In this document: one piece after another, positions 1 to 64,000 of the stretch
How the letters are laid out: the number at the start of each line of letters is the position of its first letter
Position numbering within the stretch: the stretch's first letter is position 1
UHGV virus genome: UHGV-0010228
Origin: a virus
Direction: 5' to 3' (one strand)
DNA: 64,000 nucleotides
Translations under genes and position numbers: made by a program
The notes under the pieces: model-generated
Database searches by the model: none
Told to the model about the DNA's origin: nothing
What the model saw: the letters and a program-made list of their open reading frames with translations, nothing else

Positions 1-726
1 TTCATGGGAATCTGTATCATATTGTAAAATTATAAATCCTTTAGGCTCTTCTTCTCCAAAAACCCATCTATCAAAAGATCCTGTATATAACAATGGGTTT
101 TCAAAATACATTGTATGCCAATGTCCAGCGATCATTGGACCTTTGATTAATGAACTAAAAGTACCATAACTAAATATAACATTCCTATTATGTGATTCAT
201 TTGAATGCTGAACCACAATATCTGGCAATACAATATCAAAACTACCATGAAAGAACCCTATATCTGGAATGCTCATTATATTCTTCATATACTTCTTCAT
301 ATATTCGTCAGTTGCAATTAATTCATCTGGACAATACATACATTTCATATTAGGCAGAGTTTCTTCTATTGTATTTTCAGTAAATATTTTATAATAACTA
401 TCGTCATCTTCATATACTCTAAAAGCTTCTAATTGGTTATTGTCGTGCTCATGGGTTCCTTTAACAACTCTAATTTTCTTTATATTATTTTCTTTACAGC
501 AATTTACCAATTCATCCATCCATTGCAAAGCAAATAGTGCTGATTTAGAATTTAGAGTTAATTTATAATCAAAATAATCTCCACAGATAACAACCATATC
601 GAGATTATTCTTCATCTCTCTAATAGTATCTAATACTATACTTAGATTTGAGTAGAGAGTTTTAGCTTCAACTGCTCCCCAGTGTATATCTGAAATTACT
701 AACATATTATATTTCATAATATTCAT
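1..726 (-). CDS. SbcD/Mre11-family metallophosphoesterase nuclease, N-terminal portion (gene continues past window start)
   Basis: Minus-strand translation from ATG at 717 or 726 (AGGAG upstream) reads MKYNMLVISDIHWG...GDYFD...GTHEHD...GHWH. These are the calcineurin-like phosphoesterase motifs I-IV of Mre11/SbcD. There is no stop before position 1. Confidence 0.6.
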   Translation of the reverse strand, partial: MNIMKYNMLVISDIHWGAVEAKTLYSNLSIVLDTIREMKNNLDMVVICGDYFDYKLTLNSKSALFALQWMDELVNCCKENNIKKIRVVKGTHEHDNNQLEAFRVYEDDDSYYKIFTENTIEETLPNMKCMYCPDELIATDEYMKKYMKNIMSIPDIGFFHGSFDIVLPDIVVQHSNESHNRNVIFSYGTFSSLIKGPMIAGHWHTMYFENPLLYTGSFDRWVFGEEEPKGFIILQYDTDSHE

Positions 727-814
727 ATCTCCTTTATCAAATAAATAATATATCAATTTCTGATTTTTATGAATAATATCAGAAAAATGATATATTATAT
801 CGATGAATACATAT

Positions 815-822
815 GTATAATT
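815..822 (+). promoter_or_regulatory. Extended -10-like TGTATAAT box upstream of gene 845
   Basis: tgtataat sits 22 nt upstream of the GGAGG RBS and TTG start. A host sigma-A-type -10 is possible. No clear -35. Confidence 0.25.
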
Positions 823-844
823 TAATGTTTGGAGGTTAGTTAAA

Positions 845-1510
845 TTGCATTTATACGAAAAAGACGGGAAAAAATATCCATCAGTAACAACAATTGTACA
901 TTCTTTAGGAAGTGATGATATTGTCAAATGGTCAAATTTCTTAGGATTTAAGCATATTAAAGTACAAACTGAATTAGATAGAACTGCATCATTCGGAACA
1001 TTAGTTCATTCACATTTACAACATATCGTTGATCCTTCGTGTACTGATGAATTGATAGAACCAAAAAATTCTATTGAAAAATATGATCTTGATAAAGTTA
1101 TTAAAATATTTAATGATTATTTCAAAAATTTTAAATATGAAACTTTATTTACTGAAAGATTTATATTATCTGAAGAATTAGGATATGCAGGTACAATGGA
1201 TTGGGTTGCTAATGTAAATGGTAAAATAATGCTAAATGATTTTAAAACTGCCAAAGCCCCATATGTATCAATGATGTTTCAATTAGGTGGCTATTATAAT
1301 TTATTACAATCAATAGGTCAAGATGTCGATCTAGCATCTATTATAACAATAAATACATCTGGATGTAGAATGCACCCAATACATAAAGAAGATTTAATAT
1401 TTTATGCTAATGTATTTAATAGTCTTGCTAAATTTTATATATCAACGGAATTATACAATAATCCTAAACCTAAAATAGATTATGATATAATATCATCATT
1501 GCAGGAGTAA
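845..1510 (+). CDS. PD-(D/E)XK-like nuclease (RecB/Cas4/YqaJ-type fold suspected)
   Basis: 221-aa ORF with TTG start and GGAGG RBS. Motifs GTMDW...LNDFKTAK (D...D/E-x-K) and QLGGYY resemble PD-(D/E)XK recombination exonucleases. It lies adjacent to the Mre11-like gene. Confidence 0.45.
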   Translation: MHLYEKDGKKYPSVTTIVHSLGSDDIVKWSNFLGFKHIKVQTELDRTASFGTLVHSHLQHIVDPSCTDELIEPKNSIEKYDLDKVIKIFNDYFKNFKYETLFTERFILSEELGYAGTMDWVANVNGKIMLNDFKTAKAPYVSMMFQLGGYYNLLQSIGQDVDLASIITINTSGCRMHPIHKEDLIFYANVFNSLAKFYISTELYNNPKPKIDYDIISSLQE

Positions 1511-1515
1511 TTCAT

Positions 1516-1887
1516 ATGAACATAATAAATTATTTAACACAAAAACGTGATAAAAAAATTCAACGTGAAGTTGAATTGGAAAAACAAATGATTGATGAAT
1601 ATATATACTTAAGAAAGAATAAATTGCCAATGCCTAGGAGTAAACTAGGAATGCGAACAGATATAGTTGCTAAATACTTTAAATTATTACCATATACATC
1701 AGCATATACTTCAAATTCATTATCTCATGATGATATTTATATGGAATATTATACTGTAGAGAATGAAGCTAGAGTTGGCAGTAAAATGGGTAATCCTAAT
1801 ATAGCAATTCTAAATGATATATTAGACAAAGATAGAGTATTTCAACGGGTATATGATAAGATCGTTTATAAGAAAATTCATTTATAA
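1516..1887 (+). CDS. hypothetical protein (123 aa)
   Basis: ORF translationally coupled to the previous gene. AGGAG lies just upstream. Confidence 0.6.
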   Translation: MNIINYLTQKRDKKIQREVELEKQMIDEYIYLRKNKLPMPRSKLGMRTDIVAKYFKLLPYTSAYTSNSLSHDDIYMEYYTVENEARVGSKMGNPNIAILNDILDKDRVFQRVYDKIVYKKIHL

Positions 1888-1957
1888 AAAGAATAGTTCT
1901 GAAACTATTCTTTTTTTAACAATTATGTAAATTCTAGAGAAAGCGAGGGATATATTT

Positions 1958-2959
1958 ATGAGGCACTATACAAATAGTGATATTTTTCAATATATTAATC
2001 GTGGTAATAACTTCCAATCGGATGTTGCTAATACGGTAAGAGCTATAAATCCTTCAATCATTATAAATGATATGATTAAATCTTCAATTGCTGATTTAAC
2101 CAAGACAAGTAAAGAGGGCGTATTAGTTAAGGTTATAGATGCTATTAATAAACACGACTTATTATTAATTAATCCTCCTATAGAAGTAAGATTACCAGAA
2201 TATGCACCATTTATAAAGGCTAAATTTAAAGGTAAAGTATGTGTAATAATTGATGTTAGTAGATACACTTCACCTATATTAAATTCAAAAGATGAATTAG
2301 CTGGTTATAAAGTTGATATTAATAAGCTTTATAACTTAATTATTCCTGCATATATTGCTTTAAAATTCTATGTACCGAACTCATTATTACCAGCCGAAAC
2401 AGCTAAAGGATTAGCTAAGGTATGGGCAAGAATGTTTTGTAATGTATTGATGAGTAATGCTATTGGCATATTACAGAATCATAGTGAAAGATTAGAAGCA
2501 TTTATGTATTTTGCATTTAAATTCTTCTTAATATATTACTTAGAGGAACCTGCTAATCTGGTTGATAAGTTGGCAGAATCTACACTTGAAAATGGAAAAT
2601 CTCAGTATATATTAATAATAGAGGATAAATGCAAATCTCTTGGTATTAATATGTATGAGGATTTTGGTACTTTATGCCGAACTTTATTTAATAACGATAT
2701 TACAAATATTAAAGGTGCCATAGCTAAAGTTAACGATATGAACCAATCAGAACTTATAAATGCGTATATTCGTCAGTATGGTACTAATGCAATTATGTCA
2801 TTATGTGCAGTAGAATATTTTACTTGGACTATATTTGCAGCATATAATAAATGCAACATAATGAAAGACCGTGGTCTTGAAAATGTATTATATGGCAGGC
2901 GTGGAGAATATAAACGAGAAGTTCCAAAATTATTCGATTCGATATATAAAGAATTATAA
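1958..2959 (+). CDS. hypothetical protein (333 aa)
   Basis: Long ORF with GAGGGA RBS, followed by a terminator. Confidence 0.65.
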   Translation: MRHYTNSDIFQYINRGNNFQSDVANTVRAINPSIIINDMIKSSIADLTKTSKEGVLVKVIDAINKHDLLLINPPIEVRLPEYAPFIKAKFKGKVCVIIDVSRYTSPILNSKDELAGYKVDINKLYNLIIPAYIALKFYVPNSLLPAETAKGLAKVWARMFCNVLMSNAIGILQNHSERLEAFMYFAFKFFLIYYLEEPANLVDKLAESTLENGKSQYILIIEDKCKSLGINMYEDFGTLCRTLFNNDITNIKGAIAKVNDMNQSELINAYIRQYGTNAIMSLCAVEYFTWTIFAAYNKCNIMKDRGLENVLYGRRGEYKREVPKLFDSIYKEL

Positions 2960-3006
2960 AAAAAAAAAAAAAATAAAACCCGGAGACAATGTCTCCGGGT
3001 TTTTAC
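2958..3006. terminator. Bidirectional rho-independent terminator
   Basis: A21 run, then cccggagac-aat-gtctccggg hairpin, then TTTTT. Confidence 0.75.
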
Positions 3007-3007
3007 T

Positions 3008-3400
3008 CTACTTAACCTCTAAACATATATCGAGTCCTTTGAACTCGATTTTGTTCGAAGCTATTTTTGGATCTTCGGATGATGAGGATCCAATTGCCCA
3101 ATTAGTGATCTCACCTCTATGCCACAGAGGTGAAAATATGTCTGCAGGAGCGGATGCTCCTACTTCCCAATATTCCAGAATAGTTAAGATTCTGGAATAT
3201 AGAAGTTTTTCAACAGCCGTTGCACGGCTGTTGTCGTTTGATGGTTCTGAATTCGCCATCAGATTTTTAAAGAGGAGATATGCTCCTCTTTTATCTTCTA
3301 CAATCAAATTTAACTGGGCAGATAAATCTGTCCAGTTATTGAAGGCGTTCATAGTCTCCAGAATATCGAATAATTCTGTAAATGGTTTAAAATTTCTCAT
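3008..3400 (-). CDS. 130-aa ORF of uncertain reality (overlaps the hairpin array; may be non-coding)
   Basis: Has GGAGG RBS, the conserved promoter motif upstream and a terminator downstream, so the locus is transcribed. However the same interval also carries a 189-aa ORF on the + strand, and nine strong hairpins lie inside it. Confidence 0.35.
   Translation of the reverse strand: MRNFKPFTELFDILETMNAFNNWTDLSAQLNLIVEDKRGAYLLFKNLMANSEPSNDNSRATAVEKLLYSRILTILEYWEVGASAPADIFSPLWHRGEITNWAIGSSSSEDPKIASNKIEFKGLDICLEVK
3029..3378. other. Array of nine consecutive stem-loops (candidate structured ncRNA)
   Basis: Hairpin coordinates (stem/stem): 3029-3035/3043-3049; ggatc 3069-3073/gatcc 3087-3091; tcacctct 3111-3118/agaggtga 3126-3133; aggagc 3146-3151/gctcct 3156-3161; ttccagaat 3173-3181/attctggaa 3189-3197; caacagccg 3211-3219/cggctgttg 3225-3233; aaagaggag 3269-3277/ctcctcttt 3283-3291; aactgggcagat 3312-3323/atctgtccagtt 3326-3337 (one G-U); cagaat 3359-3364/attctg 3373-3378. 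The region is GC-elevated. Confidence 0.55.
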
Positions 3401-3432
3401 AGTAATATTCCTCCTATATTATTTATACTATG

Positions 3433-3449
3433 TACTATAATTTCACTTT
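3433..3449 (-). promoter_or_regulatory. Conserved promoter-like motif (minus-strand ATATATTATTAAAGTGA) for the 3008..3400 locus
   Basis: One of at least 11 copies of the same 17-mer. A TATAAATA-like box and GGAGG follow it. Confidence 0.5.
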
Positions 3450-3466
3450 AATAATATATCAATGAA

Positions 3467-3502
3467 AAATAAAGATATTACGGTATATTCTATATATAGA
3501 AT
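3467..3502 (-). terminator. Terminator hairpin attacggtatattctata|tatagaatataccgtaat (repeat copy 1)
   Basis: 36-nt perfect palindrome downstream of gene 3532..4008. An identical copy lies at about 48056..48091. Confidence 0.6.
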
Positions 3503-3531
3503 ATACCGTAATTAATATAATGAAATTATAG

Positions 3532-4008
3532 TTAATTATTAGTTATAATTTCATATATCATGTCATCATGATAAGTCCCATACTTATCTCTCACAGCATC
3601 TTTGAGGACATGTTTGTTCCCGCCATATTTAGTCATGATTCTATCATAACCTTTACATGCTGGATTTCCACCAATCGCTCTCCATTCGATTCTATGGAAA
3701 CGATTAATGAGTTCATCTATCTTGCGATAGACATCACGTCCAACAATTATATTTCCTCTATCAAAAGAAATATACCCGAATCGAGATACATTTGATGAAT
3801 AATAATCAACAAAGTACTCTAAATACCCAATCAATTCTTTGGCTGAATTGATTATTGCAAATTGATAGTTGCCTTTATTTGGTTCATCATTTATTATTAT
3901 AGGTGAATTATATAATCCTCCCATATAATAAAAGAACTCATCAGTATAAAAATACTCTAGGCTTCTTTTATATATTTCCTCTTTATACAATATCGCTGGT
4001 ACTAACAT
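3532..4008 (-). CDS. hypothetical protein (158 aa)
   Basis: ORF with GGAGG RBS, the promoter motif upstream and a terminator downstream. Confidence 0.6.
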   Translation of the reverse strand: MLVPAILYKEEIYKRSLEYFYTDEFFYYMGGLYNSPIIINDEPNKGNYQFAIINSAKELIGYLEYFVDYYSSNVSRFGYISFDRGNIIVGRDVYRKIDELINRFHRIEWRAIGGNPACKGYDRIMTKYGGNKHVLKDAVRDKYGTYHDDMIYEIITNN

Positions 4009-4051
4009 AGTATTATTATTCCTCCTTATTATGTAAACTAGATGTATTTAT

Positions 4052-4068
4052 TCATTTTAATAATATAT
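4052..4068 (-). promoter_or_regulatory. Conserved promoter-like motif copy (AATATATTATTAAAATGA, followed by ATAAATACAT)
   Basis: Same motif with the same spacing to GGAGG and ATG as the other copies. Confidence 0.5.
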
Positions 4069-4081
4069 TAATAAAAAAAAA

Positions 4082-4110
4082 GATATTACGGATAATTTCT
4101 CCGTAATATC
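4082..4110 (-). terminator. Terminator hairpin gatattacgga...tccgtaatatc
   Basis: Downstream of gene 4121..4849. Shares the ATTACGG stem base with the 3467 and 48056 hairpins. Confidence 0.55.
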
Positions 4111-4120
4111 TTTAATTTAT

Positions 4121-4849
4121 TTACTCCATTTTCCCAGCGAAAACTAAAATGTCTAATACTTCATTATTATAAACATACCCAGCACACCTACAGCAATAAC
4201 GTGAATTATTTAATAATAAATGAATTGGATTGATTTTACCAGAACATTTAAATATATCTGAGATATGAAGTGTTCCACTCATAACACATAAATAACTCTT
4301 TGCCGTCTTAATTAACGAATAGGCATATCTTTTCGTTCGTTTTCCATCGAGGCTATTGAAGCCCCTGCACCTTGTTAAATCTATAGATATAACTGATATT
4401 AATGTTTTTACCATCTTAGCATATACCAATTTGAATTTTGCATCAATAATCGGTGAACGACGACCAATATCTTGATATTCATATTTAAGTGTTGCATAGT
4501 GATAAGTAAATGTCCAATGATAAATCATATATTCAGGTGTCGTAGCCGGAATTTGTATGCTTCGAAATTTGTTTGTCATTTTACGACACTTTCTTGGTTC
4601 ATCGAGTTTTGATTCGAACTCGTTTAAATCGTGTAATATATCTGCAAGTTTAATTGGAATCACACCACCAGCATCATTCATAGCTTTATCAAACTTTTCT
4701 TCTAAAGTTGGTATAACCTTAAGAAATGCCGTTTCCAAATTGTATTTTGGAGAGTCATCAGTCGTCTTATCTTCCTCTTTTTCATCATTAACTAACTGCG
4801 TTTCATCCTTTAACTGTAAATCACCCTTTAAAATATCTTCTTCTCTCAT
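4121..4849 (-). CDS. hypothetical protein (242 aa)
   Basis: ORF with GGAGG RBS. Confidence 0.65.
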   Translation of the reverse strand: MREEDILKGDLQLKDETQLVNDEKEEDKTTDDSPKYNLETAFLKVIPTLEEKFDKAMNDAGGVIPIKLADILHDLNEFESKLDEPRKCRKMTNKFRSIQIPATTPEYMIYHWTFTYHYATLKYEYQDIGRRSPIIDAKFKLVYAKMVKTLISVISIDLTRCRGFNSLDGKRTKRYAYSLIKTAKSYLCVMSGTLHISDIFKCSGKINPIHLLLNNSRYCCRCAGYVYNNEVLDILVFAGKME

Positions 4850-4891
4850 AATAATTTATCCTCCTTATTATGTAAATTAAATGTATTTATT

Positions 4892-4908
4892 CACCATAAT
4901 AATATATT
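4892..4908 (-). promoter_or_regulatory. Conserved promoter-like motif copy
   Basis: Minus strand reads ATATATTATTATGGTGAATAAATACAT...GGAGG. Confidence 0.5.
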
Positions 4909-4920
4909 TTTATAAAAAAA

Positions 4921-4952
4921 TTTAGAATATCGCAATATTGCGATATTCTAAA
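4921..4952 (-). terminator. Terminator: perfect palindrome tttagaatatcgcaatattgcgatattctaaa
   Basis: Follows gene 4971..5357 on the minus strand and is followed by a T-run on that strand. This ends the nrdD operon. Confidence 0.6.
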
Positions 4953-4970
4953 TTTCTATAACTTGATTTT

Positions 4971-5357
4971 TTATCGTCTTTCTGATAAATAATTAACTAT
5001 TGAATCATAAAATTGATCAACATCAATTATCTCAGATTTATAATTATCAATCCGCCTTACGAAACCAAATATTATAGTTGCTTCTTTGCGGAACCTTTTA
5101 AAATATATCGATGGATTGGTTGCATATGGATTTATCACATTATTCATCCCTATACGTATGTATTTTCTGCATCTCTCAATACAATCATATATTCTAGTTG
5201 CAATAGCTGTAATAGGGATATTTAATGGTGTTCTATTACATTCTAAATGTATAGCAATTTTAAATCTCTCTTTAAGAATGTTTTCATAAAGATTACTAAG
5301 TTTAATATTAATATCAAATTTAGTCATTCCATTATTAACCATCCATTTTCTATACAT
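4971..5357 (-). CDS. hypothetical protein (128 aa)
   Basis: ORF with GAGGAGG RBS. Confidence 0.6.
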   Translation of the reverse strand: MYRKWMVNNGMTKFDINIKLSNLYENILKERFKIAIHLECNRTPLNIPITAIATRIYDCIERCRKYIRIGMNNVINPYATNPSIYFKRFRKEATIIFGFVRRIDNYKSEIIDVDQFYDSIVNYLSERR

Positions 5358-5372
5358 AATAATTCCTCCTCT

Positions 5373-5741
5373 TTATAACCCTTTTATTCTATTATATCTA
5401 CGCATAAGATTACTTATATCAATAATTAATTCCTCACGTATATGATATATCATATTAGTTTGAAATGAATCTAATAATTTATCATATTTTTCCATTGAAA
5501 GGCTTTTTTCATATACCTTAACTATGTATTCATGTACTGAAAAAAGTCTTTGGGTAACTTCGAGTGAATCATGACATTTTTCTCTAGGCTCATCTTCCCA
5601 ATATAATTCAAGATCAACTAAGAATTCTTCAAGATCTTTATCATATAATCTAAGGGCTTTCTTATAGATTTTATTCAATGCACTAAATACAAAATATACA
5701 TCTGATAATGATTTTATATTCTCAATTTTAAAAATGTTCAT
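5373..5741 (-). CDS. hypothetical protein (122 aa)
   Basis: ORF with GAAAAGGAAA RBS, located immediately after nrdD exon 2. Confidence 0.6.
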   Translation of the reverse strand: MNIFKIENIKSLSDVYFVFSALNKIYKKALRLYDKDLEEFLVDLELYWEDEPREKCHDSLEVTQRLFSVHEYIVKVYEKSLSMEKYDKLLDSFQTNMIYHIREELIIDISNLMRRYNRIKGL

Positions 5742-5772
5742 ATTATTTCCTTTTCTAAATAAAGTGATAAAT

Positions 5773-5840
5773 TTAAAGATGTAGAACTCGAGAATTTATT
5801 TCTTTGGTCTTACCCTCATTCCAGAAATTGCTTCCAAGAT
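5773..5840 (-). CDS. nrdD: Anaerobic ribonucleoside-triphosphate reductase NrdD, exon 2 (C-terminal 22 aa)
   Basis: Minus strand reads at|ctt gga agc aat ttc tgg aat gag ggt aag ... cat ctt taa. Joined to exon 1 it gives ...RRTCG-Y-LGSNFWNEGKTKEINSRVLHL*. A G (omega-G) precedes exon 2. Confidence 0.8.
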
Positions 5841-6156
5841 CTTTTATACCCTCGGTTTCCCGATATTTTAGTAGGGGAATAGACTATACAATACTATTTC
5901 TGATTATTTTTATGACAAAATCGACCTTTAGAATCTCGTGCCTTAAAACACAGAAATAGTTCTCTATTATAGTCGTTGAACGTCCATCCTATATTTCTAT
6001 AGATGTTTCGCTGCGTTTGATTACCCAATCCTTAATGATTTTACCATACCGATTCCGTTACTAATCGCCACTATCTATATCACTATGATAGCTTGGTTAT
6101 TAAGGCTCTAAGGGACTCCCCGCAGTTTAAGAGATTTAACGTGGACTATCTCGTTA
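5841..6156 (-). ncRNA. Group I self-splicing intron in nrdD (316 nt, no ORF)
   Basis: Internal guide GUCCAC (complement of + 6141-6146) pairs with exon end GUGGAU, with a terminal U-G. P-like element AACUGCGGGGAG, R element GUUCAACGACUA and S-like element UAUAGUCUA are present. The segment is GC-elevated and ORF-free. Confidence 0.8.
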
Positions 6157-8248
6157 ATCCACACGTGCGGCGTACCACTGTAAGTTTAGTATGATCACGA
6201 CATCCGCAATTAGGGCATTCCCAGTCTCCATCTTTTATGACTATCTCACCATCAAATCCGCAATTACCACAGTAATCGGATTTGGTGTTAAATTCTCCAT
6301 ATAATATATGATCGTATATGAACTTAATTAAAGCTTCTACTGCAGATAAATTATTTTTCATATTAGGTATTTCTACATATGAAATACAACCACCTGTACT
6401 TATATTCTGATATGGAGCTTCAAATTCAAATTTACTAAATGCATCTATTTCTTCTCTAACATCAATATGATAAGAATTTGTATAATACCCTTTATCGGTG
6501 ATATCTTTTATATCACCGAACTTTTCTTTATCTATTTTTGCAAATCTATAGCATAAAGATTCAGATGGTGTACCATATAATGCATATCCTAAATTCTCTT
6601 CTTTATTCCATTCTACAACTTTATCTTTCATATACTGTAAAACTTTAAGGGTAAATTCTTTTCCTTCTTTACTAGTATGTGATTTACCTAACATTGCTAT
6701 TGATAATTCATATACACCGATATAACCCAGAGATAATGTTGAATATCCACCAACTAATAAATCATCAATAGTATCTTCTGCATTCAACCTAGCTAATGCA
6801 CCATACATCCAATGTATAGGTGATGACTTAGCTTTAGTACCTCTGAGTGCTTTATATCTCAAATATAATGCTCTATGGCATAATTCAAGTCGTTCATCAA
6901 ATAACTTCCAGAATTTATCCATATCACCATTAGCAATTATACCTATCTGTGGTAAGTTAATACTTACTACACCCTTATTAAATCTACCTTCAAATTTATA
7001 ATTTCCATTTTCATCTTTCCATGGTGATAGTGCAGATCTACATCCCATAGGTGAGAACACATTTCCTTCATAATTCTGTCTCATTATCTTAGCACTGATA
7101 TAGTCCGGATACATTCTCTTAGCTGTACATTTAGCCGCTAAGTGTGTGAGATAATCATATTTACCACCTGTAAGATTATTATGCTCATCAAGCACATAGA
7201 TAAGCTTAGGAAATGCTGGTGTTATATATACACCATATTCATTCTTAATACCCTGATACCGCTGATTAAGAATAGCTTCAATTATCTGTGCAACTTCTTC
7301 AATATATGGATCATCTGGTTTAAGATTTAAGAAAATTGTAATAAATGGTGATTGACCATTTGTAGTCATTAATGAATTTAACTGATAATCAATAACCTGG
7401 ACTCCAGCTTTTAATTCTTTATCAACCATATCATCAACTATAGACTTTATAGTTTCTTCATCAATTTTACCATGTGATGATTCTCGAATTTGCTTATCAA
7501 ATTTCTCTCTTGATTTTCTAAGATACTTTCCCAAGTGTCTAATATCTACAGACTGACCACCATATTGTGAAGATGCAACTGCAGCAATTATCTGAGTCAT
7601 AATGGTACACGCAACTCTAAATGATTTAGGACTTTCAATCATCTTACCATTCATTACAGTACCATTATCAAGCATATCTCCTATATTTATGAGACAGCAG
7701 TTGATTATTGGTTGTAGAAAATAATCTGCATCATGGAAATGAATGATACCATCTTCATGAGCTTTTACAATATCTTTAGGTAATAAAAGTCTCTTAGTTA
7801 AATCTTTAGAAACTTCACCTGCTATTAAATCTCTCTGAGTAGAGGCTAAATATGCATCTTTATTTGAGTTTTCTTCCATAACATATTTATTATTATATCT
7901 AACTAATGATAATATCGACTCATCTGTTGTATTCTGCTCACGAACTAAATTTCTAGAATATCTATACGTAATATATTCTTTAGCAACAGGATATTCTTCA
8001 TTTACTTCATATCTAAGAATATTATTGATTACCTGCTCTTGAATATATTCAACATCAGCAATAAATTCAGGATCATCTGCAAGATAGGAATCAATATTAG
8101 CTTCTACATTAGAAGCTATTCTCTGAATTAATTTTTCGCTAAATCTAGCATTTTCAGGAACCTGTAAATTTGCTTTACCAATAGCGCTTGCTATCTTTTC
8201 TTTGTTGAAATCAACAATCTGACCATTTCTTTTACGAACTTTAATCAT
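6157..8248 (-). CDS. nrdD: Anaerobic ribonucleoside-triphosphate reductase NrdD, exon 1
   Basis: About 697 codons with a C-terminal Zn ribbon (CGNCG...CPNCGC). The sequence ...VVRRTCG runs into the intron. The annotated ORF's 'LTR*' tail is intron read-through. GGAAGGAGAA RBS. Confidence 0.85.
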
Positions 8249-8283
8249 TTTATTCTCCTTCCAAAAATGTTAAAATATCTTTA

Positions 8284-8300
8284 TCATTTTTATAATATAT
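8284..8300 (-). promoter_or_regulatory. Promoter-like motif variant upstream of nrdD (ATATATTATAAAAATGA)
   Basis: Same motif family, 35 nt upstream of the nrdD RBS. Confidence 0.4.
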
Positions 8301-8439
8301 AAGTTATAAAAAGGTTAATAATTAATACAAAAACAAGTTTTAGATACTTGTCGGTTAATAAATTTATTACAAATACTATTTATATACATATTCAACAACA
8401 CCGTAATTGCTTGATAATACTCGGAAAGGAAGTGATTTA

Positions 8440-11379
8440 GTGTCAACGATTACCCCTAACTATACTAATATATCAGATATTAAAAATACATGGTTAGAAT
8501 CAATTGCACCTAATTACTTTGATTTTGATAATACAAATAATTATCAGTCTGGTATATTTGGTTATATAAATGAAGTTATGGCTGAAGCGGTTGAGGATGG
8601 ATTCAATAGTGTAACTATTGCTAGAAAAGAATTCTATCCTGTAACTGCACAATATATATCATCTTTTTACAAGATGGCATCAATGCAGCAGGTTAGTTTA
8701 CCAATGACAACACCTGCCAGATGTAATGTATCATTAGCTATACCTCAGAAGCAAATTCTTGAAAATAGTACAATAAATGATGGAGTATATGAATGTACGA
8801 TAGATTCGACGTTGCAGATATATGCGGATAATCTACAATTTATGTTAGATTATCCAATAAAAATATTATCTACTAAATCAGATGATGGTACATATGTACA
8901 TGTAATACATTATGATACATCCATAAATAATTCACTCAGTAATGCTGATAGTGAAACTTACATTTCTAATAAGGTTATGGACGCAGATGGTACTAAATAC
9001 CTCATATTATTCATAAAAGATGTACGTCAGTTAGAAATGACAACTTTTTCTCAGATCATACAAAGAGATAGTGGTGTAAATACAGTTACATTCGAAAAGG
9101 ATTTTGAGGGTGATATTGCCAACTTCGAAGTATTCTATAAAGAATCTCAGAATTCTAAAAAGATACAGTTAAAGAAAGTTCTACGATATTCTAACTATCC
9201 AGGTGAGCCATTTATCTGTTATGAATTTATTACATCTAATAAAATTAGATTTACTTTTCCAGATAATAGTGCATTCACTCCCGGTTATAACTCTGAAGTT
9301 ATCGTAAATATATATACATCTCAAGGTGAAGCTGGAAATTTCGAATTATTCTCTGGTCAGTTAACGTGTTCAAATAATTCAGAAGATTATCCATATAATG
9401 CAAACTTCTCAATATTCGGATATGTAAATGCCAGTGCAACTGGTGGTAGAGCTAAAATGACTGATGATGAATTTAGAAATGAAGTTATCAAAGCCTATGC
9501 AACTAATAATGTACATACAATAGCAAATGACTTACAGATGTATTTTGATGACGAATCAAATGCGATAGAGAATGTAAATCTAATGTTTAGAAAAAAACGA
9601 GATGATGCATTCATTAGATTATTTGGATCATATGCATTAATGAAAGATGCATCTGCAATGGTAATTCCTACTAATACAGTAAATCTTAACTTGCACAAAA
9701 CTGATTTAGTTGATAGATCTGATAATGTAACTAGAATTATGATAAAACCTGGTACGATATTTGAATATATCGAACCAGAATCTGAAACAAATTTTGATTT
9801 AAAGATTAATAATGATATATCTATATTAGATATTGATGATAATACTTCTATGTATTTTATAAATCCATTCTTAGTAGGAATTAATATATCTCCAAATTTA
9901 GTTGGATATTACTTAAATTCGATAGATAGTACTAAGAGTGTAGATTATACATATGTAAATGATCAGACAACTAATCAGTTCTCTTGCACAGGAATTAAGT
10001 TTTATAGAAACGCTATTAATGGAAGTAATTACTATGAAATTACTACTCAGATAATTCCTGCATCAGAAATATTTAATCCTGATTATTGTGTAACTAAAAC
10101 CGATGTTTCTCTCACTGAAAACATGATCGTTGCAACTGATAGTGGTCGTATTGTTGACAAGACTTATGTATACGATGACGACAATCAGATTGGTTACGTT
10201 GAGTATACATATAAATATAATAATGGCACTGTGGGTAAGATCCAAGGTAGTACTGCGATTAAACCTGATAATAGTAGAGTTATTGGTTATAATGTACTAT
10301 ATGAAATCGGTGAGGATTTTGTTGTTGGTGACATTATTGCCACTAAGAAAGATATTGATTTAGGATCTCTTACTATTGTAGGTGACATCAATAATGAATT
10401 ATATGCTAATGAGCTTTATATTCCATTTGTACTTGATTCATATAATGATACTGATGGATATTTTGAATTTAAGGCATATCTTGCTACAGATGACGATATT
10501 GGATTAAATGCTAAATTTAATGTTACACATGGTATATTTGACATTAATGGAGAAGAAAATTCAAACCTTGCAATAAATAACGATAATTGCATATTTAATT
10601 TCTGTGCATTATATAATAATCCAGGTAATAATTTAAATCATAAATATTCAACGTTTAAGAATCTCGAGCAGTACACGATGACTAATATGTATTCTACAGA
10701 TTCTAATGACTTAATCGCATTTATTGAATCATATACATTTATTCGTAGTACAGTAACTTTCGTTGATAATCCAGAAGATGCATATAACTATGGTATTGAA
10801 ATTAAAGAATTACCTATGCTACAAGCGTGGTGGGCTTCTAAAGAAGAAAACTATAGCTATTTCATTAATAAGATAAATAGTATTAATGAAGCTTTATTAA
10901 GTATCTCCGATACTTTAGAAAATAACTTTAGTATAGATCTGAAGTTTTATAATACTTTTGGTAAATCTAGATTTTATAAAGTTGGTAATAATAATGAAGG
11001 ATCTACTCTTCTTGATAGTATCCGTTGTAGATTTAGATTTGGTATATCAGTAATGACATTAACTTCCCAGGATACATTCTTATCTCGTTTTAGGGCTCAT
11101 ATAAAATCATATATTGAAGATACAACAAATATTACGGTTAATGGTCAGAGCACATATATAATGAATCTTATAGCAGATCTTAAAAAGACATTCTCAGAAG
11201 TTATCTATATTGAATATTATGGTTTTAATAAATATGATCATATGGCTCAAAAAATTATAGGCCCAAGTTTAGATAAATATACTGAGGATTATATACCTGA
11301 ATTTATAAATATTGGTGTTGTATACACTGATGAAGGTGAAGCATATCCTGATATTTCAATCACCTTAATTGACGAATAA
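8440..11379 (+). CDS. large hypothetical protein (about 980 aa; possibly virion structural)
   Basis: Long ORF. A GTG at 8440 with AAAGGAAGTGA RBS is a more plausible start than the TTG at 8407. Confidence 0.65.
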   Translation: MSTITPNYTNISDIKNTWLESIAPNYFDFDNTNNYQSGIFGYINEVMAEAVEDGFNSVTIARKEFYPVTAQYISSFYKMASMQQVSLPMTTPARCNVSLAIPQKQILENSTINDGVYECTIDSTLQIYADNLQFMLDYPIKILSTKSDDGTYVHVIHYDTSINNSLSNADSETYISNKVMDADGTKYLILFIKDVRQLEMTTFSQIIQRDSGVNTVTFEKDFEGDIANFEVFYKESQNSKKIQLKKVLRYSNYPGEPFICYEFITSNKIRFTFPDNSAFTPGYNSEVIVNIYTSQGEAGNFELFSGQLTCSNNSEDYPYNANFSIFGYVNASATGGRAKMTDDEFRNEVIKAYATNNVHTIANDLQMYFDDESNAIENVNLMFRKKRDDAFIRLFGSYALMKDASAMVIPTNTVNLNLHKTDLVDRSDNVTRIMIKPGTIFEYIEPESETNFDLKINNDISILDIDDNTSMYFINPFLVGINISPNLVGYYLNSIDSTKSVDYTYVNDQTTNQFSCTGIKFYRNAINGSNYYEITTQIIPASEIFNPDYCVTKTDVSLTENMIVATDSGRIVDKTYVYDDDNQIGYVEYTYKYNNGTVGKIQGSTAIKPDNSRVIGYNVLYEIGEDFVVGDIIATKKDIDLGSLTIVGDINNELYANELYIPFVLDSYNDTDGYFEFKAYLATDDDIGLNAKFNVTHGIFDINGEENSNLAINNDNCIFNFCALYNNPGNNLNHKYSTFKNLEQYTMTNMYSTDSNDLIAFIESYTFIRSTVTFVDNPEDAYNYGIEIKELPMLQAWWASKEENYSYFINKINSINEALLSISDTLENNFSIDLKFYNTFGKSRFYKVGNNNEGSTLLDSIRCRFRFGISVMTLTSQDTFLSRFRAHIKSYIEDTTNITVNGQSTYIMNLIADLKKTFSEVIYIEYYGFNKYDHMAQKIIGPSLDKYTEDYIPEFINIGVVYTDEGEAYPDISITLIDE

Positions 11380-11423
11380 AAACATCAACATAAGAAAATT
11401 GCAATAGAAAGGTGGCTAAAGTA

Positions 11424-13085
11424 ATGATAAATAAGAACTTACTTAGAACTGGTCTTATAAATAAATTTACTAACCAATTAATGGAATCGGTTGTAACTGA
11501 GGCTTTTGTTCGTGGTCTTCCATTCAATAAAGAAGACATGACTCATGAACTTGATTCATATAGAAATTATGTTGGATCGGTACTTGAAAGCTTAGGCGGT
11601 GGCTATATATTACTTGAAAATGCAGTTAAGAATAGCAAGCCTGGTTATATACATGATTTAGCAATCGATATAGTATCGACAGCAATTGAAGCAGCAGATA
11701 GAGTTGTAAAGGAGTCTAGTGAAGTTACAGATCCTGAAAATTCTATGTATTCAATAATTGATGAATCAGAGTTTACGGCTGAAGAACTTTCTAGATTTAA
11801 AAAGAAAGGCTCAAATATATCAATTAAAGATGTGGGTAAGGTTATCAATAAAAAGGTTATTGATACTATTAAATTAGAAAAAAATGAATATGAAGATTCA
11901 GAGGATCTTAAGGAAAAATTATCCGCAGCATTAGATGATGCTACAGATAAAGAAGATTCTGAAAAGAATGCTGGAGACGAACCATCAACTGCAGATGATT
12001 CTACTTTATCTGAGGATGATCTAAACGATCCAGATCTCGGTGATGATGATTCTAAAGATTCAGAACCTATAGAAAATGAAAAGAGTGGGTTAGAATCACT
12101 TTATCGTACTAATCTTACACCATTTGATGTTGTTAAACCTATTAGCTTATTCTCAAAGTTACAGGATCTTTGTCTCGAATCTGTATTATGTACAAATGAA
12201 GTATATAGTTCATTACCATTTGAGACTTTAACAAAGATAACTATGGAATCTACTTTAAGCGATTTTTCGCCAAAGAGTAGAACTATTGAGGAAGAATTAG
12301 AAAGTCTTAAACTTGCATCAGAATCTTATAGAGACTCTGACCTTTCTAATGATTCATTTAAATCTAAAATAGACACTGCAATGTCATGTGCTATATGTAT
12401 TGAGACTATATTAGAAACCCTTAATACCCTTAGATTATATAAGCCATCATTAGAATCGGTAAGAGATTTTGTTGATAAACATATCACATATACATCAGCA
12501 ACAGAATCAGATCTTAATGCTATAAAGAATAAGTTAACTGGAATTTCTAAGAGTATGCTTGCTGATGCTGCAGATAATGATTCTATTGAGGATTTAAGAA
12601 ATGTATATACACATATTGAATCAATAGTTGAAAGTGTAGAGGAATTACCACCAGAATACGACTCAATAAAAAATGATGTTCATGCAGCATTTGAATCAAC
12701 TGCTAAGTATATATATGATAAATGTGTTGATCTTAACAATCACTATGATGCAGTTACTGAATCTATATATGATATTAAGAATAGAGAAGCTAATATAAGT
12801 GAATTTGATAAGATCGCTAGAACTTATGGTAAGCACCCAAATGTTAGTGAAATAAGAATCGTATTTGATTCTGCAAGTGAGAATGTTGGAGCTGTATCAA
12901 TCGATGCATATGGTAGAAATGGTAATAGACTTGATAGCACAATAGCAGTTATGCATGGCCATGAGTCTTATAAAACATTCAAAGATTGTGTATTAGAAGC
13001 TGCTCAGTTATCTAAACTTCCATATACTGGAAAGAATCTTAATTACTACGATAAAACTACTTGTAAGCTTCATAATTTATACTAA
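11424..13085 (+). CDS. acidic hypothetical protein (about 554 aa, D/E/S-rich middle region)
   Basis: ATG at 11424 with AAAGGTGG RBS. The listed 11412 GTG start is less likely. Confidence 0.6.
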   Translation: MINKNLLRTGLINKFTNQLMESVVTEAFVRGLPFNKEDMTHELDSYRNYVGSVLESLGGGYILLENAVKNSKPGYIHDLAIDIVSTAIEAADRVVKESSEVTDPENSMYSIIDESEFTAEELSRFKKKGSNISIKDVGKVINKKVIDTIKLEKNEYEDSEDLKEKLSAALDDATDKEDSEKNAGDEPSTADDSTLSEDDLNDPDLGDDDSKDSEPIENEKSGLESLYRTNLTPFDVVKPISLFSKLQDLCLESVLCTNEVYSSLPFETLTKITMESTLSDFSPKSRTIEEELESLKLASESYRDSDLSNDSFKSKIDTAMSCAICIETILETLNTLRLYKPSLESVRDFVDKHITYTSATESDLNAIKNKLTGISKSMLADAADNDSIEDLRNVYTHIESIVESVEELPPEYDSIKNDVHAAFESTAKYIYDKCVDLNNHYDAVTESIYDIKNREANISEFDKIARTYGKHPNVSEIRIVFDSASENVGAVSIDAYGRNGNRLDSTIAVMHGHESYKTFKDCVLEAAQLSKLPYTGKNLNYYDKTTCKLHNLY

Positions 13086-13125
13086 AATAATAAGGATAGA
13101 TGTTTATAAACATCTATCCTTATTA

Positions 13126-13494
13126 TTATATTTTAATGACCCATCTACCCTCTATATTAAATACTACTGCACGAGAAATAAAAATTCCCCATGATGTCGA
13201 ATCTGCTGATTCATCCATACTACTCATCCAATCATTTTTTATCTGATCAAGTGCTTCAAATCTTGAGCCTGTTTCTATATTCGTATCATAGAATGATGAT
13301 TGATATAAATCAGGTTCATTTTTTAATTCATAATTAGAATTACAAAATTGATTAATTTTAGATACTACATAATCGTAATTATGATGTATTGGGTAAATCG
13401 GGGATACTTCCTTACTACAATCAATTCCATACTTAGGTTTTTCTAATAATATATCCTCAATTAACTCAGTGGGCTTAGCATTTAATTTCATCAT
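13126..13494 (-). CDS. hypothetical protein (122 aa)
   Basis: AAGGAGG RBS. The start overlaps the stop of the upstream gene (ATGA). Confidence 0.6.
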   Translation of the reverse strand: MMKLNAKPTELIEDILLEKPKYGIDCSKEVSPIYPIHHNYDYVVSKINQFCNSNYELKNEPDLYQSSFYDTNIETGSRFEALDQIKNDWMSSMDESADSTSWGIFISRAVVFNIEGRWVIKI

Positions 13495-14114
13495 TTATCC
13501 TCCTTACACATATATTTCATATATGCAACCGTTTTTTGTATACGTTTTCTATTATAATCGCAATCAAAATCTTCTTGATATCTAATTTTGATATTAATTC
13601 TAGGTTTAATAGAATAGTATAATTCTACACGTCCGGGATTGATGATATAATCATCTAATAATAATGAATCATATCCACTCATTGTATCAGGATATGTTTT
13701 AGCTAGATTATCCCAATCTGGTTTTTGTAAGGGTCTAATTTTCTTTTTTTCTGCTAAATATGTATCTACATTACTCATACTTTTAGGAGTTGGCAAATAT
13801 GCTTCAATAGTATATTCAACTCTTGTGCATATAGTATCTAATTCTTCAATAAATTTTTTCATCCGTTTTCTGTTCTTTTTAGCATCTTTAACATAAAATC
13901 CAAATTTACCCTGCCTAGGTCTTGGTGATGCTTTAGGAACCCATGGAATCGTTAAATTTATTTCTTCCCATTTAATTTTATCAATTTGCTTTTCTTTTTC
14001 TTTAACTTTATTAAAATCTATTCTTTTTGTATTTTCTAAGTATTCTAATAATTCTTCTGTTGTGTCTGGTAATTTACTATACAATTTTTCATATTCAATA
14101 TCTTCTTTATACAT
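13491..14114 (-). CDS. hypothetical protein (207 aa)
   Basis: Coupled within an operon. Confidence 0.6.
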   Translation of the reverse strand: MYKEDIEYEKLYSKLPDTTEELLEYLENTKRIDFNKVKEKEKQIDKIKWEEINLTIPWVPKASPRPRQGKFGFYVKDAKKNRKRMKKFIEELDTICTRVEYTIEAYLPTPKSMSNVDTYLAEKKKIRPLQKPDWDNLAKTYPDTMSGYDSLLLDDYIINPGRVELYYSIKPRINIKIRYQEDFDCDYNRKRIQKTVAYMKYMCKEDK

Positions 14115-14117
14115 AAT

Positions 14118-15635
14118 CTATCCTACTAACGTCGCAAATCTTCTTAATTTTGTTGCTAACGTATCACCCATTTTTCTAGCAAATGACCTAGGTACATCTC
14201 TAACTCGGTTAAGGCAAAATGCGGTAAATAAATCAACCTTTTCTCTAACATTTGATGATTTTAAATCTGCTCCACATAAATTACCGAGATATTCAATTAA
14301 ACCTTCATTTCTCATGAATAATAATGGATGATCTGAATTTGTTAACATTAATTGACTATATAAAGGAGTTATTGTAATAGTAACATTCCATGCAGTCGAT
14401 AATCCATCAATAGTCCATGCTGTCATATCATCACCACCACGGTTTAATTCTATTCCAGATATTACTGCCAATTGACTATTAAACATTCCTGGCTGATATA
14501 CACGAATAACAAATGGGAATGTATACATATTATCCGATATCTGTCTAGGTAAAGACATTGCTAATAAATGTAGTGCCGGCACCATACAATTTAAGAATAT
14601 TGATACTGGATCTCCATATGGAGAGACAAAATCCATACTACATCTAATATCTTTATTATATGTAACACCTGAGAGCATTGATGGAAAGACCATCTGTCCA
14701 CCATTTAATAATCCAGTTCCTAGCATCGAAAATATATCACCGTCACCACCAGATAATGAACTTATCATATCAGTTAAATCTTTAGTAACGTCTGAACTGA
14801 AAAATCCACCTTTATGTTCTCCTTGGAGATAATAATATAATGATGCAGATGCAGTTCCTAATTTTTGTGCAGCATCTGATAGTAAAGGAGAATCTCCTGT
14901 ATCTGTCTGTATATTTTCAGATATATTAGTTTCCTGATTATTTACAAAGAAATGAATATAGTTCTTATCACTAAAGAAATCACCTGATGTAAATAATGTT
15001 TTATAGAAATCTGTCCATATCGATCTAAGAGCAGAATCTTTAGTATTCTTATAACTCGCTCTATATCTCCAATACATATAGTCAAAGTTTTTTAATTCAA
15101 CAGATGTATTTGGCATTAAATAATCGCCAATACCCATAAGAATGGCTGATGCTCTACATAATACATTTAAATACTTTGCATATTCTTCAGTATCTTGCTT
15201 AAAATCGAAAAGTTTCATCGATTCATTACCAATCTTACGTTTACCACTTATTTCTTGCTGAACTTTATATAATATTGCACTATTACCTCTAGATGCTTCT
15301 AATATTGAATTACTAAATGAAGTTTTATCTGAATCTGTAAATTTAGGTAACATAGTTACTTTACCTGGCAATATTGATATTATTGTAGGATTTGATAATA
15401 TAGTTCTAGAATACACCCTTCCAAACCCAGAGCCCATTTCATTTGTATATTGTAAATCAATATCCATATTATATTTAGGCGGTACACCCATAGCTCTAGT
15501 TATTCTTGTTATATCAACCGAGTAATAATCTCTCTCAAGATGCCCAGCAATGGAGTTATCAGTTGGGTCATAATCCTGAGTACTAGATGCTTGATTAGTG
15601 TTTTTCTTAATTGCACCAAATGAGAAAATTCCCAT
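14118..15635 (-). CDS. hypothetical protein (505 aa), directly downstream of the giant gene (possibly virion-associated)
   Basis: GGAGGTGAAA RBS. Long ORF. Confidence 0.65.
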   Translation of the reverse strand: MGIFSFGAIKKNTNQASSTQDYDPTDNSIAGHLERDYYSVDITRITRAMGVPPKYNMDIDLQYTNEMGSGFGRVYSRTILSNPTIISILPGKVTMLPKFTDSDKTSFSNSILEASRGNSAILYKVQQEISGKRKIGNESMKLFDFKQDTEEYAKYLNVLCRASAILMGIGDYLMPNTSVELKNFDYMYWRYRASYKNTKDSALRSIWTDFYKTLFTSGDFFSDKNYIHFFVNNQETNISENIQTDTGDSPLLSDAAQKLGTASASLYYYLQGEHKGGFFSSDVTKDLTDMISSLSGGDGDIFSMLGTGLLNGGQMVFPSMLSGVTYNKDIRCSMDFVSPYGDPVSIFLNCMVPALHLLAMSLPRQISDNMYTFPFVIRVYQPGMFNSQLAVISGIELNRGGDDMTAWTIDGLSTAWNVTITITPLYSQLMLTNSDHPLLFMRNEGLIEYLGNLCGADLKSSNVREKVDLFTAFCLNRVRDVPRSFARKMGDTLATKLRRFATLVG

Positions 15636-15672
15636 TTAATTTCACCTCCTTATATTATCAAGTTTGTTAATA

Positions 15673-15708
15673 GATGATGAGATAGTAAATTTACTATCTC
15701 ATCATCTT
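15673..15708 (-). terminator. 18-bp-stem hairpin between the giant gene and the next gene (terminator or attenuator)
   Basis: agatgatgagatagtaaa / tttactatctcatcatct perfect inverted repeat. The U-tract is weak on the minus strand. Confidence 0.4.
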
Positions 15709-15716
15709 ATTTCTAT

Positions 15717-18700
15717 TTATAATGTAGCTATTTTATTATACATTGAATTTAGATTAGGATTCTTTAATGATTTTGCACTTTTTGCTCTACTTCCAGTAGA
15801 AATATTATTTGTCTTATTACCACCAATAATTGTAGTGTTACCACTATTTGTAATGTTAGTTGGACTAGAATTCTTACTGTCACCATACCACTTGTCAATA
15901 GTATTAGCAATAGTATCGAGTCTAGATTCAACTCCATCATTATTAGCATTAATAAATGTATTCTTATTAATAAATCCACCATTTTCAGAATTGCCTCCGA
16001 AGTATGGAGCATCTGGGTTTATATTATATCTCTTTGCCATATTAACATTTGCTATATTTAACTTCTTATTATAATCAGGCCCTAAACCTACTAAGCTATA
16101 TGATGCAGGATTGATCCATGACCCGTTTTTCTTTACACCATAATGTAAGTGGTTACCTGTAGACTTGCCAGTAGATCCAACAAGACCAACTTTAGCACCC
16201 TTAGCAACTCTAGCGCCCTTAGACACTAAGCGCTTACTCTGATGAGCGAAGTAATGTTGAGTTCCCTTACTATCTGTTACTACAACAAGATTACCAAATC
16301 CACCAGTACTACCAGGAGATTCCGATCTAGTAACAGTACCCGATACAGGTGTATAGATTGGAGTTCCAGCTGGTGCTGCAAAATCTATACCATTATGCAT
16401 CTTACGTTTACCGCTCTGTGGATCTGATCTATATCCGAATGGACTTGAAATTCTCGTGTACTTCAATGTTTTCTGAATGGCTTCTTTAGCATTATTACCA
16501 ACTACATTAACTGATGAACCAACTGAAGAGCCAGATAAAGAAGAAGATGATGACTTAGATGTAGTATTAGTGTTTGATGATTTTCCAGATGAGTATTTAG
16601 AATTTATCCAATCCCATAAATCTCCCATCTTTGATGCTTTCATTGCATTTCCAACACCTTCTGCATATCCACTTATCATTTCACCCCACGTGGAGTTACC
16701 ATATCCAATCGGAAGATCAATATCTCCCCAGCCATAGATATTTTTTCCACCAACAGAATCGTATTGTCCTAAATTATAATTTACATATAACCGCTTTAAT
16801 TTATTTTCATAATCAATTTTTGCCATCGGGATATTATTTGGATAATCATACGTTGATGTGCAGTATCCAGCATTAGCAACTGCGTGCATTGCATCATATG
16901 CTGTAGTTGCAGTTCTAGCACCACTATATAACTTACCCGAAAGCACATCCCAATATCTAACTACACTATCACCAATGGTATTATATTTAGCCAACTTACC
17001 TTTTGGCATTACACCAAACATATTATTACTACTGAGAGCTCCACCGGCTGATCCTAAGCTTGTTTCTTGAATCGCTTGCGCCAGCGTTAATGAAGGTGGT
17101 AATGATGTTGATCTGGCGTTATCTTGAGCAAATTTTGCAAGAATATTTAATCTTTCACTTAATGATTTCTTTGCCCACTGTCTTCCACTAACATTTAATT
17201 CAGCCGGTATAGTAATTGAAGATCCGTTAAAATCTACAATTCCCGTACTACCTAAGGTTTTACCATCTTCAGCAGTTTCATAGTCTGATGATACATCACT
17301 TTCCAATTCAGAAGCAATTGCTTCCCATGGATCTGTACCATTCACATATGCTGTCATATATGAACTAATAGCACCCGCAAGTCGCTTTAATTTTGTGAAA
17401 AGATTCTCGCCTTTTAACGAACCTAAAAAGTTCATAACTCCTTCTCTAGTATGCTCTAATAAGCCGGAAGCTAAAGATTCATCAGTTGCTGCAATACTAG
17501 ACATATCAACTCCGTTTACATAGTATTCAGAATTATCAACTCTTTCTTGCATATCTTTAATTTTTGAAGATGATAATCCCCAGTTTACGTAAATATATGA
17601 CAATCTAGTTCTCTCGTGCTGTTTTATTACACTTTTAGACTTATATGTAACATTTGTACCTGTTTCAGTTTCACCATCTTTAATTACTATCGAATATTTA
17701 TTATATTTTTTATTTATTGGAATTTCGACATATCTCCAATAATCTCTTAAAGTATAATATTTATCCCTATCTGCTGATTGCATTACTGTATCTACAAGTC
17801 TTCTTAATTCAGCATCAGTAATTTTAGATACTGGAACGTTTTTCTTTCCAATAGTAGCAACATTACATACATCTGTAGATTTATTAAAATAATCAATTTT
17901 TGTTATTGTAGTATCATTCGATCCAGTCGAACTTTTCCACTTTTTATATACATATTCATAGATATATCTAGTTCTAAAAATATTATCACCATAAGTATTA
18001 ACTTTCTTTCTCCAACTTAATGCTTCATATTTTTTATATCCTTCTACAATATATTTATCATATAACTTAAAATCGGATTTTTTGTAAGATAATATTAATG
18101 AATATAGCGCAGTATTTCCAATACCTGCTAAATCTTTAGTTTGTTCAGGGACTGGTGGAATAGATTTCTTAATTGCACAGAATTTATATGGATCCGCTAA
18201 ATACTTATTTTCAATATCTCTTGAAGTCAGCTTCGTTTTATTTGCTGCATTATATAATTTTGATGGTGCCGGCGGATTATAATTTGTAGTTGTTTTAGCT
18301 TCATTTTTCTTTGCAGTTGTAATATCTTTAACCAATTTTGATTTATTGGATAGCTTATTAAGGGTTGATGATATCAGTCCATACCCAAATGGTATATCAT
18401 ATGCAGTCTTTTTTGTTTTATACATATCTGGAATATTGATATTACCATAACCATATGACCATCCACCAGTTGCATTGTTGATGACTGATGATGCTGAATA
18501 ACTCTTAGTCTTACCATCCATTGGATCTTTGATAATGATATTACCATTTGAATCCATACCTGATGCTACAACTATATGACCAGCTGATGTGAATGGATCA
18601 TTTGTATGATCTCCTCTACCGGCTACTATTGTAGGTACTCCAGATTTTATATTTGTATATAATTCGGATCCTCTAGTTACTTGATGAGGCTTTAATCCCA

Positions 18701-21700
18701 TTTCTGCAGCACCTTTGGTGAATAATGCTGCATTAGCCCCGCCCTGAGTAATATATCCATTAGCAGCTGCCATTTTACCAATGTCTCCAGGTGAAATCAT
18801 TTTACCATTAATATCATTTGCAATCATTGCTAATGATGTAGGTCCACATCCACCGTTTGCCATAGTAGATGGCTGTCCATTTGGTAATGTGCCTAATGGA
18901 ATACTTGACCACTGAGCATTTTTCTGAGATAATGCCTGACCATATCCAAAACCAACAGGTCCTCTGCCAAAACCAGCATTATTTATATTTGAAGATTTAT
19001 TTCTATTATTAGATGTATTAGTAGATGCTCCACTTCTAATAGTACCTCCACTAACATCATTCGTTATATAATCATCATTATAATCAGTCATAGTATAGCC
19101 ACTGTATGCACCAGCAGGTTTACCATAACCTAAAGCTTTATTCATAGATATGATTGGATGTCGAATCACACTCCATACACGTTTTATTACACTTCTATTT
19201 GCTATAGTGTCACTATATTCATCTAATGTTAAATCATCACCATTTTCTGCATTATATTGAGCAGCTTCTTCTTCAAATCTTTTCTGAGCTTCATCAAGAT
19301 TAAGAGCAAACTGATCATTGAATAACCCAGATAATTTATCATATAAGAACGATGCAAATTCACATTTAAGATCACATCCTTTAAATGCACCTACAACTTC
19401 TAATGTTAAGTCTATTACAATACCTACACTAATACCCATAAGGCATTTCATTACTGATGATATGAATCTCATTAATAAATCAACATCATTTGCATTTACT
19501 TTGAATAAATTAGCAGCTTCAAAGAATCCAGTTGCTAAATCGTATACACCGAATAATATTCCTATCGGAGAAGTAGTTATTCCGGCCTTAGCTATCTGAG
19601 TTCCTAATAAAGTTGCATATTTCATATATATTCTATCTTCTGATAATATAAATGTTAACTTATCTTTGAGCCATGAACTAATAGCAGATATTGTTTTAGC
19701 AATAACTGTCTTTTGTCCACTCTTATCTTTCATTATTTTACCTAATACTTTTAGTACAACCTTATTCTTTGCAATTGCACTTATTCCTTTTTCTACTAAT
19801 CCAAATGCTTTTCTAATAAGACCTTTTCTACTTTCTTTAACTGCATCACTAGCTCCTGTTTCAACAACGCTCTGTGTTGATTTCTTAAGAATATCTTTTT
19901 CAAAATCAGTTGTTGCTTCACCTGCAGCAGCCTTTGCAGTTGCTTCAGCAATAGCACCAGCTTCGGACTTTGACATAGTAAATCCAAGATCAAGGGCTGT
20001 ATCTTTAATAATGTTTCTTCTAGCAATATCCACAATTGATTTGCTTACAGATTCTGATGCATATTTTTCAAGTACTCCTAATCTTTCTTCAACTGGAAGA
20101 TACTTTAATACTTCTTCTAATAATTCTTCAGGTGCTTTATGAACACTAAGGCCTTTAGCAACCATAGCTCCAGCACCACTTTTAACATTACCAGCAGCAC
20201 TTTCAGCAGATATTCCTTTGAGAATATCATATGCTTGCTTATCATCTATATTTGAAACTAATACTTTATTGACTTCGTCTAATGTCTTATCAGATATATT
20301 ATTTAATGCGCCATTCTGTAATACCCTAGCTCCAATATCAGATGCACGTCCACTTCTAAGACCTGTAGAAGATACTATAGTATTTATACTTGATCCTGCT
20401 ACTGATCTAGCAACTGAACTCGTAGCTTTAATAGCGGCATCGCCTAATGCGGCACCTCTAGCTCCACCATATAATGCCCCTGTAACTGGCGAAATTCCTC
20501 CTGGCATTAATCCAAAAGCTCCACCAACCGTAGCACCCAGGACTGCACCGGCACCCTTATATAGCAATTTTCCAGTTCTACCACCACGAGCAGCATTAAT
20601 AGCACCTCTAACAAATCCATTTAATCCTATTCTTTGTGCATCAGTATGCTCAGCATATGTTGCATTTCCATCTTCATCAATACCTATAGCATCTTGATCT
20701 CTAGTATATGAAATAGTACCATCTTCATCAACATCAATAACATTATTACCATTAGCTTGCAAGCCTTGAATCATTGATGCTCTTTGCTCTTTGCTCATGT
20801 GAGCAGTTGATAATGTGTATACTTCAGTTGTATCAGTTTTAAACTTCCATCCTGGGACTAGTTTACCAACAGTAACATTCCATAATGCTTTAAGAACTGA
20901 TCCTGCTATAGTTGGAATTACAGAAATAAATGCATTCATCATTGGTTCTGCTAATGTATTAAACATGACCTTTATAACATCAGCAATATAATGAGCATTC
21001 TTTCCTATATTTTCAAATACTTTAGTTATTGATGGGAATATGTATTGATTCCAATACATTGGGAAGTTTTCTGAGAACTTATTAATACCATTACCAATAG
21101 ATGTTAATCCATGCTCTAATGTTGGTAATACATATTGATCCCAAATTGCTCCACGCTCAATGAAATTAGAGAATTCCTGAGTCTTAGCTTCAAGTCTAGC
21201 CTGGAAACCAGGTCTTATAATTTCAGCTATACCTATAGTTATACCTGCTACAGTGTATGCAGGAATAATTTTCTTAACACCAGCAACTACTAATTTAGCA
21301 GGAAGGGTATTGCCAACCGCACCTAATACACTTCCAGATACTCCTAAAATCTTTCCAAGAGCTTTTCTAATTATAGATGTATCATTTTCAGTTGGTTTTT
21401 CTTCTTCTTCATTAGTTTTAGCAGCAGATGTTGCACCTATAGTTGCAACTGAAGTTGCACCTTTACGAACTTCCTCAGTATCTTCATCTTTTCTATTAAG
21501 AGCAAAAAAGCTCTTAATATTATTTTTCATATTTTGAACATTCTCATTTTCTGTTATTTTATATTTATCCATTATACGTTTACCGAAACGCTTTAATGGA
21601 TTTCCTTTTGACGTACTCTTTCTCTTCTTTCTAACATCATCACCAGTAATATCACCATCTGTATTGATTTCAACATCAACTGCAGCAGCATCAGCAATAT

Positions 21701-24700
21701 CCTGATTAATTTTATTAGCTTCTTTCTGAAGATTTTCATTTTCTTTAGCAAGATTTATCTGTTCTTCCTGAAGCTTATGATTTAATCCTGCTAATTCATT
21801 TGTCTCTCTGAATAAATCAATTATCTTCTGTAAGTAAGATGACTTAGCGTCGTCATTATCTTTAATCTTAGATTCTACAAAATCTGCTAAACCATTAATA
21901 CCTTCAGGACCTAATCCCTTATCAATTTTACCAGATTTCTTAACTCTCTTAAGATTTTCAATAACGCTAGCATTAGATGCATCTTCTGATGTTCTACCAC
22001 CAAATGTGAATCCTGAAAGATCTACATCTCCTGCATACGCAGCTTTAATTAATTTATCAAGGAATATATCTTTATTAATACCTACTCTAGAATACATCGC
22101 ATCATCATTAAATCCAACATTCATTCTCGTAGCTTTTCTGCGTATATCTCCATATTTTCTAACATATTCTTCACGCATAGCTTCATATTTATTCTTGTCA
22201 GCTTCAAACTGATTCTTCTTTGAATTATATCTAAATCTCTTTTTCTCATTCTCATCTTTACGCTTTCTCTGCTTTACAAAATCTCTAAAATTACCAGTAG
22301 CAAAATATCCTGATTCTCTATATTCGTTAAATAAATCATCATCTAAGATATCTGCACTAAGATTACCAATATCTTCGATACCCATACCACTAGTATCTAT
22401 TCCATGTCTCTTTAACTTCTTTAATATTCTATCTGCATATTCAGTTCTATCAGCTTCACTAGTAAATTCATTTATTTTAAGATGGCTATTTAAAGCCTTC
22501 CCAGCAAAGAAATCTCTTATTGACTGGAGATAATCTTCTACTGCTGTCTGATAGCGCATAGTGCGTTCTCTTGCAGCTTTTTCTTCTGGGCTTTCCTGAA
22601 CTTTAACACCATCACGCATTATCTGCTCTTCAAGTGTGCCATTCTTTACAGCCTTAGACCATTCTCCACGTCTATAAAGTAAATCCATAATATCATCAGA
22701 TGTTTGTAATCTATTCAGATACTTATCATCTTTCATACCTGCTTTACGGAACATCTCACGATATCTCTTCACCTGTTCATCTGTTAAATCTACTTCTCTA
22801 CCACCAAGATCTTTAATTGTGATATTTTCTCTGATCTTATTGACCTTTTTCCACATCTTATTTTCTTTCTTGGCAGCTTTAGCTTTTGCATTTAGATCAT
22901 CTAAATCATTATCTGCTGTCATCCAATCAAATGCATTTCTACCAAGATCTGACATTTGATCAGCCCATCCTTCTTTTGCAGCTCTAGCTATATCACCTTT
23001 ACCTCTAATAGCTTGGAATATATCTACAGCTTTTCCTAATCCTGTTCTGCTATTACCAGCTTCACGTTCAGTTCTCCACTTACCCATGAGCATAGTAGCA
23101 ATATTTCTACGATATTCTTTTCTATAATCACCCATAGCATCTTTACGTTTACCACGAGTCAATAACTCTAAACCACGAAGACCTATAGAAACCGGAGCAA
23201 CTGCACCATAGATTCCTAATGACGCCGTTTTAGTTACAGCTTTAGTGATAAGCTTAGTTAATGACGCTACTGGACCAAATATTCTATGAAGGGCACCTTC
23301 AATAATAGTCTTAGCACCATCACCTATTTTTTCAATAACCGCTTTTATATTGTCTACAATATTATCTTTAACTTCTTTTATACTATCAACTATTGGACCA
23401 AATGCTTTTCTAAATGGTATTGTAATATTTTTTCTAATGGTATTTAAAGTTCCCATTACATGTTCTTTTGCAGGTCCTATGATATTATCAATTATAGTAA
23501 CCTTCATAACATTAGCCATTCGTCTTAAAAGACCATTAGTTTTTCTACCTATTACATTACCATTTTCATCAACTTGCTCTGTACCAAATAAGTATTCATT
23601 AAATTTCTTACTTGCAGAACTCATTCCGATTACCATACCAGCAATACCCATACCAATAGGTCCACCAGCAGATAATGCTGCAGGAATAAATCCCATATGA
23701 GACATCGTAGTAGCAGTTAATGCACCAATAGCAAAACCTTTTATTCCCTTACCGATCATAGGGAATAATTTGCCGAGTCTTTCTTTAGATTTATTCCAAT
23801 GATTTGATAACCAAGTTCCGCTGCGTTTTCCATCAGCACCTTTTTCACCAAATAACATTGATTGGAAAGACTCATTATTCTTTAATATACCTAATGCCGC
23901 ACCTAATAACGCACCACCAATTACACCAGAAGGTAATAATGCAGATGTTAACACTCCACCAGCACCAAACTGAGATACTGTCGAAGGCAATACTATTGAT
24001 TTTATAACACCTAATGTTGCACCACCAATTGCAAATGGTAAAGCTTTCTTAAATGATGCTTGCATCTTTTTAGTGAATATACCACCATGACGCTCACCAT
24101 TATCATCCATCTTACCAAACATTACAGACTGGAATGCTTCGGTGTGACTAAGAATTGATAGACCAGCCGCAGCGATAGCTCCACCTAATACAGTGTGAGG
24201 TAAAAATGCAAGACCGGTTAATCCTAAATTTTGTCTAGTTGCTAATAATCCGAAAATACCACCAGCTATTGCAGCTGCAGCTGCTTTAGGAGCAATCTTC
24301 TTTGCAGATTCTTTAAATTTTTCAAAGATATTCTGAGTAACTTTCTTTTTCTTAGTACTATCATTACTACCTTTTATATCTTCAGCAACATCTTCTGCTG
24401 CATCTTCAATTTTTTCTGCACCATTATATATCGTTAACGCAAATTGATCTTTTGCTGACTCGATCATATCCGCGGAATTATCAACTCCAACTGTGAATCT
24501 TTTCTTAGCACCTATAAGTTTCTTTCCAGTGAATCGTTTATAGTTACGCTTAGGGCCTTCTAATAATTTTGTCTCAGTAGCATTTATATATTTCTTATCT
24601 TCTACATCATCTGTAAGATTACTAGTAATATTTACTGTAGATTTTCTATCTCCTGGCTTTCTGAGTTTCCTCTTAAGAGATTCTTTTGTAACCCCTTCAG

Positions 24701-27680
24701 CCAATTGTACTTTACGAGGATCATTTTCCATTTGATAAACTTTATTTCGTTTATCTTTTCTATGTCTATCAGTCCATGATAAATATTTAAGATAAGTTTC
24801 ATTATTTTGCCAATCCTCACCAAATAAGTAAGTCATGGTACCACGCTGAATCTTATCGTATCCTTTTCCTAATTCTTCTTTGGTCTTTTTCCAAAAAGAC
24901 TTTTTACCATCCTTAGCTTTCTTAACCTGATCTTTAAATATACCATCTTTTTCATCAAAGAAATATTTCTTTATCTTTTCTCTAAGTTTTTTAGATGGTT
25001 CACTATCCCAGAATTTTGATAATAATCCATTTTCACCAAATAATGAAGATGTGAAATTAGTAAAGCTTGCAGATAAATTAGAAATTGCTATTGTATTAGC
25101 ATTTGCATTCTGCATTAAAGCTTCTTCTGGGGTATTTGGTGTTGGAGCATCTTGTAATCTATTAACTAAATTATTTCTAAGAGCAGTATCCTGTGCAACC
25201 TTTCTCTGGTCTCTACCAAGAATATCTTTTGGATTTCCGGTAATGTCCATCTTTTCAACTTGTGCACGAATATCATCAGTATCATTACTATGCCTAGCTC
25301 TTCGATTACGCATTCTATTGCGTAATGCTGCTTTATTACCACTAAATTTTACAGACCGTTTAGTACCAACACTATATGTGTTATAATCCAGATCATCAAA
25401 ATCAAAATCATCGGCGCTTCTAACTGGTCTGTAATGTTTATAATCGAAATCATCTTCGAGATCTTTATTTATCCCATATACAGTTCTAAAAAGTCTATCA
25501 TCTACAGGATCTACAAATTTTGATCTAGCATATTTATTCATTCTCTTCTTGCGCATTGCTTCGGCACGTTTAGGAGAGAATTTTCCAACAATTTTTTCTC
25601 CAAGATGAGTATTCTTTACTATCCATTCTTGATAATATTTCTTAATTATTTTCTTACATTCAGTCTTTTGCTCATTGATAGATGTAGCTTTATCGGCTAC
25701 CTTTTGTATTTCTTTATAAAATCCAGGTTCTGATGCGATATCTTCAATAATATCATCAGTAATTCCCATTTCTCGCATATAGTTCAATATACGTTCATCA
25801 ATCAAGCTTGAATCCATAAAGGCATATTCAAAATGGTTAATATCGAACTTTCTTCTACCACGTTCATCAGTACGTTTAAACTTTATATTATTTCTTCTAT
25901 CATTCCAAGCAGTTTTTCCGTACTGATTATTAATGTTTCTAAATATTGAAGTATCTGATGATCCAATATCAAATAACTTCTCGTTCAATCCAGCAATTGA
26001 CTCATTTATATAATTATCATAATCCATTATAGCTTGCTTATATAGATTATAATTTTCTTTCTTAAGATATGAGATTGCCTTTGCGAACTCAATACGTGCT
26101 TGTTTATCATCTATATTATCAAATATTCTATCATTAGTAATTTCACTTACTCTAGATGAAACCTTTTTTCTTTGCTTCTTATCACCAACTCCATTTATTG
26201 CATCAGTAATAGATTCGGCCATATTATTAAGAGAATATTTAAGCTCATCATTGAAATCTTTTTCAATACGATCTTTAGTCTTGAACATTCCTGTTTCATA
26301 ATCATAGTATCTCTTATTACCTTTACTATATGAAACTCGATTAAATCCATTAGGATCAACATTGAGATTTGATTTGGATAATATCTTACTGATATTAGCA
26401 ATATTATTATCCATACTACTCAAATATTCAGGAATTACTTCAACTATAGCTCTTTGAGCATATCCATTCCATGGTAAAGCATCTTTTGTATATCCACTAA
26501 GGCTTAATCCTTTTAATTTATTTCGGTCATTACCAAAAATATCACTAATTCCTAATAATGACCATATCATCTGCCCACCAAAGCCTAAACCTTTTGGTGA
26601 ATAACTCCCAATTCTTTTCAATATCTCATCGGCATATTTGCCAATCTTTTCATCAAATTTCTTTAATGATTTTGGCATTGCCATACCAATGAATTTTTCT
26701 GCAATAAATCCTACAGGATCATTCTTTATTTTCTTTATGGTATCTCCTCCGCCCATTCCTTGACCAGGAAGCATGAGCTGAGCCATTGTACCTAATAATG
26801 AATTTCCAAAATTATTTTTAACGTATCCAAGATATTCTTTTACATTAAATCCACTAGAAGTGTCAAAGTTTTTGCTTGAAGGTTTATCTTTAGAATATTT
26901 ATATTTTGTCATATTTTCAAGCATATCGCCAATTCCACTCATCATATCATTTGCAGATGAGAAGAAATCGCCCATAGTTTCATATGCTTGAACTGTATTT
27001 GAATTATGAAATTCTAACAGTTTTTCAATATTATCATTTATTCTATCAACCTTATGATTTAAGGTCATAAGTGATGAATTCAACAAATTCGTTCCATATA
27101 GAACTGAATTTATTATAGCATCAGCATTAGCACTAGAAAGTTTTGCATTTGTCCTATTTATACTATTAGCTAAATGCTCCATTCCTTTTACTTGTGCCGA
27201 ACTTGATAGCACAATTGACTTCGCAACACCAGCAGATGCATTCATATACACTTCTGCGTTTTTTGAATTATTTGTACTATCAGAAAACTCATCATCATCT
27301 AAAGCAAAATCATCATTTAAATCAAAATCTCCCATTATATCATTTTCAAATGAATCATATAATTCATCTGATACAATATTTGAGAAGACTCCCGAATTTA
27401 ATTGCTCTTTTGCTCTATTAAAAGTATCTCGAGCAGCTTTAGCGAGTTTATTTTTACCCATCTCTCTCTGCTCTTGGGTCTGCACATTCTTAAATTTTCT
27501 TGATGTATTTCTTATCTCCTTATTAATTTCTGAAATACCTTGTGCAGTATTATATGTTGATGGTAATACTTCTTTAGCAGTTATCTTAAAAGCATTACCA
27601 ACTGACGATCCAGCATTTCTTACCCAAGATTTTTTCTTAGATCTCGAACTGCTAGATCTAGATTTTATAGTTCTAGCCAA
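15717..27680 (-). CDS. Giant 3987-aa virion/tail protein: tape-measure-like glycine-rich TM region plus C39-like peptidase, lytic transglycosylase and M23 peptidase domains
   Basis: Uninterrupted ORF with TTG start and AAAGGTGG RBS. The middle has Gly/Ala-rich membrane-spanning segments (AAAAIAGGIFGLLA..., GGPIGMGIAGMVIGM). Domain motifs: GGCGPTSLAM...GHIVVASGMD (C39-like); LTLAQAIQETSLGSAGG...NNMFGVM (SLT/lysozyme-like); HNGIDFAAPAGTPIY...GNHLHYGVKKNG (M23). Confidence 0.85.
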   Translation of the reverse strand: MARTIKSRSSSSRSKKKSWVRNAGSSVGNAFKITAKEVLPSTYNTAQGISEINKEIRNTSRKFKNVQTQEQREMGKNKLAKAARDTFNRAKEQLNSGVFSNIVSDELYDSFENDIMGDFDLNDDFALDDDEFSDSTNNSKNAEVYMNASAGVAKSIVLSSSAQVKGMEHLANSINRTNAKLSSANADAIINSVLYGTNLLNSSLMTLNHKVDRINDNIEKLLEFHNSNTVQAYETMGDFFSSANDMMSGIGDMLENMTKYKYSKDKPSSKNFDTSSGFNVKEYLGYVKNNFGNSLLGTMAQLMLPGQGMGGGDTIKKIKNDPVGFIAEKFIGMAMPKSLKKFDEKIGKYADEILKRIGSYSPKGLGFGGQMIWSLLGISDIFGNDRNKLKGLSLSGYTKDALPWNGYAQRAIVEVIPEYLSSMDNNIANISKILSKSNLNVDPNGFNRVSYSKGNKRYYDYETGMFKTKDRIEKDFNDELKYSLNNMAESITDAINGVGDKKQRKKVSSRVSEITNDRIFDNIDDKQARIEFAKAISYLKKENYNLYKQAIMDYDNYINESIAGLNEKLFDIGSSDTSIFRNINNQYGKTAWNDRRNNIKFKRTDERGRRKFDINHFEYAFMDSSLIDERILNYMREMGITDDIIEDIASEPGFYKEIQKVADKATSINEQKTECKKIIKKYYQEWIVKNTHLGEKIVGKFSPKRAEAMRKKRMNKYARSKFVDPVDDRLFRTVYGINKDLEDDFDYKHYRPVRSADDFDFDDLDYNTYSVGTKRSVKFSGNKAALRNRMRNRRARHSNDTDDIRAQVEKMDITGNPKDILGRDQRKVAQDTALRNNLVNRLQDAPTPNTPEEALMQNANANTIAISNLSASFTNFTSSLFGENGLLSKFWDSEPSKKLREKIKKYFFDEKDGIFKDQVKKAKDGKKSFWKKTKEELGKGYDKIQRGTMTYLFGEDWQNNETYLKYLSWTDRHRKDKRNKVYQMENDPRKVQLAEGVTKESLKRKLRKPGDRKSTVNITSNLTDDVEDKKYINATETKLLEGPKRNYKRFTGKKLIGAKKRFTVGVDNSADMIESAKDQFALTIYNGAEKIEDAAEDVAEDIKGSNDSTKKKKVTQNIFEKFKESAKKIAPKAAAAAIAGGIFGLLATRQNLGLTGLAFLPHTVLGGAIAAAGLSILSHTEAFQSVMFGKMDDNGERHGGIFTKKMQASFKKALPFAIGGATLGVIKSIVLPSTVSQFGAGGVLTSALLPSGVIGGALLGAALGILKNNESFQSMLFGEKGADGKRSGTWLSNHWNKSKERLGKLFPMIGKGIKGFAIGALTATTMSHMGFIPAALSAGGPIGMGIAGMVIGMSSASKKFNEYLFGTEQVDENGNVIGRKTNGLLRRMANVMKVTIIDNIIGPAKEHVMGTLNTIRKNITIPFRKAFGPIVDSIKEVKDNIVDNIKAVIEKIGDGAKTIIEGALHRIFGPVASLTKLITKAVTKTASLGIYGAVAPVSIGLRGLELLTRGKRKDAMGDYRKEYRRNIATMLMGKWRTEREAGNSRTGLGKAVDIFQAIRGKGDIARAAKEGWADQMSDLGRNAFDWMTADNDLDDLNAKAKAAKKENKMWKKVNKIRENITIKDLGGREVDLTDEQVKRYREMFRKAGMKDDKYLNRLQTSDDIMDLLYRRGEWSKAVKNGTLEEQIMRDGVKVQESPEEKAARERTMRYQTAVEDYLQSIRDFFAGKALNSHLKINEFTSEADRTEYADRILKKLKRHGIDTSGMGIEDIGNLSADILDDDLFNEYRESGYFATGNFRDFVKQRKRKDENEKKRFRYNSKKNQFEADKNKYEAMREEYVRKYGDIRRKATRMNVGFNDDAMYSRVGINKDIFLDKLIKAAYAGDVDLSGFTFGGRTSEDASNASVIENLKRVKKSGKIDKGLGPEGINGLADFVESKIKDNDDAKSSYLQKIIDLFRETNELAGLNHKLQEEQINLAKENENLQKEANKINQDIADAAAVDVEINTDGDITGDDVRKKRKSTSKGNPLKRFGKRIMDKYKITENENVQNMKNNIKSFFALNRKDEDTEEVRKGATSVATIGATSAAKTNEEEEKPTENDTSIIRKALGKILGVSGSVLGAVGNTLPAKLVVAGVKKIIPAYTVAGITIGIAEIIRPGFQARLEAKTQEFSNFIERGAIWDQYVLPTLEHGLTSIGNGINKFSENFPMYWNQYIFPSITKVFENIGKNAHYIADVIKVMFNTLAEPMMNAFISVIPTIAGSVLKALWNVTVGKLVPGWKFKTDTTEVYTLSTAHMSKEQRASMIQGLQANGNNVIDVDEDGTISYTRDQDAIGIDEDGNATYAEHTDAQRIGLNGFVRGAINAARGGRTGKLLYKGAGAVLGATVGGAFGLMPGGISPVTGALYGGARGAALGDAAIKATSSVARSVAGSSINTIVSSTGLRSGRASDIGARVLQNGALNNISDKTLDEVNKVLVSNIDDKQAYDILKGISAESAAGNVKSGAGAMVAKGLSVHKAPEELLEEVLKYLPVEERLGVLEKYASESVSKSIVDIARRNIIKDTALDLGFTMSKSEAGAIAEATAKAAAGEATTDFEKDILKKSTQSVVETGASDAVKESRKGLIRKAFGLVEKGISAIAKNKVVLKVLGKIMKDKSGQKTVIAKTISAISSWLKDKLTFILSEDRIYMKYATLLGTQIAKAGITTSPIGILFGVYDLATGFFEAANLFKVNANDVDLLMRFISSVMKCLMGISVGIVIDLTLEVVGAFKGCDLKCEFASFLYDKLSGLFNDQFALNLDEAQKRFEEEAAQYNAENGDDLTLDEYSDTIANRSVIKRVWSVIRHPIISMNKALGYGKPAGAYSGYTMTDYNDDYITNDVSGGTIRSGASTNTSNNRNKSSNINNAGFGRGPVGFGYGQALSQKNAQWSSIPLGTLPNGQPSTMANGGCGPTSLAMIANDINGKMISPGDIGKMAAANGYITQGGANAALFTKGAAEMGLKPHQVTRGSELYTNIKSGVPTIVAGRGDHTNDPFTSAGHIVVASGMDSNGNIIIKDPMDGKTKSYSASSVINNATGGWSYGYGNINIPDMYKTKKTAYDIPFGYGLISSTLNKLSNKSKLVKDITTAKKNEAKTTTNYNPPAPSKLYNAANKTKLTSRDIENKYLADPYKFCAIKKSIPPVPEQTKDLAGIGNTALYSLILSYKKSDFKLYDKYIVEGYKKYEALSWRKKVNTYGDNIFRTRYIYEYVYKKWKSSTGSNDTTITKIDYFNKSTDVCNVATIGKKNVPVSKITDAELRRLVDTVMQSADRDKYYTLRDYWRYVEIPINKKYNKYSIVIKDGETETGTNVTYKSKSVIKQHERTRLSYIYVNWGLSSSKIKDMQERVDNSEYYVNGVDMSSIAATDESLASGLLEHTREGVMNFLGSLKGENLFTKLKRLAGAISSYMTAYVNGTDPWEAIASELESDVSSDYETAEDGKTLGSTGIVDFNGSSITIPAELNVSGRQWAKKSLSERLNILAKFAQDNARSTSLPPSLTLAQAIQETSLGSAGGALSSNNMFGVMPKGKLAKYNTIGDSVVRYWDVLSGKLYSGARTATTAYDAMHAVANAGYCTSTYDYPNNIPMAKIDYENKLKRLYVNYNLGQYDSVGGKNIYGWGDIDLPIGYGNSTWGEMISGYAEGVGNAMKASKMGDLWDWINSKYSSGKSSNTNTTSKSSSSSLSGSSVGSSVNVVGNNAKEAIQKTLKYTRISSPFGYRSDPQSGKRKMHNGIDFAAPAGTPIYTPVSGTVTRSESPGSTGGFGNLVVVTDSKGTQHYFAHQSKRLVSKGARVAKGAKVGLVGSTGKSTGNHLHYGVKKNGSWINPASYSLVGLGPDYNKKLNIANVNMAKRYNINPDAPYFGGNSENGGFINKNTFINANNDGVESRLDTIANTIDKWYGDSKNSSPTNITNSGNTTIIGGNKTNNISTGSRAKSAKSLKNPNLNSMYNKIATL
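16100..16465 (-). other. M23 (LytM-type) metallopeptidase domain of the giant protein
   Basis: HxxxD...HxH motif set: HNGIDFAAP, then NHLHYG near 16154. Confidence 0.7.
16760..17180 (-). other. Lytic transglycosylase (SLT-like) domain of the giant protein
   Basis: AQAIQETSLGS... catalytic-Glu motif encoded near 17040-17110. Confidence 0.6.
18455..18900 (-). other. C39-like (papain-fold) peptidase domain of the giant protein
   Basis: GGCGPTSLAMIAN...GHIVV. The cysteine is encoded near 18840-18850. Confidence 0.55.
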
Positions 27681-27764
27681 ATTAAATTCACCACCTTTCA
27701 GCTATAGATTAAATTTAGCCTAAACTTTTATCGGTCTGTTTTTATAGGTTAATTTAGGGAATTA

Positions 27765-27805
27765 AATAAAATAGATAGTTTATATAAACTATCTATTTTA
27801 TTTAG
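27765..27805 (-). terminator. Terminator hairpin for gene 27809..28216
   Basis: aaataaaatagatagtttata / tataaactatctattttattt inverted repeat. Confidence 0.5.
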
Positions 27806-27808
27806 TAT

Positions 27809-28216
27809 TTAAATCTTTTGTGGTATATGTGTATATACACAGCCTTCATCACCATCACCGGAATCAAACTTACAATAATTAATATACTTTAAAGCAATTA
27901 ATTGCGCCAAATCTTCATGAATTCCTAAACAAATGTGCATATCCTGACTCATCTCACCAATAACGAAATATGTTTGACGACCTTCATCAATTGTTTCTAT
28001 ATCTCTATACCAACTTTTTAATTGACTTATAGATATTGGTTCATAATTATTATCTTGGGCAAATTGATATTTTTCATATATTTCTTTTCCCGTAAGCTTT
28101 TTTAAATCAGAATTATATGCGTTTAATACGCGTCTTGCTTCATCATTAAATTCTTTAGTTGCAGTTAATGCTATTACTAATTTAAGGAGATCATTTTCAA
28201 TCTGTTTTATTATCAT
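27809..28216 (-). CDS. hypothetical protein (135 aa; start uncertain)
   Basis: ORF from the first ATG with no RBS. The frame stays open for 38 more codons upstream (see findings). Confidence 0.5.
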   Translation of the reverse strand: MIIKQIENDLLKLVIALTATKEFNDEARRVLNAYNSDLKKLTGKEIYEKYQFAQDNNYEPISISQLKSWYRDIETIDEGRQTYFVIGEMSQDMHICLGIHEDLAQLIALKYINYCKFDSGDGDEGCVYTHIPQKI

Positions 28217-28338
28217 ATTTCTATCTTTAAAATAACCCTTAGGATAAGGTGTAAAATCATATTTTATTTGGCTTTTTATAGTATCCAGATTAAGATAAAT
28301 ATAATCAGGTGCTTTTCCTTTCGGAATATATTCCGATT

Positions 28339-28896
28339 TTATCTATCACCATATTTTTTATAAAATTCATCCACATTATCTTGATAATATCTAGTTATAT
28401 TATTTATCATTGTGGTAATATCTAAATATACAAACTCTCCCCTGTCGTTAGTAAATAAATAAGCAATATCTTGATCTCCAATCCAATAATATACAATCTG
28501 TCCACCGAGTTTTATTTTGAAAAAATCATTATTGTAAGTTTTAGAATATTCCTTAAATTTTTTATTATCTGGATCTACATCATTAACTGATATTTCAGTT
28601 TCATCATCAGGTCCAAAAATCTTTCGAAATTCTTTTAAAAATAATGCTTTGTTATATTTAATTTTATTCGGATAGCATAATTCGATATAAAGATTTAAAA
28701 AGTTAGTGATATAATTTAAATCTTCATATTTATCTCCTTCTATTACTCCATTAATTTGAGGATCATTGTATACAACTCTTGAAATTTTTCGCATGAGTAC
28801 ATTCTGAGCTTTCTTTTGACTTCTTGCTTCTTTTTTAACAGCTCTTATATCTTTTAATTTAGAAATTAATCCTTCCATTACTATTATATCATTCAT
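28339..28896 (-). CDS. hypothetical protein (185 aa)
   Basis: GGAGG RBS. Preceded by the 68-bp leader repeat. Confidence 0.65.
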   Translation of the reverse strand: MNDIIVMEGLISKLKDIRAVKKEARSQKKAQNVLMRKISRVVYNDPQINGVIEGDKYEDLNYITNFLNLYIELCYPNKIKYNKALFLKEFRKIFGPDDETEISVNDVDPDNKKFKEYSKTYNNDFFKIKLGGQIVYYWIGDQDIAYLFTNDRGEFVYLDITTMINNITRYYQDNVDEFYKKYGDR

Positions 28897-28965
28897 ATAT
28901 AATACCTCCTTATATTATATAGTATTAATATAATGTATAATAAAAAAAAACAAGTGAATGACTAA
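28897..28965 (-). promoter_or_regulatory. 68-bp leader/promoter repeat, copy A
   Basis: Nearly identical to 30502..30572 (tattaatataatgtataataaaaaaaaacaagtgaatga). Confidence 0.5.
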
Positions 28966-29901
28966 TATTAGTCATTCACTATTATTAACTATATTGATTA
29001 TAATTCATTATATACCACAACTACCACTCCGTAGAATATACACACTTTGTCTCGCGATCATGCAACATGTTAACCATGACCTAACACCCCGTCGCCACCG
29101 TTTGCTTCTTCGGATCTTCAAGCTTTCGAAAACCCGCTTAAAATATACTACCCGCCACGTTACACGGTTTGCTATCTACATCGGCTCTTTCGAATGCAGA
29201 ATGCTCAAATGTTGAAACTTTAAATATCACTTAAGGACATTTATCATTACAACGCAATCATAGCATTAAATGTGCAGATTTAGATAGCAACAAATAATGC
29301 AATCATGTTTCGAGTATATTCTAAACGGGGAGGTTCTCTAATTGCACCGCCACGCCCAGTGAGGATGTTAGTCACCTACAGCAGTAATTGCGTAGAGCTA
29401 TATAACATCGTTAATTATAACCTAGTTATTTATTATCTTTAGTATATTATATAAAAGATTAGCTTCTTATTGTATCTAATCTATCTAGTAGAGTATTTAT
29501 TACCATCTACTAAATCTAGTCTATATAATATAAAATTCTTATATTATAATCATATTATAAACTATCATATTGTAAAGTGTCCTGATAATATTAATTGACA
29601 CGAATGTGAAGCCTATGTATATACTTCGAATTACAACAATATCGTTTTTAGATATCTTATTGACTAGCTATTAGTATTATTATGAACTATATAGCAATTC
29701 TTATCATATAATATCAATAAGAGATAGCGCGATTAAAAAATAAAAATAATCAATCAAAAAAGAATATCGCTAAATATAATATAACTATATTATAGAATTA
29801 TTCGTCACATAATTAATTTTAAATCCCATTTAAAATTAATTTCTATAATTATGTTATATCAATATAAAAAAATAAAATCAAAAACCATTTTGTTATTATT
29901 A

Positions 29902-30501
29902 TCAAATCATGCCCATCATCATCAGATTATTCTGCTGCAGCATTTGTTGCTGTTGCATCATATCAATATGTTGTTGTTGCATTTGTTGCTGTTGCATCTG
30001 AGCAAATAATAATGCAAGCGATTGACGATCCTTTGGTGACATATGAGTATTAATTCTATCTATCAATTCTTTTCGTGTCACACATCTTAATTCATCATAA
30101 ATGAAAAAATAGAATTTAGTCGTACCGATAATTGATTTAAATTCCATAACAGCAAATTTGACGCCATGAGTTTTAGTATTGATATATGTAATTTTAGTTT
30201 TAATTTTTGCATTATCATACTCTATTTTTTTAGTATATTTCCTCTCTTTAGCTTGCACTATTAATAATTCTTTAAACAATGCATCATCTTCCATCGCATG
30301 TTTAAGTGCTATCTCAAGACCTCCATTAAATTCTCTAGATCCATCATCAAATGTGTTACAATATAATCTAACCAATTCAGTATCTGATGCTTTTTCTAAT
30401 TTTTTCGGAAGGTTCCTTATAGCATTAAATATCTTTCCTTCATATGCATAATCATTATCTATTACATTATATGATTCTAATGTATTATATAAATCAAACA
30501 T
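29902..30501 (-). CDS. hypothetical protein with Q/M-rich C-terminus (199 aa)
   Basis: GGAGG RBS, leader repeat copy B. C-terminus reads MQQQQMQQQHIDMMQQQQMLQQNNLMMMGMI. Confidence 0.6.
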   Translation of the reverse strand: MFDLYNTLESYNVIDNDYAYEGKIFNAIRNLPKKLEKASDTELVRLYCNTFDDGSREFNGGLEIALKHAMEDDALFKELLIVQAKERKYTKKIEYDNAKIKTKITYINTKTHGVKFAVMEFKSIIGTTKFYFFIYDELRCVTRKELIDRINTHMSPKDRQSLALLFAQMQQQQMQQQHIDMMQQQQMLQQNNLMMMGMI

Positions 30502-30572
30502 TATAATACCTCCTTATATTATATATAATATTAATATAATGTATAATAAAAAAAAAACAAGTGAATGAATCA
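30502..30572 (-). promoter_or_regulatory. 68-bp leader/promoter repeat, copy B
   Basis: Direct repeat of 28897..28965. Confidence 0.5.
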
Positions 30573-31012
30573 CATGATACAGTGGATCTATACAAATCAA
30601 CATTATAATGAGTCGGCCCCGACTATTCATATAATATTAATATTGTATAGATCCTAGTATCATAGCACAATCTGCAGAATAGCAGAAGGTTGATAGTCTT
30701 CCTTTCCTTTCTATAATATCTACTTTCACATGATACTATCATGTTACGTTAGAATGATATTTCATTCAAGTGATCAATATTTTAGATTTTGTCTATCCTT
30801 TATATTTTTAATACTTTGACAAATTGAGGAAATTTATATAGTTTTATAACACCACCCTACAAGTTACCGCTAACCCAGTAACCCCGATGTTAATATGCTA
30901 GCTAGGATAAATCATCTTACATGCAATGCAACACGAGAATGTAGTAATGCAGCAAGATAATTTATCCTAGCCTATATAAGTTCACTTTAATAATATATAA
31001 GTATAATTTTAA

Positions 31013-31423
31013 TCATTTATGCTGAAGAAAGAGCATTTTTAATCTCTCCAATAATGTATGTTTATCAGTATGATTATCCATATTTACACAATCATACATA
31101 TATGCTACAATTTTATCAATAACATAGTTGACCAATCTAGGAATTTCATATCTACCCTTCGAATATTCGTATTCGCAATTATATGAGCGAGTTACTATTT
31201 CATCATATACCACACTTTTATAACTTATCATCACCCATATTGATCGATTATCGTTTTCTTCTAAACTATTAGTCATCTTAACTGTAATTGGAAATTTAGG
31301 GCCTAAATAAAATTCATCTGAATGGATCGTTTGAGATTCATAGTTAGATATTTTTCTAATTAATCTTTCGATCTTATATCTTAACATCATTTCCGGCGCT
31401 TCATTTAATATAAACTTATCCAT
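31013..31423 (-). CDS. hypothetical protein (136 aa)
   Basis: Standard ORF. Confidence 0.55.
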   Translation of the reverse strand: MDKFILNEAPEMMLRYKIERLIRKISNYESQTIHSDEFYLGPKFPITVKMTNSLEENDNRSIWVMISYKSVVYDEIVTRSYNCEYEYSKGRYEIPRLVNYVIDKIVAYMYDCVNMDNHTDKHTLLERLKMLFLQHK

Positions 31424-31453
31424 ATAAATTTCCTTTCAAAAAAAAAAAATAAG

Positions 31454-31477
31454 AGAGCTATTATATAATAGCTCTCC
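31454..31477. terminator. Bidirectional terminator gagagctattata|tataatagctctc flanked by A and T runs
   Basis: Perfect 24-nt palindrome with A11 upstream. Confidence 0.65.
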
Positions 31478-31500
31478 ATAATTAATATTAATTATTAAGT

Positions 31501-32085
31501 TTAAAGTTCTTCCTTTAACCATGGAGGAACTGCATTTGACACCTTAAGTGCTGAATGCTTCTTTGTCTTCATAACTCTACCAGTATCTACCGGAATTGAC
31601 TTTCCATCTGGCTGAGTTTCAAACTTCTTAATTGCAGTTTTCTTTTCAGCAACATCTGTTACTGAAATTGCCATCTGAGTTTCTTCCTTATCTGTAATAG
31701 GGAATACATACTTTCTTCCAGCCTTGATGTAATCCTTAATTACAGTACCAGCAACTTCCATAACTGCAGATGCCTGTTCCTTTGAGAATGTAACTGTATC
31801 GATCTGATTTACTTCTTCCTTATCAAGTCCTAACTGCTTAAGTGTAGGCTTGAGTGATTCTCTATATCTTGTAGCTGGCTTTGTTTCAGTTGCTACAGGC
31901 TCACCATCTGCACCTACAGAACTCTTCTTATATTCATTCTGCACATATTCTGGTGAATTCATTAAAGCCTGAGCAAGACCTACAAGATCTGTAGTTGATG
32001 AACTTACAGGATGCTTACCTGAAGCTCTAACAGTTCCCTTAACTTTCTCTTCTACAGTCTTCTTCATTTCATCGTACTTTGACAT
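31501..32085 (-). CDS. hypothetical protein (194 aa, relatively GC-rich codon use; possibly abundant)
   Basis: GGAGATTAAAAAAATG RBS. Terminator immediately downstream. Confidence 0.65.
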   Translation of the reverse strand: MSKYDEMKKTVEEKVKGTVRASGKHPVSSSTTDLVGLAQALMNSPEYVQNEYKKSSVGADGEPVATETKPATRYRESLKPTLKQLGLDKEEVNQIDTVTFSKEQASAVMEVAGTVIKDYIKAGRKYVFPITDKEETQMAISVTDVAEKKTAIKKFETQPDGKSIPVDTGRVMKTKKHSALKVSNAVPPWLKEEL

Positions 32086-32159
32086 TTTTTTAATCTCCTT
32101 TTCATGATTCAGATTTAATTATAAATTAAATTACTCGTGGTGTTCGTTGAGTTATAAAT

Positions 32160-33857
32160 TTATAACGTAGTTGCTCCAGATGGTGGATTTACCATCTTAG
32201 TTGATACTGGTTCTGAATTATTGAATTCATTTACAAGTTCTTCCCTGTCCATTTCAGAATATTCAGCGGAAGTTTCACTATCAGTAGCTATCACTTCAGT
32301 AGCTTCAACTACATCAACAGATTCTTTCAGTTTTTCCGCCTTCTCTTTAGCTAACTGAGCATCTGCCTGAGCTTTGAGCTTTTCCCAATATTCTTTATAA
32401 ATAGTTACTAACTGCTTATATGCGACGTCACCTTCTTTAATTCCATACTCATGAACTCGATTTAAGAATTCTCTATATGGCAGATGGAAGATTTCTGGAT
32501 CTATATCTTCATAATCATCTTCATCATCTTCGTCGTCATATTCATCTTCATCAATTTCTTCTTCAATATCTTCACTATCATCATCACCATTTATAAGTTT
32601 ATTAAATGCTGCTATTGCAGCATCTTCTTCAACTACAGGTTTAGTAGTTTTCTTTTCAACTACTATTTCGTCATCATCATCTTCGTCTTCAGTTAAATAT
32701 TCAATAACATCATATACAACTTTAGACAAATCTTTGATCTGATTCTTTAATTCTGAAACTTCAGTGTTAGTAGATGGTACTACTTTAGGCTTTGGAGTAA
32801 TGTTTGAAGACTGATTATTAGCATTCTGACTCTGAAGAGATATCAGTGTTGACATCATATCAATCATCTTATCTATCCTTGGGTCATACATATTCTGCTG
32901 CTGAGACTGAAGATTTTCAGTTCTCCTAGAGTGATTATATGGCGATCCACCTCTTCCATAACGGCGATTTGCGTAATCTTCCCCATAGACATACGCATCA
33001 AATTCATAATCGTCATCATCGTCATCATCTGGTTCACCTAATTCAGCAATCTGATCATCACTTAAACCATCTAATATGGAATAACCTGATGATGAACGAT
33101 AGTCTTCATCATCATTATTACGGTTATTATTTCCTGGGTTTATCATCTTAAATGAACCATTCTTAAAATCGGGTGCATTACCCATCATTCTCTGATAATC
33201 CATGTATGCATTATAGTTATCTAAATCTTCCTGTGTGTATACGTCCGGAAGACGATAAAATTCATTGTATTTCGAATATTCTTCTTCATCTTCATCGATT
33301 AAATCGTCATCGAAGAAATCTCCTAATCCGAAATTATGATGAATTCCATCTTTATCACTATCAATAAAGTTCATTAAACCTTTATACTTATTTTTATAAC
33401 CTTTAGCATTAAGATTTAAATATGACTTAAATTCTATTATAGTTTTCTTATATGCCTTATTATAGAATTTCAGTTCTTTCTTTAATGCATCAACATTTTT
33501 GCCATGTTTCTGTCTATCCTTAATACGATTTCTAGTATGCTTAATATCACATACTAAATTTATTAAATCCCTCATTGCCATCATAAGAGATTTAGATCCA
33601 ACTAATCTTTCAAGATTATTACGACCAACATATTTGTCAATCATAAATAATATCATCTTTGAATCTTCACAACGTATTATTCTAGATGCAAATCTATCCG
33701 CACCGAATAATTCATTGAAGATATCATCAACTGCGGAGACATTATCAGGAACTCTAGTTCCCATATTTACACATAAATTCACCATGCTTTTAGCAAGATA
33801 CATGTTTGATACATGTCTATACTTATATTTCTTATTCTTCATCTTCATCCTCCACAT
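32160..33857 (-). CDS. highly acidic hypothetical protein (about 560 aa; D/E/N tracts)
   Basis: Start probably at the ATG at 33842 (GGAGG 6 nt upstream) rather than 33857. Confidence 0.6.
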   Translation of the reverse strand: MWRMKMKNKKYKYRHVSNMYLAKSMVNLCVNMGTRVPDNVSAVDDIFNELFGADRFASRIIRCEDSKMILFMIDKYVGRNNLERLVGSKSLMMAMRDLINLVCDIKHTRNRIKDRQKHGKNVDALKKELKFYNKAYKKTIIEFKSYLNLNAKGYKNKYKGLMNFIDSDKDGIHHNFGLGDFFDDDLIDEDEEEYSKYNEFYRLPDVYTQEDLDNYNAYMDYQRMMGNAPDFKNGSFKMINPGNNNRNNDDEDYRSSSGYSILDGLSDDQIAELGEPDDDDDDDYEFDAYVYGEDYANRRYGRGGSPYNHSRRTENLQSQQQNMYDPRIDKMIDMMSTLISLQSQNANNQSSNITPKPKVVPSTNTEVSELKNQIKDLSKVVYDVIEYLTEDEDDDDEIVVEKKTTKPVVEEDAAIAAFNKLINGDDDSEDIEEEIDEDEYDDEDDEDDYEDIDPEIFHLPYREFLNRVHEYGIKEGDVAYKQLVTIYKEYWEKLKAQADAQLAKEKAEKLKESVDVVEATEVIATDSETSAEYSEMDREELVNEFNNSEPVSTKMVNPPSGATTL

Positions 33858-34395
33858 AATTATCTAATGTATCAGTTAATTCGTCTGGATCGTGAAAATC
33901 ATTATCTTCAACATCATCAAAGATTGATTCATCTTCATCTAAATCATTCTTATATAATTCAACATATCTGCCAATCTGATCTTCGACAATATTTCTATAA
34001 GTATCTTCATCTGATATTATATCAATACAATTATTAATGATCGTATCCTTATATTCATCACTGAATTCATCAATTGAGATATCGTCAGAATATGACTCAA
34101 TGATATCATCATATGCAGATGAAAATGCTGATCTATCGTGATATGTTATTACGTCAGATCCATAAAATTCTTCCATAGCATCTGAATATTCTTTCTTAGT
34201 TTTATAACCAGAAGGATCAATGAATGATTCCATATCATTCATTGCTTTTGTGACTTCATCTGCAATGTTTAAAATCTTTTCGTCATCTTCATTATCTGTG
34301 TAAGATGATACCATTGCATAAAAGTTTGATAATCTGCTCATTGTGTTTTTCTCCTTTTTAATTAAGTAATATAATTTATTAGTGTTATTCACCAT
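33832..34395 (-). CDS. acidic hypothetical protein (187 aa)
   Basis: AAAAGGAGAAAAA RBS. Overlaps the downstream gene's start. Confidence 0.55.
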   Translation of the reverse strand: MVNNTNKLYYLIKKEKNTMSRLSNFYAMVSSYTDNEDDEKILNIADEVTKAMNDMESFIDPSGYKTKKEYSDAMEEFYGSDVITYHDRSAFSSAYDDIIESYSDDISIDEFSDEYKDTIINNCIDIISDEDTYRNIVEDQIGRYVELYKNDLDEDESIFDDVEDNDFHDPDELTDTLDNYVEDEDEE

Positions 34396-34432
34396 TAGAG
34401 ATAATTATAAGCGCGGATTTCTTATAATTATT

Positions 34433-34449
34433 TCACTAAAATAATATAT
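34433..34449 (-). promoter_or_regulatory. Conserved promoter-like motif copy (ATATATTATTTTAGTGA)
   Basis: Upstream of gene 33832..34395. Confidence 0.45.
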
Positions 34450-34464
34450 CATTATAAAAAAAAT

Positions 34465-34492
34465 AGAGGATGAAGAATAAACTTCATCCTCT
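34465..34492 (-). terminator. Terminator agaggatgaag...cttcatcctct
   Basis: Hairpin plus T8 on the minus strand, after lipoprotein gene 34524..35279. Confidence 0.65.
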
Positions 34493-34523
34493 TATGCTAG
34501 TTATTTATATAATTAGCAAATTT

Positions 34524-35279
34524 TTACCAACCCTGATAATCGTAAAGATTTGCTAAATCTTCATCAAGAAAATCCATTGCCTCATCATATGCAACATCAA
34601 GATCTTCTTCTGTTATACCCATGACATCTCCAGCATTATTATTGAAAGTGTCATTTATATAATCTGTAGATATATAATTATATCCACATACAGTTGATAT
34701 AAATTCCTGAATTTCTGGAGCACATGCCATACGCCATTCATAAGTTGGATACTTATTTACTATCTTAACTTTTAATGGTTTAGAACTGGCTTGATTCCAA
34801 TGAACTGTAAAATCATACGATTCTCTTAATTCGTTAAGAGAATCAACATATGACATACCAGATAGCAGTCCTAACTGAGCCTGAAGGAGCATAGCTCCAT
34901 AATCATTGAAGTTAAGAGTTCCATATGTTATCTCATACTCCTTAACCTCGTCATTATCAGTTATAGTATCAAAACTGATAATGTCAAATCCAGTTGCACA
35001 GTCTTTTGCAACTATTTGTGCAACTTCTGAAATTTCTGACTCTGAAATTCCCATTTCTCCTTCACCTAACCACGAGAGCCAGTTTTCTAACGTTTCCTGA
35101 ATACCATACCCAGTAAACTTTTCAAACTGACTCCAGCTATTTTTTGTATTAATTTGCTCAAAAGTATTATACACCATTTCGGATGATTTTGCACATCCTG
35201 TGAATAATAATATTGACGCAATAACTAATACTAATACGGTAAAGATACTTTTCTTCATTTTATTTCCCTCCTTATACAT
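34524..35279 (-). CDS. lipoprotein (251 aa)
   Basis: Signal peptide plus lipobox: MKKSIFTVLVLVIASILLFTGC. Confidence 0.7.
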   Translation of the reverse strand: MYKEGNKMKKSIFTVLVLVIASILLFTGCAKSSEMVYNTFEQINTKNSWSQFEKFTGYGIQETLENWLSWLGEGEMGISESEISEVAQIVAKDCATGFDIISFDTITDNDEVKEYEITYGTLNFNDYGAMLLQAQLGLLSGMSYVDSLNELRESYDFTVHWNQASSKPLKVKIVNKYPTYEWRMACAPEIQEFISTVCGYNYISTDYINDTFNNNAGDVMGITEEDLDVAYDEAMDFLDEDLANLYDYQGW

Positions 35280-35877
35280 AAAGATTATTCCATTCTACAA
35301 CCGAATACTGATCGGTTCCATCCATTGGCATTTGGTCTGAATATGCCCAATAAATGCCAATTACATGATATTCCTCATTAGGATTTATTCTTAATCCTAT
35401 AGTCTTTTCATAATCCAAAACAATTTCTGGATCGGTAACATTTTCAATTGGGCTGAATGTGTTTGGAAAATATGGATCTTCTATAAAGTGTGAGAAAAAT
35501 TCATCATCAGTAGCAATGATATATATATTCTCAAGGTCTGGAAAATATAATGCAATTTCTGGACCTTCCCCATAATAATTTCCAGTAACATGTGATCCCA
35601 TATCACTTTCATCGATATCAATAAGAGCAAATTTTGCTCTACTCTTATCAATATAATCTAAATAGGTCATTGTATCTTCAACTATAGATTTTAATTCATC
35701 AGATGGTATATACCCGTTAAATTCTGAATTGGGATTTACATCCCAGTTATACTGATAACTATCCTCGTCAGAAGATACTGGTGATGATTCTATAGGGTTT
35801 TCTTTGGCTGGTGATTCTCCAACTCCACAACCTGATAAACCTATAATACCTGCTAATATTAATGCTACAATTTTCAT
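35272..35877 (-). CDS. lipoprotein (201 aa)
   Basis: MKIVALILAGIIGLSGC lipobox. GGAGGAAATAAAATG RBS. Confidence 0.7.
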   Translation of the reverse strand: MKIVALILAGIIGLSGCGVGESPAKENPIESSPVSSDEDSYQYNWDVNPNSEFNGYIPSDELKSIVEDTMTYLDYIDKSRAKFALIDIDESDMGSHVTGNYYGEGPEIALYFPDLENIYIIATDDEFFSHFIEDPYFPNTFSPIENVTDPEIVLDYEKTIGLRINPNEEYHVIGIYWAYSDQMPMDGTDQYSVVEWNNLYV

Positions 35878-35917
35878 TTTATTTCCTCCTTAATAATAAC
35901 TTATAACTAGCATTTAA

Positions 35918-35934
35918 TCACTATAATAATATAT
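35918..35934 (-). promoter_or_regulatory. Conserved promoter-like motif copy
   Basis: ATATATTATTATAGTGA upstream of the lipoprotein pair. Confidence 0.45.
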
Positions 35935-36003
35935 CAATTTAAAAAAATACAAATATCAGGAAGCTTTAACATTTCATTAAAATGTATACAAGGAGGTGTA
36001 CAA

Positions 36004-39000
36004 ATGCTATTCGAAAATTATGAAGATTGGAGAGTATATCCACCACAACCGAGGATATATTTCCCTAAAAATTCTTCAAAAAATAAAACTGCAGGATATG
36101 GATCAGCGTTATTTTTATTAACCCCCAAAACTACATCATCTTTCGAATTTATGAAAGATAAAAATGTAGCACTCAGAATGTCTTTATATAAATACTATAT
36201 GATAGAGACGATGTATAAAGAAAAAATTGGTCGAAAAAATGTCATATTAAATATGACTAGACAGATGGAAGCTTTATATAATGAAAATAATGTTGAAAAA
36301 GATACTACAATATCTTATATTCCTAGACCTCAGAAAAAAGCTAGATTAAAATCTGGTAATAATATAATTGTAGATTTATCAATGTGGATGGAATTATATC
36401 TTAAATATACAGTAACTATTCAGAATCCTAAGGAAAAGTGTAGAATATTTATAGATTTATTAGATAAATTGCTTAATGATAGTAATTATAATAATTATGA
36501 AAAATTAGTATGCATAGATATAAATTCATGGACTAATAGAGCGGCAGATTGTGTTATGATGAATCGCGATCTACTCAATAACCCTCTATCAATTTTAATT
36601 TATGCTATGGTTAAATATCCGGATTTATTAAATGGAAAACTTAAAAACTTTAGAATATATCTCGTAAATAGATCTAGTAAGCAGATTTTTCTCTTTAATA
36701 CAAAAGATATTATTAAAGATAATTATAACAAATTTAAGAGTAAGATCAAATTATTCAAGGGTATATCTATATCATCTTCTGAAACTCTTGAGGGCGATAC
36801 CAATATATCAGAAGGTGAAGCCAAGGCTATCGCTATCAATAATTATAAAAATAAAGTATTAAAGTCAATGAAGAGTAATCTCTTAGGTAACAGTAAGAAT
36901 ACTGAAATTCGAGAAATTACTGACGATGATGAATTGATTGATAGTAATGATGATTATGATGAGATCTTCGATGTTACTAAAGAAATAGAAGAAGAATCTG
37001 ATGAAGTAAAACCAACCGATGAAGATTCTAATCTTTTTGATGAAATGGGAGCAGAGTTAGATCTTGATGCTGAAGCTTTGGCTGAATTAGATAATATGAT
37101 TGGTGATATTGATGATGTATCAACTGATGATATATTGAATACTCCAGTAGATGAAGTTGCAGATGATCTTGCTGAACGTGTTAAAAATAATGTATTCATT
37201 GCGGAATTTAAACCTAAGAGGACAAGTGAGCAAGAAGAGCGAAATCGTGAAATGATGGATATTCAGGCAATAGCTCTTAATCAGGAAAATATTGATAATG
37301 CAAAAACCAAGATAATTGATACAACAGATTTTTCAGACTATATCAATTCTTCCAATGTAAATATTCTTAAATCAAAATATGTTAATTTTGATAAAGACTA
37401 TGTTGAAAAGAAAATGGAAGGTGACATAGACAATGCTGTTGCTTGCTTATCTGGAGCGACAGATAAGATATTCATCACCAATAAAGAAGTTATTGATTCT
37501 TCAGACTCTTTAAATCTTAAGAGGACTTTAAAATATTCCCTTGAAGATGAAAAAGGTAATAAAATGACAATAACTTTTGATGTACCTATTATAATTGATA
37601 ACTGCTATATCTATGTAAATGGTAGTAAGAAGTTGATAGGTCATCAGTTTATATTAAAACCTCTAGTAAAAACTGGTCCTGATACTGTTCAGTTAGTAAC
37701 TTCATATAATAAAGTATTTATCACTAGAGATGGCGTTGTAGATTATATATCTTCTAGCATTATAACTTATATGGAGAAGAATCCAGAGAAGTTTAAGTGT
37801 GTTAGGGGTAATTCATCAATTAAGAATAAGAAATATAACACAGCATTAGATTTTACAATGTATGCTAAGTTATTTACTAGATTTACAATTGGTGATGAAG
37901 AATTTATTACCGGCATTGAAGAATTTTATGATAGATACAATAAAAAATATCCAACTAAAAAACTTAAGTTGGATAAAAAGAAAATTGCTGAGAAGTATCC
38001 AATTTCATTTAATAAAAAGACTGGTGAAATAAGATATATGAAATCAACTGAAAGTTTTTCGGATATCTTATTATCAATCATTGATGAAGAAGATAAGAAA
38101 GCAATTAGTAGAATTAAAAAGAAACCTAGACTGGTTTATGTTAGGGCTAAATTAATGGGCCAAATATTCCCAATGGCTCTTCTTTTAATGTATCATGAAG
38201 GATTCGCGTCTATAATGAAACGTGCAGATATTGCTTATCAATTCACAGATAAGAAGTCATATAATAAAATGGATAAAATGAGATATGATTTCTTAGAACT
38301 ATCGGATGGATTAGTCGTCTGGGAACGTAGAAATATGTTAACTTCATTACTCATGAATGGCTTAAAGCGATTAGATTTTACACCTTATACAATAGAAGAG
38401 TTAGAATCTAAGGATACTTATAGGTCATTATTAGTCGACTTATATAATGGGGATAATTCTATTTCATATAAAATAGATCAGTTCTATGATTTTACAATAG
38501 ATTCTATTACTAAGGAGATATTAGAGGATATGAATTATCCTACAAATCTTCCTGATTTATTAATATTAGCAGTTAAGATGTTATGTGATAGCGCATATGC
38601 TCTTGAAAATAATATGAATAATATGAGAATTAGAAGTAATGAGGTAATTCCAGCGATTATTCATAAAGAAATAGCAGATGCATATAACTTATATAGAAAG
38701 ACATCTTATAAGAAGAAACCAGTTAATGTATCTATTAAACCAAATATCATAATTGATAAATTACTATCTGCTGATACCAATCTCATCGAGGAATTTAGTA
38801 CTATAAATCCTGTATTAGAGATAGAAAAAGCTCGTTGTGTAACATTTAAAGGCTATAGAGGTATACAGTTAGATAGAGCGATAACTCTTCCTAGACGTGG
38901 ATATGATCCATCAATGTTAGGAATTATGGGAATTTCAACATCATCAGATGCTAACTGTGGTGTAAATAGACAGATGACATTAGAACCTGCGATTACATCT

Positions 39001-39128
39001 ACAAGAGGATACTTGGAGGTAAATGGTGTTGAAAATGTAAATTCTTTAACAGATGCTAATTTACTATCGCCAGCAGAATTATTAACACCACTCGGTGTTA
39101 TACATGATGACCCCGATAGAACTGCGAT
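36004..39128 (+). CDS. Multisubunit RNA polymerase beta-like subunit, exon 1
   Basis: AGGAGGTG RBS. C-terminal part aligns by eye with bacterial RpoB: ...LDRAITLPRRGYDPSMLG... (compare RERAGFEVRDVHPTHYGR), RGYLEV (YGFLETPYR), LTPLGVIHDDPDRTA ([14 protein letters not shown]). The exon ends ...gcg at| and the 'IKKSLLDVAV*' tail is intron read-through. Confidence 0.75.
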
Positions 39129-39541
39129 CAAAAAAAGCTTGTTAGATGTCGCAGTATAATACCTTGTGAATTGCGGGGATAATTGATACTTTTTATATAC
39201 TAAATCATTATAGTAATATAATGATGGCGAGGGGTAATTCCTTAGGTATAGTAATAATTATAAAAAGAATATTAAATCCGCATCTAATGCTCTTTATACG
39301 AGAAAAGTTCAGAGACTATCGAAAGCTAGATATCTATCATTTATAGAAATATATAAAATACTATACAATATATAGTATGGATAGATTGAGATAACCAAGT
39401 GAGTAGAGTAGAGCCAAGTTATTGGGTTAGTATATATATGATATTAGTATATAGTAAATCTATTAAATCGAAGCGCAAGGGTTAGATTTTATTTGGTAAA
39501 AGAGTAAGATCTAATAAGATATAGTCCGCGATCACATTGTG
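39129..39541 (+). ncRNA. Group I self-splicing intron in the RNAP beta-like gene (413 nt, no ORF)
   Basis: Classical core elements: P gaattgcgggga (39168-39179); Q aaatccgca (about 39282); R gttcagagactat (about 39307-39319); S aagatatagtcc (39516-39527). Internal guide gtcgcag (39148-39154) pairs with exon end cugcgau (39122-39128), with a U-G closing pair. Omega-G at 39541. Confidence 0.85.
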
Positions 39542-40724
39542 GTCTTACAAGCAAACGAAATACATGATTCCAGTTGCTGATTCGTCACCAGTGTTAATAG
39601 GTAATAAAGTTGAATCTATTTTACCATATTTAATTTCAAATGAATTTGTTGTTGATGCTAAGCAAGATGGTGAAGTTGTTGAGATTAAAGACGATTATTG
39701 TGTCGTAAAATATAAAGATGGAACTTATTATTCTATAGATATTGGAAGTAGAATTAAGAAAAATGCAAGTGCAGGTTTCTTTATAGACAATAAATTAACT
39801 TGCAATTTAAAAGTTGGAGATAAATTCAAAAAGGGTGATATTTTAGCTTACAGTGATAAAGCATTTACTCCTAATAGAGATGGTAAAGGCGCATCTATGA
39901 ATTTAGGAGTATTAACAAAAATTGCAATTGTAAGTAATTGGGATGTATATGAGGATAGTGCACCTATCACTAAAAAATTAGCTGAACGGTTAGCTACAGA
40001 TATGGTTTGGGAAAAAGCAGTATCATTAAATCCTGGTACTTACATTGAAAAGATGGTTAAGATTGGTGATAAAATAAAGACTGGTGAATCACTGATGTTA
40101 TTTGAAGAAGTTGATGATACGGATTTCGCTGCTGTTCTTAAACAGATTCGTGAAGAAAATCAAGAAGAACTTATTGAAAGCACAAAATCAACTATTACTT
40201 CGAAATACACAGGAGAAATTGCTGATATTAAAATATATTCAACTGTGCCAGTTGAAGAGATGGATGAATCTTTAGCTAAAATAGTGACCGATTATTATAA
40301 AAAGGTCGAAAAAAGAAATAATATTCTTGAAAAATATAAGAATCCTGGAGATTGTAATTATTATAAATCTGGACAGATTATATCTGAGGAATCTAAAGTT
40401 ATGAAACCATCTAAATCTGGTAAGATTAAAGGTGAGTATGCCGAAAATTCAGTAGTTATTGTATTCTATGTTAAGTATAGAGATGTAGCTGCTAAGGGTG
40501 ATAAAGTATGTGCACAGTTCGCACTTAAGGGTGTTTGCTCACATGTTATAGAAGAAGGATTAGAGCCATATTCTGAATATAGACCAGATGAAGAAATATC
40601 AGCTCTTATTGCACCTCTTGCAGTATCTGCAAGAAAAGTTCCGTCAGTATTCAAGATGATGTTTGGTAATAAATTGCTTATAGAATTAAAACGACATTTG
40701 AAAGATATGTACTTAAATAACTAA
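39542..40724 (+). CDS. Multisubunit RNA polymerase beta-like subunit, exon 2
   Basis: Junction codon at+g gives Met: ...HDDPDRTA-M-SYKQTKYMIPV (compare [20 protein letters not shown]). Downstream GDILAYSDKAF...NLGVLTKIAIVSNWDVYEDS (compare GDVLADGPSTD...NMRVAFMPWNGYNFEDS). Also ALKGVCSHV...LIAPLAVSARKVPSVFKMMFGNKLLIELKRHL (compare GNKGVISKI...[22 protein letters not shown]). The protein stops at about E. coli residue 1100. Confidence 0.75.
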
Positions 40725-40736
40725 ATAAACAAATTA

Positions 40737-40772
40737 TGAATATAAGATATTGTCTAATATCTTATATTCATA
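40737..40772 (+). terminator. Terminator hairpin after the RNAP gene
   Basis: tgaatataagatatt-gtcta-atatcttatattca. Confidence 0.55.
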
Positions 40773-40848
40773 ATTCTATATAAATTTTATGAATATATTA
40801 TTTTGATGATAATATTATATTTCTTAAACAGTGAAAGGAGAATTAAAA

Positions 40849-41925
40849 ATGGAAACTACGAGAAAAATTACACACAAAACGATAAAGAACGGTGAGGTTC
40901 TTGTAGACTCAACAAACACAGAAGTTACTACAATTGAAACGGGTGATAATTATCATAGAGAAATCACAATTTCAAAAAGCGAATCCGGGGAAAATGAATT
41001 TGTTTCATTTAAAGGGGTTCGTCATTTCTCCGATAATTCTTATCGAGATGAATCATATTATATTACTAACGAATCATTAGTTGGAAATGTCTCAGATGTT
41101 ACAGATATTGACGAAGGTGATTATCATATTACCATTGAAGAGCACTACTATTGTATCATTGAGGGTAATTACTTAAATAATATTCCTGAAACTCTTCCTG
41201 AAGATTCCTTAATTCTTGAACGTGTGATGGTTACTAGTAAATCTAAAACCCCTTCAGGAATTGAATATGCTGCAACTGCAGTAACTGAATGTAAGACTAC
41301 TGAAGGTATGGATGAGTATAACTATATGGTATCTACACATACTTTACCAACAGATACCGAATCACCATTTGGTGGTAAAACGCAGCTTATTGCAGTTAAT
41401 TCACTTGAACCTGGAAGAACTAGAGTTAGATTAGTATGTGTTACTGTACCTGATGATGATTCTAATCCTGAATTATTATTTGCATTTGAAAATGTAGGTA
41501 GTAAGGATTCAGATCCTTCAGCATTTATTTCAACACATATTAATTATGATCAGATGGATTCCGTTTTAAATATATCTATAACAGATCTTGAAGATGGAAA
41601 TGTGTATATTGAATTAAAGAATGAAAACGTTGAAATCGAAGTTGGAGTATCGTTAGAAGAATTCAAGAGTAGAAAAGTTACAGATATTAATGGTGCAATA
41701 TATCTCGAATCTAATATTGGGGATGATAGTAGAAACACACTTGAACTTATCGGTGATAGTGGGTTCGCTAAGATCGAACAGATCATCTCATTAATAACAT
41801 GGGATAAAGTGATTGAAAAAATCAATGATGTTTTGAAGTATATTAATAACAGTGAAATTGCAAATATAACTTTCATGTTTGAGGACGGTGAAGCACATTT
41901 TGATCCTGATTATATTCAGGCATAA
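40849..41925 (+). CDS. hypothetical protein (about 358 aa)
   Basis: ATG at 40849 with GAAAGGAGAA RBS (the listed GTG at 40831 is unlikely). A + strand copy of the promoter-like motif lies at about 40783-40800. Confidence 0.65.
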   Translation: METTRKITHKTIKNGEVLVDSTNTEVTTIETGDNYHREITISKSESGENEFVSFKGVRHFSDNSYRDESYYITNESLVGNVSDVTDIDEGDYHITIEEHYYCIIEGNYLNNIPETLPEDSLILERVMVTSKSKTPSGIEYAATAVTECKTTEGMDEYNYMVSTHTLPTDTESPFGGKTQLIAVNSLEPGRTRVRLVCVTVPDDDSNPELLFAFENVGSKDSDPSAFISTHINYDQMDSVLNISITDLEDGNVYIELKNENVEIEVGVSLEEFKSRKVTDINGAIYLESNIGDDSRNTLELIGDSGFAKIEQIISLITWDKVIEKINDVLKYINNSEIANITFMFEDGEAHFDPDYIQA

Positions 41926-41954
41926 TAATATTGCTATCTAAAATTTAATATAAT

Positions 41955-41991
41955 AAAGTATCACAAAATTTTGTGATACTTTATTTTTTTT
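41955..41991 (+). terminator. Rho-independent terminator
   Basis: aaagtatcacaaaa/ttttgtgatacttt followed by T9. Confidence 0.75.
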
Positions 41992-42493
41992 CTGAAAATA
42001 TTTTGATAGATTTTTAAACGATATATTACTCAGATGAATCTTTCGTTTCATAAGAGTTTATATAGAAATATTTCTATATAAACTCTTATTCCTAGTTGTA
42101 TATAAATGAGCTTATATAAATATAAATATTTATATAAGTAGATAGATATTAGAATTTATATATAATCTATATAGAGTTTATAGAGCTTTTATATATAAAT
42201 ATAGTAGATATTATATATATTTATATAAATAGAAAATAAATTATAAATAGTTATGAATTTTATTAAAGAATATTATTTACAGTTATATAAATAAATCTAT
42301 ATAAATAAATCTATATAAATATTTCAATACTCAATAAATATAAAAATACTCTTTAATAAATATATTATATAATAGAATATAAATTATATCCGATATAAAA
42401 ATACCCTACCCTGACGGCATCCGAGCAATATATCTTCGATATAATGTTATGGGGTATTTTTAAGTTTTCAACCCCCGAAAGGAGTCAATTAAA

Positions 42494-43006
42494 ATGAAAT
42501 TTTACAGAGCAGATTATGGTGCATACACATTAGCAATTTCAGAAAAGGAAAAATATGCTAGAAAGTATGCAGAAGATATGAGATGTCTATCTTCAAATAG
42601 TTCAGATAATAAGTCATATACTATTAAAGAAATAGATACAACATATGATGAATTAATGAATAATGATTTAGAAGGAAGATTAGTTCAGAAAATGGGTAAA
42701 GGATTATATCTTACATATGAAGATATATATCTATTAGATAAAGAATCTTCCAACTTTATATCTTTATATGAAAATACAATCAAATCTCTACAAGAATTAG
42801 CATATTATAGTTCAAAGATACCTTCTAATACAGGATTAACAGAAAAATTTAAAGATCTAAGAAGTATAATGGTAGATTACAATTCTAATTTTCAGAAAGC
42901 AAAATTCTCAGCTGCAGTACAACACAACTCACCAGTATTTTCTGAAAATATAGATGAATATATCTTTTATGTATTCGGATCTAATGAATTAAAATGTTCA
43001 AATTAA
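42494..43006 (+). CDS. hypothetical protein (170 aa)
   Basis: GAAAGGAG RBS. Terminator hairpin at 43023..43058. Confidence 0.65.
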   Translation: MKFYRADYGAYTLAISEKEKYARKYAEDMRCLSSNSSDNKSYTIKEIDTTYDELMNNDLEGRLVQKMGKGLYLTYEDIYLLDKESSNFISLYENTIKSLQELAYYSSKIPSNTGLTEKFKDLRSIMVDYNSNFQKAKFSAAVQHNSPVFSENIDEYIFYVFGSNELKCSN

Positions 43007-43150
43007 TTATAATATAAAAGAAATATAGTAGAAGGCTAAAAGCCTTCTACTATATTTACCACACAGATTTTCAAAAAGGAATGAATTATTTGAGGAAAAA
43101 TTTATACAATATGTTTTCAAATTTACATATATGTTTAGTATATTCTAAAA

Positions 43151-43630
43151 TTAAAACGGATTATATTGCATAGCCATAGAACTGAATTTCTCAAGAATTA
43201 TTCCACCATTATCAGGATTCTTCCAATATTCTTTAGAAGTTTTTGAAAAATTTAAATTACATTCAAATTTAATAAATTCTTTAAATTTTTTATATGGCAT
43301 TCTACACATATGCATCCAACAATCCTTGAAAAAGTCATCATAAAGATTATTTTTTATAGCCCATTTGTAGCCAGGAGTAGTTCTTGATGTGAATAGATAT
43401 GGTGCATCCCATAATATCATTTGTTCACCTTCCATTTTAGCAGTGAATATAATTATGTAATCTATACCGTTATTAGGATTGTAATTTAAATATGCATATA
43501 TACGAGTTAGTTTGGGGAAATATATCTTATAATTATCTAATAAATTCTGAAATACAATTTGCCTATCATTTGGTGAAATAAACATTAATTCGTTCATAGG
43601 TGGAACTACCTTATCTCTTATCTTAATCAT
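43151..43630 (-). CDS. hypothetical protein (about 160 aa)
   Basis: Start at the ATG at 43630 (MIKIRDK) with AAAGGAGGAATCAAAAA RBS. The listed upstream ATG (43696) has no RBS and would read through the palindrome. Confidence 0.6.
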   Translation of the reverse strand: MIKIRDKVVPPMNELMFISPNDRQIVFQNLLDNYKIYFPKLTRIYAYLNYNPNNGIDYIIIFTAKMEGEQMILWDAPYLFTSRTTPGYKWAIKNNLYDDFFKDCWMHMCRMPYKKFKEFIKFECNLNFSKTSKEYWKNPDNGGIILEKFSSMAMQYNPF

Positions 43631-43665
43631 TTTTTGATTCCTCCTTTTCATCATTAAATAGAGTG

Positions 43666-43703
43666 TTAAAGAGTGTATAGAGAATTCTCTATACACTCTT
43701 TAA
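43666..43703. promoter_or_regulatory. 38-bp perfect palindrome (candidate operator) in a divergent promoter region
   Basis: ttaaagagtgtatagagaa|ttctctatacactctttaa, centred on GAATTC, between divergent genes 43151..43630 (-) and 43849..44976 (+). Confidence 0.5.
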
Positions 43704-43848
43704 TCGGGAATAAACTACACTAGGATTTATATTACAATAGGAGATTTAGTAATTTTCTTTTTTCTAGGTTTTACATACATGTTAATACAATATAAAAATT
43801 TATTTATATTAATATATTATTAATTTGATAGGAGGAAATATAAATATT

Positions 43849-44976
43849 ATGAGAAAAGGTATAATCTTAAAGAATAGTGGTAAATATAGTATCAAATCTT
43901 TACCAAAATTAATTCCAAAAAGAAATAAATTAGATAAGATTAAGTATATCTTATTACCAATAATGGGAGATATGTATAATATATACTTACCATTAATACC
44001 AACTGAATTAATGTATTCTACAAAAATTACAGTTAATATGATATTAGGCACATATTCTGTTGACTATGAAACTGAAGAGATCATATACTTAGATGAATTA
44101 TATGATGATAGAGAATTTGATGATTATATATCGTTTATAAATTATATTTATACTATATATAAATCAGATGGATTCAATATTGTATTTTCATCATTAAAAT
44201 CAGACTCATTTAATGTTGAAATATTTGAATTCTTAAAAGTTACAAGTCTGGATATTAAATTTTATAAAGATAATGAATTAAAAGATAAAATCTTTTATGA
44301 ATCTGAAGATCCAGATTATCAAAATTATTATATAAATGGAGTTGAAGCTATAAATCAAGATTTAATATCGTTATTAGATAAAATAATAGTTCCAACGTAT
44401 AATCCACATAGTCAACCAAAAAGATTGGAAAGTATATTATTTAATGATTTAGGATATGAATTCTCACCAATAAATGATTTAAAAGATAATCATATTTATT
44501 GCGATTTTGTATTATATCCAATATATGAATTTAATAGTTTCATAATGATATCTCCAGATGAAATAGAAAATCTCAGCAAAAATTATTCATCTAGGTTATA
44601 CATCTTAACATTGCCCAAAATAATTAAGTATTATAATGATCCTCAAGTAATGAATAATATTAAAAATCTAATAATACGAGATGAAATATCTGGTGAGTTG
44701 GATGTATGGGATTACTTTGAGTATTCAATATTATATTATGATCGTATATTAACTTTAATACCATATATAGAGTATATTTGCTTATATTTAGAATATATAT
44801 ACATGAATTATCTTGATGATAATATTAATCCTGGAGAAAGCAATATACTTATTAAAGTTAATAGTGATGGAAGAAGATTATCTGATTGTGATTACTATCT
44901 TTTATCAGAATTAAAAGATCGTAATAATATAAATTCAATTATATCTAAACTATTAGAAGGAGAAGACAATGATTAA
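43849..44976 (+). CDS. hypothetical protein (about 375 aa)
   Basis: ATG at 43849 with TAGGAGGAAA RBS. The core motif TTAATATATTATTAAT lies immediately upstream. Confidence 0.65.
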   Translation: MRKGIILKNSGKYSIKSLPKLIPKRNKLDKIKYILLPIMGDMYNIYLPLIPTELMYSTKITVNMILGTYSVDYETEEIIYLDELYDDREFDDYISFINYIYTIYKSDGFNIVFSSLKSDSFNVEIFEFLKVTSLDIKFYKDNELKDKIFYESEDPDYQNYYINGVEAINQDLISLLDKIIVPTYNPHSQPKRLESILFNDLGYEFSPINDLKDNHIYCDFVLYPIYEFNSFIMISPDEIENLSKNYSSRLYILTLPKIIKYYNDPQVMNNIKNLIIRDEISGELDVWDYFEYSILYYDRILTLIPYIEYICLYLEYIYMNYLDDNINPGESNILIKVNSDGRRLSDCDYYLLSELKDRNNINSIISKLLEGEDND

Positions 44977-45679
44977 AAACATGATAATGAAAAGTAGATT
45001 CTTAAAAATCTATATGCCTTTAGATGAGAAAGATGCTTTATTAATATTGAATGAAGCAAGCCAGATCTTTGATAATGGTATAGTGATTTATCCTCACGAT
45101 ATCGATTCACCTATAGATCCAGAATCGTGCTATATAATAAAACATAAAGGTGAATCTCCAAATGGTGACATATTCAGATATATATCTGATTGTGCAATAC
45201 TTAATGGGTCAGATTCGATTCCATCAACACTAATTCCAATGGAATTAGAAATCGCACCAGCAACAAATATTCATATACTAAGTAAATTAGATACTGAAAG
45301 ATCAAATGATAAATTCATAATTTATCCATGTACAGATATGAATTTAATAATCAAAGTAAAGACAAAATTTTATGAAAAAGTAGTATCATCAGTAAAAGGT
45401 GTCAGATTTGATTTTGCATTGAAACCTATAGGTGAAGTACTTAATAGATATAACATATTTAATTCAACTGCATTGATATCTGATATATTTCTGGTTGTTA
45501 AATATATGCTTTATCTACCATATATCGTAATGGCATATGGAGATGCGTGTGCACTTAAGATATCTATAGAATATAAAGATAAGTCAACAACTAATATTCT
45601 ATACTCATATGATGATGTTGTTCATGGTAATATTATAGCTGATGTAATGGAGGTGATAAATTGGAAGGAATCTCATTAG
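44969..45679 (+). CDS. hypothetical protein (236 aa)
   Basis: Overlapping start (ATGA). GAAGGAGAAGA RBS. Confidence 0.65.
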   Translation: MIKNMIMKSRFLKIYMPLDEKDALLILNEASQIFDNGIVIYPHDIDSPIDPESCYIIKHKGESPNGDIFRYISDCAILNGSDSIPSTLIPMELEIAPATNIHILSKLDTERSNDKFIIYPCTDMNLIIKVKTKFYEKVVSSVKGVRFDFALKPIGEVLNRYNIFNSTALISDIFLVVKYMLYLPYIVMAYGDACALKISIEYKDKSTTNILYSYDDVVHGNIIADVMEVINWKESH

Positions 45680-45763
45680 ACAAAATTCTGGAGAGTTTAA
45701 ACTCTCCAGAAAATAAACTGATAAATCCAAATTATAAAGGTAATATAGAGGAGGACAATACTG

Positions 45764-46378
45764 GTGATATTTGATAAACTTACAATGAAAATTATTAATA
45801 ATGAAAAGAAATTGATAGATTTAAATAATAGTGAATCTACAGCATTTGCTGTAGATATTATAACAGAATATTGTGTCCACAATAAAACTCATATAATACA
45901 AATAGTAAAATCGTCTATTGTAGCATTACTATTAATGATTATAATGATATTTTCTTGGATAAATATGTATAAGCATCAAGTTGTGATAAATATGGATTAT
46001 GATTTATTAGTTGCAATAGATCATATTTTATTAACAATATGTAGCATATATGCGCTATATTATTTAATTTCATCTGGAAAAATAACTGTATTATTAGTTG
46101 ACGTATATAATTCAATTAATCACTTAGGTAGTTTGAGTAAACTTCATAAAGAAATTAATAGTATCGATCCAGATGAACTCAAGACTAATAAATCTAAGGA
46201 ATTATTTAGCCAAGCAATTAATCAAGTTGTAAATCTTAGTGAACTTAAAACTGCATATTTAATTGCTGATCATTTATCATATGCCAACGAATATGTATCT
46301 TTCAATAGAGTGCGAAATTTCATGAATAAATTGGTTGTGTGTTATGTTGCGTTAACATCTTTCTTAATATATATTTAA
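45764..46378 (+). CDS. membrane protein (204 aa)
   Basis: GTG start with GAGGAGG RBS. Several hydrophobic helices. Confidence 0.55.
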   Translation: MIFDKLTMKIINNEKKLIDLNNSESTAFAVDIITEYCVHNKTHIIQIVKSSIVALLLMIIMIFSWINMYKHQVVINMDYDLLVAIDHILLTICSIYALYYLISSGKITVLLVDVYNSINHLGSLSKLHKEINSIDPDELKTNKSKELFSQAINQVVNLSELKTAYLIADHLSYANEYVSFNRVRNFMNKLVVCYVALTSFLIYI

Positions 46379-46396
46379 ATTGGAGGTTAAAATACT

Positions 46397-46858
46397 ATGA
46401 GTAATATGAAAAATTTTAATCTTAATAATCCGTTCGTTATTAAGTGTAAAGAGAGTTATGATAATCTCAATAAGACAATAATTGAATCTATCAAGGCTTC
46501 AATTGAGATGATTATTGGTACCTTTATAATAGTGCTAATAGATTTATTAGGGCATTTTCTTATGCCTGAATATAATAATATCACTAGAGCACTGATAAGT
46601 GCAATTGTATTATTTACATTAGTTATTATATTATCAACCCTATTAGTTGATAATATAATACGCAAATCTAAATTAGTTGATATAAATAAATTAATAGATT
46701 CAAATTCATTTGAAGTATTAAATGCTAATAATGAATTACTATTCAATACCAATCTTGAAATAGAAAATCTAGAAGGTAAATGTAATGTTATGATAAATGT
46801 ATTTATTGTAACATTATGTGTTGAAATTGTTAGTCAGATTATATTATGGGTGGTGTAA
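46397..46858 (+). CDS. membrane protein (153 aa)
   Basis: TGGAGGTTAAAA RBS. Three hydrophobic helices. Confidence 0.6.
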   Translation: MSNMKNFNLNNPFVIKCKESYDNLNKTIIESIKASIEMIIGTFIIVLIDLLGHFLMPEYNNITRALISAIVLFTLVIILSTLLVDNIIRKSKLVDINKLIDSNSFEVLNANNELLFNTNLEIENLEGKCNVMINVFIVTLCVEIVSQIILWVV

Positions 46859-46861
46859 GTT

Positions 46862-47359
46862 ATGGAAATAAATGGAATAATTAAAAAATATAAGTTATCA
46901 TCTTTACCTGAAGATATCAAAAGTGATATATTATCTATGAGCCCTAAATATATTCCTGAGATTATTAAAACTAATACTTCTACATTTATAAAGGCTAATG
47001 ATATAGCAATGATAGATAATTGGTCTAAATCATATATTAGATTTATATTGTATGATGTAAATGGTAAAATGATCGATAATGATGGGGATTATATTGAATA
47101 TGATGATTCGTTATATATGGCAAGATATTCAATATCATCTATAGCTACAATAGATCAGTTGAATATGGATTATGTAGTTAAATGTGATGATATTGAGTTA
47201 TATGGAGTTATTGATGGTAATGGTAATACTAGATATATAGGATTTATATCTATGGACTTAGATAAATTTCCAGATTTAAATTCAATAATATTTGGAGAAG
47301 AAAATAGAGAAATAATTTATAATAAATTCTTCAAGTATAATCAGAATATAAAAAAATAA
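46862..47359 (+). CDS. hypothetical protein (165 aa)
   Basis: Coupled to the previous gene. Confidence 0.6.
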   Translation: MEINGIIKKYKLSSLPEDIKSDILSMSPKYIPEIIKTNTSTFIKANDIAMIDNWSKSYIRFILYDVNGKMIDNDGDYIEYDDSLYMARYSISSIATIDQLNMDYVVKCDDIELYGVIDGNGNTRYIGFISMDLDKFPDLNSIIFGEENREIIYNKFFKYNQNIKK

Positions 47360-47374
47360 ATTTATTAAAGTCTA

Positions 47375-47410
47375 TATCAAAGAGAGTTCCAACATTGGAA
47401 CTCTCTTTGA
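47375..47410. terminator. Bidirectional terminator between convergent genes
   Basis: atcaaagagagttccaa-ca-ttggaactctctttgat. Confidence 0.7.
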
Positions 47411-47441
47411 TAGTTTGGTAGAAGATATTTTTTATTTTTCT

Positions 47442-47981
47442 TTAGTAATGCACTACTCCTCCAAGTGCATCCATGATAGGGTCGAGCTTCCGACCAATGT
47501 GCTTATATATACGCATATGGTCGTTAATTTCTGGAGTGAATTTTCCTCCAGAAACTTCAAGCTCCTTCTGGATCAGTTTTTCCAGCTGATCCATAGCTCC
47601 TATAAGAGCCTTTGCTTTTTCGTTGAGTTCTTCGTTATTCATCTTTGAGTAAGAAGAATTCGTACTTGAAAAAGCTTTCTTTGCTTTGTCTCTTGTAAAG
47701 CAAAGTAAAGATTTGAGTTTCTGAGCTGCCGGTGGAAGGATCTTAGCTGCAGCATATGCTGTACCATATGTTACAGCACAAAGGCCGGCATATGCTCCTA
47801 ATACAGCAGCCGTTACTTTTATAGCATCTGCAGGAGTTGCCTTAAGGTCAGTTGTTTTTTCAACTTCCTCGTTCTCGATCTGTTCTCGAGCCTCAACGAC
47901 TCTGCGATCCTGAAGATTTGATAATAAATTCTCTTCAGTTGTAGTTGTAGTATTAACCTGATTCATCTTATTTTTTCTCAT
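47442..47981 (-). CDS. hypothetical protein with a hydrophobic segment (179 aa)
   Basis: AAGGAGG RBS. Promoter motif upstream. Confidence 0.6.
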   Translation of the reverse strand: MRKNKMNQVNTTTTTEENLLSNLQDRRVVEAREQIENEEVEKTTDLKATPADAIKVTAAVLGAYAGLCAVTYGTAYAAAKILPPAAQKLKSLLCFTRDKAKKAFSSTNSSYSKMNNEELNEKAKALIGAMDQLEKLIQKELEVSGGKFTPEINDHMRIYKHIGRKLDPIMDALGGVVHY

Positions 47982-48021
47982 AGTATTTTCCTCCTTATTA
48001 TACTATATGAGTTGTATTTAT

Positions 48022-48038
48022 TCACTTTAATAATATAC
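48022..48038 (-). promoter_or_regulatory. Conserved promoter-like motif copy (GTATATTATTAAAGTGAATAAATACA)
   Basis: Upstream of gene 47442..47981. Confidence 0.5.
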
Positions 48039-48055
48039 TAATAAAAAAAAAAGAA

Positions 48056-48091
48056 ATTACGGTATATTCTATATATAGAATATACCGTAAA
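48056..48091 (-). terminator. Terminator hairpin, identical repeat copy 2 (attacggtatattctatatatagaatataccgtaa)
   Basis: Identical to 3467..3502 over 35 nt, and continues the identity through ...taatataatgaaa. Confidence 0.6.
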
Positions 48092-48114
48092 TAATATAAT
48101 GAAAACAATTCATA

Positions 48115-48276
48115 TTAGTCATCAAACTCGATAGGTTTGATGTCATCAGCAACTTCTTTAAGTTCATCAAGAGTCATAACTTCATCATCATATACTGCAT
48201 TAGCAGTATTAATAATAGTTGCTAATCCTCCTATAATAGATAATGCACCAAATGCATAATTGAGTAATCTCATCAT
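48115..48276 (-). CDS. small protein (53 aa, central hydrophobic segment)
   Basis: GGAAAGGAG RBS. Sequence MMRLLNYAFGALSIIGGLATIINTANAVYDDEV... Not in the supplied ORF table (below its size cut-off). Confidence 0.4.
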   Translation of the reverse strand: MMRLLNYAFGALSIIGGLATIINTANAVYDDEVMTLDELKEVADDIKPIEFDD

Positions 48277-48330
48277 TTTTGTGTGCTCCTTTCCATAATT
48301 ATCATTATTATATAGTTATATTTATATAAA

Positions 48331-48359
48331 AAAGATAAGTCGATAATCAACTTATCTTT
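48331..48359 (-). terminator. Terminator aaagataagt...acttatcttt
   Basis: Hairpin followed by a T-run on the minus strand. Confidence 0.55.
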
Positions 48360-48366
48360 GGTAGAG

Positions 48367-48492
48367 TTTATCTACCTGTTAATTCTTTTCTTATAGCATT
48401 ATAACCATCATTAACTAACCGAGTAGTAATGGTTGTAAAGAATGCTGTGATTATAGCTGTTAATGCTATAATCCCTATTTTCTTCCATCCCA
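48367..48492 (-). CDS. small membrane protein (41 aa)
   Basis: GGAGGTTACTATT-ATG. Sequence MGWKKIGIIALTAIITAFFTTITTRLVNDGYNAIRKELTGR. Confidence 0.45.
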
Positions 48493-48517
48493 TAATAGTA
48501 ACCTCCTATGTATTTAT

Positions 48518-48534
48518 TCATATTAATAATATAT
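48518..48534 (-). promoter_or_regulatory. Conserved promoter-like motif copy (ATATATTATTAATATGAATAAATACAT directly before GGAGG)
   Basis: Upstream of small gene 48367..48492. Confidence 0.5.
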
Positions 48535-48578
48535 TGAAAAAAATAAAGTATAATAAGTGCATTGAAGCACTCACGCTT

Positions 48579-48794
48579 TTATTTGCGTGAGTGCTTTTTT
48601 CTTCTCATATATTTGGATATCTTCTGATATCCAAATATAATTACTGCTTCTGATAGGAGTATTCCTACTCCTATTATAATTGTCTGGAAATCTGCGCCGC
48701 CAATGCAGCAGCAGATGCCGACTACAGTTATTGCGAATATGAGTATGGACAGTGTCCATACCCATATTCTTTCAATTGGAGTTGTGTTTTTCAT
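48579..48794 (-). CDS. small membrane protein (71 aa, two TM helices)
   Basis: ORF 48579..48794 preferred over the overlapping 48571..48765 frame. A strong hairpin (gcactcacgc/gcgtgagtgc) overlaps its 3' end. Confidence 0.5.
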   Translation of the reverse strand: MKNTTPIERIWVWTLSILIFAITVVGICCCIGGADFQTIIIGVGILLSEAVIIFGYQKISKYMRRKKHSRK

Positions 48795-48795
48795 T

Positions 48796-48963
48796 TTAAC
48801 ACCCCCAATTGTTATGTAAGAGATTTATATTCATCTCTTCCTGACGAAGCTGCTCTGCCTGAAGGCGCTGCTGCTCCTCTTCCATTAATTTGTGGGCTTT
48901 CTTAATAAGCCCACCGCCACCTTTCTTTTCAGTCTCTCTAACTTCTTTAAATCTAATTCTCAT
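48796..48963 (-). CDS. small protein (55 aa, MRIRFKEVRE...), tandem paralog B
   Basis: GAAAAGGAGGAATAACATC-ATG RBS. The listed 88-aa ORF is an over-extension. Confidence 0.5.
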   Translation of the reverse strand: MRIRFKEVRETEKKGGGGLIKKAHKLMEEEQQRLQAEQLRQEEMNINLLHNNWGC

Positions 48964-48967
48964 GATG

Positions 48968-49111
48968 TTATTCCTCCTTTTCATCATATCCCATAAGTTC
49001 TTTATAAAGGCGTAATGCTTCTTCAGAGAAGCCACCCTGTGAAGATTTTTTGTTTTCTTCACGTTCTTTCACCTCTATTATCTCTCTCACTTCTCTAATT
49101 TTTATTCTCAT
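48968..49111 (-). CDS. small protein (47 aa, MRIKIREVRE...), tandem paralog A
   Basis: GGAGGAAATACT-ATG RBS, with the promoter motif upstream. The N-terminus is homologous to paralog B. Confidence 0.5.
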   Translation of the reverse strand: MRIKIREVREIIEVKEREENKKSSQGGFSEEALRLYKELMGYDEKEE

Positions 49112-49158
49112 AGTATTTCCTCCTTTATTATACACTATGATTATAACTTCACTTTAAT

Positions 49159-49175
49159 AATATATGAATATACAA
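49159..49175 (-). promoter_or_regulatory. Conserved promoter-like motif copy
   Basis: ATATATTATTAAAGTGA upstream of the small-gene pair. Confidence 0.5.
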
Positions 49176-49234
49176 TCCAGTAATTACGGTCAAATAACAA
49201 TGCTCTAATTTATATAAAGGAGGCGATCTATATT

Positions 49235-49879
49235 ATGGAAATGCCAAATATAGAATACACAGGAGATATATCAAAATTCATAACTACTGAAGATGATATG
49301 TATAATAATATAATGTATTATAAAGATAATGATTTCTTTATGGATTCAATGAATTATTCTAAATTCATAAAGGGATGTGAAAGATTAGTTAGAACTTCTA
49401 AGGACTATTCTAAATTCGTTAGTGTGATAAAGAATGAATTTGGTATCGACTATTGTCAGGTCTCACCAAAGATACATGATGTAGATACTCAAATTGAAAT
49501 GCATCATGGACCATTATTCACGTTATATGATATATGTGAAGTAATAACTAATTATTTCTTAATGTCTAATTTTAAAGTAAATTCATTTAGAATAGCAAAT
49601 CAAGTAATGCAAGAGCATTGGGATCTTAGAGTACAAGTAATAATGTTATCCACTACAAATCATGAAGCAGTTCATAATAGAGATATATTCATAAACTATA
49701 ACCAGGCAATTGGTGATATTGATTCATTCATTAAGCGATATACGCCATATTTATCAGATGAGCAGAAATATAAGATCTGGAATTACTTTAATCTTTGTAA
49801 TAACAATCCGGCGTTTGCTAAGAGTTTTGATAGAGGTATATTAGATCTTGATTATGTTAAAAAATATATAAAGTTGTAG
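49235..49879 (+). CDS. hypothetical protein (214 aa), paralog of 57247..57948; possible diverged HNH-like motif
   Basis: AAAGGAGG RBS. IEMHHGPLFTLYDICEV...NHEAVHN aligns with IEIHHEPFTLFDIVQTV...HDLVHAD in the paralog. Confidence 0.6.
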   Translation: MEMPNIEYTGDISKFITTEDDMYNNIMYYKDNDFFMDSMNYSKFIKGCERLVRTSKDYSKFVSVIKNEFGIDYCQVSPKIHDVDTQIEMHHGPLFTLYDICEVITNYFLMSNFKVNSFRIANQVMQEHWDLRVQVIMLSTTNHEAVHNRDIFINYNQAIGDIDSFIKRYTPYLSDEQKYKIWNYFNLCNNNPAFAKSFDRGILDLDYVKKYIKL

Positions 49880-49927
49880 TCATATAAAACTTAATTATAA
49901 TTTATAAATCTGAAAGGAGACTTAATT

Positions 49928-50341
49928 ATGAACGAAAATCTTCAGACATTATTAGCATCATGTGCACCATTACTGATTTTATTAATAACTATTATAACTG
50001 CATATGTAGTTAAGCTTATTAATAAAATATGTGATGATACTACAAGTAAAACTAATAATGAAATGCTTAATTATGCAATTGATGCTGTTAATTCAATATC
50101 GGTAACAGTTGTAAAAGCTTTTAATCAGCAGATAGTTGACGATCTTAAAGCAAAATCAGAAGATGGCAAATTAACTATTGATGAAATTAGAATGATTAAA
50201 ACCGATGCGATCAATACAATTAAAGAATCATTAACTGATACAGTTAAGGAAACTATTGAAACTGCATATGGTGATTTAGATCAGTATATATCAAATACTA
50301 TTGAATCAGCAATATCTGATGTTAAAAATGAAAATAAATAG
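49928..50341 (+). CDS. hypothetical protein with N-terminal TM helix (137 aa)
   Basis: GAAAGGAGA RBS. Confidence 0.6.
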   Translation: MNENLQTLLASCAPLLILLITIITAYVVKLINKICDDTTSKTNNEMLNYAIDAVNSISVTVVKAFNQQIVDDLKAKSEDGKLTIDEIRMIKTDAINTIKESLTDTVKETIETAYGDLDQYISNTIESAISDVKNENK

Positions 50342-50367
50342 AGAAGGGATATCCCTTCTCTATTTTT
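50340..50367. terminator. Bidirectional terminator agagaagggat|atcccttctct plus T5
   Basis: Perfect hairpin between convergent genes. Confidence 0.7.
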
Positions 50368-50369
50368 AA

Positions 50370-50888
50370 TTACTTCTTATCATTATCTTTAGTAGCATGA
50401 TATTTATTAATAGTATCGGAATCAGTATACTTTTCCGGCACATCAACATACTTATGAATCTGACTTCTAGGATGGATCTTTACAACCACACCAGTCTCAT
50501 TCATAGCTTTAATTATTGCCTTAGCAATTTCTGCTTTCCATTTAGGATTAGCAAAATGGAAATACTGAATAGCTCGACCAATTAATTCTTTAGTAGCAAC
50601 TGGATCATTTTTAACTATAAGAGGATATTTTCTCTGACGCTTACCATCTTTATCTGTGAATACAATAGCAAAGGCTTCATCTGGAAGTGCATCTCTAGTT
50701 TTAGAATCCAATATCTGCTTCTTTCTAACGCCCTCAAAGGCAAAATCAAATACAGACTCAAATGCTAAATCTTCTTCACAAACTTCATCATCCTGAGTAT
50801 GATTTATATCATTTAACTGTTCAATTAAAATATCGAGATCATAATTTGGATCAGTATCGCCAAAATAAAAATCACTTACGATTCCCAT
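50370..50888 (-). CDS. hypothetical protein (172 aa)
   Basis: GAAAGGAGAATTATC-ATG. Confidence 0.6.
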   Translation of the reverse strand: MGIVSDFYFGDTDPNYDLDILIEQLNDINHTQDDEVCEEDLAFESVFDFAFEGVRKKQILDSKTRDALPDEAFAIVFTDKDGKRQRKYPLIVKNDPVATKELIGRAIQYFHFANPKWKAEIAKAIIKAMNETGVVVKIHPRSQIHKYVDVPEKYTDSDTINKYHATKDNDKK

Positions 50889-50978
50889 GATAATTCTCCT
50901 TTCGTAATTCAGAATTTTATTGAATTGTTAAAAAATTAAATAGATAGTAGAATGATATCTACTATCTATTTAATTTAT

Positions 50979-51611
50979 TTAGAGGTCTTCTTTATCCGCT
51001 ACAGGAGTAGGAGCTTTGTAAGGGTCGAAAATAACTTCATTTCGATATACTCCTATAGCATCTTCAAGATTAATCTTTTTGCTTACAAATGCAAATGATC
51101 CTCGATTATTAGTTATTTCTGATAAGTCAATATTATTTACAGATTCACCATCAATAATATCTGTAATAATATTCTTTATATAACCATAATGCCGACGAAT
51201 GTTTTCGCCTTCTTTAACAGATATCATTACAAAATCTGTACTATTAATATCAACATTATATGGCCCATGTATTGTATCGAAAGTGAATACAAAGTCGGAT
51301 TCTTTATTTCTAGGACTTGGTATTCTTCCATAACGAATAAATACTCTCTCTGCAGATATGATATCTGAGAGTAATATTGTACGAGGAATTGTAAGATGTG
51401 TTGGTCCTTCTTCAGACCACTGAACATTAGATTCTAATGTAACTTCCTTTTTTTCTTCATTTATGATTACATTACATATAGATGCTATCAATTCCATCCC
51501 ATTGTTTAATCTAAAATGATATGTGCATGATGATGAAATGAATCCTGATATTGGCTGATCTTCCTTAAATACAGGAATATTCCATCCCTTTCTAACAGTA
51601 GCTGATGCCAT
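50979..51611 (-). CDS. hypothetical protein (210 aa)
   Basis: GAGAGGAGATTAAC-ATG. Confidence 0.6.
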   Translation of the reverse strand: MASATVRKGWNIPVFKEDQPISGFISSSCTYHFRLNNGMELIASICNVIINEEKKEVTLESNVQWSEEGPTHLTIPRTILLSDIISAERVFIRYGRIPSPRNKESDFVFTFDTIHGPYNVDINSTDFVMISVKEGENIRRHYGYIKNIITDIIDGESVNNIDLSEITNNRGSFAFVSKKINLEDAIGVYRNEVIFDPYKAPTPVADKEDL

Positions 51612-51706
51612 GTTAATCTCCTCTCTATAAAAACTTTCTTTAAAAATAAAATATTAATAAGTTATTTACATTGTAATAATATAATATTAGAGAGGAGACT
51701 CATTAA

Positions 51707-51865
51707 ATGAAATATAAAGTAACATGGTATAATCAGAATGAAATAGTTTCTGTTGAACCAGAATTAATTGAAGCTGCAAATGAAGAAGAAGCTAGATCGA
51801 AGGCATATATTAGGTATAATGGTAACCCACCAGGACCTATGGTATATTTAGAGGAAGTGAAATAA
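51707..51865 (+). CDS. small protein (52 aa)
   Basis: AGAGGAG RBS. Sequence MKYKVTWYNQNEIVSVEPELIEAANEEEARSKAYIRYNGNPPGPMVYLEEVK. Below the ORF-table cut-off. Confidence 0.4.
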   Translation: MKYKVTWYNQNEIVSVEPELIEAANEEEARSKAYIRYNGNPPGPMVYLEEVK

Positions 51866-51868
51866 ATT

Positions 51869-52258
51869 ATGAAAGAAATTATTATTATAATATTTACGAT
51901 TTTTGCTTTCATGTTATTATTTATAACGATTGCTTATTATGAATTTTATCAGTATAAAAAATGGATTGCTAGAAAGATGCCAATTCAAAATGATTTTGGA
52001 ACTCTAATGCAGATATTGACTGCAACAATAAAAACCGAATTAGATCTATATGAAGATGATATATTTAGTAATAAAGGTGGTATTACTAATAGCAACTTCG
52101 ATAATTATTATAACGATCTATGTTTGAGAATCATCAATTCACTATCTAAGCAATTTATAGATCAGCTTACACAATATATTACATATGAAACTATAGTACG
52201 ATATATAGCTAGATCTGTAAAAAAATATTTGTCAGAAAAAGTTAATGGGACATTTTAA
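51869..52258 (+). CDS. membrane protein (129 aa)
   Basis: N-terminal TM helix. Confidence 0.55.
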   Translation: MKEIIIIIFTIFAFMLLFITIAYYEFYQYKKWIARKMPIQNDFGTLMQILTATIKTELDLYEDDIFSNKGGITNSNFDNYYNDLCLRIINSLSKQFIDQLTQYITYETIVRYIARSVKKYLSEKVNGTF

Positions 52259-52260
52259 AA

Positions 52261-52294
52261 ATATAGGATATGGAAACTTTCCATATCCTATATT
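52261..52294. terminator. Bidirectional terminator atataggatatggaaa/tttccatatcctatat
   Basis: Palindrome between convergent genes. Confidence 0.65.
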
Positions 52295-52296
52295 TA

Positions 52297-52698
52297 TTAA
52301 TTATTTTCCTTCATAGCTTTCTTAGCTTCTTTAGCAGCCTTACGTCTAGCAAAGAATCCTCTAAGACCAGTCTTCTTTACTGGTGTTAAATCTTTGCCCT
52401 CTTCCTTAAGTTCTTTAATCCTTTCAGTATCAAGTGGCTTCATTTCAGATTCCTCCTCCTTTTTTTCCATGTTATTTAAATTTTTTATTTTATTCTTTTC
52501 GAGTATGATATGAACTTCATTATATAAAGCACCATCTAATTCCTTAAGACGAACATGCATATCCTTGCTAATCGTTGTTTTAGATACGTTAAATTCCTTA
52601 GATGCTGCAAGCATTGTTGATTTATGATTAACAATCCACTTAGCTTCGTCAATAACCCGCTTATCAATAACTTCACTAAATACAAATTCTTTTTCCAT
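52297..52698 (-). CDS. SpoIIID-like helix-turn-helix transcriptional regulator (133 aa)
   Basis: ASKEFNVSKTTISKDMHVRLKELDGALYNEVHIIL resembles SpoIIID (IAKEFGVSKSTVHKDLTERLPEINPDLANEVKEIL). Lys-rich C-terminus. AGGAGGAGTAATTTTC-ATG. Confidence 0.55.
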   Translation of the reverse strand: MEKEFVFSEVIDKRVIDEAKWIVNHKSTMLAASKEFNVSKTTISKDMHVRLKELDGALYNEVHIILEKNKIKNLNNMEKKEEESEMKPLDTERIKELKEEGKDLTPVKKTGLRGFFARRKAAKEAKKAMKENN

Positions 52699-52712
52699 GA
52701 AAATTACTCCTC

Positions 52713-53459
52713 CTATTTTAAGAATAGTTTGGTTAATGGTAGAACTATATTTTTATAATTAAATGAAATATCTAAATCATTTAAATCATCTTCAGTTATC
52801 TCATCAATTATCGTAGAATATTCTTCGATCATTAGTCGATATTGAGAATCTGAATTATATTCTCTATAATGATCAAGTATAAGATCTTTATTTTTATAGG
52901 CTTGTAGATACTCTTTTAAATATTTATTTACTGAGTAACCATTATTACCTATTGTTGTAATATCCCTAATAAATCGATTCATACCATTATCATGTAATTT
53001 TATTTTATCATCTGGAAGTCCTTTAACATCAAACGACTTTCCAATATAGAATTCGTATTGTGGAATAAGAAGAAAATGCTTGTATTTATTCTTGGCCACA
53101 AAATTAACTATATTATCTAAAGAATTATACTTTATACTATAATTCTTTACAAATATAGCATCTCTTTTTATAGAGATTATGTTATCTTCAGGAATTTTAT
53201 TCAATTCTATAAAAAGATTAACTGCATCATTAAATCCTCGTTCTAATTTAGAAGCAAAGTCGGGATCTTTTTGCATGATCCCGACTTTTATAACTCGCTT
53301 CTCTTTTGATAAATTGGCCAATTTATCAATATCTTTATCAGGTAATAAGTTATAATATTTCATTATAGAAGTATTACCTGATTTGATATCCCATTCGACT
53401 ATTTCAGAATTTAATATAAGAGGATTATTCTTATTTGTCCTGAACATTAGTCTGACCAA
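52713..53459 (-). CDS. hypothetical protein (248 aa)
   Basis: Operon member. Confidence 0.6.
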   Translation of the reverse strand: MVRLMFRTNKNNPLILNSEIVEWDIKSGNTSIMKYYNLLPDKDIDKLANLSKEKRVIKVGIMQKDPDFASKLERGFNDAVNLFIELNKIPEDNIISIKRDAIFVKNYSIKYNSLDNIVNFVAKNKYKHFLLIPQYEFYIGKSFDVKGLPDDKIKLHDNGMNRFIRDITTIGNNGYSVNKYLKEYLQAYKNKDLILDHYREYNSDSQYRLMIEEYSTIIDEITEDDLNDLDISFNYKNIVLPLTKLFLK

Positions 53460-54157
53460 AGAAAACGATCAAGATCGTCAGTAAGCCCAAACGAATACTC
53501 ATCTTTGTGCTTTTTCTTCTTATCTTTCTTTTTCTTTTTCTTATCCATCTTATCATCTTCATCATGATGTTTATCCTTTTTATCTTTATCTTTTTTACCT
53601 TTAGATACTTTATCTTCTAAGTCAGATATTCTATTGGATACCTTATTTAAATCTTCCTTAGAAAGCTTCTTTCCTAAAATTTTCTTATTCTCTTTAAGTA
53701 CGTCTTCCATATATATAAACTGTGGAAGATTCTTAAATAATTTTTTATATTCATTTAAGAATCTTATTCCCATAGCTTTATATACTTTATTAGGTAATAC
53801 TATAAATACATTAATTTCAGGAATTGGTTTGTTTGCATTAGATAATGCAAACATTGTTTTTACCGCCTTAATCATTGAAGCTTTAACTCTACGATTATCA
53901 AAATAATCATCAATTATATCTTCAACCTTATCAGGATCATAATCGTCGTCGTCATCATCTTCTGTTAAGATTTTAATTAATTTTCTAGGCGGTGTAAAAT
54001 TCCCATCTGAAGTGCAATGGCTAAATGTATCACTAATTGTTTTAGCTGTAGATACTGAAGATCCTGTATCTTCTCCATCTATTATGAAATAATCATAATC
54101 TGGAAGGATCTTCTTCGCCATCTTTTCAAAACTCTTTTTCTTACAAATATAAATCAT
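53447..54157 (-). CDS. hypothetical protein with poly-Asp tract and Lys-rich tail (236 aa)
   Basis: TAGGAGGTAAATAGT-ATG. Confidence 0.6.
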   Translation of the reverse strand: MIYICKKKSFEKMAKKILPDYDYFIIDGEDTGSSVSTAKTISDTFSHCTSDGNFTPPRKLIKILTEDDDDDDYDPDKVEDIIDDYFDNRRVKASMIKAVKTMFALSNANKPIPEINVFIVLPNKVYKAMGIRFLNEYKKLFKNLPQFIYMEDVLKENKKILGKKLSKEDLNKVSNRISDLEDKVSKGKKDKDKKDKHHDEDDKMDKKKKKKDKKKKHKDEYSFGLTDDLDRFLWSD

Positions 54158-54158
54158 A

Positions 54159-54965
54159 CTATTTACCTCCTATAGTACTTTCAATATTAATTAAATCTGG
54201 AAGCTTGAAACCATTTAACATTTCCATAGTTTCCATCTCTAACTTATCATAATGATTTGCCATTTTCTGAATTATTCTATGTGGCGGAACTTGCAATCTA
54301 CATTTTGGGTTATTACATTCAAAACGTGTATAATTTCTATCCCATTCCAATTTAGCACCACATCTTGGGCATCTAAATAATTCAGTTTTATTTTCTAATG
54401 TTAATGGATATAAATATCCATAATCAAGAATACGAATTTCATCACCTTCAGGTGTTTCAATATATCCATAATTAGCAGAATTTTTTACTGTAAATCCAAT
54501 ATCATCAAATATAAACGCTGACGATATTTGTGATAACATATCTTTGATTACTGGCTCATTATATATAAATTGCTCCTGATCCATAACATTTACATACTGT
54601 TGACATAATATTAACATATTAGTCTCATATGATTTTGCTAAGAATCTAGGCATTTCTGCTGATCGTTTAAATTCCGTAAAATTATCAACGATCCCTCGTC
54701 TATCAAGAGCGACTTTAAATACAAAATTATTTTTCAGTAATCCAATTCTATTAGTACCAGTACCTAATTCATCAAATCCATATGGTTCACATATATATTT
54801 TATAATTTCTGCTCTAGCATTATTATCCATTATATCAACTGATAATGCCTGATAAAATAATGCTTTTAATATCTCATCAGGGAAATATTCCTTGATGAGA
54901 CTTTCTGGCACCTCTTTCTCGACAGTTTTATTAAAATCAAGATCGAGGTTTGGTAATTTAAACAT
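54159..54965 (-). CDS. hypothetical protein with C-terminal Zn ribbon (CPRCG...CNNPKC) (268 aa)
   Basis: AAAGGAGATTTATA-ATG. Confidence 0.6.
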   Translation of the reverse strand: MFKLPNLDLDFNKTVEKEVPESLIKEYFPDEILKALFYQALSVDIMDNNARAEIIKYICEPYGFDELGTGTNRIGLLKNNFVFKVALDRRGIVDNFTEFKRSAEMPRFLAKSYETNMLILCQQYVNVMDQEQFIYNEPVIKDMLSQISSAFIFDDIGFTVKNSANYGYIETPEGDEIRILDYGYLYPLTLENKTELFRCPRCGAKLEWDRNYTRFECNNPKCRLQVPPHRIIQKMANHYDKLEMETMEMLNGFKLPDLINIESTIGGK

Positions 54966-54977
54966 TATAAATCTCCT

Positions 54978-56195
54978 TTAATATCCTAAATCCAAATCAG
55001 AATCTGCACTCATTCCATAATCATATTCACCAATTTCATAATCATCGATATCTATATCTGATAATCTGAATGACATTTCACCATTACGGAAGAATGACCT
55101 TCGATGACCATTTAGTACGTTCATGATACGACTATCTGATTCAAATTCTTCTTTGGCTCGTTTCTTGGCTTTCTTCTGACGCTTTTTAAGTTTCTTCCTC
55201 TCTTTCTTAGTCATTGGTGTTACTCCACATTCTGCACCAATCTTCTGACGAAGCATTTTAGCACCAGATTTACCAAGATCCTTCATCTGATCTCCAATAT
55301 CAAGGCCACATTTATACATATATGTGGCAACTTCAATCTTATCGATATCAGACTGACGGACTAATCTACCATTCATTACTTGAACCGTATCCATAGCTTC
55401 AAGTCTAGCTATTTCACTTTCTGTCATACCATCATATTTATGCATTTCTTCATAAATTGCAATAATTGAATCTGGATCTTCAGTTTCGCGTCCTTTCTGA
55501 TCAAATCGAATTGGTTTATTAGAATTGATGAAATCAATGATAGCATCAGTATCTGCCATACCAGAATATTTAAGATAAATATTCTTCTTCCTCTTCTTTC
55601 TTTCCTGCCGTCTATATTCATATTCCATTTCTTCTGGAACATAATCCATATCAAATACTTCATCAGGAAGATCTAATACTGCAGGATCTACAGGATGTGT
55701 TTCAGCATAACGCTTCATCACAAATCCTTTCATTTTATTAAAGAATCTATCATCATCTCTCCATACTGGAATTGGAGAATTTAATAACTTCTTATTCTTC
55801 TTCTTCATCTTTAATTTAGGTTCTGGTGGAATATATATATCTAATACACCTCCATCAACTAAAGATTCAACAAAGTCCAGAGGACCATACATATCTGTAA
55901 TCTTTGCAATATATTCATCGTATATATCAATAGCATCAGCCCAATCAAAATAGTCACCATATTTGCGACGAATTGTGCGAGCTTCACTATCATCAATTGA
56001 AGATGTTGATACTGATCTTGTCAAATAATCGTCATCTTCAAAGTTGTTATGTTGAACACTTAACACGAAATCTGGGAGCTCAATCAAATCTGTTTTTGCG
56101 AGCTTCATTATCTGCCTAGCTCTTTCGTGTAAATCTTCAATATCATAATCATCTGGATTAGCAACATCCATAGGATTATCTATCATATCAAACAT
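54978..56195 (-). CDS. hypothetical protein (405 aa)
   Basis: TAGGAGGTTAGGTCTAA-ATG. Confidence 0.6.
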   Translation of the reverse strand: MFDMIDNPMDVANPDDYDIEDLHERARQIMKLAKTDLIELPDFVLSVQHNNFEDDDYLTRSVSTSSIDDSEARTIRRKYGDYFDWADAIDIYDEYIAKITDMYGPLDFVESLVDGGVLDIYIPPEPKLKMKKKNKKLLNSPIPVWRDDDRFFNKMKGFVMKRYAETHPVDPAVLDLPDEVFDMDYVPEEMEYEYRRQERKKRKKNIYLKYSGMADTDAIIDFINSNKPIRFDQKGRETEDPDSIIAIYEEMHKYDGMTESEIARLEAMDTVQVMNGRLVRQSDIDKIEVATYMYKCGLDIGDQMKDLGKSGAKMLRQKIGAECGVTPMTKKERKKLKKRQKKAKKRAKEEFESDSRIMNVLNGHRRSFFRNGEMSFRLSDIDIDDYEIGEYDYGMSADSDLDLGY

Positions 56196-56331
56196 TTAGA
56201 CCTAACCTCCTATATAATATTTTATTCCCATTCTTCATTGTAATAATATATTAGCAAAAAATAAACTTAAGAATTGATAAGGATAGGAGCTAGTAGCGTT
56301 TAACTACTAGCTCCCTATCGGAGAATAAATA

Positions 56332-56595
56332 CTATGAGATTGAAGATTCTTCAGAATTTATCTCTGAAATATCTTCCGGATTTATATCAACATCTGAATT
56401 AGATGTAGATGTCGCTTCCGCTTCAATATTGTCAGATTCGATGTTACCATCTCCACCATACTCTGGATCGTCAGCTGGGCAACACGCATAGTCTGGTGCT
56501 GATCCATCCTTAGAGAATATACCTTTTGCGATCCACAGTCCTGCGCATACAATTGCAATACCGATAATTACTAAAACCTTTTTAATTCCTGACAT
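56332..56595 (-). CDS. small secreted/membrane-anchored acidic protein (87 aa)
   Basis: N-terminal hydrophobic helix then a D/E/S-rich tail. AAGGAGGACATAAAA-ATG. Confidence 0.55.
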   Translation of the reverse strand: MSGIKKVLVIIGIAIVCAGLWIAKGIFSKDGSAPDYACCPADDPEYGGDGNIESDNIEAEATSTSNSDVDINPEDISEINSEESSIS

Positions 56596-56636
56596 TTTTA
56601 TGTCCTCCTTTATAAGTACTTATAAGATGTATTTTA

Positions 56637-56653
56637 TCACATTAATAATATAT
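56637..56653 (-). promoter_or_regulatory. Conserved promoter-like motif copy
   Basis: ATATATTATTAATGTGATAAAATACAT upstream of gene 56332..56595. Confidence 0.5.
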
Positions 56654-56674
56654 CAATAAAATTAATATCTATTT

Positions 56675-57175
56675 TTACATTCTATAAAATCCTTCTATAG
56701 GAATATAATCATCGAATTCTTCGTCTATATCATATACAAATTTACGATAAAAATCTGGTAAATTATATAACTGATCAACAAAATTAGTCGCTAAGTATCC
56801 AGTGATTTTATCGATTGTTGATACAATATCAGATTCATTTCTAATTTTACTTTCGTCAATACATAATACAATATAATTTGATGAATAAATTTCAAAATCT
56901 AAATCACCATTCGTGATTATTAAGAATAAACCCTTTAATGGTTCTAATGTCTCTGTCTTACATAATACCCCAACTACCATCGAACCTGAAATTATAGCAT
57001 TACGTTTACGACCATTAATTGGATATAATTTATGTAAATTTCGAAGTATGTCCGAAATAGAGAGATCAGTAACATCTAAATTTAACTGAACATAATCAAG
57101 ATCAGTTACTTTTTCTGGTAAGAATTTCTTCAGAAAATTTTCCTTTGACTCTACCATTATATCAACTCCTTTCAT
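56675..57175 (-). CDS. hypothetical protein (166 aa)
   Basis: AAAGGAGTTGATATA-ATG. Confidence 0.6.
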   Translation of the reverse strand: MKGVDIMVESKENFLKKFLPEKVTDLDYVQLNLDVTDLSISDILRNLHKLYPINGRKRNAIISGSMVVGVLCKTETLEPLKGLFLIITNGDLDFEIYSSNYIVLCIDESKIRNESDIVSTIDKITGYLATNFVDQLYNLPDFYRKFVYDIDEEFDDYIPIEGFYRM

Positions 57176-57246
57176 ATTTTTAATATATTAGTTTATAATA
57201 TAAATAGAGATACATATTTGTATCTCTATTTATAAATTTATAATTA

Positions 57247-57948
57247 TTATTCACTTTTATCTTTCATACTCATTGCATTTTTCCATTCTTCTGGAATTTC
57301 AGGTAAATTTACACCTTCAATATTAACATATACGAATTCTGTGTCTAGTACATCTGATAATATATCTGGGCACTTAAGACTTAATTCAACCTTAGCTTCA
57401 AGTTTTTCTATCACTTTAGGATCCATATATTCTTCATATTCATTAAAGAATCTATCATATGAATGATATATTTTCTGCAATGGAATAAATATCTTATCTG
57501 CATGGACTAAATCGTGCATAGTTTTAGATAGTGGGACCAAACCAACTTTACCCTCATAGTGCAATTCTTCAACTTCATCGGCTACTGTAAAATGATTCAG
57601 TGGAATACCTAAAGCTTCATATTTATTAACTACTGTTTGTACTATATCAAATAATGTAAATGGTTCATGATGTATCTCTATTCTATATCTTCTACCATTA
57701 GAAGTTGATAATCCTTTTAATACCTCACAGCGATTCATATCTAAATTATTTTTTAAGAATTTTATATGATCTCGATATTCATCGGATCGTCTAATCATCA
57801 TTTCTACATCTTTAATAAATCTAACTTTATCCTTAGTTTTATTAAATACTATAACCGGGCGTTCTAATTTCTCATCTAATGATATATTAATAGAAGATTC
57901 TGGTCTTTCTCTCTTAGTGTTTGCTAATGCACTACGATATAATATCAT
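57247..57948 (-). CDS. hypothetical protein (233 aa), paralog of 49235..49879
   Basis: Shared HH...N...H segments with the paralog. Confidence 0.6.
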   Translation of the reverse strand: MILYRSALANTKRERPESSINISLDEKLERPVIVFNKTKDKVRFIKDVEMMIRRSDEYRDHIKFLKNNLDMNRCEVLKGLSTSNGRRYRIEIHHEPFTLFDIVQTVVNKYEALGIPLNHFTVADEVEELHYEGKVGLVPLSKTMHDLVHADKIFIPLQKIYHSYDRFFNEYEEYMDPKVIEKLEAKVELSLKCPDILSDVLDTEFVYVNIEGVNLPEIPEEWKNAMSMKDKSE

Positions 57949-58703
57949 ACATTAAACCTCCGTCCTTCTGGAATTATAATTGGAGACATTTCTTCGCAAT
58001 GCTTCAATTCCTCATATGTTGTAAAACTATGAGCTCTAAGGCATGAAATTGCTTGTGGGACTTCTTTTGCAATTTCCCAATAGTTTGATCCTCCATAAGT
58101 GTTAACCCTATATGGCATATGGATGTAATCAAAATTATGGTATAAAGTTTTTTCATCAATAAGCCTTTTAGCTTTTCTAGGTGTCATATAATTTGCAAAA
58201 TATATTCTACCAATAGTATTAGACCAAGTTGAGACTAATATATCAGAACCCCTTCTAGCAATAGGCATCTCTCTAGTATCAAATGTTATTGTATAAACTT
58301 CTCTATTAATATTTTTATCTCCATATAAAGATATTGTGTGTGATTGCGACTCAATTACATCAGATAAGAAATCATCTGAAGTTCCAATCCCAACTTTATT
58401 ATTAGTTAATATATAACATTCTTTCTTAAGATGATGCTTAAGTTCGTACCATAAGTTATATATATCCGAGATATATATAACATCTATTGCTGGAGGTACA
58501 ATATAGATTTTTTTATATGACATTTTCTTAGCTATGTTGTATCCATCATTAAAGAAATTAGGAACTAATGGAATCATTATAAGAGTATCATTCCACGAAT
58601 TCGTCATACAATATATAGTAGATCTATAATAATCTCCATTTTCATACGGCGGTCTAAATAACCCATAATATCCAATTAGTGGATATGAAGAAGGATAACT
58701 CAT
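57945..58703 (-). CDS. hypothetical protein (252 aa)
   Basis: TAGGAGGTGAATAGAT-ATG. Overlaps the next gene by 4 nt. Confidence 0.6.
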   Translation of the reverse strand: MSYPSSYPLIGYYGLFRPPYENGDYYRSTIYCMTNSWNDTLIMIPLVPNFFNDGYNIAKKMSYKKIYIVPPAIDVIYISDIYNLWYELKHHLKKECYILTNNKVGIGTSDDFLSDVIESQSHTISLYGDKNINREVYTITFDTREMPIARRGSDILVSTWSNTIGRIYFANYMTPRKAKRLIDEKTLYHNFDYIHMPYRVNTYGGSNYWEIAKEVPQAISCLRAHSFTTYEELKHCEEMSPIIIPEGRRFNV

Positions 58704-58791
58704 ATCTATTCACCTCCTATTAGATTATCTAAATGTTATTTATTATTCCTCGAAAACACGAGGATAAAATAAATACATGTAATAAAGAGAG

Positions 58792-61119
58792 GTGAAATAT
58801 ATTGTCATGAATACAACATATGATATCTCACTATCAAGTGAAGTATATGCCAATTTGATAATGACTTTATCAACAGGAATAGTTTGGAAAAATTTATCCT
58901 TGGCAAATACTTATGATAATAAAGAAAATTTATATTCATCCGAAATATTCATTTCCGCCAATAGAGGAATGTTATCATTTGAAATTGTAGATGAAATTCC
59001 AAAAGAAGTATTTATTAATCTGGGATATTCCGATGATTTAGCAACTAAATATTCTTTAAGAAAATCATTAATCCCACAAGAAGAAAGAAATGCTGTAATT
59101 ACAGAATATCAAAAAGCATTATGTACAATAAATCCAAATACTGGAAGACCTGGATATAATTGTCCACAAATAGATGCTGATGGAAATTCAGTTGATAATT
59201 GGGTTGAAGTGTATAGTGAAAAAAATAATTATTATAGAATGCTAATAGGATTGCCAGATTTAGAAGATACTGATTTTGTATATAATACTAAATCTGTAAA
59301 TTGGCCTATGAATGTCCCAATACATGAAATGACATTCGTTCAAAGATTGGAGATAGAAGAGAGTGGATATTTGGATGAGCTAATAAAGCAAAATCCAAAG
59401 AAGAAATATCTTCAGTATGTTGGTTCTAGAATGATTGATCTCTATTCTGCTAGAACTTCTGATAGATTCGATATATTATGGATGAATGATATATCTTCAC
59501 AATCAACTATAAAAGATGAGTTTATTGATGTATATAATAATAATAAAAATCTCGTGAATAGAGTGTATTATACTGATGCATATCGCAAGTATAATACACA
59601 ATATGATTCATTTTTAGCATTATCAATATTATTAATGACAATACAGGTTATGAATAGTAAATATCTTGAGAAAGATATAACAAGAGATTTTTATGATGTT
59701 GAATCTTTAAGAGCAGTTTATGATTCATATGGAGTACCATATTATAATGAGATACCACTCGAATATCATAAACGAATTGTAAAGAATATAAATCATCTTA
59801 TAACATATAAAGGTAGTAATACTGTATTTAAAGATCTATTTAAGATATTCGACCTCGAATCAATGAGTATATATCAGTATTATTTAGTAAAACGTCATAA
59901 AGTTGATGAAAATGGTAATCCTATATTTATATATGAGAAAGATTCTGCTGGTAATAAAGTTTTATCTGATGAAAGTTTTGATTATTCGTTTTCTAAAGTT
60001 AAATTAGGAACTGACCCATCATTAGCAATTGCAGATGAAGCCAATACTATACAATATGATGATATTGTAGAATCAGATCCATACTGGATAGAAGATGCAG
60101 ACTTAAAAAATAAATTAGCATCTGAGGAATTTAATTACAATGAAACTAAATATATAGGTATTCAATCAATATTTGATTTAATGGGTTTAACATATCAGAA
60201 TAGCTATGCTATTAAATTAATTCTAGATAATAAATCTATATTAAAAACTCTGTATATTACATCAAATACTGGTATAAATGCCAGTCTATATGATCTAATC
60301 ATATATTTAGGAGCATTATTCTGTAAGAGTAAAGGATGGGAAGGCGTCATTACTAAAGATTTAGCAACTACAACTAAATATCTTGGATTCAACTATAAAG
60401 ATACTATAAATACTATAAAATCTAAAGACTATTATTGGAAATATATCGAAAAGCATCCAGATATGAAAAATAGATTATTTAACTATATTGATGGTATGAA
60501 TATTACAGCTAGTACTAATGTAGTAAATAATGCAATTGATGTAGTCATTGATCTGAAAAATTTCTTACTTGAAGGAATGAGATCTTCTCAAACCAATGAT
60601 GAATATTTTGTATATCGAGATTTATATAATAGCTTATTAGTCAGTGAATTTGTTGGTGATGCTTTTAATATTAGTGGATCAAAATCTACAACATTTAGAG
60701 AAGTATTATCTAAGAATAATAGTTCATTATATACAAGATATCTCGAATCATCCGAACCTAATATTGAAATGGAATATGTTATAGCCGCAATTGAAAAGAT
60801 GATACCTAATTTATCATGTTTAAGAAATGCGTGCGATTTAGATGTTAGCACATTAACATCTGCACTATTTAAAATTCTTGGATATTTCAAATCTGCTAAA
60901 GCAGAATTGGTTGGATATGATATTGTATATATGATAACTTCTAGAAGTACAACGTTCCTTAGATTAATTGATATAGTTAAAAGAACCGGAAAATATACAA
61001 CGTGGATAAATGAAGAATATCCACTAATTGATAGATTTAAGCATATGATAGATAAGCAGACATTTATTGATAATATGCAAATAATGTTTAGAGATGAACT
61101 TGAAGAAGTTATATTATAA
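58792..61119 (+). CDS. large hypothetical protein (about 770 aa)
   Basis: Start is either the GTG at 58792 or the ATG at 58806 (AGAGAGGTGA upstream). An ATAAATACAT box lies at about 58767-58776. Confidence 0.6.
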   Translation: MKYIVMNTTYDISLSSEVYANLIMTLSTGIVWKNLSLANTYDNKENLYSSEIFISANRGMLSFEIVDEIPKEVFINLGYSDDLATKYSLRKSLIPQEERNAVITEYQKALCTINPNTGRPGYNCPQIDADGNSVDNWVEVYSEKNNYYRMLIGLPDLEDTDFVYNTKSVNWPMNVPIHEMTFVQRLEIEESGYLDELIKQNPKKKYLQYVGSRMIDLYSARTSDRFDILWMNDISSQSTIKDEFIDVYNNNKNLVNRVYYTDAYRKYNTQYDSFLALSILLMTIQVMNSKYLEKDITRDFYDVESLRAVYDSYGVPYYNEIPLEYHKRIVKNINHLITYKGSNTVFKDLFKIFDLESMSIYQYYLVKRHKVDENGNPIFIYEKDSAGNKVLSDESFDYSFSKVKLGTDPSLAIADEANTIQYDDIVESDPYWIEDADLKNKLASEEFNYNETKYIGIQSIFDLMGLTYQNSYAIKLILDNKSILKTLYITSNTGINASLYDLIIYLGALFCKSKGWEGVITKDLATTTKYLGFNYKDTINTIKSKDYYWKYIEKHPDMKNRLFNYIDGMNITASTNVVNNAIDVVIDLKNFLLEGMRSSQTNDEYFVYRDLYNSLLVSEFVGDAFNISGSKSTTFREVLSKNNSSLYTRYLESSEPNIEMEYVIAAIEKMIPNLSCLRNACDLDVSTLTSALFKILGYFKSAKAELVGYDIVYMITSRSTTFLRLIDIVKRTGKYTTWINEEYPLIDRFKHMIDKQTFIDNMQIMFRDELEEVIL

Positions 61120-61133
61120 GGAGGATAAATAAT

Positions 61134-61940
61134 ATGGCAGAAATTATAAAAGATAAGCTTAATTTTAATGAAGGCTTTAGTAAGGGTAAGATAACACATG
61201 GAATCTTGTATGAAAAGACTCATGATGATAATGGAAGAGAGATAATTAAAAAAGTATCCGATAATAGTATCGTATTTGGTGGTGCTATGACAGCTTTAGA
61301 GAAGTTAACTGGGACACAGGCTAAGTTTAAACCTGCAACGTTAAATGAGATATTAGATATACCAGTTAGTGGAGGAACCCCAGGTAAAGAAACTATTGCA
61401 TTATTTGGTGTAGGTATCGGAGGATCAGGATTAGATTGGGGATCAGTTGTAGCTCCTGATATTAAGCAGAGAAATGTAATTGATCAAATCCCATTACGAT
61501 ATGGTAGTGTATTAAATGATTCTGACGCTAATATGTACTATTTAAAGAAAGCTAATAGTGGAGATCCGGGTACATATTCTTGGTATTTAAAGGAATTTAC
61601 TGATGACCCTATCATATCAGCATTTTGGAAGAATGCTATAGAAACTGATGAAGATGGTACTGAAATTACTGGAGAAGTGTTTGATTCTAAATCTACAGAA
61701 GGTATAGAAACTTTCGCAGAATTCCATTTCAATCTTAATAAGTATGATGTGCGCGACTATTTTGAAGCTACTGGTGATTTAACATATGCAAGATACAATA
61801 CATTCGGATTTTATCTTGGTGAAAAAGTTGGTAATGAATATGCAAATGTTAGATTATTCTCTGTAGTTACATTTAAAAATAGAGATGTATCCGAATCTAC
61901 TATATCAGAATATATTTATAGAGTATATGCATTAATATAA
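61134..61940 (+). CDS. hypothetical protein (268 aa)
   Basis: TAAGGAGGATAAATAAT-ATG. Confidence 0.65.
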   Translation: MAEIIKDKLNFNEGFSKGKITHGILYEKTHDDNGREIIKKVSDNSIVFGGAMTALEKLTGTQAKFKPATLNEILDIPVSGGTPGKETIALFGVGIGGSGLDWGSVVAPDIKQRNVIDQIPLRYGSVLNDSDANMYYLKKANSGDPGTYSWYLKEFTDDPIISAFWKNAIETDEDGTEITGEVFDSKSTEGIETFAEFHFNLNKYDVRDYFEATGDLTYARYNTFGFYLGEKVGNEYANVRLFSVVTFKNRDVSESTISEYIYRVYALI

Positions 61941-61950
61941 AAAAATAATA

Positions 61951-61980
61951 AATAGGATAGCCTAAGGCTATCCTATTTAT
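61951..61980 (+). terminator. Terminator aataggatagcc-taa-ggctatcctatt plus T-rich tail
   Basis: Perfect 12-bp stem. Confidence 0.7.
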
Positions 61981-62116
61981 TATATATAATGTAAGAAAAA
62001 GAAGACACACAACTTTCAACTTTTCAGAATTTACATATATGTTTATAAAAAATTTATATCTATATCTAGAGATATTTTAACATTTAGATAATGATTTAAG
62101 GAGGTGATTTGTAATT

Positions 62117-62920
62117 ATGAATTACTTAACTAAATATAGCGGACCAATAATAGATCAAGCATTAGAAAAAGCTCTTAATTGGGAAGAAGTGCCTAATGGA
62201 TTTATAAAAATTTTATCTACTGAATCATCACCATATGATTTAAATACTATAAAAAATCCTGGTAACTATCAGATAGTATATACTACTAATGGACCAAGTC
62301 AAGGATTAATGTATAGACCGATAAATTTATATGTATCAGTTTCCGAAGATGTTACATATCAGATGGTGAGATGCTTTAGTGAATGGTACATGCGTTTCTA
62401 TGATGTTGAACTTGATAAGTGGACAGAATGGGAATTGAGCCAAACTGAAGCGCAGGTTATATTAGATAGTACTGCACCGACGAATCCTAGTGAAAATACT
62501 GTATGGATTGACACTTCTCATGGAAATCCTATAATTAAGAAATGGAATGGTAGTGTTTGGTTAGAGTATTATCCTGATAAGATAATGATGAAGTCGATAT
62601 ATGATAAAAATAATATGAATACCGATTTCTTTGATTATGTCGATAAAGCATTAGCGGATATTGCAGGTGGCGATATTGGTACTATAGTAAATAACCACAT
62701 TAATGATAGTACAATACATGTAACTCAAGAGGAAAAGACTAAGTGGAATAACGCCGCATCTAGAGAATATTTAAGTGATGAAGTATCTGCAATGGAAGAT
62801 CGAATTAATTCTGCACTTGAAGATAAGGTTTCTAGTATCACGAAAAATATAGCAGCAAGTGATTCTATAGATGTTACTAGATTAAAACGAGCAGTTGAAA
62901 GACTCGCTTTATATATATAA
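62117..62920 (+). CDS. hypothetical protein (267 aa), paralog family with the next gene (possible fibre/receptor-binding-type)
   Basis: TAAGGAGGTGATTTGTAATT-ATG. Motif PTNPSENTVWID...KWNGSVW...IYDKNN. Confidence 0.6.
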   Translation: MNYLTKYSGPIIDQALEKALNWEEVPNGFIKILSTESSPYDLNTIKNPGNYQIVYTTNGPSQGLMYRPINLYVSVSEDVTYQMVRCFSEWYMRFYDVELDKWTEWELSQTEAQVILDSTAPTNPSENTVWIDTSHGNPIIKKWNGSVWLEYYPDKIMMKSIYDKNNMNTDFFDYVDKALADIAGGDIGTIVNNHINDSTIHVTQEEKTKWNNAASREYLSDEVSAMEDRINSALEDKVSSITKNIAASDSIDVTRLKRAVERLALYI

Positions 62921-62937
62921 AGGAGGTGTAATTCAAA

Positions 62938-64000
62938 ATGCCTCTAGGAAATTATACAATAAATGGTCAATATAATTCAGAAAAAATTATAAATGGTATC
63001 TTATTTGATAAGATCATATATAAAATATTAAATTGGATGCCTAATGAAGTTACATGGGAAAAGGTTGGATTAGACGAATCTAATCCTTTTGATTTAAAAG
63101 CCTCTAGAAAAATATCTAATGCTTCAGAATTAAAATCTTATGCGGTTTTTAATTATATTAATGGACCAGAAAATGATATATCAAATGCAGTTGTTGGTAG
63201 TCCTTTAAATGTTATATATACACATAAGATCACTACTAGTGATAATAAAATGACACCTTATGAGTTTGCATTTTATAAAAATCATATATATTATAGAAAT
63301 CCAAATTCTACAAGTAATAAGTGGTTAGATTGTGATAATATTGATAGATTTGGCAATGAACGAATTATTATATCCAGAGAACAAATTAGACCAACTAATC
63401 CATCTGGTAATATGATATGGCTATCATCAAATGGAAAGCTTTATATTTATATAAATGGAAAATGGTATGATCCAACTATAACAGATATGATGGATAGAAC
63501 CATCTACGATAAAAACAATCGAGGTGAAAATCCATTTGAATATTTCCATGATAAAATGCAAGATGTATTAAATGAATACAATAAATTCTTAAAGCATAAA
63601 AATAATCTTTTTAAATTAATTCATTTATTAGAAACAGAAAGAGCTTATTATGAAACATTAGTTTCTCAAAAAGATATTCAGAATGCTCTTGATACTAGTT
63701 ATTTCAATAATTATCTAGATAAGATTCAGGAATATATTCAATATAAACTAGATCTTTATTACAATAATGAATTATATGGAAATTCGATATGTTCTTGGGT
63801 TGAAGTTCCACAGTATGTATTAGGAGATAATCACACATATAATGATATTAATGATATTTATTATAGTGAAAATATTTTAGGTATAAAAATAGGCAGTACG
63901 TTATCACTATATAATACATCAAATGATTCATATGATACATATAAGACAATAAGTTCTAGCGCTGCATTTATTGATTACGTGGTAGATAATAATTATTTAT
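62938..64000 (+). CDS. hypothetical protein, paralog of 62117..62920 (3' end beyond the window)
   Basis: AAGGAGGTG RBS. No stop before the window end. Shares PTNPSGNMIWL...NGKWYD...IYDKNN with the preceding gene. Confidence 0.55.
   Translation, partial: MPLGNYTINGQYNSEKIINGILFDKIIYKILNWMPNEVTWEKVGLDESNPFDLKASRKISNASELKSYAVFNYINGPENDISNAVVGSPLNVIYTHKITTSDNKMTPYEFAFYKNHIYYRNPNSTSNKWLDCDNIDRFGNERIIISREQIRPTNPSGNMIWLSSNGKLYIYINGKWYDPTITDMMDRTIYDKNNRGENPFEYFHDKMQDVLNEYNKFLKHKNNLFKLIHLLETERAYYETLVSQKDIQNALDTSYFNNYLDKIQEYIQYKLDLYYNNELYGNSICSWVEVPQYVLGDNHTYNDINDIYYSENILGIKIGSTLSLYNTSNDSYDTYKTISSSAAFIDYVVDNNYL

Follow-up and report, generated by a model that had tools for sequence, protein, structure and literature searches.

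A conserved, strand-specific rod in a probable noncoding RNA gene of an AR9-related jumbo phage from the human gut

Bacteria and phages rarely encode large structured noncoding RNAs, and each new class, among them OLE, GOLLD, ROOL, and HEARO/omega RNA, has brought unexpected biochemistry. 6S RNA and Ms1 are rod-shaped RNAs that sequester RNA polymerase; the 6S rod measures about 180-200 nt and widens at its center into a large bubble that imitates an open promoter. Among the stable RNAs of phages, species 1 and 2 of T4 (rnaC/rnaD, about 120-140 nt) sit in tRNA clusters under phage promoters, and the packaging RNA of phi29 (pRNA) is a 174-nt molecule with a defined three-way junction. GOLLD and ROOL are large ornate noncoding RNAs, often found in phages or prophages beside tRNA genes, and they form RNA-only assemblies (PMC12286853, PMC5737381).

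The locus described here lies in a 64-kb window, i.e. the whole stretch of 64,000 nucleotides of virus genome UHGV-0010228 that was analyzed. Judging from its genes and promoters, this genome belongs to an uncultivated jumbo phage of the human gut, a relative of Bacillus phage AR9 (Takahashivirus-related). AR9-like phages are recognized by split genes for a multisubunit RNA polymerase and by the early promoter ATATATTAT-N6-G, and both are present here. More specifically, an Rpb2_6 domain is found in the ORF at 39537-40724, a 1051-aa ORF is about 30% identical to beta-subunit genes from jumbo phages of Staphylococcus and Listeria, and the AR9-type early promoter motif occurs at 19 sites versus 4.2 expected. 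The N-terminus of the giant protein, whose gene is tape-measure-like, matches AR9 g204, and the early promoter consensus of the window agrees with that of AR9 (PMC5312081).

Between the minus-strand genes 29902-30501 and 28339-28896 we observe an ORF-free gap of 1005 bp (28897-29901), which bears out the ORF-free region reported in a preliminary description of this DNA and is slightly larger than stated there. All six frames across the gap are riddled with stops and, since all three stop codons are represented, recoding of a single stop codon cannot restore a gene. The longest ORF (85 aa, plus strand, 28958-29215) lacks a ribosome-binding site and is frameshifted in the relatives L009 and L012; on the basis of the six-frame translation and these frameshifts, coding potential of the gap was rejected. 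The GC-elevated island and the AT-rich repeat tract of the preliminary description are both present. The GC content is 0.387 at 28990-29420, with a maximum of 0.44 within 29000-29199, compared to 0.297 for the whole window, and it is 0.194 in the AT-rich part (29421-29900). The latter contains the inverted repeat that had been named, TAGTAGA (29486-29492) with TCTACTA (29506-29512), a second inverted repeat formed by AGATTAG (29456-29462) and CTAATCT (29476-29482), and five TATATTAT cores distributed over both strands from 29443 to 29793. Near the 5' end of the unit, a perfect 14-bp palindrome with a GGG/CCC loop (29811-29841) is invariant in all relatives.

The Rfam/Infernal scan proposed in the preliminary description was run and matched no known RNA family: nothing reached the gathering score in the whole window, and a cmscan of 28700-30100 extended to E = 10 gave only chance-level matches, to eukaryotic snoRNA and miRNA families and to sRNA. 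The same scan of L013, from a more distant lineage, likewise returned chance-level matches only and no large noncoding RNA family. Membership in GOLLD, ROOL, OLE, or HEARO was rejected as no covariance model matched up to E = 10, and 6S RNA was rejected on the absence of an Rfam match and on the shape of the predicted rod, which is 427 nt long with only small internal loops and a side branch. ARAGORN found 0 tRNA or tmRNA genes in the window. Group I and group II introns were also rejected, as no Rfam intron matched in the window at the gathering score or in 28700-30100 at E<=10, neither flanking ORF is truncated, each having a start, a ribosome-binding site, and a stop of its own, and relatives flank the unit with different genes, exons being absent. 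The likeness to two intron islands suggested earlier was not sustained either. Besides the absence of an Rfam intron, the GC-richer short gaps at 47982-49234 and 56196-56674 contain small protein genes with ribosome-binding sites; these are the gaps examined here, it being uncertain which two islands were meant.

The relatives compared here all derive from Logan and ENA assemblies, L004-L008 from Hadza and MERR22 samples. Outside the window's own relatives, similar sequences were searched for in several collections. INPHARED (GenBank phages) gave no DNA match to the unit of the window, of L013, or of L028. Protein-based scans of IMG/VR, including an alignment of gene194, and protein-alignment scans of JGI metagenomes and of GTDB genomes gave no match, and DNA-pattern scans of IMG/VR gave no real match, the three hits being chance matches in GC-rich contigs. 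When GTDB was searched for a pair of rod motifs set 244 nt apart, as in the window, five hits came up; all are due to chance, lie in genomes of 62-70% GC, and show no similarity that extends further. No host-derived copy was found in GTDB.

The 3' domain, corresponding to the GC island (28996-29422, minus strand), is predicted to form a 427-nt irregular rod with one side hairpin, which includes about 135-158 pairs, 21-23 of them G·U. Its minimum-free-energy fold, of which the details are unreliable as for any RNA of >400 nt, reaches -123 kcal/mol (z -3.2) on the minus strand versus -84 (z -1.0) on the plus strand, and the RNAalifold consensus agrees with the fold of the window sequence alone. 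The nesting depth of the rod is 122, compared to 60±16 in shuffles, none of the 150 shuffles being as deep. The rod is followed by an intrinsic terminator (28942-28980, minus strand), detected by a terminator scan and by an inverted-repeat search, which consists of a perfect 14-bp hairpin (28980-28953) and then U, G, and nine U (28952-28942). The terminator stem shows a compensatory A-U to G-C change in L009. Such a terminator of its own, placed on the transcribed strand, is expected of a stand-alone noncoding RNA gene.

Substitutions at paired sites of the rod in four relatives (L004, L005, L009, and L012) keep the pairing in 18 of 21 cases, using the fold predicted from the window sequence only, and two of these 18 are compensatory doubles. 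All 18 pairing-preserving substitutions are transitions, whereas at unpaired sites 7 out of 14 are transversions. Random placement of the substitutions would be expected to break 13.1±2.6 pairs, versus the 3 observed, a value reached in 0 of 20000 simulations. In addition, eight of the 18 tolerated changes (about 40%) would disrupt the pairing on the plus strand. With L009 and L012 the rod shares 96.5% identity, a value above that of the neighboring coding sequence, which answers the check on relatives put forward in the preliminary description: in the same relatives, codon third positions of the flanking genes are 62-73% identical, and the 565-aa neighbor protein is 76% and 58% identical. Rod variation within the window's own lineage is only about 3.5%, with only two double compensatory changes, and one shuffle control was weak (24/500). 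A structure maintained by evolution, as in a stand-alone noncoding RNA gene, was found in the window's lineage and in two further lineages.

The AT-rich 5' domain (29423-29844, minus strand) consists, according to the alignments and RNAalifold, of a hairpin series closed by long A/U helices of TATAATATA/TATATTATA repeats. The stems are invariant and the loops variable, with the indel patches located in the loops. Compensatory changes occur from UA to CG at columns 115/152 and 194/215 of alignment A6, and from GUGUC/GACAC to GUGCC/GGCAC, and the domain is 92.5-92.9% identical to those of L009 and L012. It is probably co-transcribed with the rod, giving about 900 nt in total; that the AT tract is likely part of the same transcript is a point absent from the preliminary description.

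Concerning the start of this transcript, the basal helix of the rod takes in GGUUAUAAUU (29422-29413), so that the start must be farther upstream. No canonical early motif is found on the minus strand inside the unit. A candidate late promoter of the AR9 type, AACA-N6-TA, occurs at 29844-29855 (minus strand) with A 29844 as the start site, a weak and tentative assignment that matches the AR9 late promoter consensus (PMC5312081). The surrounding block is invariant across all relatives and homologous, with 78% identity, to the start of the L016 noncoding region. AACA-N6-TA was rejected as a statistically supported promoter class, as it is not enriched in the window (11 sites versus 16 expected). 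On the opposite strand, an early-promoter-like site, GTATATTAT-N6-G (29442-29457, plus strand), can be read from the sequence; its TATATTAT core, at 29443, is invariant in relatives. If active, this candidate site would give an RNA antisense to the AT-rich domain. A G in the first position is likewise present in the early-type promoter of gene 47442-47981.

The genes on either side belong to accessory cassettes, which are relocated through recombination at repeat R, a promoter repeat of 67 bp. Copy 1 (28898-28961, minus strand) spans the 3' half of the terminator together with the T-run, and also a promoter-like box and the ribosome-binding site of gene 28339-28896; in relatives, it serves as the joint of recombination. 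Copy 2 (30502-30568, minus strand), 94% identical to copy 1, lies upstream of gene 29902-30501 and contains a sigma-70-like TATACA-16-TATAAT at 30545-30518. Together with a 199-aa gene and a 21-nt tail, it makes up the accessory cassette 29881-30568 (minus strand), which splits two noncoding units that are contiguous in relatives. Indeed, position 30569 is fused directly to 29880 in L009 and L012, and the cassette is missing from L004-L007 too. There is no paralogy between the two flanking proteins, and Pfam and PHROGs gave no functional assignment for them or for their neighbors.

The upstream noncoding unit, IGR-B (30569-31012, minus strand), has a predicted transcript of about 415 nt with three covarying hairpins and a fold z-score of -6.9. 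It starts at a canonical early promoter, ATATATTATTAAAGTG (30998-30983), with the G at 30983 as +1, and its final hairpin of about 45 bp is followed by a T-run. Compensatory changes are found in L009 and L012, and the central part is variable. Both the reach of the unit into 30569-31012 and the mobility of the flanking cassettes are absent from the preliminary description. The locus is an example of accessory genes entering, and being reshuffled, at a repeated promoter-terminator joint while the RNA stays undisturbed.

Two more distant lineages, L013/14/15 and L016/L023-31, whose gene194 homologues are 48% and 42% identical at the amino acid level, respectively, are free of ORFs over 0.9-1.0 kb immediately upstream of the giant gene. 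In both, this stretch ends in a 340-420-nt strand-specific rod and a strong terminator. The sense fold of L013 is at -227 versus -185 for the antisense, and the rod of L016 at -135 versus -72. Pairing is preserved by 7/7 substitutions in L013 and by 30/41 in L016, including 4 compensatory pairs, and the nesting depths of the three lineages' rods (122, 89, and 160) compare to about 50-61 (sd 14-17) in shuffles. At the head of the L013 stretch is an early promoter, and its +1 coincides with the first nucleotide of a tRNA-Gln. The neighboring protein of one lineage is present on >60 contigs. No sequence homology of the rods was detected across the three lineages with blastn (word size 7) or nhmmer --max, the similarity being confined to a shared start block and to the terminator/promoter end. 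The short shared motifs GGGCGUG, AACGGUG, and UUCGAAAG were treated as chance because their order differs between lineages. The common rod architecture could reflect convergence or positional coincidence. At the equivalent position, phage AR9 has only a 240-nt gap instead of an ORF-free kilobase, indicating that the element is not general to the group.

Altogether, we consider it probable that this region is a noncoding RNA gene on the minus strand, composed of a rod and a hairpin domain, rather than a decayed element or an intron. A stable noncoding RNA, one of the options of the preliminary description, is well supported by the strand-specific folding, the substitutions that preserve the structure, the terminator with its compensatory change, and a conservation above that of the neighboring proteins. 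Transcription would proceed on the minus strand, in the same sense as the neighboring genes, from a start upstream of 29422, most likely near 29844 at the AACA-N6-TA site or, alternatively, by read-through from the early promoter 30998-30983, and would end at the intrinsic terminator 28980-28942. The 3' half (29422-28996) would fold as a G·U-rich double-stranded rod and the AT-rich 5' half as hairpins, for a mature product of about 0.45-0.9 kb. We infer a stable trans-acting RNA made by the phage's own multisubunit RNA polymerase. As the rod is nearly fully paired and leaves little free single strand, binding or sequestering of a protein, or self-assembly, would be favored over antisense pairing, and this is, by analogy with other large phage-associated RNAs, the most likely way in which the rod would work.

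A broader hypothesis, which we consider rather doubtful, is that the rods of the three lineages are homologous and constitute, with their 5' hairpin domains, a new 0.7-0.9 kb two-domain RNA family confined to one uncultivated clade of AR9-like gut jumbo phages, made by the multisubunit polymerase of the phage and acting as a protein decoy or scaffold. If true, this family could, as a mimic of nucleic acid, titrate a host or phage polymerase or a host defense sensor, or could be a self-assembling particle like ROOL or GOLLD, and no large noncoding RNA class would before have been linked to jumbo phages that encode polymerases. The candidate is unusually well delimited, with a clear 3' end, a selected strand-specific rod, and counterparts at the corresponding position in three lineages of jumbo phages that are abundant in the human gut, and the group of phages to which it belongs carries RNA polymerases of its own.

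Several other explanations were weighed against a noncoding RNA gene. The region might be a cis-regulatory transcription buffer, in which the structure and the terminator shield the late giant gene from early transcription arriving from upstream or form a long processed leader, the released RNA being functionless. Its position between the early promoter 30998-30983 and a gene with its own AACA-N6-TA in all three lineages, as well as the two consecutive terminators, would fit this proposal. Nevertheless, we find it unlikely: one hairpin terminator would suffice, a 427-nt rod kept at 96.5% identity with preserved pairing would be unneeded, the giant gene is preceded, past the terminator, by a promoter-like site and a ribosome-binding site of its own, and in the window other genes now intervene before the giant gene while the unit is unchanged. 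An RNA-primed cis replication origin of the ColE1 RNA II or T4 oriF/oriG type, with a promoter-driven, structured G-rich transcript persistently hybridized beside an AT-rich unwinding element and control that might be exerted by an antisense RNA from the plus-strand site 29442-29457, would be consistent with the AT-rich tract (19% GC) and its conserved palindromes beside a structured G-rich RNA, with the candidate opposite-strand promoter inside the 5' domain, and with the strong conservation of the noncoding DNA. The plus-strand GC skew of -0.39 to -0.43 at 28900-29200 also points in this direction, but it is no stronger than in the adjoining minus-strand genes, and the cumulative skew, a check proposed in the preliminary description, tracks gene orientation and has no extremum at 29 kb. 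Moreover, regularly spaced iterons and tandem or direct-repeat arrays are absent, the RNA is closed by a strong terminator, and the locus is found among virion genes and genes of unknown function rather than replication genes. To our knowledge, no origin of an AR9-like phage is available for comparison. The replication origin or packaging site offered earlier is disfavored by the selection for one-strand (G·U) pairing and by the absence of a skew inflection and of iterons, and an RNA-primed origin appears decidedly improbable.

A structure acting at the DNA level, such as a cruciform, a single-strand origin, or a packaging signal formed by the inverted repeats, is very improbable in our view, even if the whole region is made of inverted repeats and compensatory Watson-Crick changes are strand-neutral. 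Indeed, G·U pairs make up 15-19% of the rod pairing, in each of the three lineages the antisense fold is less stable by 30-60 kcal/mol, and most tolerated changes are from A-U to G·U, i.e. A·C mismatches on the opposite strand. Such exchanges keep the region from becoming a true DNA palindrome, the opposite of what a cruciform would require. Judged by the sequence alone, a single-stranded DNA form of the sense strand would still be conceivable. A decayed mobile element or pseudogene, whether a degenerate intron, a homing-endonuclease remnant, or neutral captured host DNA, is hardly credible. A GC content above the phage average and a locus that is a cassette-exchange hot spot would agree with this origin, but the region is more conserved than the adjacent genes, has no surviving reading frame, and shows neither an Rfam intron nor flanking exons, and nothing related to its rod motifs turned up in GTDB or IMG/VR. 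This last option of the preliminary description is thus contradicted by the conservation and by the lack of a coding remnant.

The noncoding RNA gene that we propose can be compared with the systems presented above. It shares with ColE1 RNA II and T4 oriF/oriG a structured transcript of about 0.5 kb beside AT-rich DNA, with a possible opposite-strand promoter, and differs from them by its strong terminator, the absence of a skew inflection, and a neighborhood that is not one of replication genes. The phi29 pRNA, at 174 nt with a three-way junction, has no similarity to the rod, but it is also a structured phage RNA, working in a protein machine, and the locus described here is next to virion genes. 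The T4 species 1 and 2, far smaller than the rod, offer a parallel as stable phage RNAs sitting with tRNA genes, and no relation to them in sequence or structure is expected. GOLLD and ROOL resemble the unit as large (0.5-0.9 kb) structured phage noncoding RNAs, the L013 copy also adjoining a tRNA gene, whereas the predicted fold is a long rod with hairpins instead of an ornate multi-junction structure and no Rfam model matched at E = 10. Finally, although the rod is twice as long as 6S RNA and its largest internal loops are about 6x4 nt, with no big central bubble, it is, like 6S RNA and Ms1, a largely double-stranded rod with paired ends, and a decoy that binds polymerase would suit a phage encoding its own polymerases.

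The gap between the minus-strand genes at 29902-30501 (199 aa) and 28339-28896 (185 aa) is 1005 bp long (28897-29901) and free of ORFs: every frame is closed, with all three kinds of stop codon frequent, and the sole sizeable ORF (85 aa, plus strand) has no ribosome-binding site in front of it and is broken by a frameshift in two relatives. GC content is 0.387 at 28990-29420 (peak 0.44) versus 0.194 at 29421-29900, and the gap carries inverted repeats as well as repeats of the TATATTAT type. The preliminary description, which reported a gene-free region with a GC-richer island, an AT-rich repeat tract and no credible ORF, is thus borne out. The Rfam scan it proposed gave no match in the gap, nor did ARAGORN. 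The resemblance it saw to two intron islands is not supported, since the other GC-richer short gaps (47982-49234 and 56196-56674), probably the islands meant, contain several short genes (~40-90 aa, some with hydrophobic segments) that appear as gaps in a list of ORFs of at least 90 aa. A strong ribosome-binding site precedes every one of them, and an early promoter and a terminator accompany most; no intron features were found in these two gaps.

The window is AT-rich (29.7% GC) and part of a highly diverged jumbo phage genome; among its products are an anaerobic ribonucleotide reductase and a split RNA-polymerase beta-like subunit. A 1051-aa protein shares ~30% identity with beta subunits from Listeria phage LPJP1, the Staphylococcus S6/PALS_2 phages and Yersinia phage phiR1-37, and a giant 3987-aa protein, encoded by a single minus-strand ORF (15717-27680), has an N-terminal match to g204, a "tail tape measure protein" from Bacillus phage AR9. 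Early promoters in AR9 follow the consensus AAATATATATTAT-N6-G (PMC5312081), and WTATATTAT-N6-G occurs at 19 sites in the window versus 4.2±2.4 expected, upstream of many genes (minus-strand ATATATTAT-N6-G, e.g. 3459-3444, 4068-4053, 34449-34434, 35934-35919, 49165-49150 and 56653-56638). The beta-subunit, g204 and early-promoter matches make the genome an uncultivated relative of the AR9/PBS1 group. A conserved leader, GTGAATAAATACA, often follows the early-promoter sites, and relatives of the giant protein carry Peptidase_C39_2, glucosaminidase and M23 peptidase domains.

The results agree with a noncoding RNA gene that has a G·U-rich rod as its predicted 3' domain. Read on the minus strand, the unit opens with T-rich sequence and an invariant block that includes AACA-taatta-TA (29855-29844), followed by a perfect 14-bp palindrome (29841-29811), ~400 nt of AT-rich hairpins and the GC-richer rod of 427 nt (29422-28996), a predicted long, irregular fold with paired 5' and 3' ends and one side hairpin. 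About 15 nt past the rod, a terminator scan calls an intrinsic terminator (28980-28942), a perfect 14-bp hairpin followed by U-G-U9. The island folds better on the minus strand (-123 kcal/mol, z = -3.2) than on the plus strand (-84, z = -1.0), because 21-23 of the predicted rod pairs are G·U. The maximum nesting depth of the rod is 122, compared to 60±16 in 150 dinucleotide shuffles, none of which reaches that value.

The basal helix of the rod includes GGUUAUAAUU (29422-29413), which excludes the TATAAT at 29419-29414 as a promoter for the rod and, in the modelled fold, would imply that AT tract and rod share one transcript. Its candidate start is either the AACA-N6-TA site at 29855-29844 or read-through from an early promoter at 30998. 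The former fits the AR9 late consensus and lies within the conserved block; the motif is too short for significance (11 found vs 16 expected). On the plus strand, an early-promoter-like site (GTATATTAT-N6-G, 29442-29457), invariant in relatives, is directed away from the rod and antisense to the AT-rich domain, and may give rise to an antisense RNA.

All close relatives of this phage are human-gut assemblies from ENA and Logan; searches of IMG/VR, JGI metagenomes, GTDB genomes and GenBank phages yielded none. The 185-aa downstream protein forms a single 90% cluster in a collection of 5.8 billion proteins, and the contigs carrying it (L004-L008) are 93-99% identical to the window, whereas a 565-aa neighbour protein leads to the more distant contigs L011 (90% aa identity), L009 (76%) and L012 (58%). 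Comparison with related phages, another check named in the preliminary description, finds the unit conserved: identity to L009 and L012 is 96.5% in the rod, 92.5-92.9% in the AT tract and 90-94% in the upstream intergenic region, and in three neighbouring genes 62-80% at codon third positions and 87.5-98% at first plus second positions. The rod is therefore evolving at the slow pace of nonsynonymous sites in the best-conserved protein nearby. A recent transfer does not account for this similarity. The differences are non-random, and indels are restricted to hairpin loops. Short intergenic regions adjoining the locus (e.g. 32086-32159 and 31424-31500) are 93-100% identical between relatives whose third positions are just 62-80% identical, so that in this phage group the signals for promoters and terminators change at a far lower rate than synonymous sites.

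The fold was predicted from the window sequence alone, and the substitutions in four other sequences were then sorted by their effect on pairing, with little variation available within this lineage. A standard pair is kept by 18 of 21 substitutions at paired positions, among them a double compensatory change in the rod and another in the terminator; of the three exceptions, two affect the pair closing the apical loop. All 18 pairing-neutral changes are transitions, whereas transversions make up half of the 14 changes at unpaired sites, and eight of the 18 would disrupt plus-strand pairing. Random placement of equal numbers of transitions and transversions breaks 13.1±2.6 pairs, compared to three observed (three or fewer in 0 of 20000 trials). 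RNAalifold returns the same structure, with 157 pairs and zero broken cells; its column-shuffle control is weak (24/500), because so few columns vary. The AT tract varies in three patches, all of them hairpin loops; its stems either do not change or change in a compensatory way, and G·U intermediates favour the minus strand, as in the rod.

A second structured noncoding unit lies upstream (30569-31012, minus strand, z = -6.9), with a perfect AR9-type early promoter (30998-30983, +1 = G at 30983) directly after the stop of a 136-aa gene and a predicted transcript of ~415 nt. Compensatory changes are clear in its three hairpins, of which the last, ~45 bp long, precedes a T-run; the centre of the unit varies among relatives. 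In L009 and L012 this region is directly followed by the unit (window 29880-28944), and in L009 the giant gene comes directly after. Ancestrally, therefore, ~1.4 kb was gene-free and contained two structured transcription units in tandem. L004 and L005 have the unit at 98% identity but downstream of the 185-aa gene, and they lack the 199-aa gene. The unit thus travels as a block, and the 199-, 185- and 135/235-aa genes are accessory cassettes that are exchanged at a 67-bp repeat. This repeat, present at 28898-28961 and 30502-30568 (94% identical) and in L004 at 9935-10015 and 11496-11577, comprises the terminator 3' half, the T-run, a sigma-70-like promoter box and a ribosome-binding site. Recombination at this joint inserts or swaps accessory genes around the noncoding unit; gene order differs among window/L008, L004/L005 and L009/L012, with GATT microhomology at the junctions. 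A 235-aa gene of L004 (11563-12270) shares its first ~14 codons with the 185-aa gene (MNDIIVMEGLI...), and its C-terminal part corresponds to the 135-aa gene of the window (27809-28216), which suggests that the latter may be an N-terminally truncated remnant or alternative fusion from cassette recombination.

A conserved 194-aa neighbour protein leads to two further lineages, L013-L015 (48% aa identity, 270-kb contigs, 44% GC) and L016 with L023-L031 (42%, 33% GC, contigs up to 288 kb), both of which keep the gene order and 0.9-1.0 kb without ORFs directly upstream of the giant gene; the gap at the equivalent position in AR9 is only 240 nt. In L013, this stretch holds, in this order, a terminator, an early promoter with tRNA-Gln(UUG), a second terminator, ~670 nt of noncoding sequence and a strong terminator. 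The promoter +1 G is the first base of the tRNA (11940-12030; also in L014 and L015), whose acceptor/T-arm end doubles as an intrinsic-terminator stem in all three contigs. At the head of the L016 stretch is a block homologous to the unit start (TATAACATAA..., 78% identity), and a strong terminator closes the stretch. Neither stretch has sequence similarity to the window rod, and the common architecture may be convergent or a coincidence of position. In each lineage, the 340-420 nt just before the final terminator are predicted to fold into a rod, with nesting depths of 89 and 160 versus ~50-61 (sd 14-17) in shuffles, and the sense strand folds much better than the antisense strand (-227 vs -185 for the whole L013 unit, -135 vs -72 for the L016 rod). 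Pairing is preserved by 7/7 substitutions in L013 (P = 0.002) and by 30/41 in L016, with four compensatory pairs and 11 broken versus 23.4±3.1 expected. In the window, the giant gene is preceded by an AACA-gaccga-TA site and by the ribosome-binding sequence AAAGGTGGTGAA, the latter conserved in all three lineages. L013-L015 also encode a tubulin, which in the 270-kb L013 (1-373; PhuZ-like, Pfam Tubulin/Tubulin_2) lies near the RNA-polymerase genes.

The preliminary description had left open a stable ncRNA, an origin or packaging site and a decayed mobile element. The strand-specific fold, structure-preserving substitutions, terminator and conservation favour the first. The unit is too conserved for a decayed element and holds no coding trace, an intron would need the catalytic core and exons that are absent, and a DNA palindrome does not fit pairing specific to one strand. 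A purely insulating role is disfavoured, since insulation alone has no need of a 427-nt rod so constrained. As a noncoding RNA, the transcript would more likely act by protein binding, sequestration or self-assembly than by antisense regulation, because the rod has few unpaired stretches and stable-RNA-like boundaries.

A replication origin, with a structured primer transcript beside AT-rich DNA, is possible but finds little support: GC skew shows no inflection at the gap, iterons are absent, a strong terminator closes the RNA, and virion genes surround the locus. In its favour, an antisense RNA could arise from the predicted promoter-like site at 29442-29457. The likeness to ColE1 RNA II would lie in a structured transcript adjoining AT-rich DNA, with a possible antisense RNA.

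What the first reader, a model, noticed from the sequence alone, without database searches (positions are those of the whole stretch)
36004..40724. Phage-encoded multisubunit RNAP beta-like subunit that ends at about E. coli residue 1100 (split beta)
After intron removal the about-1436-aa product is co-linear with bacterial RpoB from the N-terminus through the region equivalent to GNKGVISKI...[21 protein letters not shown], then stops. The conserved C-terminal module (GGQRFGEMEVWALEAYGA...) is not encoded here. The next ORF is unrelated. Split beta and beta-prime genes are a hallmark of jumbo-phage virion and non-virion RNAPs of the phiKZ/AR9 type. This suggests the phage transcribes its genome with its own RNAP(s), consistent with the non-host-like conserved promoter motif (next finding).
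Basis: partly seen in the sequence, partly recalled or inferred. Interest (0 to 1): 0.65.

Follow-up and report, generated by a model that had tools for sequence, protein, structure and literature searches.

The report
Intron-split virion RNA polymerase beta gene
This is the gene for the large N-terminal piece of the beta subunit of a giant phage's own virion-packaged RNA polymerase, interrupted by a 413-base self-splicing (group I) intron. It is a correct call, but of a gene type already well described in phiKZ/AR9-like jumbo phages.

Summary
Two + strand ORFs (36004-39159 and 39537-40724) are the exons of one gene. I place the exons at 36004-39128 and 39542-40724, separated by a 413-nt group I intron (39129-39541). 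The spliced product is 1435 aa.

It matches the jumbo-phage 'RNA polymerase beta subunit' PHROG families end to end. A profile of it and 13 relatives hits bacterial RpoB (E 2e-24) in four collinear blocks, and the match stops just after the PSRMN-equivalent region. An AlphaFold model of aa 449-1435 retrieves only RNAP beta chains.

Orthologs are phiKZ gp178, PhiPA3 gp211/209 and phiR1-37 g099. phiKZ gp178 and phiR1-37 g099 are annotated as virion structural proteins, so this is the virion-RNAP N-beta subunit.

Intron boundaries rest on the U·G pair at the 5' splice site, the terminal G, P10, a restored conserved Met codon, and compensatory changes in six homologous introns from relatives.

- Correction: the first ~450-500 aa are a family-specific extension, not RpoB-like.
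- Not shown: the C-beta piece is absent from the window, and I could not locate it in this phage's genome.

The window is 99.4% identical to human-gut metagenome contigs of up to 223 kb. Verdict: a new member of a known kind, of modest interest.

The parts
35991..35996 (+). Shine-Dalgarno sequence AGGAGG, 7 nt upstream of the ATG
   Evidence: Read directly from the sequence. No comparable site precedes the TTG at 39537.
36004..39128 (+). Exon 1, aa 1-1041 plus the first two bases (AU) of the Met-1042 codon
   Evidence: ORF and splice model. Matches phrog_3148 at E 8e-79. tblastn hits jumbo-phage N-beta genes.
36004..37368 (+). Family-specific N-terminal extension (aa 1 to about 455). It has an alpha/beta domain at aa 1-255 and an acidic disordered linker at aa 307-388 (nt 36922-37167). 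It is not RpoB-like.
   Evidence: AlphaFold pLDDT is about 85 for aa 1-255 and below 35 for aa 295-352. There is no PDB fold match (best E 0.037). BFVD matches come from a 1393-aa protein (the length of phiR1-37 g099) and a PBS1 921-aa protein (the length of PBS1 gene 80). The acidic stretch is located.
37576..37662 (+). First RpoB-like block (FDVPIIIDNCYIYVNGSKKLIGHQFILKP, aa 525-553), aligned to Thermus beta 117-151
   Evidence: Weak but collinear stretch in the profile-versus-PDB alignment. Coordinates.
38806..38964 (+). RpoB block aa 935-987 (NPVLEIEKARCVTFKGYRG...), aligned to Thermus beta 392-462. By my own knowledge this is the rifampicin-cluster region.
39103..39128 (+). Conserved HDDPDRTA(M) motif, equivalent to E. 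coli HDDANRALM. The intron sits inside its last codon.
   Evidence: Alignment with intronless LPJP1 and phiR1-37 and the PDB alignments. The PhiPA3 intron lies right after the DD of the same motif (PMC11620839).
39129..39541 (+). Group I intron, 413 nt, no ORF
   Evidence: Classical P/Q/R/S core elements are present, and six homologous introns sit at the same codon in relatives. On the core, 95.6% of cells are paired, and 11 of 32 pairs carry compensatory changes versus at most 2 in slid controls.
39121..39155 (+). P1: 5' exon ACUGCGAU (39121-39128) pairs with the internal guide GUCGCAGU (39148-39155), with a U39128·G39148 wobble at the 5' splice site. The guide extension AGAU (39144-39147) pairs with exon-2 GUCU (39542-39545) to form P10.
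   Evidence: P1 and P10 both change in step with the exon sequence in L011, L016 and L017.
39162..39282 (+). P3 5' strand (39162-39168), J3/4 AAU, P4 (39172-39176 with 39278-39282) and the P5 extension between them
39290..39318 (+). P6 hairpin (39290-39302) and the R element GUUCAGAGACUA (39307-39318), which contains the P7 5' strand
   Evidence: In relative L009 a 342-aa HNH_3 ORF sits in the P6 loop.
39319..39473 (+). Peripheral helices between P7 and P3' (P7.1/P7.2-like), the arrangement typical of subgroup IA
   Evidence: Constrained fold only. Subgroup assignment rests on my own knowledge of group I architecture and was not tested by covariation.
39474..39541 (+). P3 3' strand (39474-39480), P8 hairpin (39481-39515), S element AAGAUAUAGUCC (39516-39527, P7 3' strand), a 14-nt tail and the terminal G39541
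   Evidence: All seven introns end ...G|G.
39542..40724 (+). Exon 2: the third base of the Met-1042 codon, aa 1043-1435, and the stop at 40722-40724
   Evidence: Pfam RNA_pol_Rpb2_6 hit.
40497..40640 (+). Last RpoB block: GDKVCAQFALKGV (K1371, equivalent to the Lys of E. coli GNKG) through APLAVSARKV (R1406, equivalent to the Arg of PSRMN)
40733..40773 (+). AT-rich perfect 19-bp inverted repeat just after the stop codon, a possible transcript-end hairpin
   Evidence: Read from the sequence. The G+C-based terminator scan does not call it. The function is inferred.

Best explanation
The locus encodes the N-terminal beta-like subunit (N-beta) of the virion-packaged multisubunit RNA polymerase of an uncultivated human-gut jumbo phage. 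It is orthologous to phiKZ gp178, PhiPA3 gp211/209 and phiR1-37 g099.

**Shown here**
- The gene is transcribed as one pre-mRNA carrying a 413-nt ORF-less group I intron inside the Met codon of the conserved HDDxxRxxM motif.
- The predicted splice joins U39128 to G39542, guided by P1 and P10. This restores the Met and yields a 1435-aa protein.
- That protein carries about 450 aa of family-specific N-terminal extension, then the RpoB lobe/protrusion, fork and flap regions, and the first part of the beta catalytic barrel, up to just past the PSRMN-equivalent Arg.
- Shown are the homology, the collinearity, the end point, the intron structure and the orthology.

**Inferred from phiKZ and AR9**
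- The remaining ~210-residue-equivalent beta C-terminus is supplied by a separate small virion protein (C-beta, about 224-250 aa in relatives) encoded elsewhere.
- Together with split beta' pieces it forms an alpha- and omega-less RNAP. That enzyme is packed in the head, injected with the DNA, and transcribes early genes independently of the host RNAP.
- Splicing in vivo, virion packaging, the partner subunits and the early-gene role are all inferred.
For: **Beta identity**
- Pfam Rpb2_6 hit.
- phrog_3148 and phrog_14872, both 'RNA polymerase beta subunit', are covered almost end to end by the two exons in order.
- Profile versus PDB gives RpoB at E 1.8e-24 in four collinear blocks.
- Foldseek with the aa 449-1435 model returns RNAP beta chains for all 50 top hits, E about 1e-20 and probability 1.00.

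**Virion type**
- tblastn hits exactly one locus per jumbo-phage genome.
- That locus is PhiPA3 gp209/211, noted as similar to phiKZ gp178.
- It is phiR1-37 g099, noted 'phage structural protein'.
- It is Moabite gp238, whose EL homolog was found in virions by mass spectrometry.
- It is phiKZ gp178, noted 'structural head protein', which matches the window at E 4e-22.
- Gp178 co-precipitates with the vRNAP subunits Gp180, Gp80 and Gp149 (PMC10612078).

**Split**
- Intronless homologs of 1393-1461 aa end at the same point.
- C-beta is a separate 224-aa head protein in phiKZ, with hundreds of homologs.
- The review PMC7598289 describes the N-beta/C-beta architecture.

**Intron**
- P/Q/R/S core elements, the U·G pair, the terminal G and P10 are all present, and the Met codon is rebuilt.
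- 11 of 32 core pairs carry compensatory changes.
- Exon 2 has no ribosome-binding site.
- Relatives carry introns at the same codon, one of them with an HNH ORF.
- PhiPA3 has an experimentally studied intron in the same motif (PMC11620839).

**Jumbo phage**
- Contigs 99.4-99.5% identical to the window reach 223,545 bp, and contigs of a relative with a 96%-identical protein reach 231-237 kb.
Against: - The C-beta, beta' and non-virion RNAP genes of this phage were not found. They are not in the 64-kb window.
- Two large-database searches with C-beta profiles returned no listed hit on the 223-237 kb contigs. Only the best 120 of 478 hits were shown in the second search.
- Rfam's Intron_gpI model scores only 10.5 bits against a gathering score of 50.
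- The strands used for the covariation count were picked by anchors, and partly by best complementarity for the P3 3' strand and the guide sequence. This biases the percentage paired upward.
- Identity to any cultivated phage is at most 36%, so functional transfer from phiKZ or AR9 is long-range.
- No proteomic or RNA data exist for this phage.
Confidence: 0.9

Rival explanations
1. There is no splicing. The two ORFs are separate genes, so beta would be cut into three polypeptides in this phage, with the intervening 400 nt being an ordinary intergenic region.
For: Both ORFs are open, and gene callers annotate them separately in every related contig. Jumbo-phage RNAP subunits do tolerate fragmentation (PMC7598289).
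Against: - The spacer has a complete group I core with compensatory changes across relatives.
- P1 and P10 track the flanking exon sequence.
- Exon 2 has no Shine-Dalgarno site, and its first in-frame start is a TTG inside the intron.
- Exon 1 runs only 10 codons into the intron before a stop.
- Splicing rebuilds the conserved Met at exactly the homolog spacing.
- Intronless homologs are single genes.
Confidence: 0.03
2. It is the beta piece of the non-virion (intracellular, middle/late-gene) RNAP rather than of the virion enzyme.
For: Both enzymes have split beta subunits related to RpoB. Exon 2 gives a weak hit to a third beta PHROG, phrog_3295 (E 3e-8).
Against: - Best hits and full-length coverage are to the gp178/g099 family, whose members are annotated as virion or head proteins.
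- Each jumbo-phage genome gives only one matching locus at E<=1e-5.
- The solved non-virion RNAPs of phiKZ and AR9 (papers listed) are not among the 48 PDB sequences hit by the profile.
- The review states that the vRNAP and nvRNAP beta subunits are split at different positions.
Confidence: 0.04
3. It is a truncated or decaying full-length rpoB, either a pseudogene or the product of a sequencing frameshift, rather than a natural split.
For: The C-terminal catalytic module is missing from the ORF.
Against: - The same end point is found in every homolog, from 99% down to 20% identity, including cultivated phages.
- Independent metagenome assemblies agree at 99.4-99.5% identity.
- No beta C-terminal similarity exists downstream in any frame.
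Confidence: 0.02

Closest known systems
phiKZ gp178 / PhiPA3 gp211+gp209 (virion RNAP N-beta of phiKZ-like jumbo phages)
   Same: - Same family, with tblastn E 4e-22 against the window.
- Same length class (1451 aa) and same C-terminal end point.
- The HDD motif region is an intron site in both PhiPA3 and this phage.
   Different: - Only about 26-28% identity over the aligned parts.
- phiKZ gp178 is intronless.
- The PhiPA3 intron lies right after the DD, about six codons upstream, and carries the HNH endonuclease gp210. The intron here has no ORF.
- In phiKZ and PhiPA3 the beta' gene (gp180 / gene 212) lies next to the N-beta gene. No such gene is in this window.
N-beta genes of the AR9/PBS1, phiR1-37 and Staphylococcus/Listeria jumbo phages (PBS1 genes 80/78, phiR1-37 g099, MarsHill_161, SA1 QPI17140, LPJP1_00104)
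   Same: - These are the closest cultivated relatives, at 32-36% identity for exon 2.
- BFVD fold matches to the N-terminal extension come from proteins with the lengths of PBS1 gene 80 (921 aa) and phiR1-37 g099 (1393 aa).
- MarsHill and PBS1 also carry group I introns in this gene.
   Different: - The MarsHill intron is about 1.3 kb, carries an ORF and sits about one codon away.
- PBS1 has about four intron cores in the gene.
- LPJP1, SA1 and phiR1-37 have none.
- The hosts of those phages are aerobes or facultative anaerobes. This phage encodes NrdD and comes from human-gut samples.
Bacterial RpoB (for example Thermus thermophilus or E. coli beta)
   Same: - Four conserved blocks in the same order.
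- Invariant catalytic-region residues: the HDDxxR motif, K1371 (Lys of GNKG) and R1406 (Arg of PSRMN).
- RNAP beta fold.
   Different: - About 12% identity in the structural alignments.
- An extra N-terminal extension of about 450 aa.
- Lacks the last ~210 Thermus-equivalent residues, which hold the GGQRFGEME region and the C-terminal clamp contacts.
Phage group I introns of subgroup IA (T4 td/nrdB, SPO1 DNA polymerase, PhiPA3 gp210 intron)
   Same: - P/Q/R/S core sequences, the P3/P7 pseudoknot, the U·G and terminal G splice signals, and P10.
- Extra helices between P7 and P3'.
- Insertion into a highly conserved motif of an essential gene.
- Sibling introns with an HNH endonuclease ORF in a peripheral loop.
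   Different: - No endonuclease ORF in this copy.
- No detectable P2.
- Falls far below the Rfam Intron_gpI threshold.
- Self-splicing is untested.

Membership tests
Jumbo-phage virion RNAP N-beta (phiKZ gp178 family; phrog_3148 / phrog_14872) | Full-length sequence similarity to the family profile | tested here: met
   Exon 1 matches phrog_3148 at E 8e-79 (positions 287-1054). Exon 2 matches at E 1e-61 (positions 1060-1421 of 1424). phrog_14872 is matched at E 2e-77 up to position 1391 of 1393.
Jumbo-phage virion RNAP N-beta (phiKZ gp178 family; phrog_3148 / phrog_14872) | RpoB conserved regions in bacterial order, with the beta fold | tested here: met
   Profile versus PDB: RpoB at E 1.8e-24, four collinear blocks. 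Foldseek: all top hits are RNAP beta chains.
Jumbo-phage virion RNAP N-beta (phiKZ gp178 family; phrog_3148 / phrog_14872) | The polypeptide ends shortly after the PSRMN-equivalent region, and the C-terminal beta module is absent | tested here: met
   Only 29 residues follow R1406. The homologs end at the same place. No C-beta similarity lies downstream.
Jumbo-phage virion RNAP N-beta (phiKZ gp178 family; phrog_3148 / phrog_14872) | A separate C-beta gene (phiKZ gp149-like) and split beta' genes elsewhere in the same genome | tested here: inconclusive
   They are absent from the 64-kb window. Database searches with C-beta profiles found many gut-metagenome homologs, but none listed on this phage's contigs.
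Jumbo-phage virion RNAP N-beta (phiKZ gp178 family; phrog_3148 / phrog_14872) | The protein is present in the virion | not testable with these tools
   Known only for orthologs: phiR1-37 g099, phiKZ gp178 and the EL homolog cited for Moabite gp238.
Jumbo-phage virion RNAP N-beta (phiKZ gp178 family; phrog_3148 / phrog_14872) | Genome longer than 200 kb (jumbo phage) | tested here: met
   Contigs 99.4-99.5% identical to the window reach 223,545 bp, and those of the relative with a 96%-identical protein reach 231-237 kb.
Jumbo-phage non-virion RNAP N-beta | Closest similarity to the non-virion beta genes and their different split position | tested here: not met
   Only the gp178-type locus is hit in each phage genome. 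No nvRNAP chain is among the PDB hits. The split sites differ according to PMC7598289.
Group I intron | P1 with a U·G wobble at the 5' splice site, formed by exon and internal guide sequence | tested here: met
   ACUGCGAU pairs with GUCGCAGU. Two pairs carry compensatory changes in L011 and L016, and the U·G pair is invariant.
Group I intron | Terminal G at the 3' end and P10 pairing of the 3' exon with the guide extension | tested here: met
   All seven introns end ...G|G. In P10, four of six pairs carry changes on both sides: GUCU/AGAU versus GAGUUU/AAACUU and GAGCUU/AAGCUU.
Group I intron | Conserved catalytic core P3-P4-P6-P7-P8 with the P3/P7 pseudoknot | tested here: met
   P, Q, R and S elements are present. 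P3, P4 and P7 each carry compensatory changes. P6 and P8 are hairpins of unrelated sequence in every relative. Caveat: I chose the strands by anchors.
Group I intron | Score at or above the gathering threshold of Rfam RF00028 (Intron_gpI) | tested here: not met
   10.5 bits against a threshold of 50, with a partial match at 39163-39325 only. I still file it as a group I intron on the structural criteria above. The single Rfam model is a weak detector here.
Group I intron | Self-splicing activity | not testable with these tools
   Needs in vitro transcription and splicing, or RNA-seq.
Full-length bacterial-type RpoB | C-terminal module (GGQRFGEME region and C-terminal clamp contacts) in the same polypeptide | tested here: not met

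The most novel reading that the evidence does not exclude
The intron belongs to an actively exchanging family. It occupies one codon of the vRNAP N-beta gene across a previously undescribed clade of human-gut jumbo phages, probably infecting anaerobic Firmicutes.
- The copies differ in size: 229-427 nt for ORF-less copies and 1401 nt for a copy with an HNH ORF.
- Their guide sequences co-evolve with the exon.

As shown for PhiPA3 gp210 against phiKZ, the endonuclease-bearing members could mediate interference competition between co-infecting gut jumbo phages. The ORF-less copy here would then act as an immunity allele, because the target site is disrupted.
Probability: 0.25. Interest if true: 0.5.

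Novelty: new member of a known kind. Interest (0 to 1): 0.3.

Why it matters
- It marks this uncultivated gut phage as one of the RNAP-encoding jumbo phages. Their early transcription is expected to be independent of, and insensitive to inhibitors of, the host RNA polymerase.
- It extends the phiKZ/AR9-type virion RNAP to a lineage that shares at most 36% identity with any isolate and appears to infect gut anaerobes.
- The precise intron and exon boundaries let the gene be annotated as one 1435-aa product. Every related metagenome contig currently carries two 'hypothetical proteins' instead.
- The set of seven homologous introns gives a small, clean example of P1/P10 co-evolution with coding sequence. 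It also points to a recurrent intron site in the HDDxxRxxM motif.

None of this changes current understanding of these enzymes.

Tried and rejected
1. Megablast of the locus against 50,697 phage records found no match, so the phage is not a sequenced isolate.
2. Rfam gave nothing at gathering thresholds over the whole window. Intron_gpI scored only 10.5 bits in a permissive scan.
3. My first splice guesses (39123|39531 and 39129|39534) gave products 2-3 residues too long. Neither satisfied both splice signals, a U before the 5' splice site and a G ending the intron. I rejected them in favour of 39128|39542.
4. An intein, or a bypass of the spacer, is rejected because the spacer has stops in all frames and an RNA core structure.
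5. Looking for partner subunits in the window all came back negative:
   - tblastn with neighbouring beta'-like genes of SA1, MarsHill, Moabite and JD-Fnp4, and with phiKZ gp149 and gp180;
   - motif regexes;
   - a C-beta HMM against the six-frame translation;
   - PHROGs on all remaining ORFs, concatenated.
6. Finding jumbo-phage C-beta with the E. coli beta C-terminus by tblastn failed because it is too divergent. phiKZ gp149 worked instead.
7. I assumed PBS1 gene numbers equal AR9 gene numbers. That is wrong: the SA1 annotation shows AR9 g078 is the C-beta homolog. I therefore make no AR9 gene-number claims for N-beta.
8. Two large-database searches with C-beta profiles did not surface a hit on this phage's 223-237 kb contigs, so C-beta in this genome remains unshown.
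9. A MAFFT alignment of whole introns (A2) misaligned the two short introns. I therefore counted pairs on a gapless alignment of anchor-extracted core strands (A6).
10. The constrained minimum-energy fold is less stable than the unconstrained one (-57.9 versus -97.2 kcal/mol), so thermodynamics alone does not support the model. Covariation does.

Full report
**What is at the coordinates.**
The + strand carries an ORF at 36004..39159 (1051 aa, ATG preceded by AGGAGG at 35991-35996). A second ORF lies at 39537..40724 (395 aa), with a TTG 'start' and no ribosome-binding site. The second ORF alone passes the Pfam threshold for RNA_pol_Rpb2_6. Against PHROGs the two pieces map one after the other onto the same families, both named 'RNA polymerase beta subunit'. 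Exon 1 covers positions 287-1054 of phrog_3148 and exon 2 covers 1060-1421 of its 1424 positions. phrog_14872 is matched up to position 1391 of 1393. So the two ORFs are parts of one gene, and the family itself ends where this gene ends.

**The intervening sequence is a group I intron, and its boundaries can be fixed.**
Rfam does not call it: there is no gathering-level hit in the window, and Intron_gpI scores 10.5 bits against a threshold of 50. The spacer nevertheless contains the classical core elements:
- AAUUGCGGG (P), AAUCCGCA (Q);
- GUUCAGAGACUA (R, 39307-39318);
- AAGAUAUAGUCC (S, 39516-39527).

The last eight exon bases, ACUGCGAU (39121-39128), pair with GUCGCAGU (39148-39155) and end in a U·G wobble. 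This places the 5' splice site after U39128.

Only one 3' site meets all the following conditions, and that is G39541|G39542:
- it follows a G;
- it keeps the frame;
- it restores the spacing of intronless homologs.

With that site the junction AU|G rebuilds the conserved Met of the motif. The window reads HDDPDRTAM-SYKQTK, LPJP1 reads HADPPRISM-QVTQQK, and E. coli reads [15 protein letters not shown]. The first exon-2 bases GUCU pair with AGAU directly 5' of the guide sequence, forming P10. The spliced ORF is 4308 nt, or 1435 aa.

**Comparative support for the intron.**
The protein database returned relatives whose gene is interrupted at the same place, and others that are uninterrupted. I fetched six interrupted loci. 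All have the same 5' junction (...CGAU|), the same 3' junction (...G|G followed by S-[YVF]-KQTK), and the same core elements. Intron lengths are 229, 334, 392, 403 and 427 nt, and 1401 nt for a copy with an HNH_3 ORF in the P6 loop.

| Helix | Window | Variants in relatives |
|---|---|---|
| P1 | ACUGCGAU/GUCGCAGU | ACAGCGAU/GUCGCUGU; ACGUCGAU/GUCGACGU |
| P10 | GUCU/AGAU | GAGUUU/AAACUU; GAGCUU/AAGCUU (where the Ser codon differs) |
| P3 | CCUUGUG/CGCAAGG | CCUCGUG/UGCGAGG; CACCGUG/UGCGGUG |
| P4 | UGCGG/CCGCA | UGCUG/CAGCA |

The helices change in step. The outer P7 pair switches from G-C to A-U. P6 and P8 are hairpins of unrelated sequence in each relative.

On a gapless alignment of the core strands, 95.6% of cells pair. 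Eleven of 32 pairs carry changes on both sides. Sliding the partners by 1-3 columns gives 24-45% paired and at most 2 such pairs. One caveat applies: I extracted the strands by sequence anchors, and I chose the P3 3' strand and the guide by best complementarity, which inflates the percentage paired. The compensatory pattern in P1 and P10, whose positions are fixed by the splice sites, does not depend on that choice. Helices between P7 and P3' (39319-39473) suggest subgroup IA, but that rests only on a constrained fold.

**What the protein is.**
A profile of the spliced protein with 13 full-length relatives hits bacterial RpoB in the PDB at E 1.8e-24, in four collinear blocks:

| Block (window residues) | Thermus beta residues |
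|---|---|
| about aa 525-553 | 117-151 |
| aa 935-987 | 392-462 |
| about aa 1000-1185 (includes the HDD motif) | 533-703 |
| about aa 1345-1408 (GDK..ALKG...SARK) | 822-880 of 1119 |

Invariant residues include K1371 and R1406, which align with the Lys of GNKG and the Arg of PSRMN. Only 29 residues follow R1406.

An AlphaFold model of aa 449-1435 has mean pLDDT 72.7. It is low in the segments that would contact beta' and nucleic acid. It retrieves only RNAP beta chains (E about 1e-20, probability 1.00).

The N-terminal about 450 aa are different. Residues 1-255 model as a confident alpha/beta domain, and aa 295-352 are disordered and acidic. There is no significant PDB match. The only significant BFVD matches are three RNAP-type phage proteins. 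One is 1393 aa, the length of phiR1-37 g099. One is a 921-aa PBS1 protein, the length of PBS1 gene 80. The third is an uncultured Myoviridae protein annotated as an RNA polymerase subunit. The extension therefore looks family-specific, and the statement 'collinear from the N-terminus' needs correcting.

**Which polymerase.**
tblastn against 50,697 phage genomes finds exactly one locus per jumbo-phage genome. The best hits are:
- Staphylococcus jumbo phages, at 35-36% for exon 2;
- Listeria LPJP1;
- phiR1-37 g099, annotated 'RNA polymerase beta subunit; phage structural protein';
- PBS1 genes 80 and 78;
- PhiPA3 gp211/gp209, 'similar to gp178 phiKZ';
- Moabite gp238, whose EL homolog was found in virions by mass spectrometry.

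phiKZ gp178 (1451 aa, 'structural head protein') matches the window directly. It co-precipitates with the vRNAP subunits Gp180, Gp80 and Gp149 (PMC10612078). [quoted passage not shown] It notes that the beta split sites differ between the virion and non-virion enzymes. The gene is therefore the virion-RNAP N-beta.

**The missing C-terminal module.**
In phiKZ it is gp149, a 224-aa head protein. Its homolog in Staphylococcus phage SA1 is a 679-aa protein annotated as similar to AR9 g078. AR9 gp078 is listed among the vRNAP subunits (PMC5312081).

Nothing like it is in the window:
- a three-sequence HMM against the six-frame translation gives a best E of 0.46;
- motif scans are negative;
- tblastn with beta' neighbours and with phiKZ gp149 and gp180 is negative;
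- no other ORF hits an RNAP PHROG.

I could not reach the rest of the genome. Two profile searches of the large protein database found hundreds of C-beta homologs, many from gut samples, but none listed on this phage's contigs. That this phage has a C-beta therefore remains an inference from the family.

**Origin.**
The window is 99.4-99.5% identical to contigs from several human-gut metagenomes, including a Hadza sample. The longest is 223,545 bp. A relative whose protein is 96% identical (about 86% at the DNA level) sits on contigs of 231-237 kb. An anaerobic ribonucleotide reductase and a SpoIIID-like gene hint at an anaerobic Firmicutes host. No isolate genome matches at the DNA level.

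**Relation to known work.**
Introns in this gene are already described.
- The PhiPA3 intron sits right after the conserved DD of the same motif. It carries the HNH endonuclease gp210, which nicks phiKZ gp178 and gives PhiPA3 a competitive advantage (PMC11620839).
- MarsHill is annotated with a two-exon N-beta gene.
- PBS1 shows about four intron cores in the gene.

The present intron lies six codons downstream of the PhiPA3 site and lacks an ORF, while a sibling (L009) has an HNH ORF.

**Verdict.**
The finding is a well-supported new member of a known gene family and a known intron class. The main gaps are the unlocated partner subunits and the absence of any expression or proteomic data.

Noticed in passing
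window 15717-27680 (-): A giant ORF of 3987 aa. In the relative whose N-beta protein is 96% identical, the 4010-aa homolog carries Peptidase_C39_2, Glucosaminidase and Peptidase_M23 domains. This suggests a virion-associated cell-wall hydrolase; I suspect, from memory, something like the phiKZ gp181 tail-associated endolysin.
   Followed up: partly
window 6146-8248 (-); 52297-52698 (-): An anaerobic ribonucleotide reductase NrdD (Pfam E 7e-177) and a SpoIIID-like small protein (PHROG E 7e-13). Both hint at an anaerobic, possibly spore-forming Firmicutes host.
   Followed up: no
window 30484-49173 versus loci L019-L022: This part of the window is 99.4-99.5% identical to contigs from several human-gut metagenomes, including a Hadza sample. 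The longest contig is 223,545 bp.
   Followed up: partly
window 39124-39130 and 39528-39534: A 7-nt direct repeat GCGATCA spans the 5' splice site and recurs in the 14-nt tail of the intron. The tail could therefore mimic the 5' exon and pair with the guide sequence. It is present as ACGATCA or CGATCA in the closest relatives (L012, L010) and absent in L009, L011, L016 and L017. Unexplained.
   Followed up: partly
window 40733-40773: An AT-rich perfect 19-bp inverted repeat (ATTATGAATATAAGATATT gtct AATATCTTATATTCATAAT) lies right after the stop codon. The G+C-based terminator scan misses it.
   Followed up: no
window 3393-3525 and about 47975-48105: A dispersed intergenic repeat of about 130 nt. 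It contains the palindrome TTACGGTATATTCTATATATAGAATATACCGTAA and the motif CACTTTAATAATATA, so it may be a terminator plus promoter module.
   Followed up: partly
window 36004-36768 (aa 1-255 of N-beta): A confidently modelled alpha/beta domain at the N-terminus with no PDB match. The significant BFVD matches come from a 1393-aa protein (the length of phiR1-37 g099), a 921-aa PBS1 protein and one uncultured-phage RNAP protein. There is a faint similarity to P-loop kinases (Pnkp1, E 3.5e-3) but I saw no Walker A motif. Function unknown.
   Followed up: partly
L016 about 6990-7800; L008 5600-8000: Relative L016 has a second intron further upstream in the same gene, and a tubulin (PhuZ-like) gene nearby. 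The PBS1 N-beta gene shows about four sets of group I core elements.
   Followed up: partly
window 845-1510 (+), 13491-14114 (-), 49928-50341 (+), 14118-15635 (-), 58792-61119 (+): Other recognisable genes are an exonuclease, a RusA-like resolvase, a holin and two virion structural proteins. Most other ORFs have no family match.
   Followed up: no

What the first reader, a model, noticed from the sequence alone, without database searches (positions are those of the whole stretch)
39129..39541. Group I intron splitting the RNAP beta-like gene at its most conserved segment
The 377-nt gap between ORFs 36004..39159 and 39537..40724 is GC-elevated and ORF-free, and exon 2 has no RBS or real start. 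It carries all four classical group I core elements, in order: P gaattgcgggga, Q aaatccgca, R gttcagagactat, S aagatatagtcc. An internal guide gtcgcag (39148-39154) pairs 7/7 with exon end cugcgau (39122-39128), ending in the canonical U-G. Omega-G at 39541 is the only G preceding a codon third position in the open frame. Splicing 39128|39542 creates the junction codon ATG. It also replaces the non-homologous 'IKKSLLDVAV*' tail with ...HDDPDRTA-M-SYKQTKYMIPV, which has the same length as, and is co-linear with, bacterial [20 protein letters not shown]. Introns in phage RNAP genes are rare. An intron-interrupted, phage-encoded multisubunit RNAP is a notable combination.
Basis: partly seen in the sequence, partly recalled or inferred. 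Interest (0 to 1): 0.8.

Follow-up and report, generated by a model that had tools for sequence, protein, structure and literature searches.

The report
Group I intron in phage RNA-polymerase gene
A 413-base self-splicing-type (group I) intron without its own gene interrupts the virion RNA polymerase beta-subunit gene of an uncultivated giant phage, which is real but ordinary because the same gene carries such introns at nearly the same spot in other giant phages.

Summary
The finding holds. Window 39129-39541 (+) is a 413-nt, ORF-less group I intron. It splits a PhiKZ-gp178 / PhiPA3-gp211/209-type virion RNA polymerase beta gene.

- **Junction:** joining 39128|39542 gives a 1435-aa protein. 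Its junction ...HDDPDRTA-M-SYKQTKYMIPV is identical to the uninterrupted gene of the closest relative (L007). It is gap-free against more than 200 phage homologues and bacterial RpoB.
- **Guide sequence:** a 17-nt guide (39138-39154) pairs 16/17 with the ligated exons (P1 plus P10).
- **Same-site introns:** two related metagenomic phages (L043, L044) carry introns at exactly this site. Both pass Rfam's threshold (66.3 and 53.8 bits) and show compensatory changes in P1, P3 and P4.
- **Rfam miss explained:** the window copy scores only 10.5 bits. It has no P2, almost no P9, and large insertions in P5 and P7.1/P7.2.
- **Independent model:** a model built only from relatives' P7.1-P7.2 domains hits it at 82 bits (E 5e-15).
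the intron is not GC-elevated, and introns in jumbo-phage RNAP genes are not new. PhiPA3 has one 17 nt upstream, and Staphylococcus jumbo phages have them too.

This is a new member of a known kind. Splicing itself is inferred, not shown.

The parts
36004..39128 (+). Exon 1 of the virion-RNAP beta-like gene. It ends with the first two bases (AT) of the junction Met codon. The ORF as listed runs on to a stop at 39157-39159 inside the intron.
   Evidence: It aligns to PhiPA3 gp211 up to the HDD motif and to L007, SA1 and LPJP1 homologues.
39129..39541 (+). Group I intron, 413 nt, with no ORF above 41 aa. Architecture is IA2-like: P7.1/P7.2 present, no P2, minimal or no P9.
39542..40724 (+). Exon 2. 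It starts with the G that completes the ATG, then SYKQTKYMIPV..., and ends with the stop codon.
   Evidence: It aligns to PhiPA3 gp209.
39122..39128 (+). P1 5' strand (exon end CUGCGAU). U39128 forms the U.G pair at the 5' splice site.
   Evidence: There are compensatory changes in L043 and L044, and U.G is invariant in 6/6 introns compared.
39138..39147 (+). P10 guide strand (CUUGUUAGAU). It pairs 9/10 with the first 10 nt of exon 2.
39148..39154 (+). Internal guide sequence, P1 3' strand (GUCGCAG).
39542..39551 (+). P10 exon strand (GUCUUACAAG).
39162..39168 (+). P3 5' strand (CCUUGUG).
   Evidence: In 6 of 7 pairs, changes on both sides are seen across relatives.
39172..39177 (+). P4 5' strand (UGCGGG), part of the classical P element.
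39179..39273 (+). P5 with a long extension, including a 9-bp hairpin capped by a GUAA tetraloop (39204-39225).
   Evidence: Constrained fold and coordinates. Predicted only; no comparative support.
39277..39282 (+). P4 3' strand (UCCGCA), the classical Q element.
39290..39302 (+). P6 candidate, only 3 bp (CUC/GAG). This is the weakest part of the model.
39307..39319 (+). R element: J6/7 plus the P7 5' strand (GACUAU, 39314-39319).
39320..39473 (+). P7.1-P7.2 peripheral domain between P7 and P3'. It contains the conserved CGAAAG, an enlarged P7.1 hairpin (39332-39386), GAGUAGAGUAGAG, the CCAA/UUGG hairpin (39414-39425), the P7.2 hairpin with loop UGAUAUUAG (39433-39453), and CUAUUAAAUCGAAG.
   Evidence: It is 75.6-83% identical to introns of Staphylococcus Twort-like phages and Listeria phage LPJP1. 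Model R1, built from relatives only, scores 82.1 bits, E 4.9e-15.
39474..39480 (+). P3 3' strand (CGCAAGG).
39482..39514 (+). P8 hairpin (closing pairs UUAGAU/AUCUAA).
39516..39527 (+). S element: J8/7 plus the P7 3' strand (AUAGUC, 39521-39526).
39527..39541 (+). Short 3' tail (CGCGAUCACAUUGUG) ending in omega-G 39541. At most a 5-bp mini-hairpin stands in place of P9.

Best explanation
Window 39129-39541 is an ORF-less group I intron of the phage IA2-like type (P7.1/P7.2 between P7 and P3'). It sits inside the codon for the conserved Met of the beta-subunit motif HDDxxRxxM. The host gene is a PhiKZ-gp178-type virion RNA polymerase beta subunit in an uncultivated, AT-rich jumbo phage.

Proposed mechanism:
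1. The gene is transcribed as one pre-mRNA.
2. The intron folds. The guide 39148-39154 pairs with the exon end 39122-39128 (P1, with U39128.G39148).
3. An external guanosine bound in P7 cleaves after U39128.
4. P10 (39138-39147 with 39542-39551) brings in exon 2. The 3'-OH of U39128 attacks after omega-G 39541.
5. The ligated mRNA carries AU|G = Met and encodes one 1435-aa beta subunit.

Shown here: the sequence anatomy, the exact exon junction by comparison, helix covariation, and homology to group I introns that Rfam recognises.

Inferred: that splicing actually occurs, and that it is autocatalytic.

Having no endonuclease gene, the intron cannot home on its own. Its patchy distribution fits either past mobility or mobilisation in trans.
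For: **Exon junction**
- The spliced product is in frame, 1435 aa.
- The nearest relative, L007, encodes GVMHDDPDRTAMSYKQTKYMIPV uninterrupted. From HDD onward this is identical to the predicted junction. It aligns over residues 1-1435 in one frame.
- 213 phage records cover at least 80% of a 400-aa junction segment in one piece.
- There is no gap across the junction against SA1, LPJP1 or bacterial RpoB.

**Guide pairing**
- P1+P10 pair 16/17 with the ligated exons. This is the only such site in the window, and 7 of 20,000 shuffles reach it.

**Same-site introns**
- L043 (2749-2976) and L044 (2683-2944) carry introns at the same site, with compensatory P1, P3 and P4 changes.
- Their Rfam RF00028 scores are 66.3 and 53.8 bits, above the gathering score of 50.

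**Core helices**
- Across six introns, 96.1% of cells are paired, against 75.6% in shuffles and 30-52% when the structure is slid.
- 18 of 30 pairs change on both sides, and no shuffle of 500 reaches the observed pairing percentage, the number of doubly changed pairs or cells, or the covariation score (1 of 500 reaches the count of further pair types).

**Independent models**
- Model R1, built without the window, scores 82.1 bits, E 4.9e-15, at 39352-39526.
- BLAST links the 3' domain to introns in split RNR, topoisomerase and recA-like genes. One of these, the phiR1-37 topoisomerase intron, scores 69.8 bits in Rfam.

**Other**
- Exon 2 has no RBS, and its frame opens only 15 nt upstream of the 3' splice site.
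- The intron is identical in 5 further metagenome contigs from 5 samples, so it is not an assembly artefact.
Against: - Rfam RF00028 does not reach its gathering score on the window copy: 10.5 bits, E 7.4 in a 701-nt search, and nothing in whole-window searches.
- P2 is absent.
- Only 15 nt follow P7, so there is no conventional P9.
- P6 is only 3 bp in the best model.
- The constrained fold (-83.1 kcal/mol without P7) is less stable than the unconstrained MFE (-95.1).
- The core alignment used for covariation was assembled by hand from segments chosen as helix strands, so it leans towards the structure.
- No RNA data were available, so splicing is inferred.
Confidence: 0.9

Rival explanations
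1. A decayed, splicing-dead intron remnant. Under this reading the beta subunit is made as two separate polypeptides: exon 1 with the tail IKKSLLDVAV, and exon 2 started at TTG 39537 or ATG 39564. This would add one more split to the already split jumbo-phage RNAP.
For: - Jumbo-phage RNAP subunits are naturally split, and intron mobility has been proposed as the origin of such splits (PMC7598289).
- This copy lacks P2 and P9, has a 3-bp P6, and fails Rfam's threshold.
- Public gene calls treat the two parts as separate genes.
Against: - The break lies inside a codon of the most conserved motif, and no RBS precedes either candidate start.
- All catalytic-core strands are intact and identical or compensated relative to Rfam-positive relatives.
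- The 17-nt P1/P10 guide still matches both exon ends 16/17. A dead intron would not be expected to keep that.
- LPJP1b, a relative, also lacks P2.
- There are zero substitutions in the intron among 5 strain contigs, though the flanks are also invariant.
Confidence: 0.05
2. A group I intron, but with splice sites other than 39128|39542.
For: A 7-nt repeat, GCGATCA, occurs at both 39124-39130 and 39528-39534. It offers an alternative partial partner for the guide sequence.
Against: - Only 39128|39542 satisfies all of the following: U before the 5' cut, G before the 3' cut, the reading frame, and the junction peptide seen uninterrupted in L007.
- L043 and L044 use the homologous positions.
- The P10 register fits only this 3' site.
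Confidence: 0.02
3. Another kind of intervening element: a group II intron, an intein, a translational bypass/frameshift site, or an assembly artefact.
For: None specific. Group II introns do occur in related phages; LPJP1 has a hit of 68.8 bits.
Against: - There is no group II hit in the window.
- The insert is not an open frame, so it is not an intein.
- The same 404-nt gap between gene calls is present, and the sequence from 38299 to 40243 is identical, in all 5 strain contigs compared, of 12 that carry the exon-2 product.
- The group I core is present and covaries.
Confidence: 0.01

Closest known systems
PhiPA3 group I intron carrying the HNH homing endonuclease gp210, in the vRNAP beta gene gp211/209 (Birkholz et al., Science 2024; PMC11620839)
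   Same: The host gene is the same. The window protein aligns to gp211 up to HDD and to gp209 afterwards. The conserved motif is the same, and both are group I introns in a jumbo-phage multisubunit RNAP gene.
   Different: The PhiPA3 intron sits immediately after the second Asp of HDD. The window intron sits 17 nt (5 codons + 2 nt) further downstream, inside the Met codon. PhiPA3 carries an HNH endonuclease ORF, while this intron has none. No sequence similarity between the two introns was looked for or seen.
Introns at the identical site in metagenomic relatives: L043 (ERZ1034917 NODE-1226, 228 nt) and L044 (ERZ1034992 NODE-827, 262 nt)
   Same: The insertion point is the same (RT[A/S]-M-SYKQ), and so is the P1/P10 guide layout and the ORF-less state. 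The 5' 60 nt and the Q-R region are similar (77-81% over about 50 nt).
   Different: They are shorter. They have a P9 hairpin with a GUAA loop, a small P5, and a reduced P7.2 region. They pass Rfam's threshold (66.3 and 53.8 bits), whereas the window copy does not.
IA2-type phage introns with a P7.1-P7.2 domain: Staphylococcus Twort-like phages (DELF3 recA-like gene, MR003 RNR), Listeria jumbo phage LPJP1, Yersinia phiR1-37 topoisomerase gene
   Same: The P7.1/P7.2-P3'-P8-P7' domain is homologous: 75.6% over 131 nt with DELF3b and 83% over 71 nt with LPJP1a. Spacing of P3/P4 is the same, and R and S are conserved.
   Different: The host genes and guide sequences differ. Most have P2 and P9-P9.2, and some carry endonuclease ORFs (LPJP1b in P8). 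The window copy has an enlarged P7.1 and P5 and lacks P2 and P9.
Mini-introns (about 165 nt) in the same gene of Staphylococcus jumbo phages Madawaska (annotated as joined CDS) and AH12
   Same: The gene is the same, with insertion points within about 10 codons (after HAD; after GMTG). They are ORF-less and have the same R and S elements.
   Different: The exact sites differ. They have no P7.1/P7.2 domain and are much smaller.
Phage T4 td / nrdB / nrdD (sunY) introns (textbook knowledge, not tested here)
   Same: They are group I introns in conserved segments of essential phage genes, with the same P, Q, R and S consensus. The window also has an nrdD intron.
   Different: T4 introns carry, or once carried, endonuclease ORFs and have full P2 and P9 domains.

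Membership tests
Group I intron | P1 helix between the 5' exon end and an internal guide, with a U.G pair at the cleavage site | tested here: met
   CUGCGAU/GUCGCAG pairs 7/7 with U39128.G39148. U.G is invariant in 6/6 related introns, and 5 of 7 P1 pairs change on both sides.
Group I intron | Conserved core P3-P4-P6-P7-P8, with P3/P7 forming a pseudoknot and the P, Q, R and S elements in order | tested here: met
   P3, P4, P7 and P8 are 95-100% paired across six introns with compensatory changes. P6 is weak, at 3 bp.
Group I intron | Guanosine-binding P7 and a terminal omega-G at the 3' splice site | tested here: met
   P7 GACUAU/AUAGUC is identical to Rfam-positive relatives. G39541 is the only frame-compatible G. 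Guanosine binding itself is not testable here.
Group I intron | P10 pairing of the guide with the 3' exon | tested here: met
   39138-39147 pairs 9/10 with 39542-39551 and lies contiguous with P1.
Group I intron | Score at or above the Rfam RF00028 gathering threshold (50 bits) | tested here: not met
   The window copy scores 10.5 bits, E 7.4, with only model positions 51-156 matched and P3' mis-assigned. Same-site introns in L043 and L044 score 66.3 and 53.8 bits. Most relatives of this subfamily are also missed, so this is a sensitivity limit of the model.
Group I intron | P9/P9.0 3'-terminal domain and P2 | tested here: not met
   Only 7 nt lie between P1 and P3, and only 15 nt after P7. 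These are peripheral elements and are not universal. LPJP1b also lacks P2.
Group I intron | Autocatalytic splicing with GTP and Mg2+ | not testable with these tools
   No RNA or biochemical data were available.
Subgroup IA2-like phage introns (P7.1/P7.2) | Extra helices P7.1 and P7.2 inserted between the P7 5' strand and the P3 3' strand | tested here: met
   A 154-nt domain at 39320-39473 is homologous to that of Staphylococcus, Listeria and Yersinia phage introns. Model R1 scores 82.1 bits. The P7.2 stem covaries under a conserved loop UGAUAUUAG.
Mobile intron with homing endonuclease | An intron-encoded (or adjacent free-standing) HNH, GIY-YIG or LAGLIDADG endonuclease | tested here: not met
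   The largest internal ORF is 41 aa. Flanking ORFs have no Pfam or PHROG hits. None of 47 window ORFs of at least 100 aa matches an endonuclease family of these types. The rest of the roughly 220-kb genome was not examined.
Jumbo-phage virion RNAP beta subunit (PhiKZ gp178 type) | Homology across the beta catalytic region, including HDDxxRxxM and Rpb2 domain 6 | tested here: met
   Pfam RNA_pol_Rpb2_6 scores 24.8 bits against a cutoff of 23.4. tblastn matches 295 jumbo-phage records and PhiPA3 gp211/gp209. RpoB structures match at E 1.3e-5. Virion packaging was not tested.

The most novel reading that the evidence does not exclude
The roughly 33-nt stretch encoding HDDxxRxxMxG of jumbo-phage vRNAP beta is a battleground invaded independently at three or more distinct positions: after DD in PhiPA3, Madawaska and AH12; inside the Met codon here and in L043/L044; and after GMTG in AH12. 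Under this reading, endonuclease-less introns such as this one persist because they split the recognition sequence of rival phages' homing endonucleases (for example gp210-like HNH nickases, whose critical base lies 2 nt upstream of the PhiPA3 insertion site). They would then act as immunity elements in phage-phage competition rather than as inert parasites.
Probability: 0.12. Interest if true: 0.55.

Novelty: new member of a known kind. Interest (0 to 1): 0.3.

Why it matters
**For annotation.** The two ORFs are one gene. In the public metagenome assemblies both halves are called as separate genes, and Rfam-based pipelines miss the intron. Correct joining gives a full-length virion RNAP beta subunit.

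**For biology.**
- It adds a third insertion position, and an ORF-less example, to the cluster of group I introns around the HDD...M motif of jumbo-phage vRNAP beta. This is the site where the PhiPA3 intron endonuclease was shown to mediate competition between co-infecting phages.
- It shows that RF00028 systematically under-detects IA2-like phage introns with large P5/P7.1/P7.2 insertions or missing P2/P9.

None of this changes current understanding.

Tried and rejected
- **Rfam, gathering score, whole window:** no hit.
- **Rfam, E-value mode, whole window:** neither this intron nor the nrdD intron was found.
- **Rfam, local E-value search:** a weak partial hit whose P3' assignment (CGAAAG) I reject. 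That string is a conserved joining segment in all relatives, and the true P3' (CGCAAGG, 39474-80) covaries.
- **IMG/VR pattern scans for the P7.2 motif:** 0 hits, then 13 hits, all chance matches in coding DNA.
- **MAFFT of the full-length same-site introns:** misaligned because of the large insertions (A2). I replaced it with a hand-segmented core alignment (A3).
- **First constrained fold:** invalid, because P3 and P7 cross as a pseudoknot. Redone with P7 held single-stranded.
- **Megablast of 20 kb against GenBank phages:** no match.
- **Exact-protein look-ups for the two ORFs as listed:** nothing. Only the ATG-39564 version is on record.
- **AR9 genome paper (Lavysh 2016):** could not be read, so its reported introns are not used as evidence.
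- **Pfam and PHROGs on neighbours, and on 47 window ORFs:** no homing endonuclease.
- **Co-conversion idea:** the SNP-free block around the intron might mark a recent co-conversion tract. I left this open, because SNP density is also low downstream.

Full report
**1. What is in the sequence**

ORFs 36004..39159 (+, 1051 aa) and 39537..40724 (+, 395 aa, TTG start) are separated by 377 nt.
- P at 39168-79
- Q at 39274-82
- R at 39307-19
- S at 39516-27

The guide GTCGCAG (39148-54) pairs 7/7 with the exon end CTGCGAT (39122-28), ending in U.G. G39541 is the only G at codon position 2 in the exon-2 frame between the in-frame stop at 39522 and 39575. No Shine-Dalgarno-like sequence precedes the TTG.

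One stated detail is wrong. The gap is not GC-elevated: the intron is 0.288, the exons 0.291 and 0.310, and the window 0.297.

**2. The exons are one gene**

Joining 39128|39542 gives a 4308-nt frame and a 1435-aa protein with the junction ...GVIHDDPDRTA-M-SYKQTKYMIPV. Several comparisons support this junction.

- A 400-aa segment centred on the junction finds 295 phage records. In 213 of them a single uninterrupted piece covers at least 80% of the segment. These include Staphylococcus jumbo phages, Listeria LPJP1, Yersinia phiR1-37 and PhiKZ-like phages.
- The alignment crosses the junction without a gap, and the Met is conserved: SA1 has HADSPRIGMTGTQ and LPJP1 has HADPPRISMQVTQ.
- The closest relative found is the 236-kb IMG/VR contig L007. 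It is 48% identical over residues 1-1435 in one frame. It encodes GVMHDDPDRTAMSYKQTKYMIPV uninterrupted, which is residue-for-residue the predicted spliced junction.
- Bacterial RpoB structures align across the junction gap-free...[13 protein letters not shown]..., 8dy7_C, E 1.3e-5.

The protein aligns to PhiPA3 gp211 up to HDD and to gp209 after it. It is therefore the PhiKZ-gp178-type virion RNAP beta subunit. Pfam RNA_pol_Rpb2_6 is just above its threshold.

**3. The insert is a group I intron**

*Guide pairing.* Directly 5' of the P1 guide lies CUUGUUAGAU (39138-47), which pairs 9/10 with the first ten bases of exon 2 (P10). The contiguous 17-nt guide therefore pairs 16/17 with the ligated exons. 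It is the only site in the window, on either strand, that does so. Only 7 of 20,000 shuffles of the intron reach this level.

*Architecture.* The layout differs from the one Rfam's local alignment suggested. The string CGAAAG after P7 is a conserved joining segment in all relatives. The true P3 3' strand is CGCAAGG (39474-80), pairing with CCUUGUG (39162-68). A 154-nt P7.1/P7.2 domain (39320-39473) lies between P7 and P3', as in IA2-type phage introns.

*Homology of the 3' domain.* This domain and the P3'-P8-P7' region are similar to sequences in unannotated gaps inside split genes of other phages:
- 75.6% identical over 131 nt to the recA-like gene gap of Staphylococcus phage DELF3
- 83% identical over 71 nt to a split gene of Listeria jumbo phage LPJP1
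- weaker matches to the RNR gene of MR003, the topoisomerase gene of phiR1-37, and PALS_2

*Independent model.* A covariance model built only from seven such relatives, with the window excluded, hits the window once, at 39352-39526, with 82.1 bits and E 4.9e-15.

*What is missing or weak.* There is no P2: only 7 nt lie between P1 and P3. There is essentially no P9: only 15 nt lie after P7. P6 is only 3 bp. P5 and P7.1 are enlarged.

**4. Same-site introns and covariation**

A metagenome scan found two related phage contigs with an insert at exactly the same position, RT[S]-M-SYKQ:
- L043, intron 2749-2976, 228 nt
- L044, intron 2683-2944, 262 nt

Their exon end is CGUCGAU and their guide is GUCGACG (GUCGACA in L044), against CUGCGAU/GUCGCAG here. 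That amounts to two compensatory double changes in P1. P3 and P4 also differ compensatorily:

| Helix | Window | L043 | L044 |
|---|---|---|---|
| P3 | CCUUGUG/CGCAAGG | CCUCGUG/UGCGAGG | CAUUGUG/CGCAAUG |
| P4 | UGCGGG/UCCGCA | UGCUGG/UCAGCA | UGCUGG/UCAGCA |

Both introns pass Rfam's gathering score for RF00028, at 66.3 and 53.8 bits.

I built a hand-segmented core alignment of six introns: window, L043, L044, LPJP1a, LPJP1b and DELF3b. On it:
- 96.1% of cells form standard pairs, against 75.6% in shuffles and 30-52% when partners are slid
- 18 of 30 pairs change on both sides
- the U.G at the splice site is invariant

The caveat is that I chose the segments as helix strands, so the counts lean towards the structure.

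*Why Rfam fails on the window copy.* It scores 10.5 bits, E 7.4, with nothing at gathering score. This is explained by the missing P2 and P9 and by the long insertions. Several other relatives of this subfamily gave no Rfam hit at E below 0.01, and DELF3b scored only 41.8 bits, below the gathering score.

**5. Distribution**

The same phage occurs on 12 metagenome contigs, up to 223.5 kb. The five I read, from five samples, all carry the intron. They have no substitution between 38299 and 40243, against about 19 substitutions in 36600-38298.

L007 and L042, which are about as distant as L043 and L044, lack the intron.

Other lineages carry different introns within about 10 codons:
- PhiPA3, immediately after HDD, with the HNH endonuclease gp210 (PMC11620839)
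- Staphylococcus phage Madawaska, after HAD, a 165-nt insert whose CDS is annotated as joined
- AH12, with three mini-introns
- L044, with three introns in this gene

The window intron lies 17 nt downstream of the PhiPA3 position. By counting from E. coli D675 as given in that paper, the interrupted codon corresponds to RpoB M681 (inference).

No homing endonuclease is encoded in the intron, in its neighbours, or among 47 window ORFs of at least 100 aa.

**6. Mechanism**

Shown: the anatomy, the junction, the covariation, and the homology.

Inferred: the pre-mRNA folds. External G attacks after U39128, held in P1. P10 aligns exon 2. The exon-1 3'-OH attacks after omega-G 39541, giving an mRNA for one 1435-aa beta subunit.

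The loss of P2 and P9 may make splicing less efficient or dependent on a protein. This is untested.

The main rival is a dead intron with two separately translated halves. It is unlikely for three reasons: the guide still matches both exon ends, the catalytic strands are intact, and exon 2 has no translation start signals.

**7. Novelty**

Group I introns in conserved segments of essential phage genes are classical. One in this very gene and motif has been characterised experimentally (PhiPA3). Others are annotated in GenBank.

What is new here:
- a new insertion position
- an ORF-less, P2/P9-less variant
- a new, uncultivated host phage

This makes it a new member of a known kind, with modest interest.

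**8. Limits**
- No RNA data were available.
- The AR9 genome paper could not be read.
- The rest of the phage genome was not scanned for endonucleases.
- The structures of P5, P6 and P7.1 are predictions only.

Noticed in passing
window 6156..5841 (minus strand); exon 1 8248..6157, exon 2 5840..about 5773: A second group I intron (316 nt) splits the anaerobic ribonucleotide reductase gene nrdD just before the glycyl-radical motif. Rfam RF00028 scores 28.9 bits, E 2.2e-5, in a local search, below the gathering score. P1 is GUGGAU/GUCCAC. The spliced C-terminus reads ...VVRRTCGYLGSNFWNEGKTKEINSRVLHL*. It parallels the T4 nrdD (sunY) intron.
   Followed up: partly
L004 4568-4732 (Staphylococcus phage Madawaska); L005 about 4568-4731, 4762-4960 and 5419-5547 (phage AH12): Very small (about 165-nt) group I-like introns sit in the homologous vRNAP beta gene, with recognisable P1 (UGCGGAU/GUUCGCA), P4, R and S. 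AH12 has three of them within about 1 kb. None reaches E < 0.01 against Rfam. They are smaller than commonly cited minimal group I introns (from memory).
   Followed up: partly
L044 about 2201-2460, 2683-2944, 3880-4231: One metagenomic relative carries three group I introns in the same vRNAP beta gene, with Rfam scores of 73.4, 53.8 and 40.8 bits.
   Followed up: partly
window 39124-39130 and 39528-39534: A 7-nt direct repeat, GCGATCA, spans the 5' splice site and recurs in the intron's 3' tail, 8 nt before omega-G. It could be chance, an alternative partner for the guide sequence, or a trace of the insertion event.
   Followed up: no
window 38299-40243, compared with L037-L041: Strain variants from five samples have no substitution in the intron or in about 800 nt of flank on each side. 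The 5' 1.7 kb of the gene carries about 19 SNPs. This may reflect constraint, or a recent sweep or co-conversion tract.
   Followed up: partly
L033 2345-2499 (Listeria phage LPJP1, record 120247-120401): A group II intron domain D1-D4 hit (RF02004) scores 68.8 bits, above the gathering score. It lies downstream of an ORF-containing group I intron in the same region.
   Followed up: no
window, ORFs of at least 100 aa (not pinpointed): One ORF matches SpoIIID (E 1.5e-15) and one matches RusA (E 1.1e-12). ORF 845-1507 weakly matches a PD-(D/E)XK nuclease. The SpoIIID-like regulator and 29.7% GC suggest an endospore-forming Firmicute host.
   Followed up: no
window 15717..27680 (minus strand): A single 3987-aa ORF (about 12 kb). 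It was not examined.
   Followed up: no
window 2966-3171 (minus strand): A weak L20_leader hit in Rfam (31.2 bits against a gathering score of 58.7, E 0.034). It is probably chance.
   Followed up: no

Follow-up and report, generated by a model that had tools for sequence, protein, structure and literature searches.

The window, the whole stretch of 64,000 nucleotides of phage DNA analyzed here, contains a single SpoIIID-like ORF (six-frame translation). It lies on the minus strand, starts with an ATG at 52698, ends with a stop codon at 52297-52299, encodes 133 amino acids, corresponds to exactly one ORF, and forms the last gene of a five-gene operon. The features of the locus are as follows:

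56236..56266, minus strand: AR9-type early promoter, a T-run followed by TAATATATTAT-TACAAT-G(+1); core at 56236-56252, predicted start at 56236
54978-56195, 54159-54965, 53447-54157, and 52713-53459 (span 52713..56195), minus strand: the four upstream genes of the operon, with gaps of at most 14 nt or overlaps between them
52707-52714, minus strand: ribosome-binding site AGGAGGAG, read from the sequence, 8 nt upstream of the SpoIIID-like ATG
52297..52698, minus strand: coding sequence of the SpoIIID-family DNA-binding protein, 133 amino acids (ORF list, PF12116, PHROG 11726, dN/dS)
52483..52677, minus strand: four-helix helix-turn-helix (HTH) domain, residues 8-72 (AlphaFold, Foldseek; model helices at residues 7-25, 29-36, 40-54, and 56 onward)
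52558..52584, minus strand: recognition helix SKTTISKDM, residues 39-47 (column counts over 247 relatives)
52369..52482, minus strand: charged, partly acidic linker of variable length, residues 73-110 (alignments; pLDDT 54-72)
52300..52368, minus strand: basic tail GLRGFFARRKAAKEAKKAMKENN, residues 111-133, a predicted helix and possible relic of the SpoIIID basic region
52259..52295, both strands: 17-bp perfect hairpin, a predicted bidirectional terminator (terminator scan) shared with the convergent gene at 51869-52258 (plus strand)

The gene, its operon, and its timing

The SpoIIID-like ORF is a real gene under purifying selection. The exact 133-amino-acid protein was found on at least seven metagenomic contigs, and a variant differing at one residue was found on a 223,545-bp ENA contig (ERZ27287442 k141_119764) and on a 104-kb contig from the Hadza gut. 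Two diverged syntenic copies (L091 and L092, with 88% and 76% amino acid identity to the query) both keep a gene for 244 amino acids upstream and a convergent gene for 129 to 130 amino acids downstream, and length variation among the diverged copies is limited to a short acidic stretch at residues ~75-85. Comparison with these copies (Nei-Gojobori) gave dN/dS values of 0.10 to 0.16 for the whole gene, 0.07 to 0.12 for the HTH domain, and 0.05 to 0.19 for residues 86-133; the low values in both the HTH domain and the tail indicate that both parts are under selection.

The ribosome-binding site overlaps the stop codon of the preceding gene, which argues for cotranscription of the two. Searches of the neighboring genes against Pfam and PHROGs assigned no function, while the gene at 52713-53459 was found to be the orthologue of AR9 gp238 and phiR1-37 g276 (PHROG 21037 at 1e-29), with tblastn matches in AR9, phiR1-37, LPJP1, and Staphylococcus jumbo phages. 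An annotated early operon of AR9 closes with gp238, and convergent genes come next; LPJP1 is arranged alike, and neither phage has a SpoIIID-like gene at this place. As the operon stops at the gp238 orthologue in both phages, the SpoIIID-like gene is an accessory one, added behind it.

The operon is preceded by a promoter whose core, ATATATTAT-N6-G, is that of an AR9-type early promoter, with a hairpin upstream of it. The AR9 early consensus, AAATATATATTAT-N6-G(+1), is recognized by the injected virion polymerase (PMC5312081), and an annotated early promoter in the AR9 sequence shows the same consensus. The core ATATTAT-N6-G occurred 30 times, against 17.5 ± 4.2 expected, a count that no shuffle reached, and 12 intergenic minus-strand sites could be aligned to a T-run plus ATATATTATTAaAgT-G, each 30 to 45 nt upstream of GGAGG and a start codon. 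Sigma-70-like promoters were not enriched (49 versus 57 expected). The match of the operon promoter to the AR9 early consensus, together with this lack of enrichment, suggests that the SpoIIID-like gene is probably expressed early in infection.

A SpoIIID-family HTH domain and an altered C terminus

Profile, alignment, and structure searches all led to SpoIIID. The Pfam SpoIIID model (PF12116) matched residues 9-71 on model positions 2-64 of 82 with 57.5 bits (gathering score, 27; E = 1.5e-15), while all other Pfam HTH families stayed under their own cutoffs with E values of 0.005 or higher. PHROG 11726 ("sporulation stage III protein D") matched with an E value of 2.3e-15, spanning 7-72 of its 89-position profile. 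With phmmer, residues 10-78 aligned to Bacillus subtilis SpoIIID (PDB 2l0k; E = 1.2e-8), and identity to that protein is ~40% in the best local alignment. The AlphaFold model, built from 62 sequences, has a pLDDT of 93 to 95 over residues 11-70, and its best PDB match in Foldseek was the SpoIIID-DNA structure 2l0k, with a probability of 1.0 and a TM-score of 0.64 on the target. This was the sole solved structure with an E value below 0.01; the next best had an E value of about 1, and none was below 0.9. The best viral structural match was the regulator of Bacillus phage SP-15. A phmmer search against 1.84 billion representatives returned 309 relatives, all aligned over residues ~8-72 only. The SpoIIID-like HTH region proposed in the initial annotation was thus borne out by PF12116, PHROG 11726, and the structural match to 2l0k, and the pattern quoted there (KEFxVSKxTxxKDxxxRLxExxxxLxNEVxxIL) was reproduced by the phmmer alignment to 2l0k. 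Rather than an unrelated HTH family lacking SpoIIID-specific residues, the best profile was SpoIIID itself, and the family-specific residues are mostly present (R14, A19, T28, F36, S39, K40, T42, K45, D46, R50, L51, L58, V62, and L66). A generic phage HTH that resembles SpoIIID by chance is a reading that only the shortness of the domain could favor; with the Pfam E value, the single structural match, and the 309 relatives aligned over the same region, it is refuted and its likelihood is negligible. The resemblance is far beyond chance, and the protein is confirmed as a phage-encoded member of the SpoIIID family with an HTH fold.

The protein nevertheless departs from SpoIIID orthologues. It scored 52.7 bits against the NCBIfam equivalog model TIGR02844, for which the cutoff is 111.5. 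Columns were counted over 247 family members, 184 canonical and 63 noncanonical, and the query keeps 15 of the 21 conserved HTH positions (those conserved at 85% or more in the canonical proteins). The core of the recognition helix, S-K-x-T-x-x-K-D, is retained, but within this helix residue 44 is Ser, where 233 of the 247 relatives have His; in helix 2, residue 30 (52609-52611) is Leu, where 246 of the 247 have Arg. Both Leu30 and Ser44 are fixed across the phage clade. Given the equivalog score, the loss of the Arg and the His, and a C-terminal motif that is not intact, the protein is, as judged from its sequence, a member of the family and not a SpoIIID orthologue. The same substitutions and the altered C-terminal motif imply that the specificity or strength of DNA binding may differ from that of SpoIIID; the phage protein may bind other sites or bind less strongly.

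In canonical SpoIIID proteins, a basic motif, R-H-I-R-G-G-x-[AS]-T-K-x-K-Y, follows directly after helix 4. This extension reportedly sits in the minor groove, according to the work describing 2l0k. SpoIIID needs both its basic region and its HTH motif to bind DNA (PMC3789822). A profile search found at least 7,995 members of the family; the best 116 of these matches, which were examined for the C-terminal motif, are 81 to 136 amino acids long and have GGx[AS]T in every case (116/116), while the query is without it. In the phage protein, helix 4 is followed instead by residues 73-110, a charged linker that measures 38 to 52 amino acids in the clade and is not present in SpoIIID proteins (the L092 homologue has 14 extra residues there), and then by the tail GLRGFFARRKAAKEAKKAMK. 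A hidden Markov model of the canonical basic motif did not match the tail, and the tail alone matched no PDB sequence with an E value below 0.2. The tail does hold a putative relic, LRGFFARRK, ~40 residues downstream of the canonical position of the motif. An alignment revealed a core, [ILMV]-R-G-x-x-A-[TR]-[KR], common to the query tail, gp42 of phi3626 (MRGVKARKIK), and the canonical IRGGxATKxK; the pattern [ILMV]RG..A[TR][KR], which was picked after viewing the data, occurs in a fraction of 7.5e-5 of composition-preserving shuffles of the tail. It is likely, but unproven, that the tail is a displaced and degenerate SpoIIID basic region.

The carrier phage and the origin of the gene

Human gut metagenomes are the source of the carrier, an AR9/PBS1-like jumbo phage with contigs of up to 223 kb. 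Its GC content is 27 to 35%. The window encodes virion proteins, an NrdD with an ATP-cone, a 3,987-amino-acid protein with peptidase C39, glucosaminidase, and M23 domains, and an RNA polymerase beta-like subunit that is split into two ORFs. The beta-like protein is 25 to 32% identical to those of Listeria phage LPJP1, Staphylococcus jumbo phages, Yersinia phage phiR1-37, and Bacillus phages of the AR9 type; with a best match of only ~32% identity, the phage belongs to a distant gut lineage. Members of the AR9-type group transcribe their genomes by means of a virion and a nonvirion multisubunit polymerase (PMC5312081). No tRNA genes were found, an Rfam scan of the long noncoding gaps returned no introns or RNAs, and the precomputed Pfam matches (covering ~3-42 kb and 42-62 kb of the window) include no other sporulation gene. 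The initial annotation had proposed a clostridial or other spore-forming anaerobic host, and in outline the clostridial part of this proposal holds: the phage NrdD is 60 to 68% identical to NrdD of gut Clostridia metagenome-assembled genomes (MAGs), many of which have 26 to 30% GC, and the nearest relatives of the HTH domain are chromosomal SpoIIIDs. The genes on either side of nrdD in the window have no homologues at any of the nrdD loci of these MAGs. A host in Clostridia is plausible on these sequence comparisons.

Outside the phage clade, the nearest relatives are mostly canonical SpoIIIDs of 82 to 91 amino acids that are 44 to 55% identical over the HTH domain. The chromosomal context was looked at for two of these. 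One (P0203), 49% identical over the HTH domain, lies in the order spoIID, M23 peptidase, spoIIID, mbl (MreB_Mbl), and cotJB; the closest relative of all (P0181) is also chromosomal and lies among housekeeping genes. The neighbors of the closest noncanonical homologue (P0011) are unrelated to those in the phage. Among phages, a tblastn search with the full protein against 50,697 GenBank phage genomes gave no match at E values of 1e-3 or lower, and no SpoIIID-like match was obtained in the AR9-like, Staphylococcus, and LPJP1 jumbo phages. With the HTH domain alone, tblastn against GenBank phages at E values of up to 10 recovered phi3626, CP51, SP-15, LIS04, and three fecal phage contigs. A pattern scan of IMG/VR with the protein found no relatives, and megablast of the 15 kb around the gene found no match among phages. 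The query is closer to cellular SpoIIIDs (44 to 55%) than to the known phage homologues (21 to 32%), a pattern consistent with host capture and later divergence. The gene was most likely captured by a phage ancestor from a Clostridia host.

Possible targets and comparison with known systems

SpoIIID binds TAGGACAAGC-like sites as a monomer (PMC11180830). The consensus WWRRACARNY occurs 24 times in the window, against 54.9 ± 8.2 expected from dinucleotide shuffles, and ranked second of 64 control cores under a first-order model; a third-order Markov model expects 33 (z = -1.6). As the depletion shrinks under the third-order background, the idea that the phage DNA avoids SpoIIID sites was dropped. 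GGACAAG occurs once, against 2.8 expected. SpoIIID boxes are thus not enriched in the phage DNA, and these counts do not favor phage DNA as the target, although a changed specificity would escape such tests. The repeated intergenic motifs seen in the window are the early promoter, a 5' leader shared by some early transcripts, one duplicated upstream block, and terminator hairpins; no further repeated intergenic motif was seen.

A large share of the sigma-E regulon is repressed by SpoIIID, which also controls sigK. We consider it very probable that the phage gene encodes a functional SpoIIID-family DNA-binding protein that is expressed early. Its target could well be the mother-cell sporulation genes of the host, whose redirection or block had been raised in the initial annotation, a tentative reading that falls somewhat short of probable. 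In the mechanism that we propose, a monomeric DNA-binding protein derived from SpoIIID would have been acquired by an ancestor of this AR9/PBS1-like phage and set behind the last gene of a conserved early operon, where the injected virion RNA polymerase would transcribe the gene minutes after infection. The recognition helix SKTTISKDM would enter the major groove, and the basic tail LRGFFARRKAAKEAKK, on its flexible charged linker, would give a second DNA contact, as the C-terminal basic extension of SpoIIID does. The sites occupied would be of the SpoIIID type, or variants of it, in the host chromosome, and their untimely occupation would derail or retime mother-cell gene expression; either the infected cell would be kept from finishing the spore, or the phage would be coordinated with spore formation.

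Action on the host is suggested by several lines of evidence. The gene is an accessory that is missing in related phages, the phage has RNA polymerases of its own, and its DNA is not enriched for SpoIIID boxes; SpoIIID homologues also recur in phages of spore formers (phi3626, CP51, and SP-15). Furthermore, phages that infect spore formers are enriched for sporulation genes that include spoIIID (K06283) (PMC10294663), and phage homologues of sigF and sigG cut the spore yield of B. subtilis by up to 99% (PMC10294663, PMC9429907). Phage SpoIIID homologues are classed as "not validated" in a review (PMC12713726). Observations that speak against a target among host sporulation genes are that AR9 infects a spore former and has no SpoIIID-like gene, that a close relative of SP-15 isolated on the nonsporulating Listeria innocua keeps the homologue, and that the phage protein has lost the conserved Arg and His and is missing an intact RHIRGGxATKxKY.

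The main alternative is a regulator directed at the phage itself, in which the HTH domain was retargeted to phage sequences by way of R30L, H44S, and the new tail; shut-off of early promoters, aid to the nonvirion RNA polymerase, and organization of the phage DNA have been considered as roles. The near-invariant positions that were substituted, and a rebuilt C terminus that is conserved in the clade and under selection, would fit a new specificity; the gene is cotranscribed with core early genes common to AR9-like phages; and the SP-15-type homologue persists in a phage from nonsporulating Listeria. We nevertheless consider this possible but rather unlikely, as the canonical box is no commoner in the window than expected (24, versus 55 in shuffles and 33 under the third-order model), the only clearly repeated intergenic motifs are the promoter, leader, duplicated block, and hairpins (an altered site would escape detection), and related phages with the same polymerases do without the gene. 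A further reading, which seems improbable to us, is that an HTH domain captured from the host was reengineered, through R30L, H44S, the flexible linker, and the new basic tail, as an early factor working with or beside the noncanonical multisubunit RNA polymerases of the phage. Such a factor could be an early-to-late switch, a cofactor of promoter selectivity, or a reader that distinguishes host DNA with thymine from phage DNA with uracil, the last only if this phage has uracil DNA. AR9 has uracil-containing DNA; to our knowledge, no accessory transcription factor of such a kind is known for AR9/phiKZ-type polymerases.

Rather than disturbing sporulation, the protein might serve as a functional substitute for SpoIIID, activating sigK and late mother-cell genes and so trapping the phage genome in the spore as a "virospore." The classic cases of carriage in spores include PBS1-type phages. 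A recognized phage strategy is to have the genome entrapped in the spore (PMC9429907), and most HTH residues are conserved, but the protein fails the equivalog model (52.7 versus 111.5 bits), has neither an intact DNA-binding extension at its C terminus nor two of the near-invariant residues, and would be expressed early and unregulated, the opposite of sigma-E-dependent timing; we regard this role as distinctly improbable. It is more doubtful still, and in our view very unlikely, that a degenerate HTH domain acts as a protein-binding or decoy module that titrates a host partner or docks to a polymerase or clamp via LRGFF. While the absence of the invariant Arg and His, and a conserved hydrophobic patch (LRGFF) that precedes a basic helix, would suit such a module, the DNA-facing residues S39, K40, T42, K45, and D46 are all kept, the Lys/Arg-rich tail is typical of DNA binding, and there is no known partner.

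If the preferred reading, action on host mother-cell genes, is correct, a mimic of a mother-cell regulator that is made within minutes would let the phage decide the spore fate of the infected cell. Clostridia that form spores make up a major part of the gut community, and their persistence and transmission are driven by sporulation. As the carrier is independent of the host RNA polymerase, any effect on host genes would be pure host manipulation. The natural variants R30L and H44S and the displaced basic region also amount to an existing set for testing how SpoIIID recognizes DNA. Phage copies of SpoIIID have already been published; their annotation goes back to phi3626 (Zimmer 2002, cited in PMC3714127), and human-gut phages are among the listed carriers (PMC10294663). 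New here is a somewhat aberrant member of the family in an unusual carrier, and since the concept was published already, the value of this sequence-based account would lie in a well-described candidate rather than in a discovery.

Compared with SpoIIID itself (2L0K, TIGR02844, and PF12116), the phage protein has the same four-helix HTH domain and is likewise a small single-domain protein, which makes monomeric binding helped by a basic C-terminal segment plausible. It differs in length (133 versus 82 to 93 amino acids), in its charged insertion of 38 to 52 amino acids and degenerate, displaced basic region, and in its setting: it is phage borne and lies behind an early promoter, whereas SpoIIID is found in a locus with spoIID, an M23 peptidase (spoIIQ-like), and mbl and is under sigma-E. 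With phi3626 gp42, CP51 gp43, SP-15 gp284, and LIS04 gp26 (PHROG 11726) it shares a SpoIIID-family HTH domain in a Firmicutes phage and a C-terminal basic motif that is variant or missing (MRGVKARK in phi3626, none in SP-15 and LIS04), but it is only 21 to 32% identical to these proteins. Phages phi3626 and CP51 are 33 to 39 kb long and carry the gene among replication and regulatory genes, and phi3626 encodes an integrase; the carrier described here, in contrast, is of jumbo size and encodes RNA polymerases of its own, and its protein has a long linker and tail.

As in Schwartz et al. 2023 (PMC10294663) and the work on phage sigF and sigG (PMC9429907), we find a copy of a sporulation regulator in a phage of putative gut spore formers; such copies, spoIIID (K06283) included, are often truncated or altered and are presumed to manipulate dormancy (PMC10294663). 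The catalogue of Schwartz et al. consists of KEGG orthologue assignments, of which sigma factors alone were tested by experiment, and contains no description of this protein, of its changed residues and tail, or of its position in an early operon of the AR9 type. The promoter core, the gp238 orthologue, and the split RNA polymerase beta-like genes link the locus to the early genes of AR9/PBS1-type phages, and it is the SpoIIID-like gene at the end of the operon that sets this phage apart from AR9, LPJP1, and the Staphylococcus jumbo phages, which are without it.

Predicted early promoters and a shared 5' leader

Sequence inspection of the window revealed 12 copies of a motif, composed of a T-run followed by ATATATTATTAaAgT-G, on the minus strand, and strong copies were confined to that strand; these are predicted to be early promoters.

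+1 at 3444, 4053, 4892, 8285, 30983 and 34434, minus strand: predicted early promoters (T-run plus ATATATTATTAaAgT-G)
+1 at 35919, 48023, 49150, 51669, 56236 and 56638, minus strand: predicted early promoters (same motif)

All of these copies (12/12) are followed, 30 to 45 nt downstream, by a GGAGG site and then a start codon, and the motif agrees with the consensus AAATATATATTAT-N6-G of the AR9 early promoters, which are used by the virion RNA polymerase (PMC5312081). Some of the transcripts predicted to be early also have a conserved leader in common, G(+1)TGAATAAATACAT..., which lies between the start site and the ribosome-binding site.

4009-4052, minus strand: conserved 5' leader
4850-4891, minus strand: conserved 5' leader
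47982-48022, minus strand: conserved 5' leader
56596-56637, minus strand: conserved 5' leader

This leader may have a regulatory or translational role; it is absent from the SpoIIID-like operon.

Architecture and context of SpoIIID relatives

Among the best-scoring relatives of the SpoIIID-like query protein are metagenomic proteins of 200 to 600 aa, found outside the window, that carry tandem arrays of three to six SpoIIID-like HTH domains (P0005, P0006, P0007, P0008, P0009, P0016, P0017, P0023, and P0061). To our knowledge, no family of SpoIIID-domain arrays has been described. At locus L100 (357-1568), the gene for a SpoIIID protein with 55% identity to the query over the HTH (P0155) immediately precedes a sigma-70-family gene of 289 aa. 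By eye only, we also noted a 337-aa protein, P0047, in which a canonical-looking SpoIIID with RGGEATKLKY is followed by a sigma-70-like C-terminal extension.

SpoIIID-like genes are also present in two phages classified as the same species.

L007, 3929-4213: SpoIIID-like gene of Bacillus phage SP-15
L006, 3962-4204: SpoIIID-like gene of Listeria phage LIS04

The SP-15 gene is retained in LIS04, whose isolation host, Listeria innocua, is non-sporulating; both proteins entirely lack the C-terminal basic motif.

Other genes in the window

36004-39159, plus strand: RNA polymerase beta-like subunit, first ORF
39537-40724, plus strand: RNA polymerase beta-like subunit, second ORF
15717-27680, minus strand: giant ORF (3,987 aa) with Peptidase_C39_2, Glucosaminidase and Peptidase_M23 domains
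13491-14114, minus strand: RusA Holliday-junction resolvase domain protein (207 aa)

The beta-like subunit is split: on the same PHROG profiles (1424 positions), the first ORF matches positions 287-1055 and the second continues with 1060-1421. Between the two ORFs lie 377 non-coding bases (39160-39536), which matched neither an intron nor any other RNA family in Rfam. The giant multi-hydrolase protein, whose counterpart on a related contig has 4,011 aa, is presumably virion associated and cell wall degrading. Immediately upstream of the RusA-domain gene is a gene for a virion structural protein (14118-15635). NrdD was called as 719 aa in a related contig versus 700 aa, and therefore the start or flank of nrdD differs between relatives. 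Just downstream of nrdD, a 186-nt non-coding stretch (5960-6145) appeared by eye to be richer in G+C than its surroundings.

A duplicated block and long non-coding stretches

28898-28953 and 30502-30557: duplicated block of ~56 nt, upstream of two unrelated minus-strand genes
29216-29901 and 30502-31012: long non-coding stretches without an ORF

These ORF-free regions of about 0.5 to 0.7 kb gave no Rfam matches. On the plus strand, the second block copy runs on into AACA-AGTGAA-TG, a sequence that is directed into the ORF-free regions and agrees with the AR9 late-promoter consensus AACA-N6-T(A/G).
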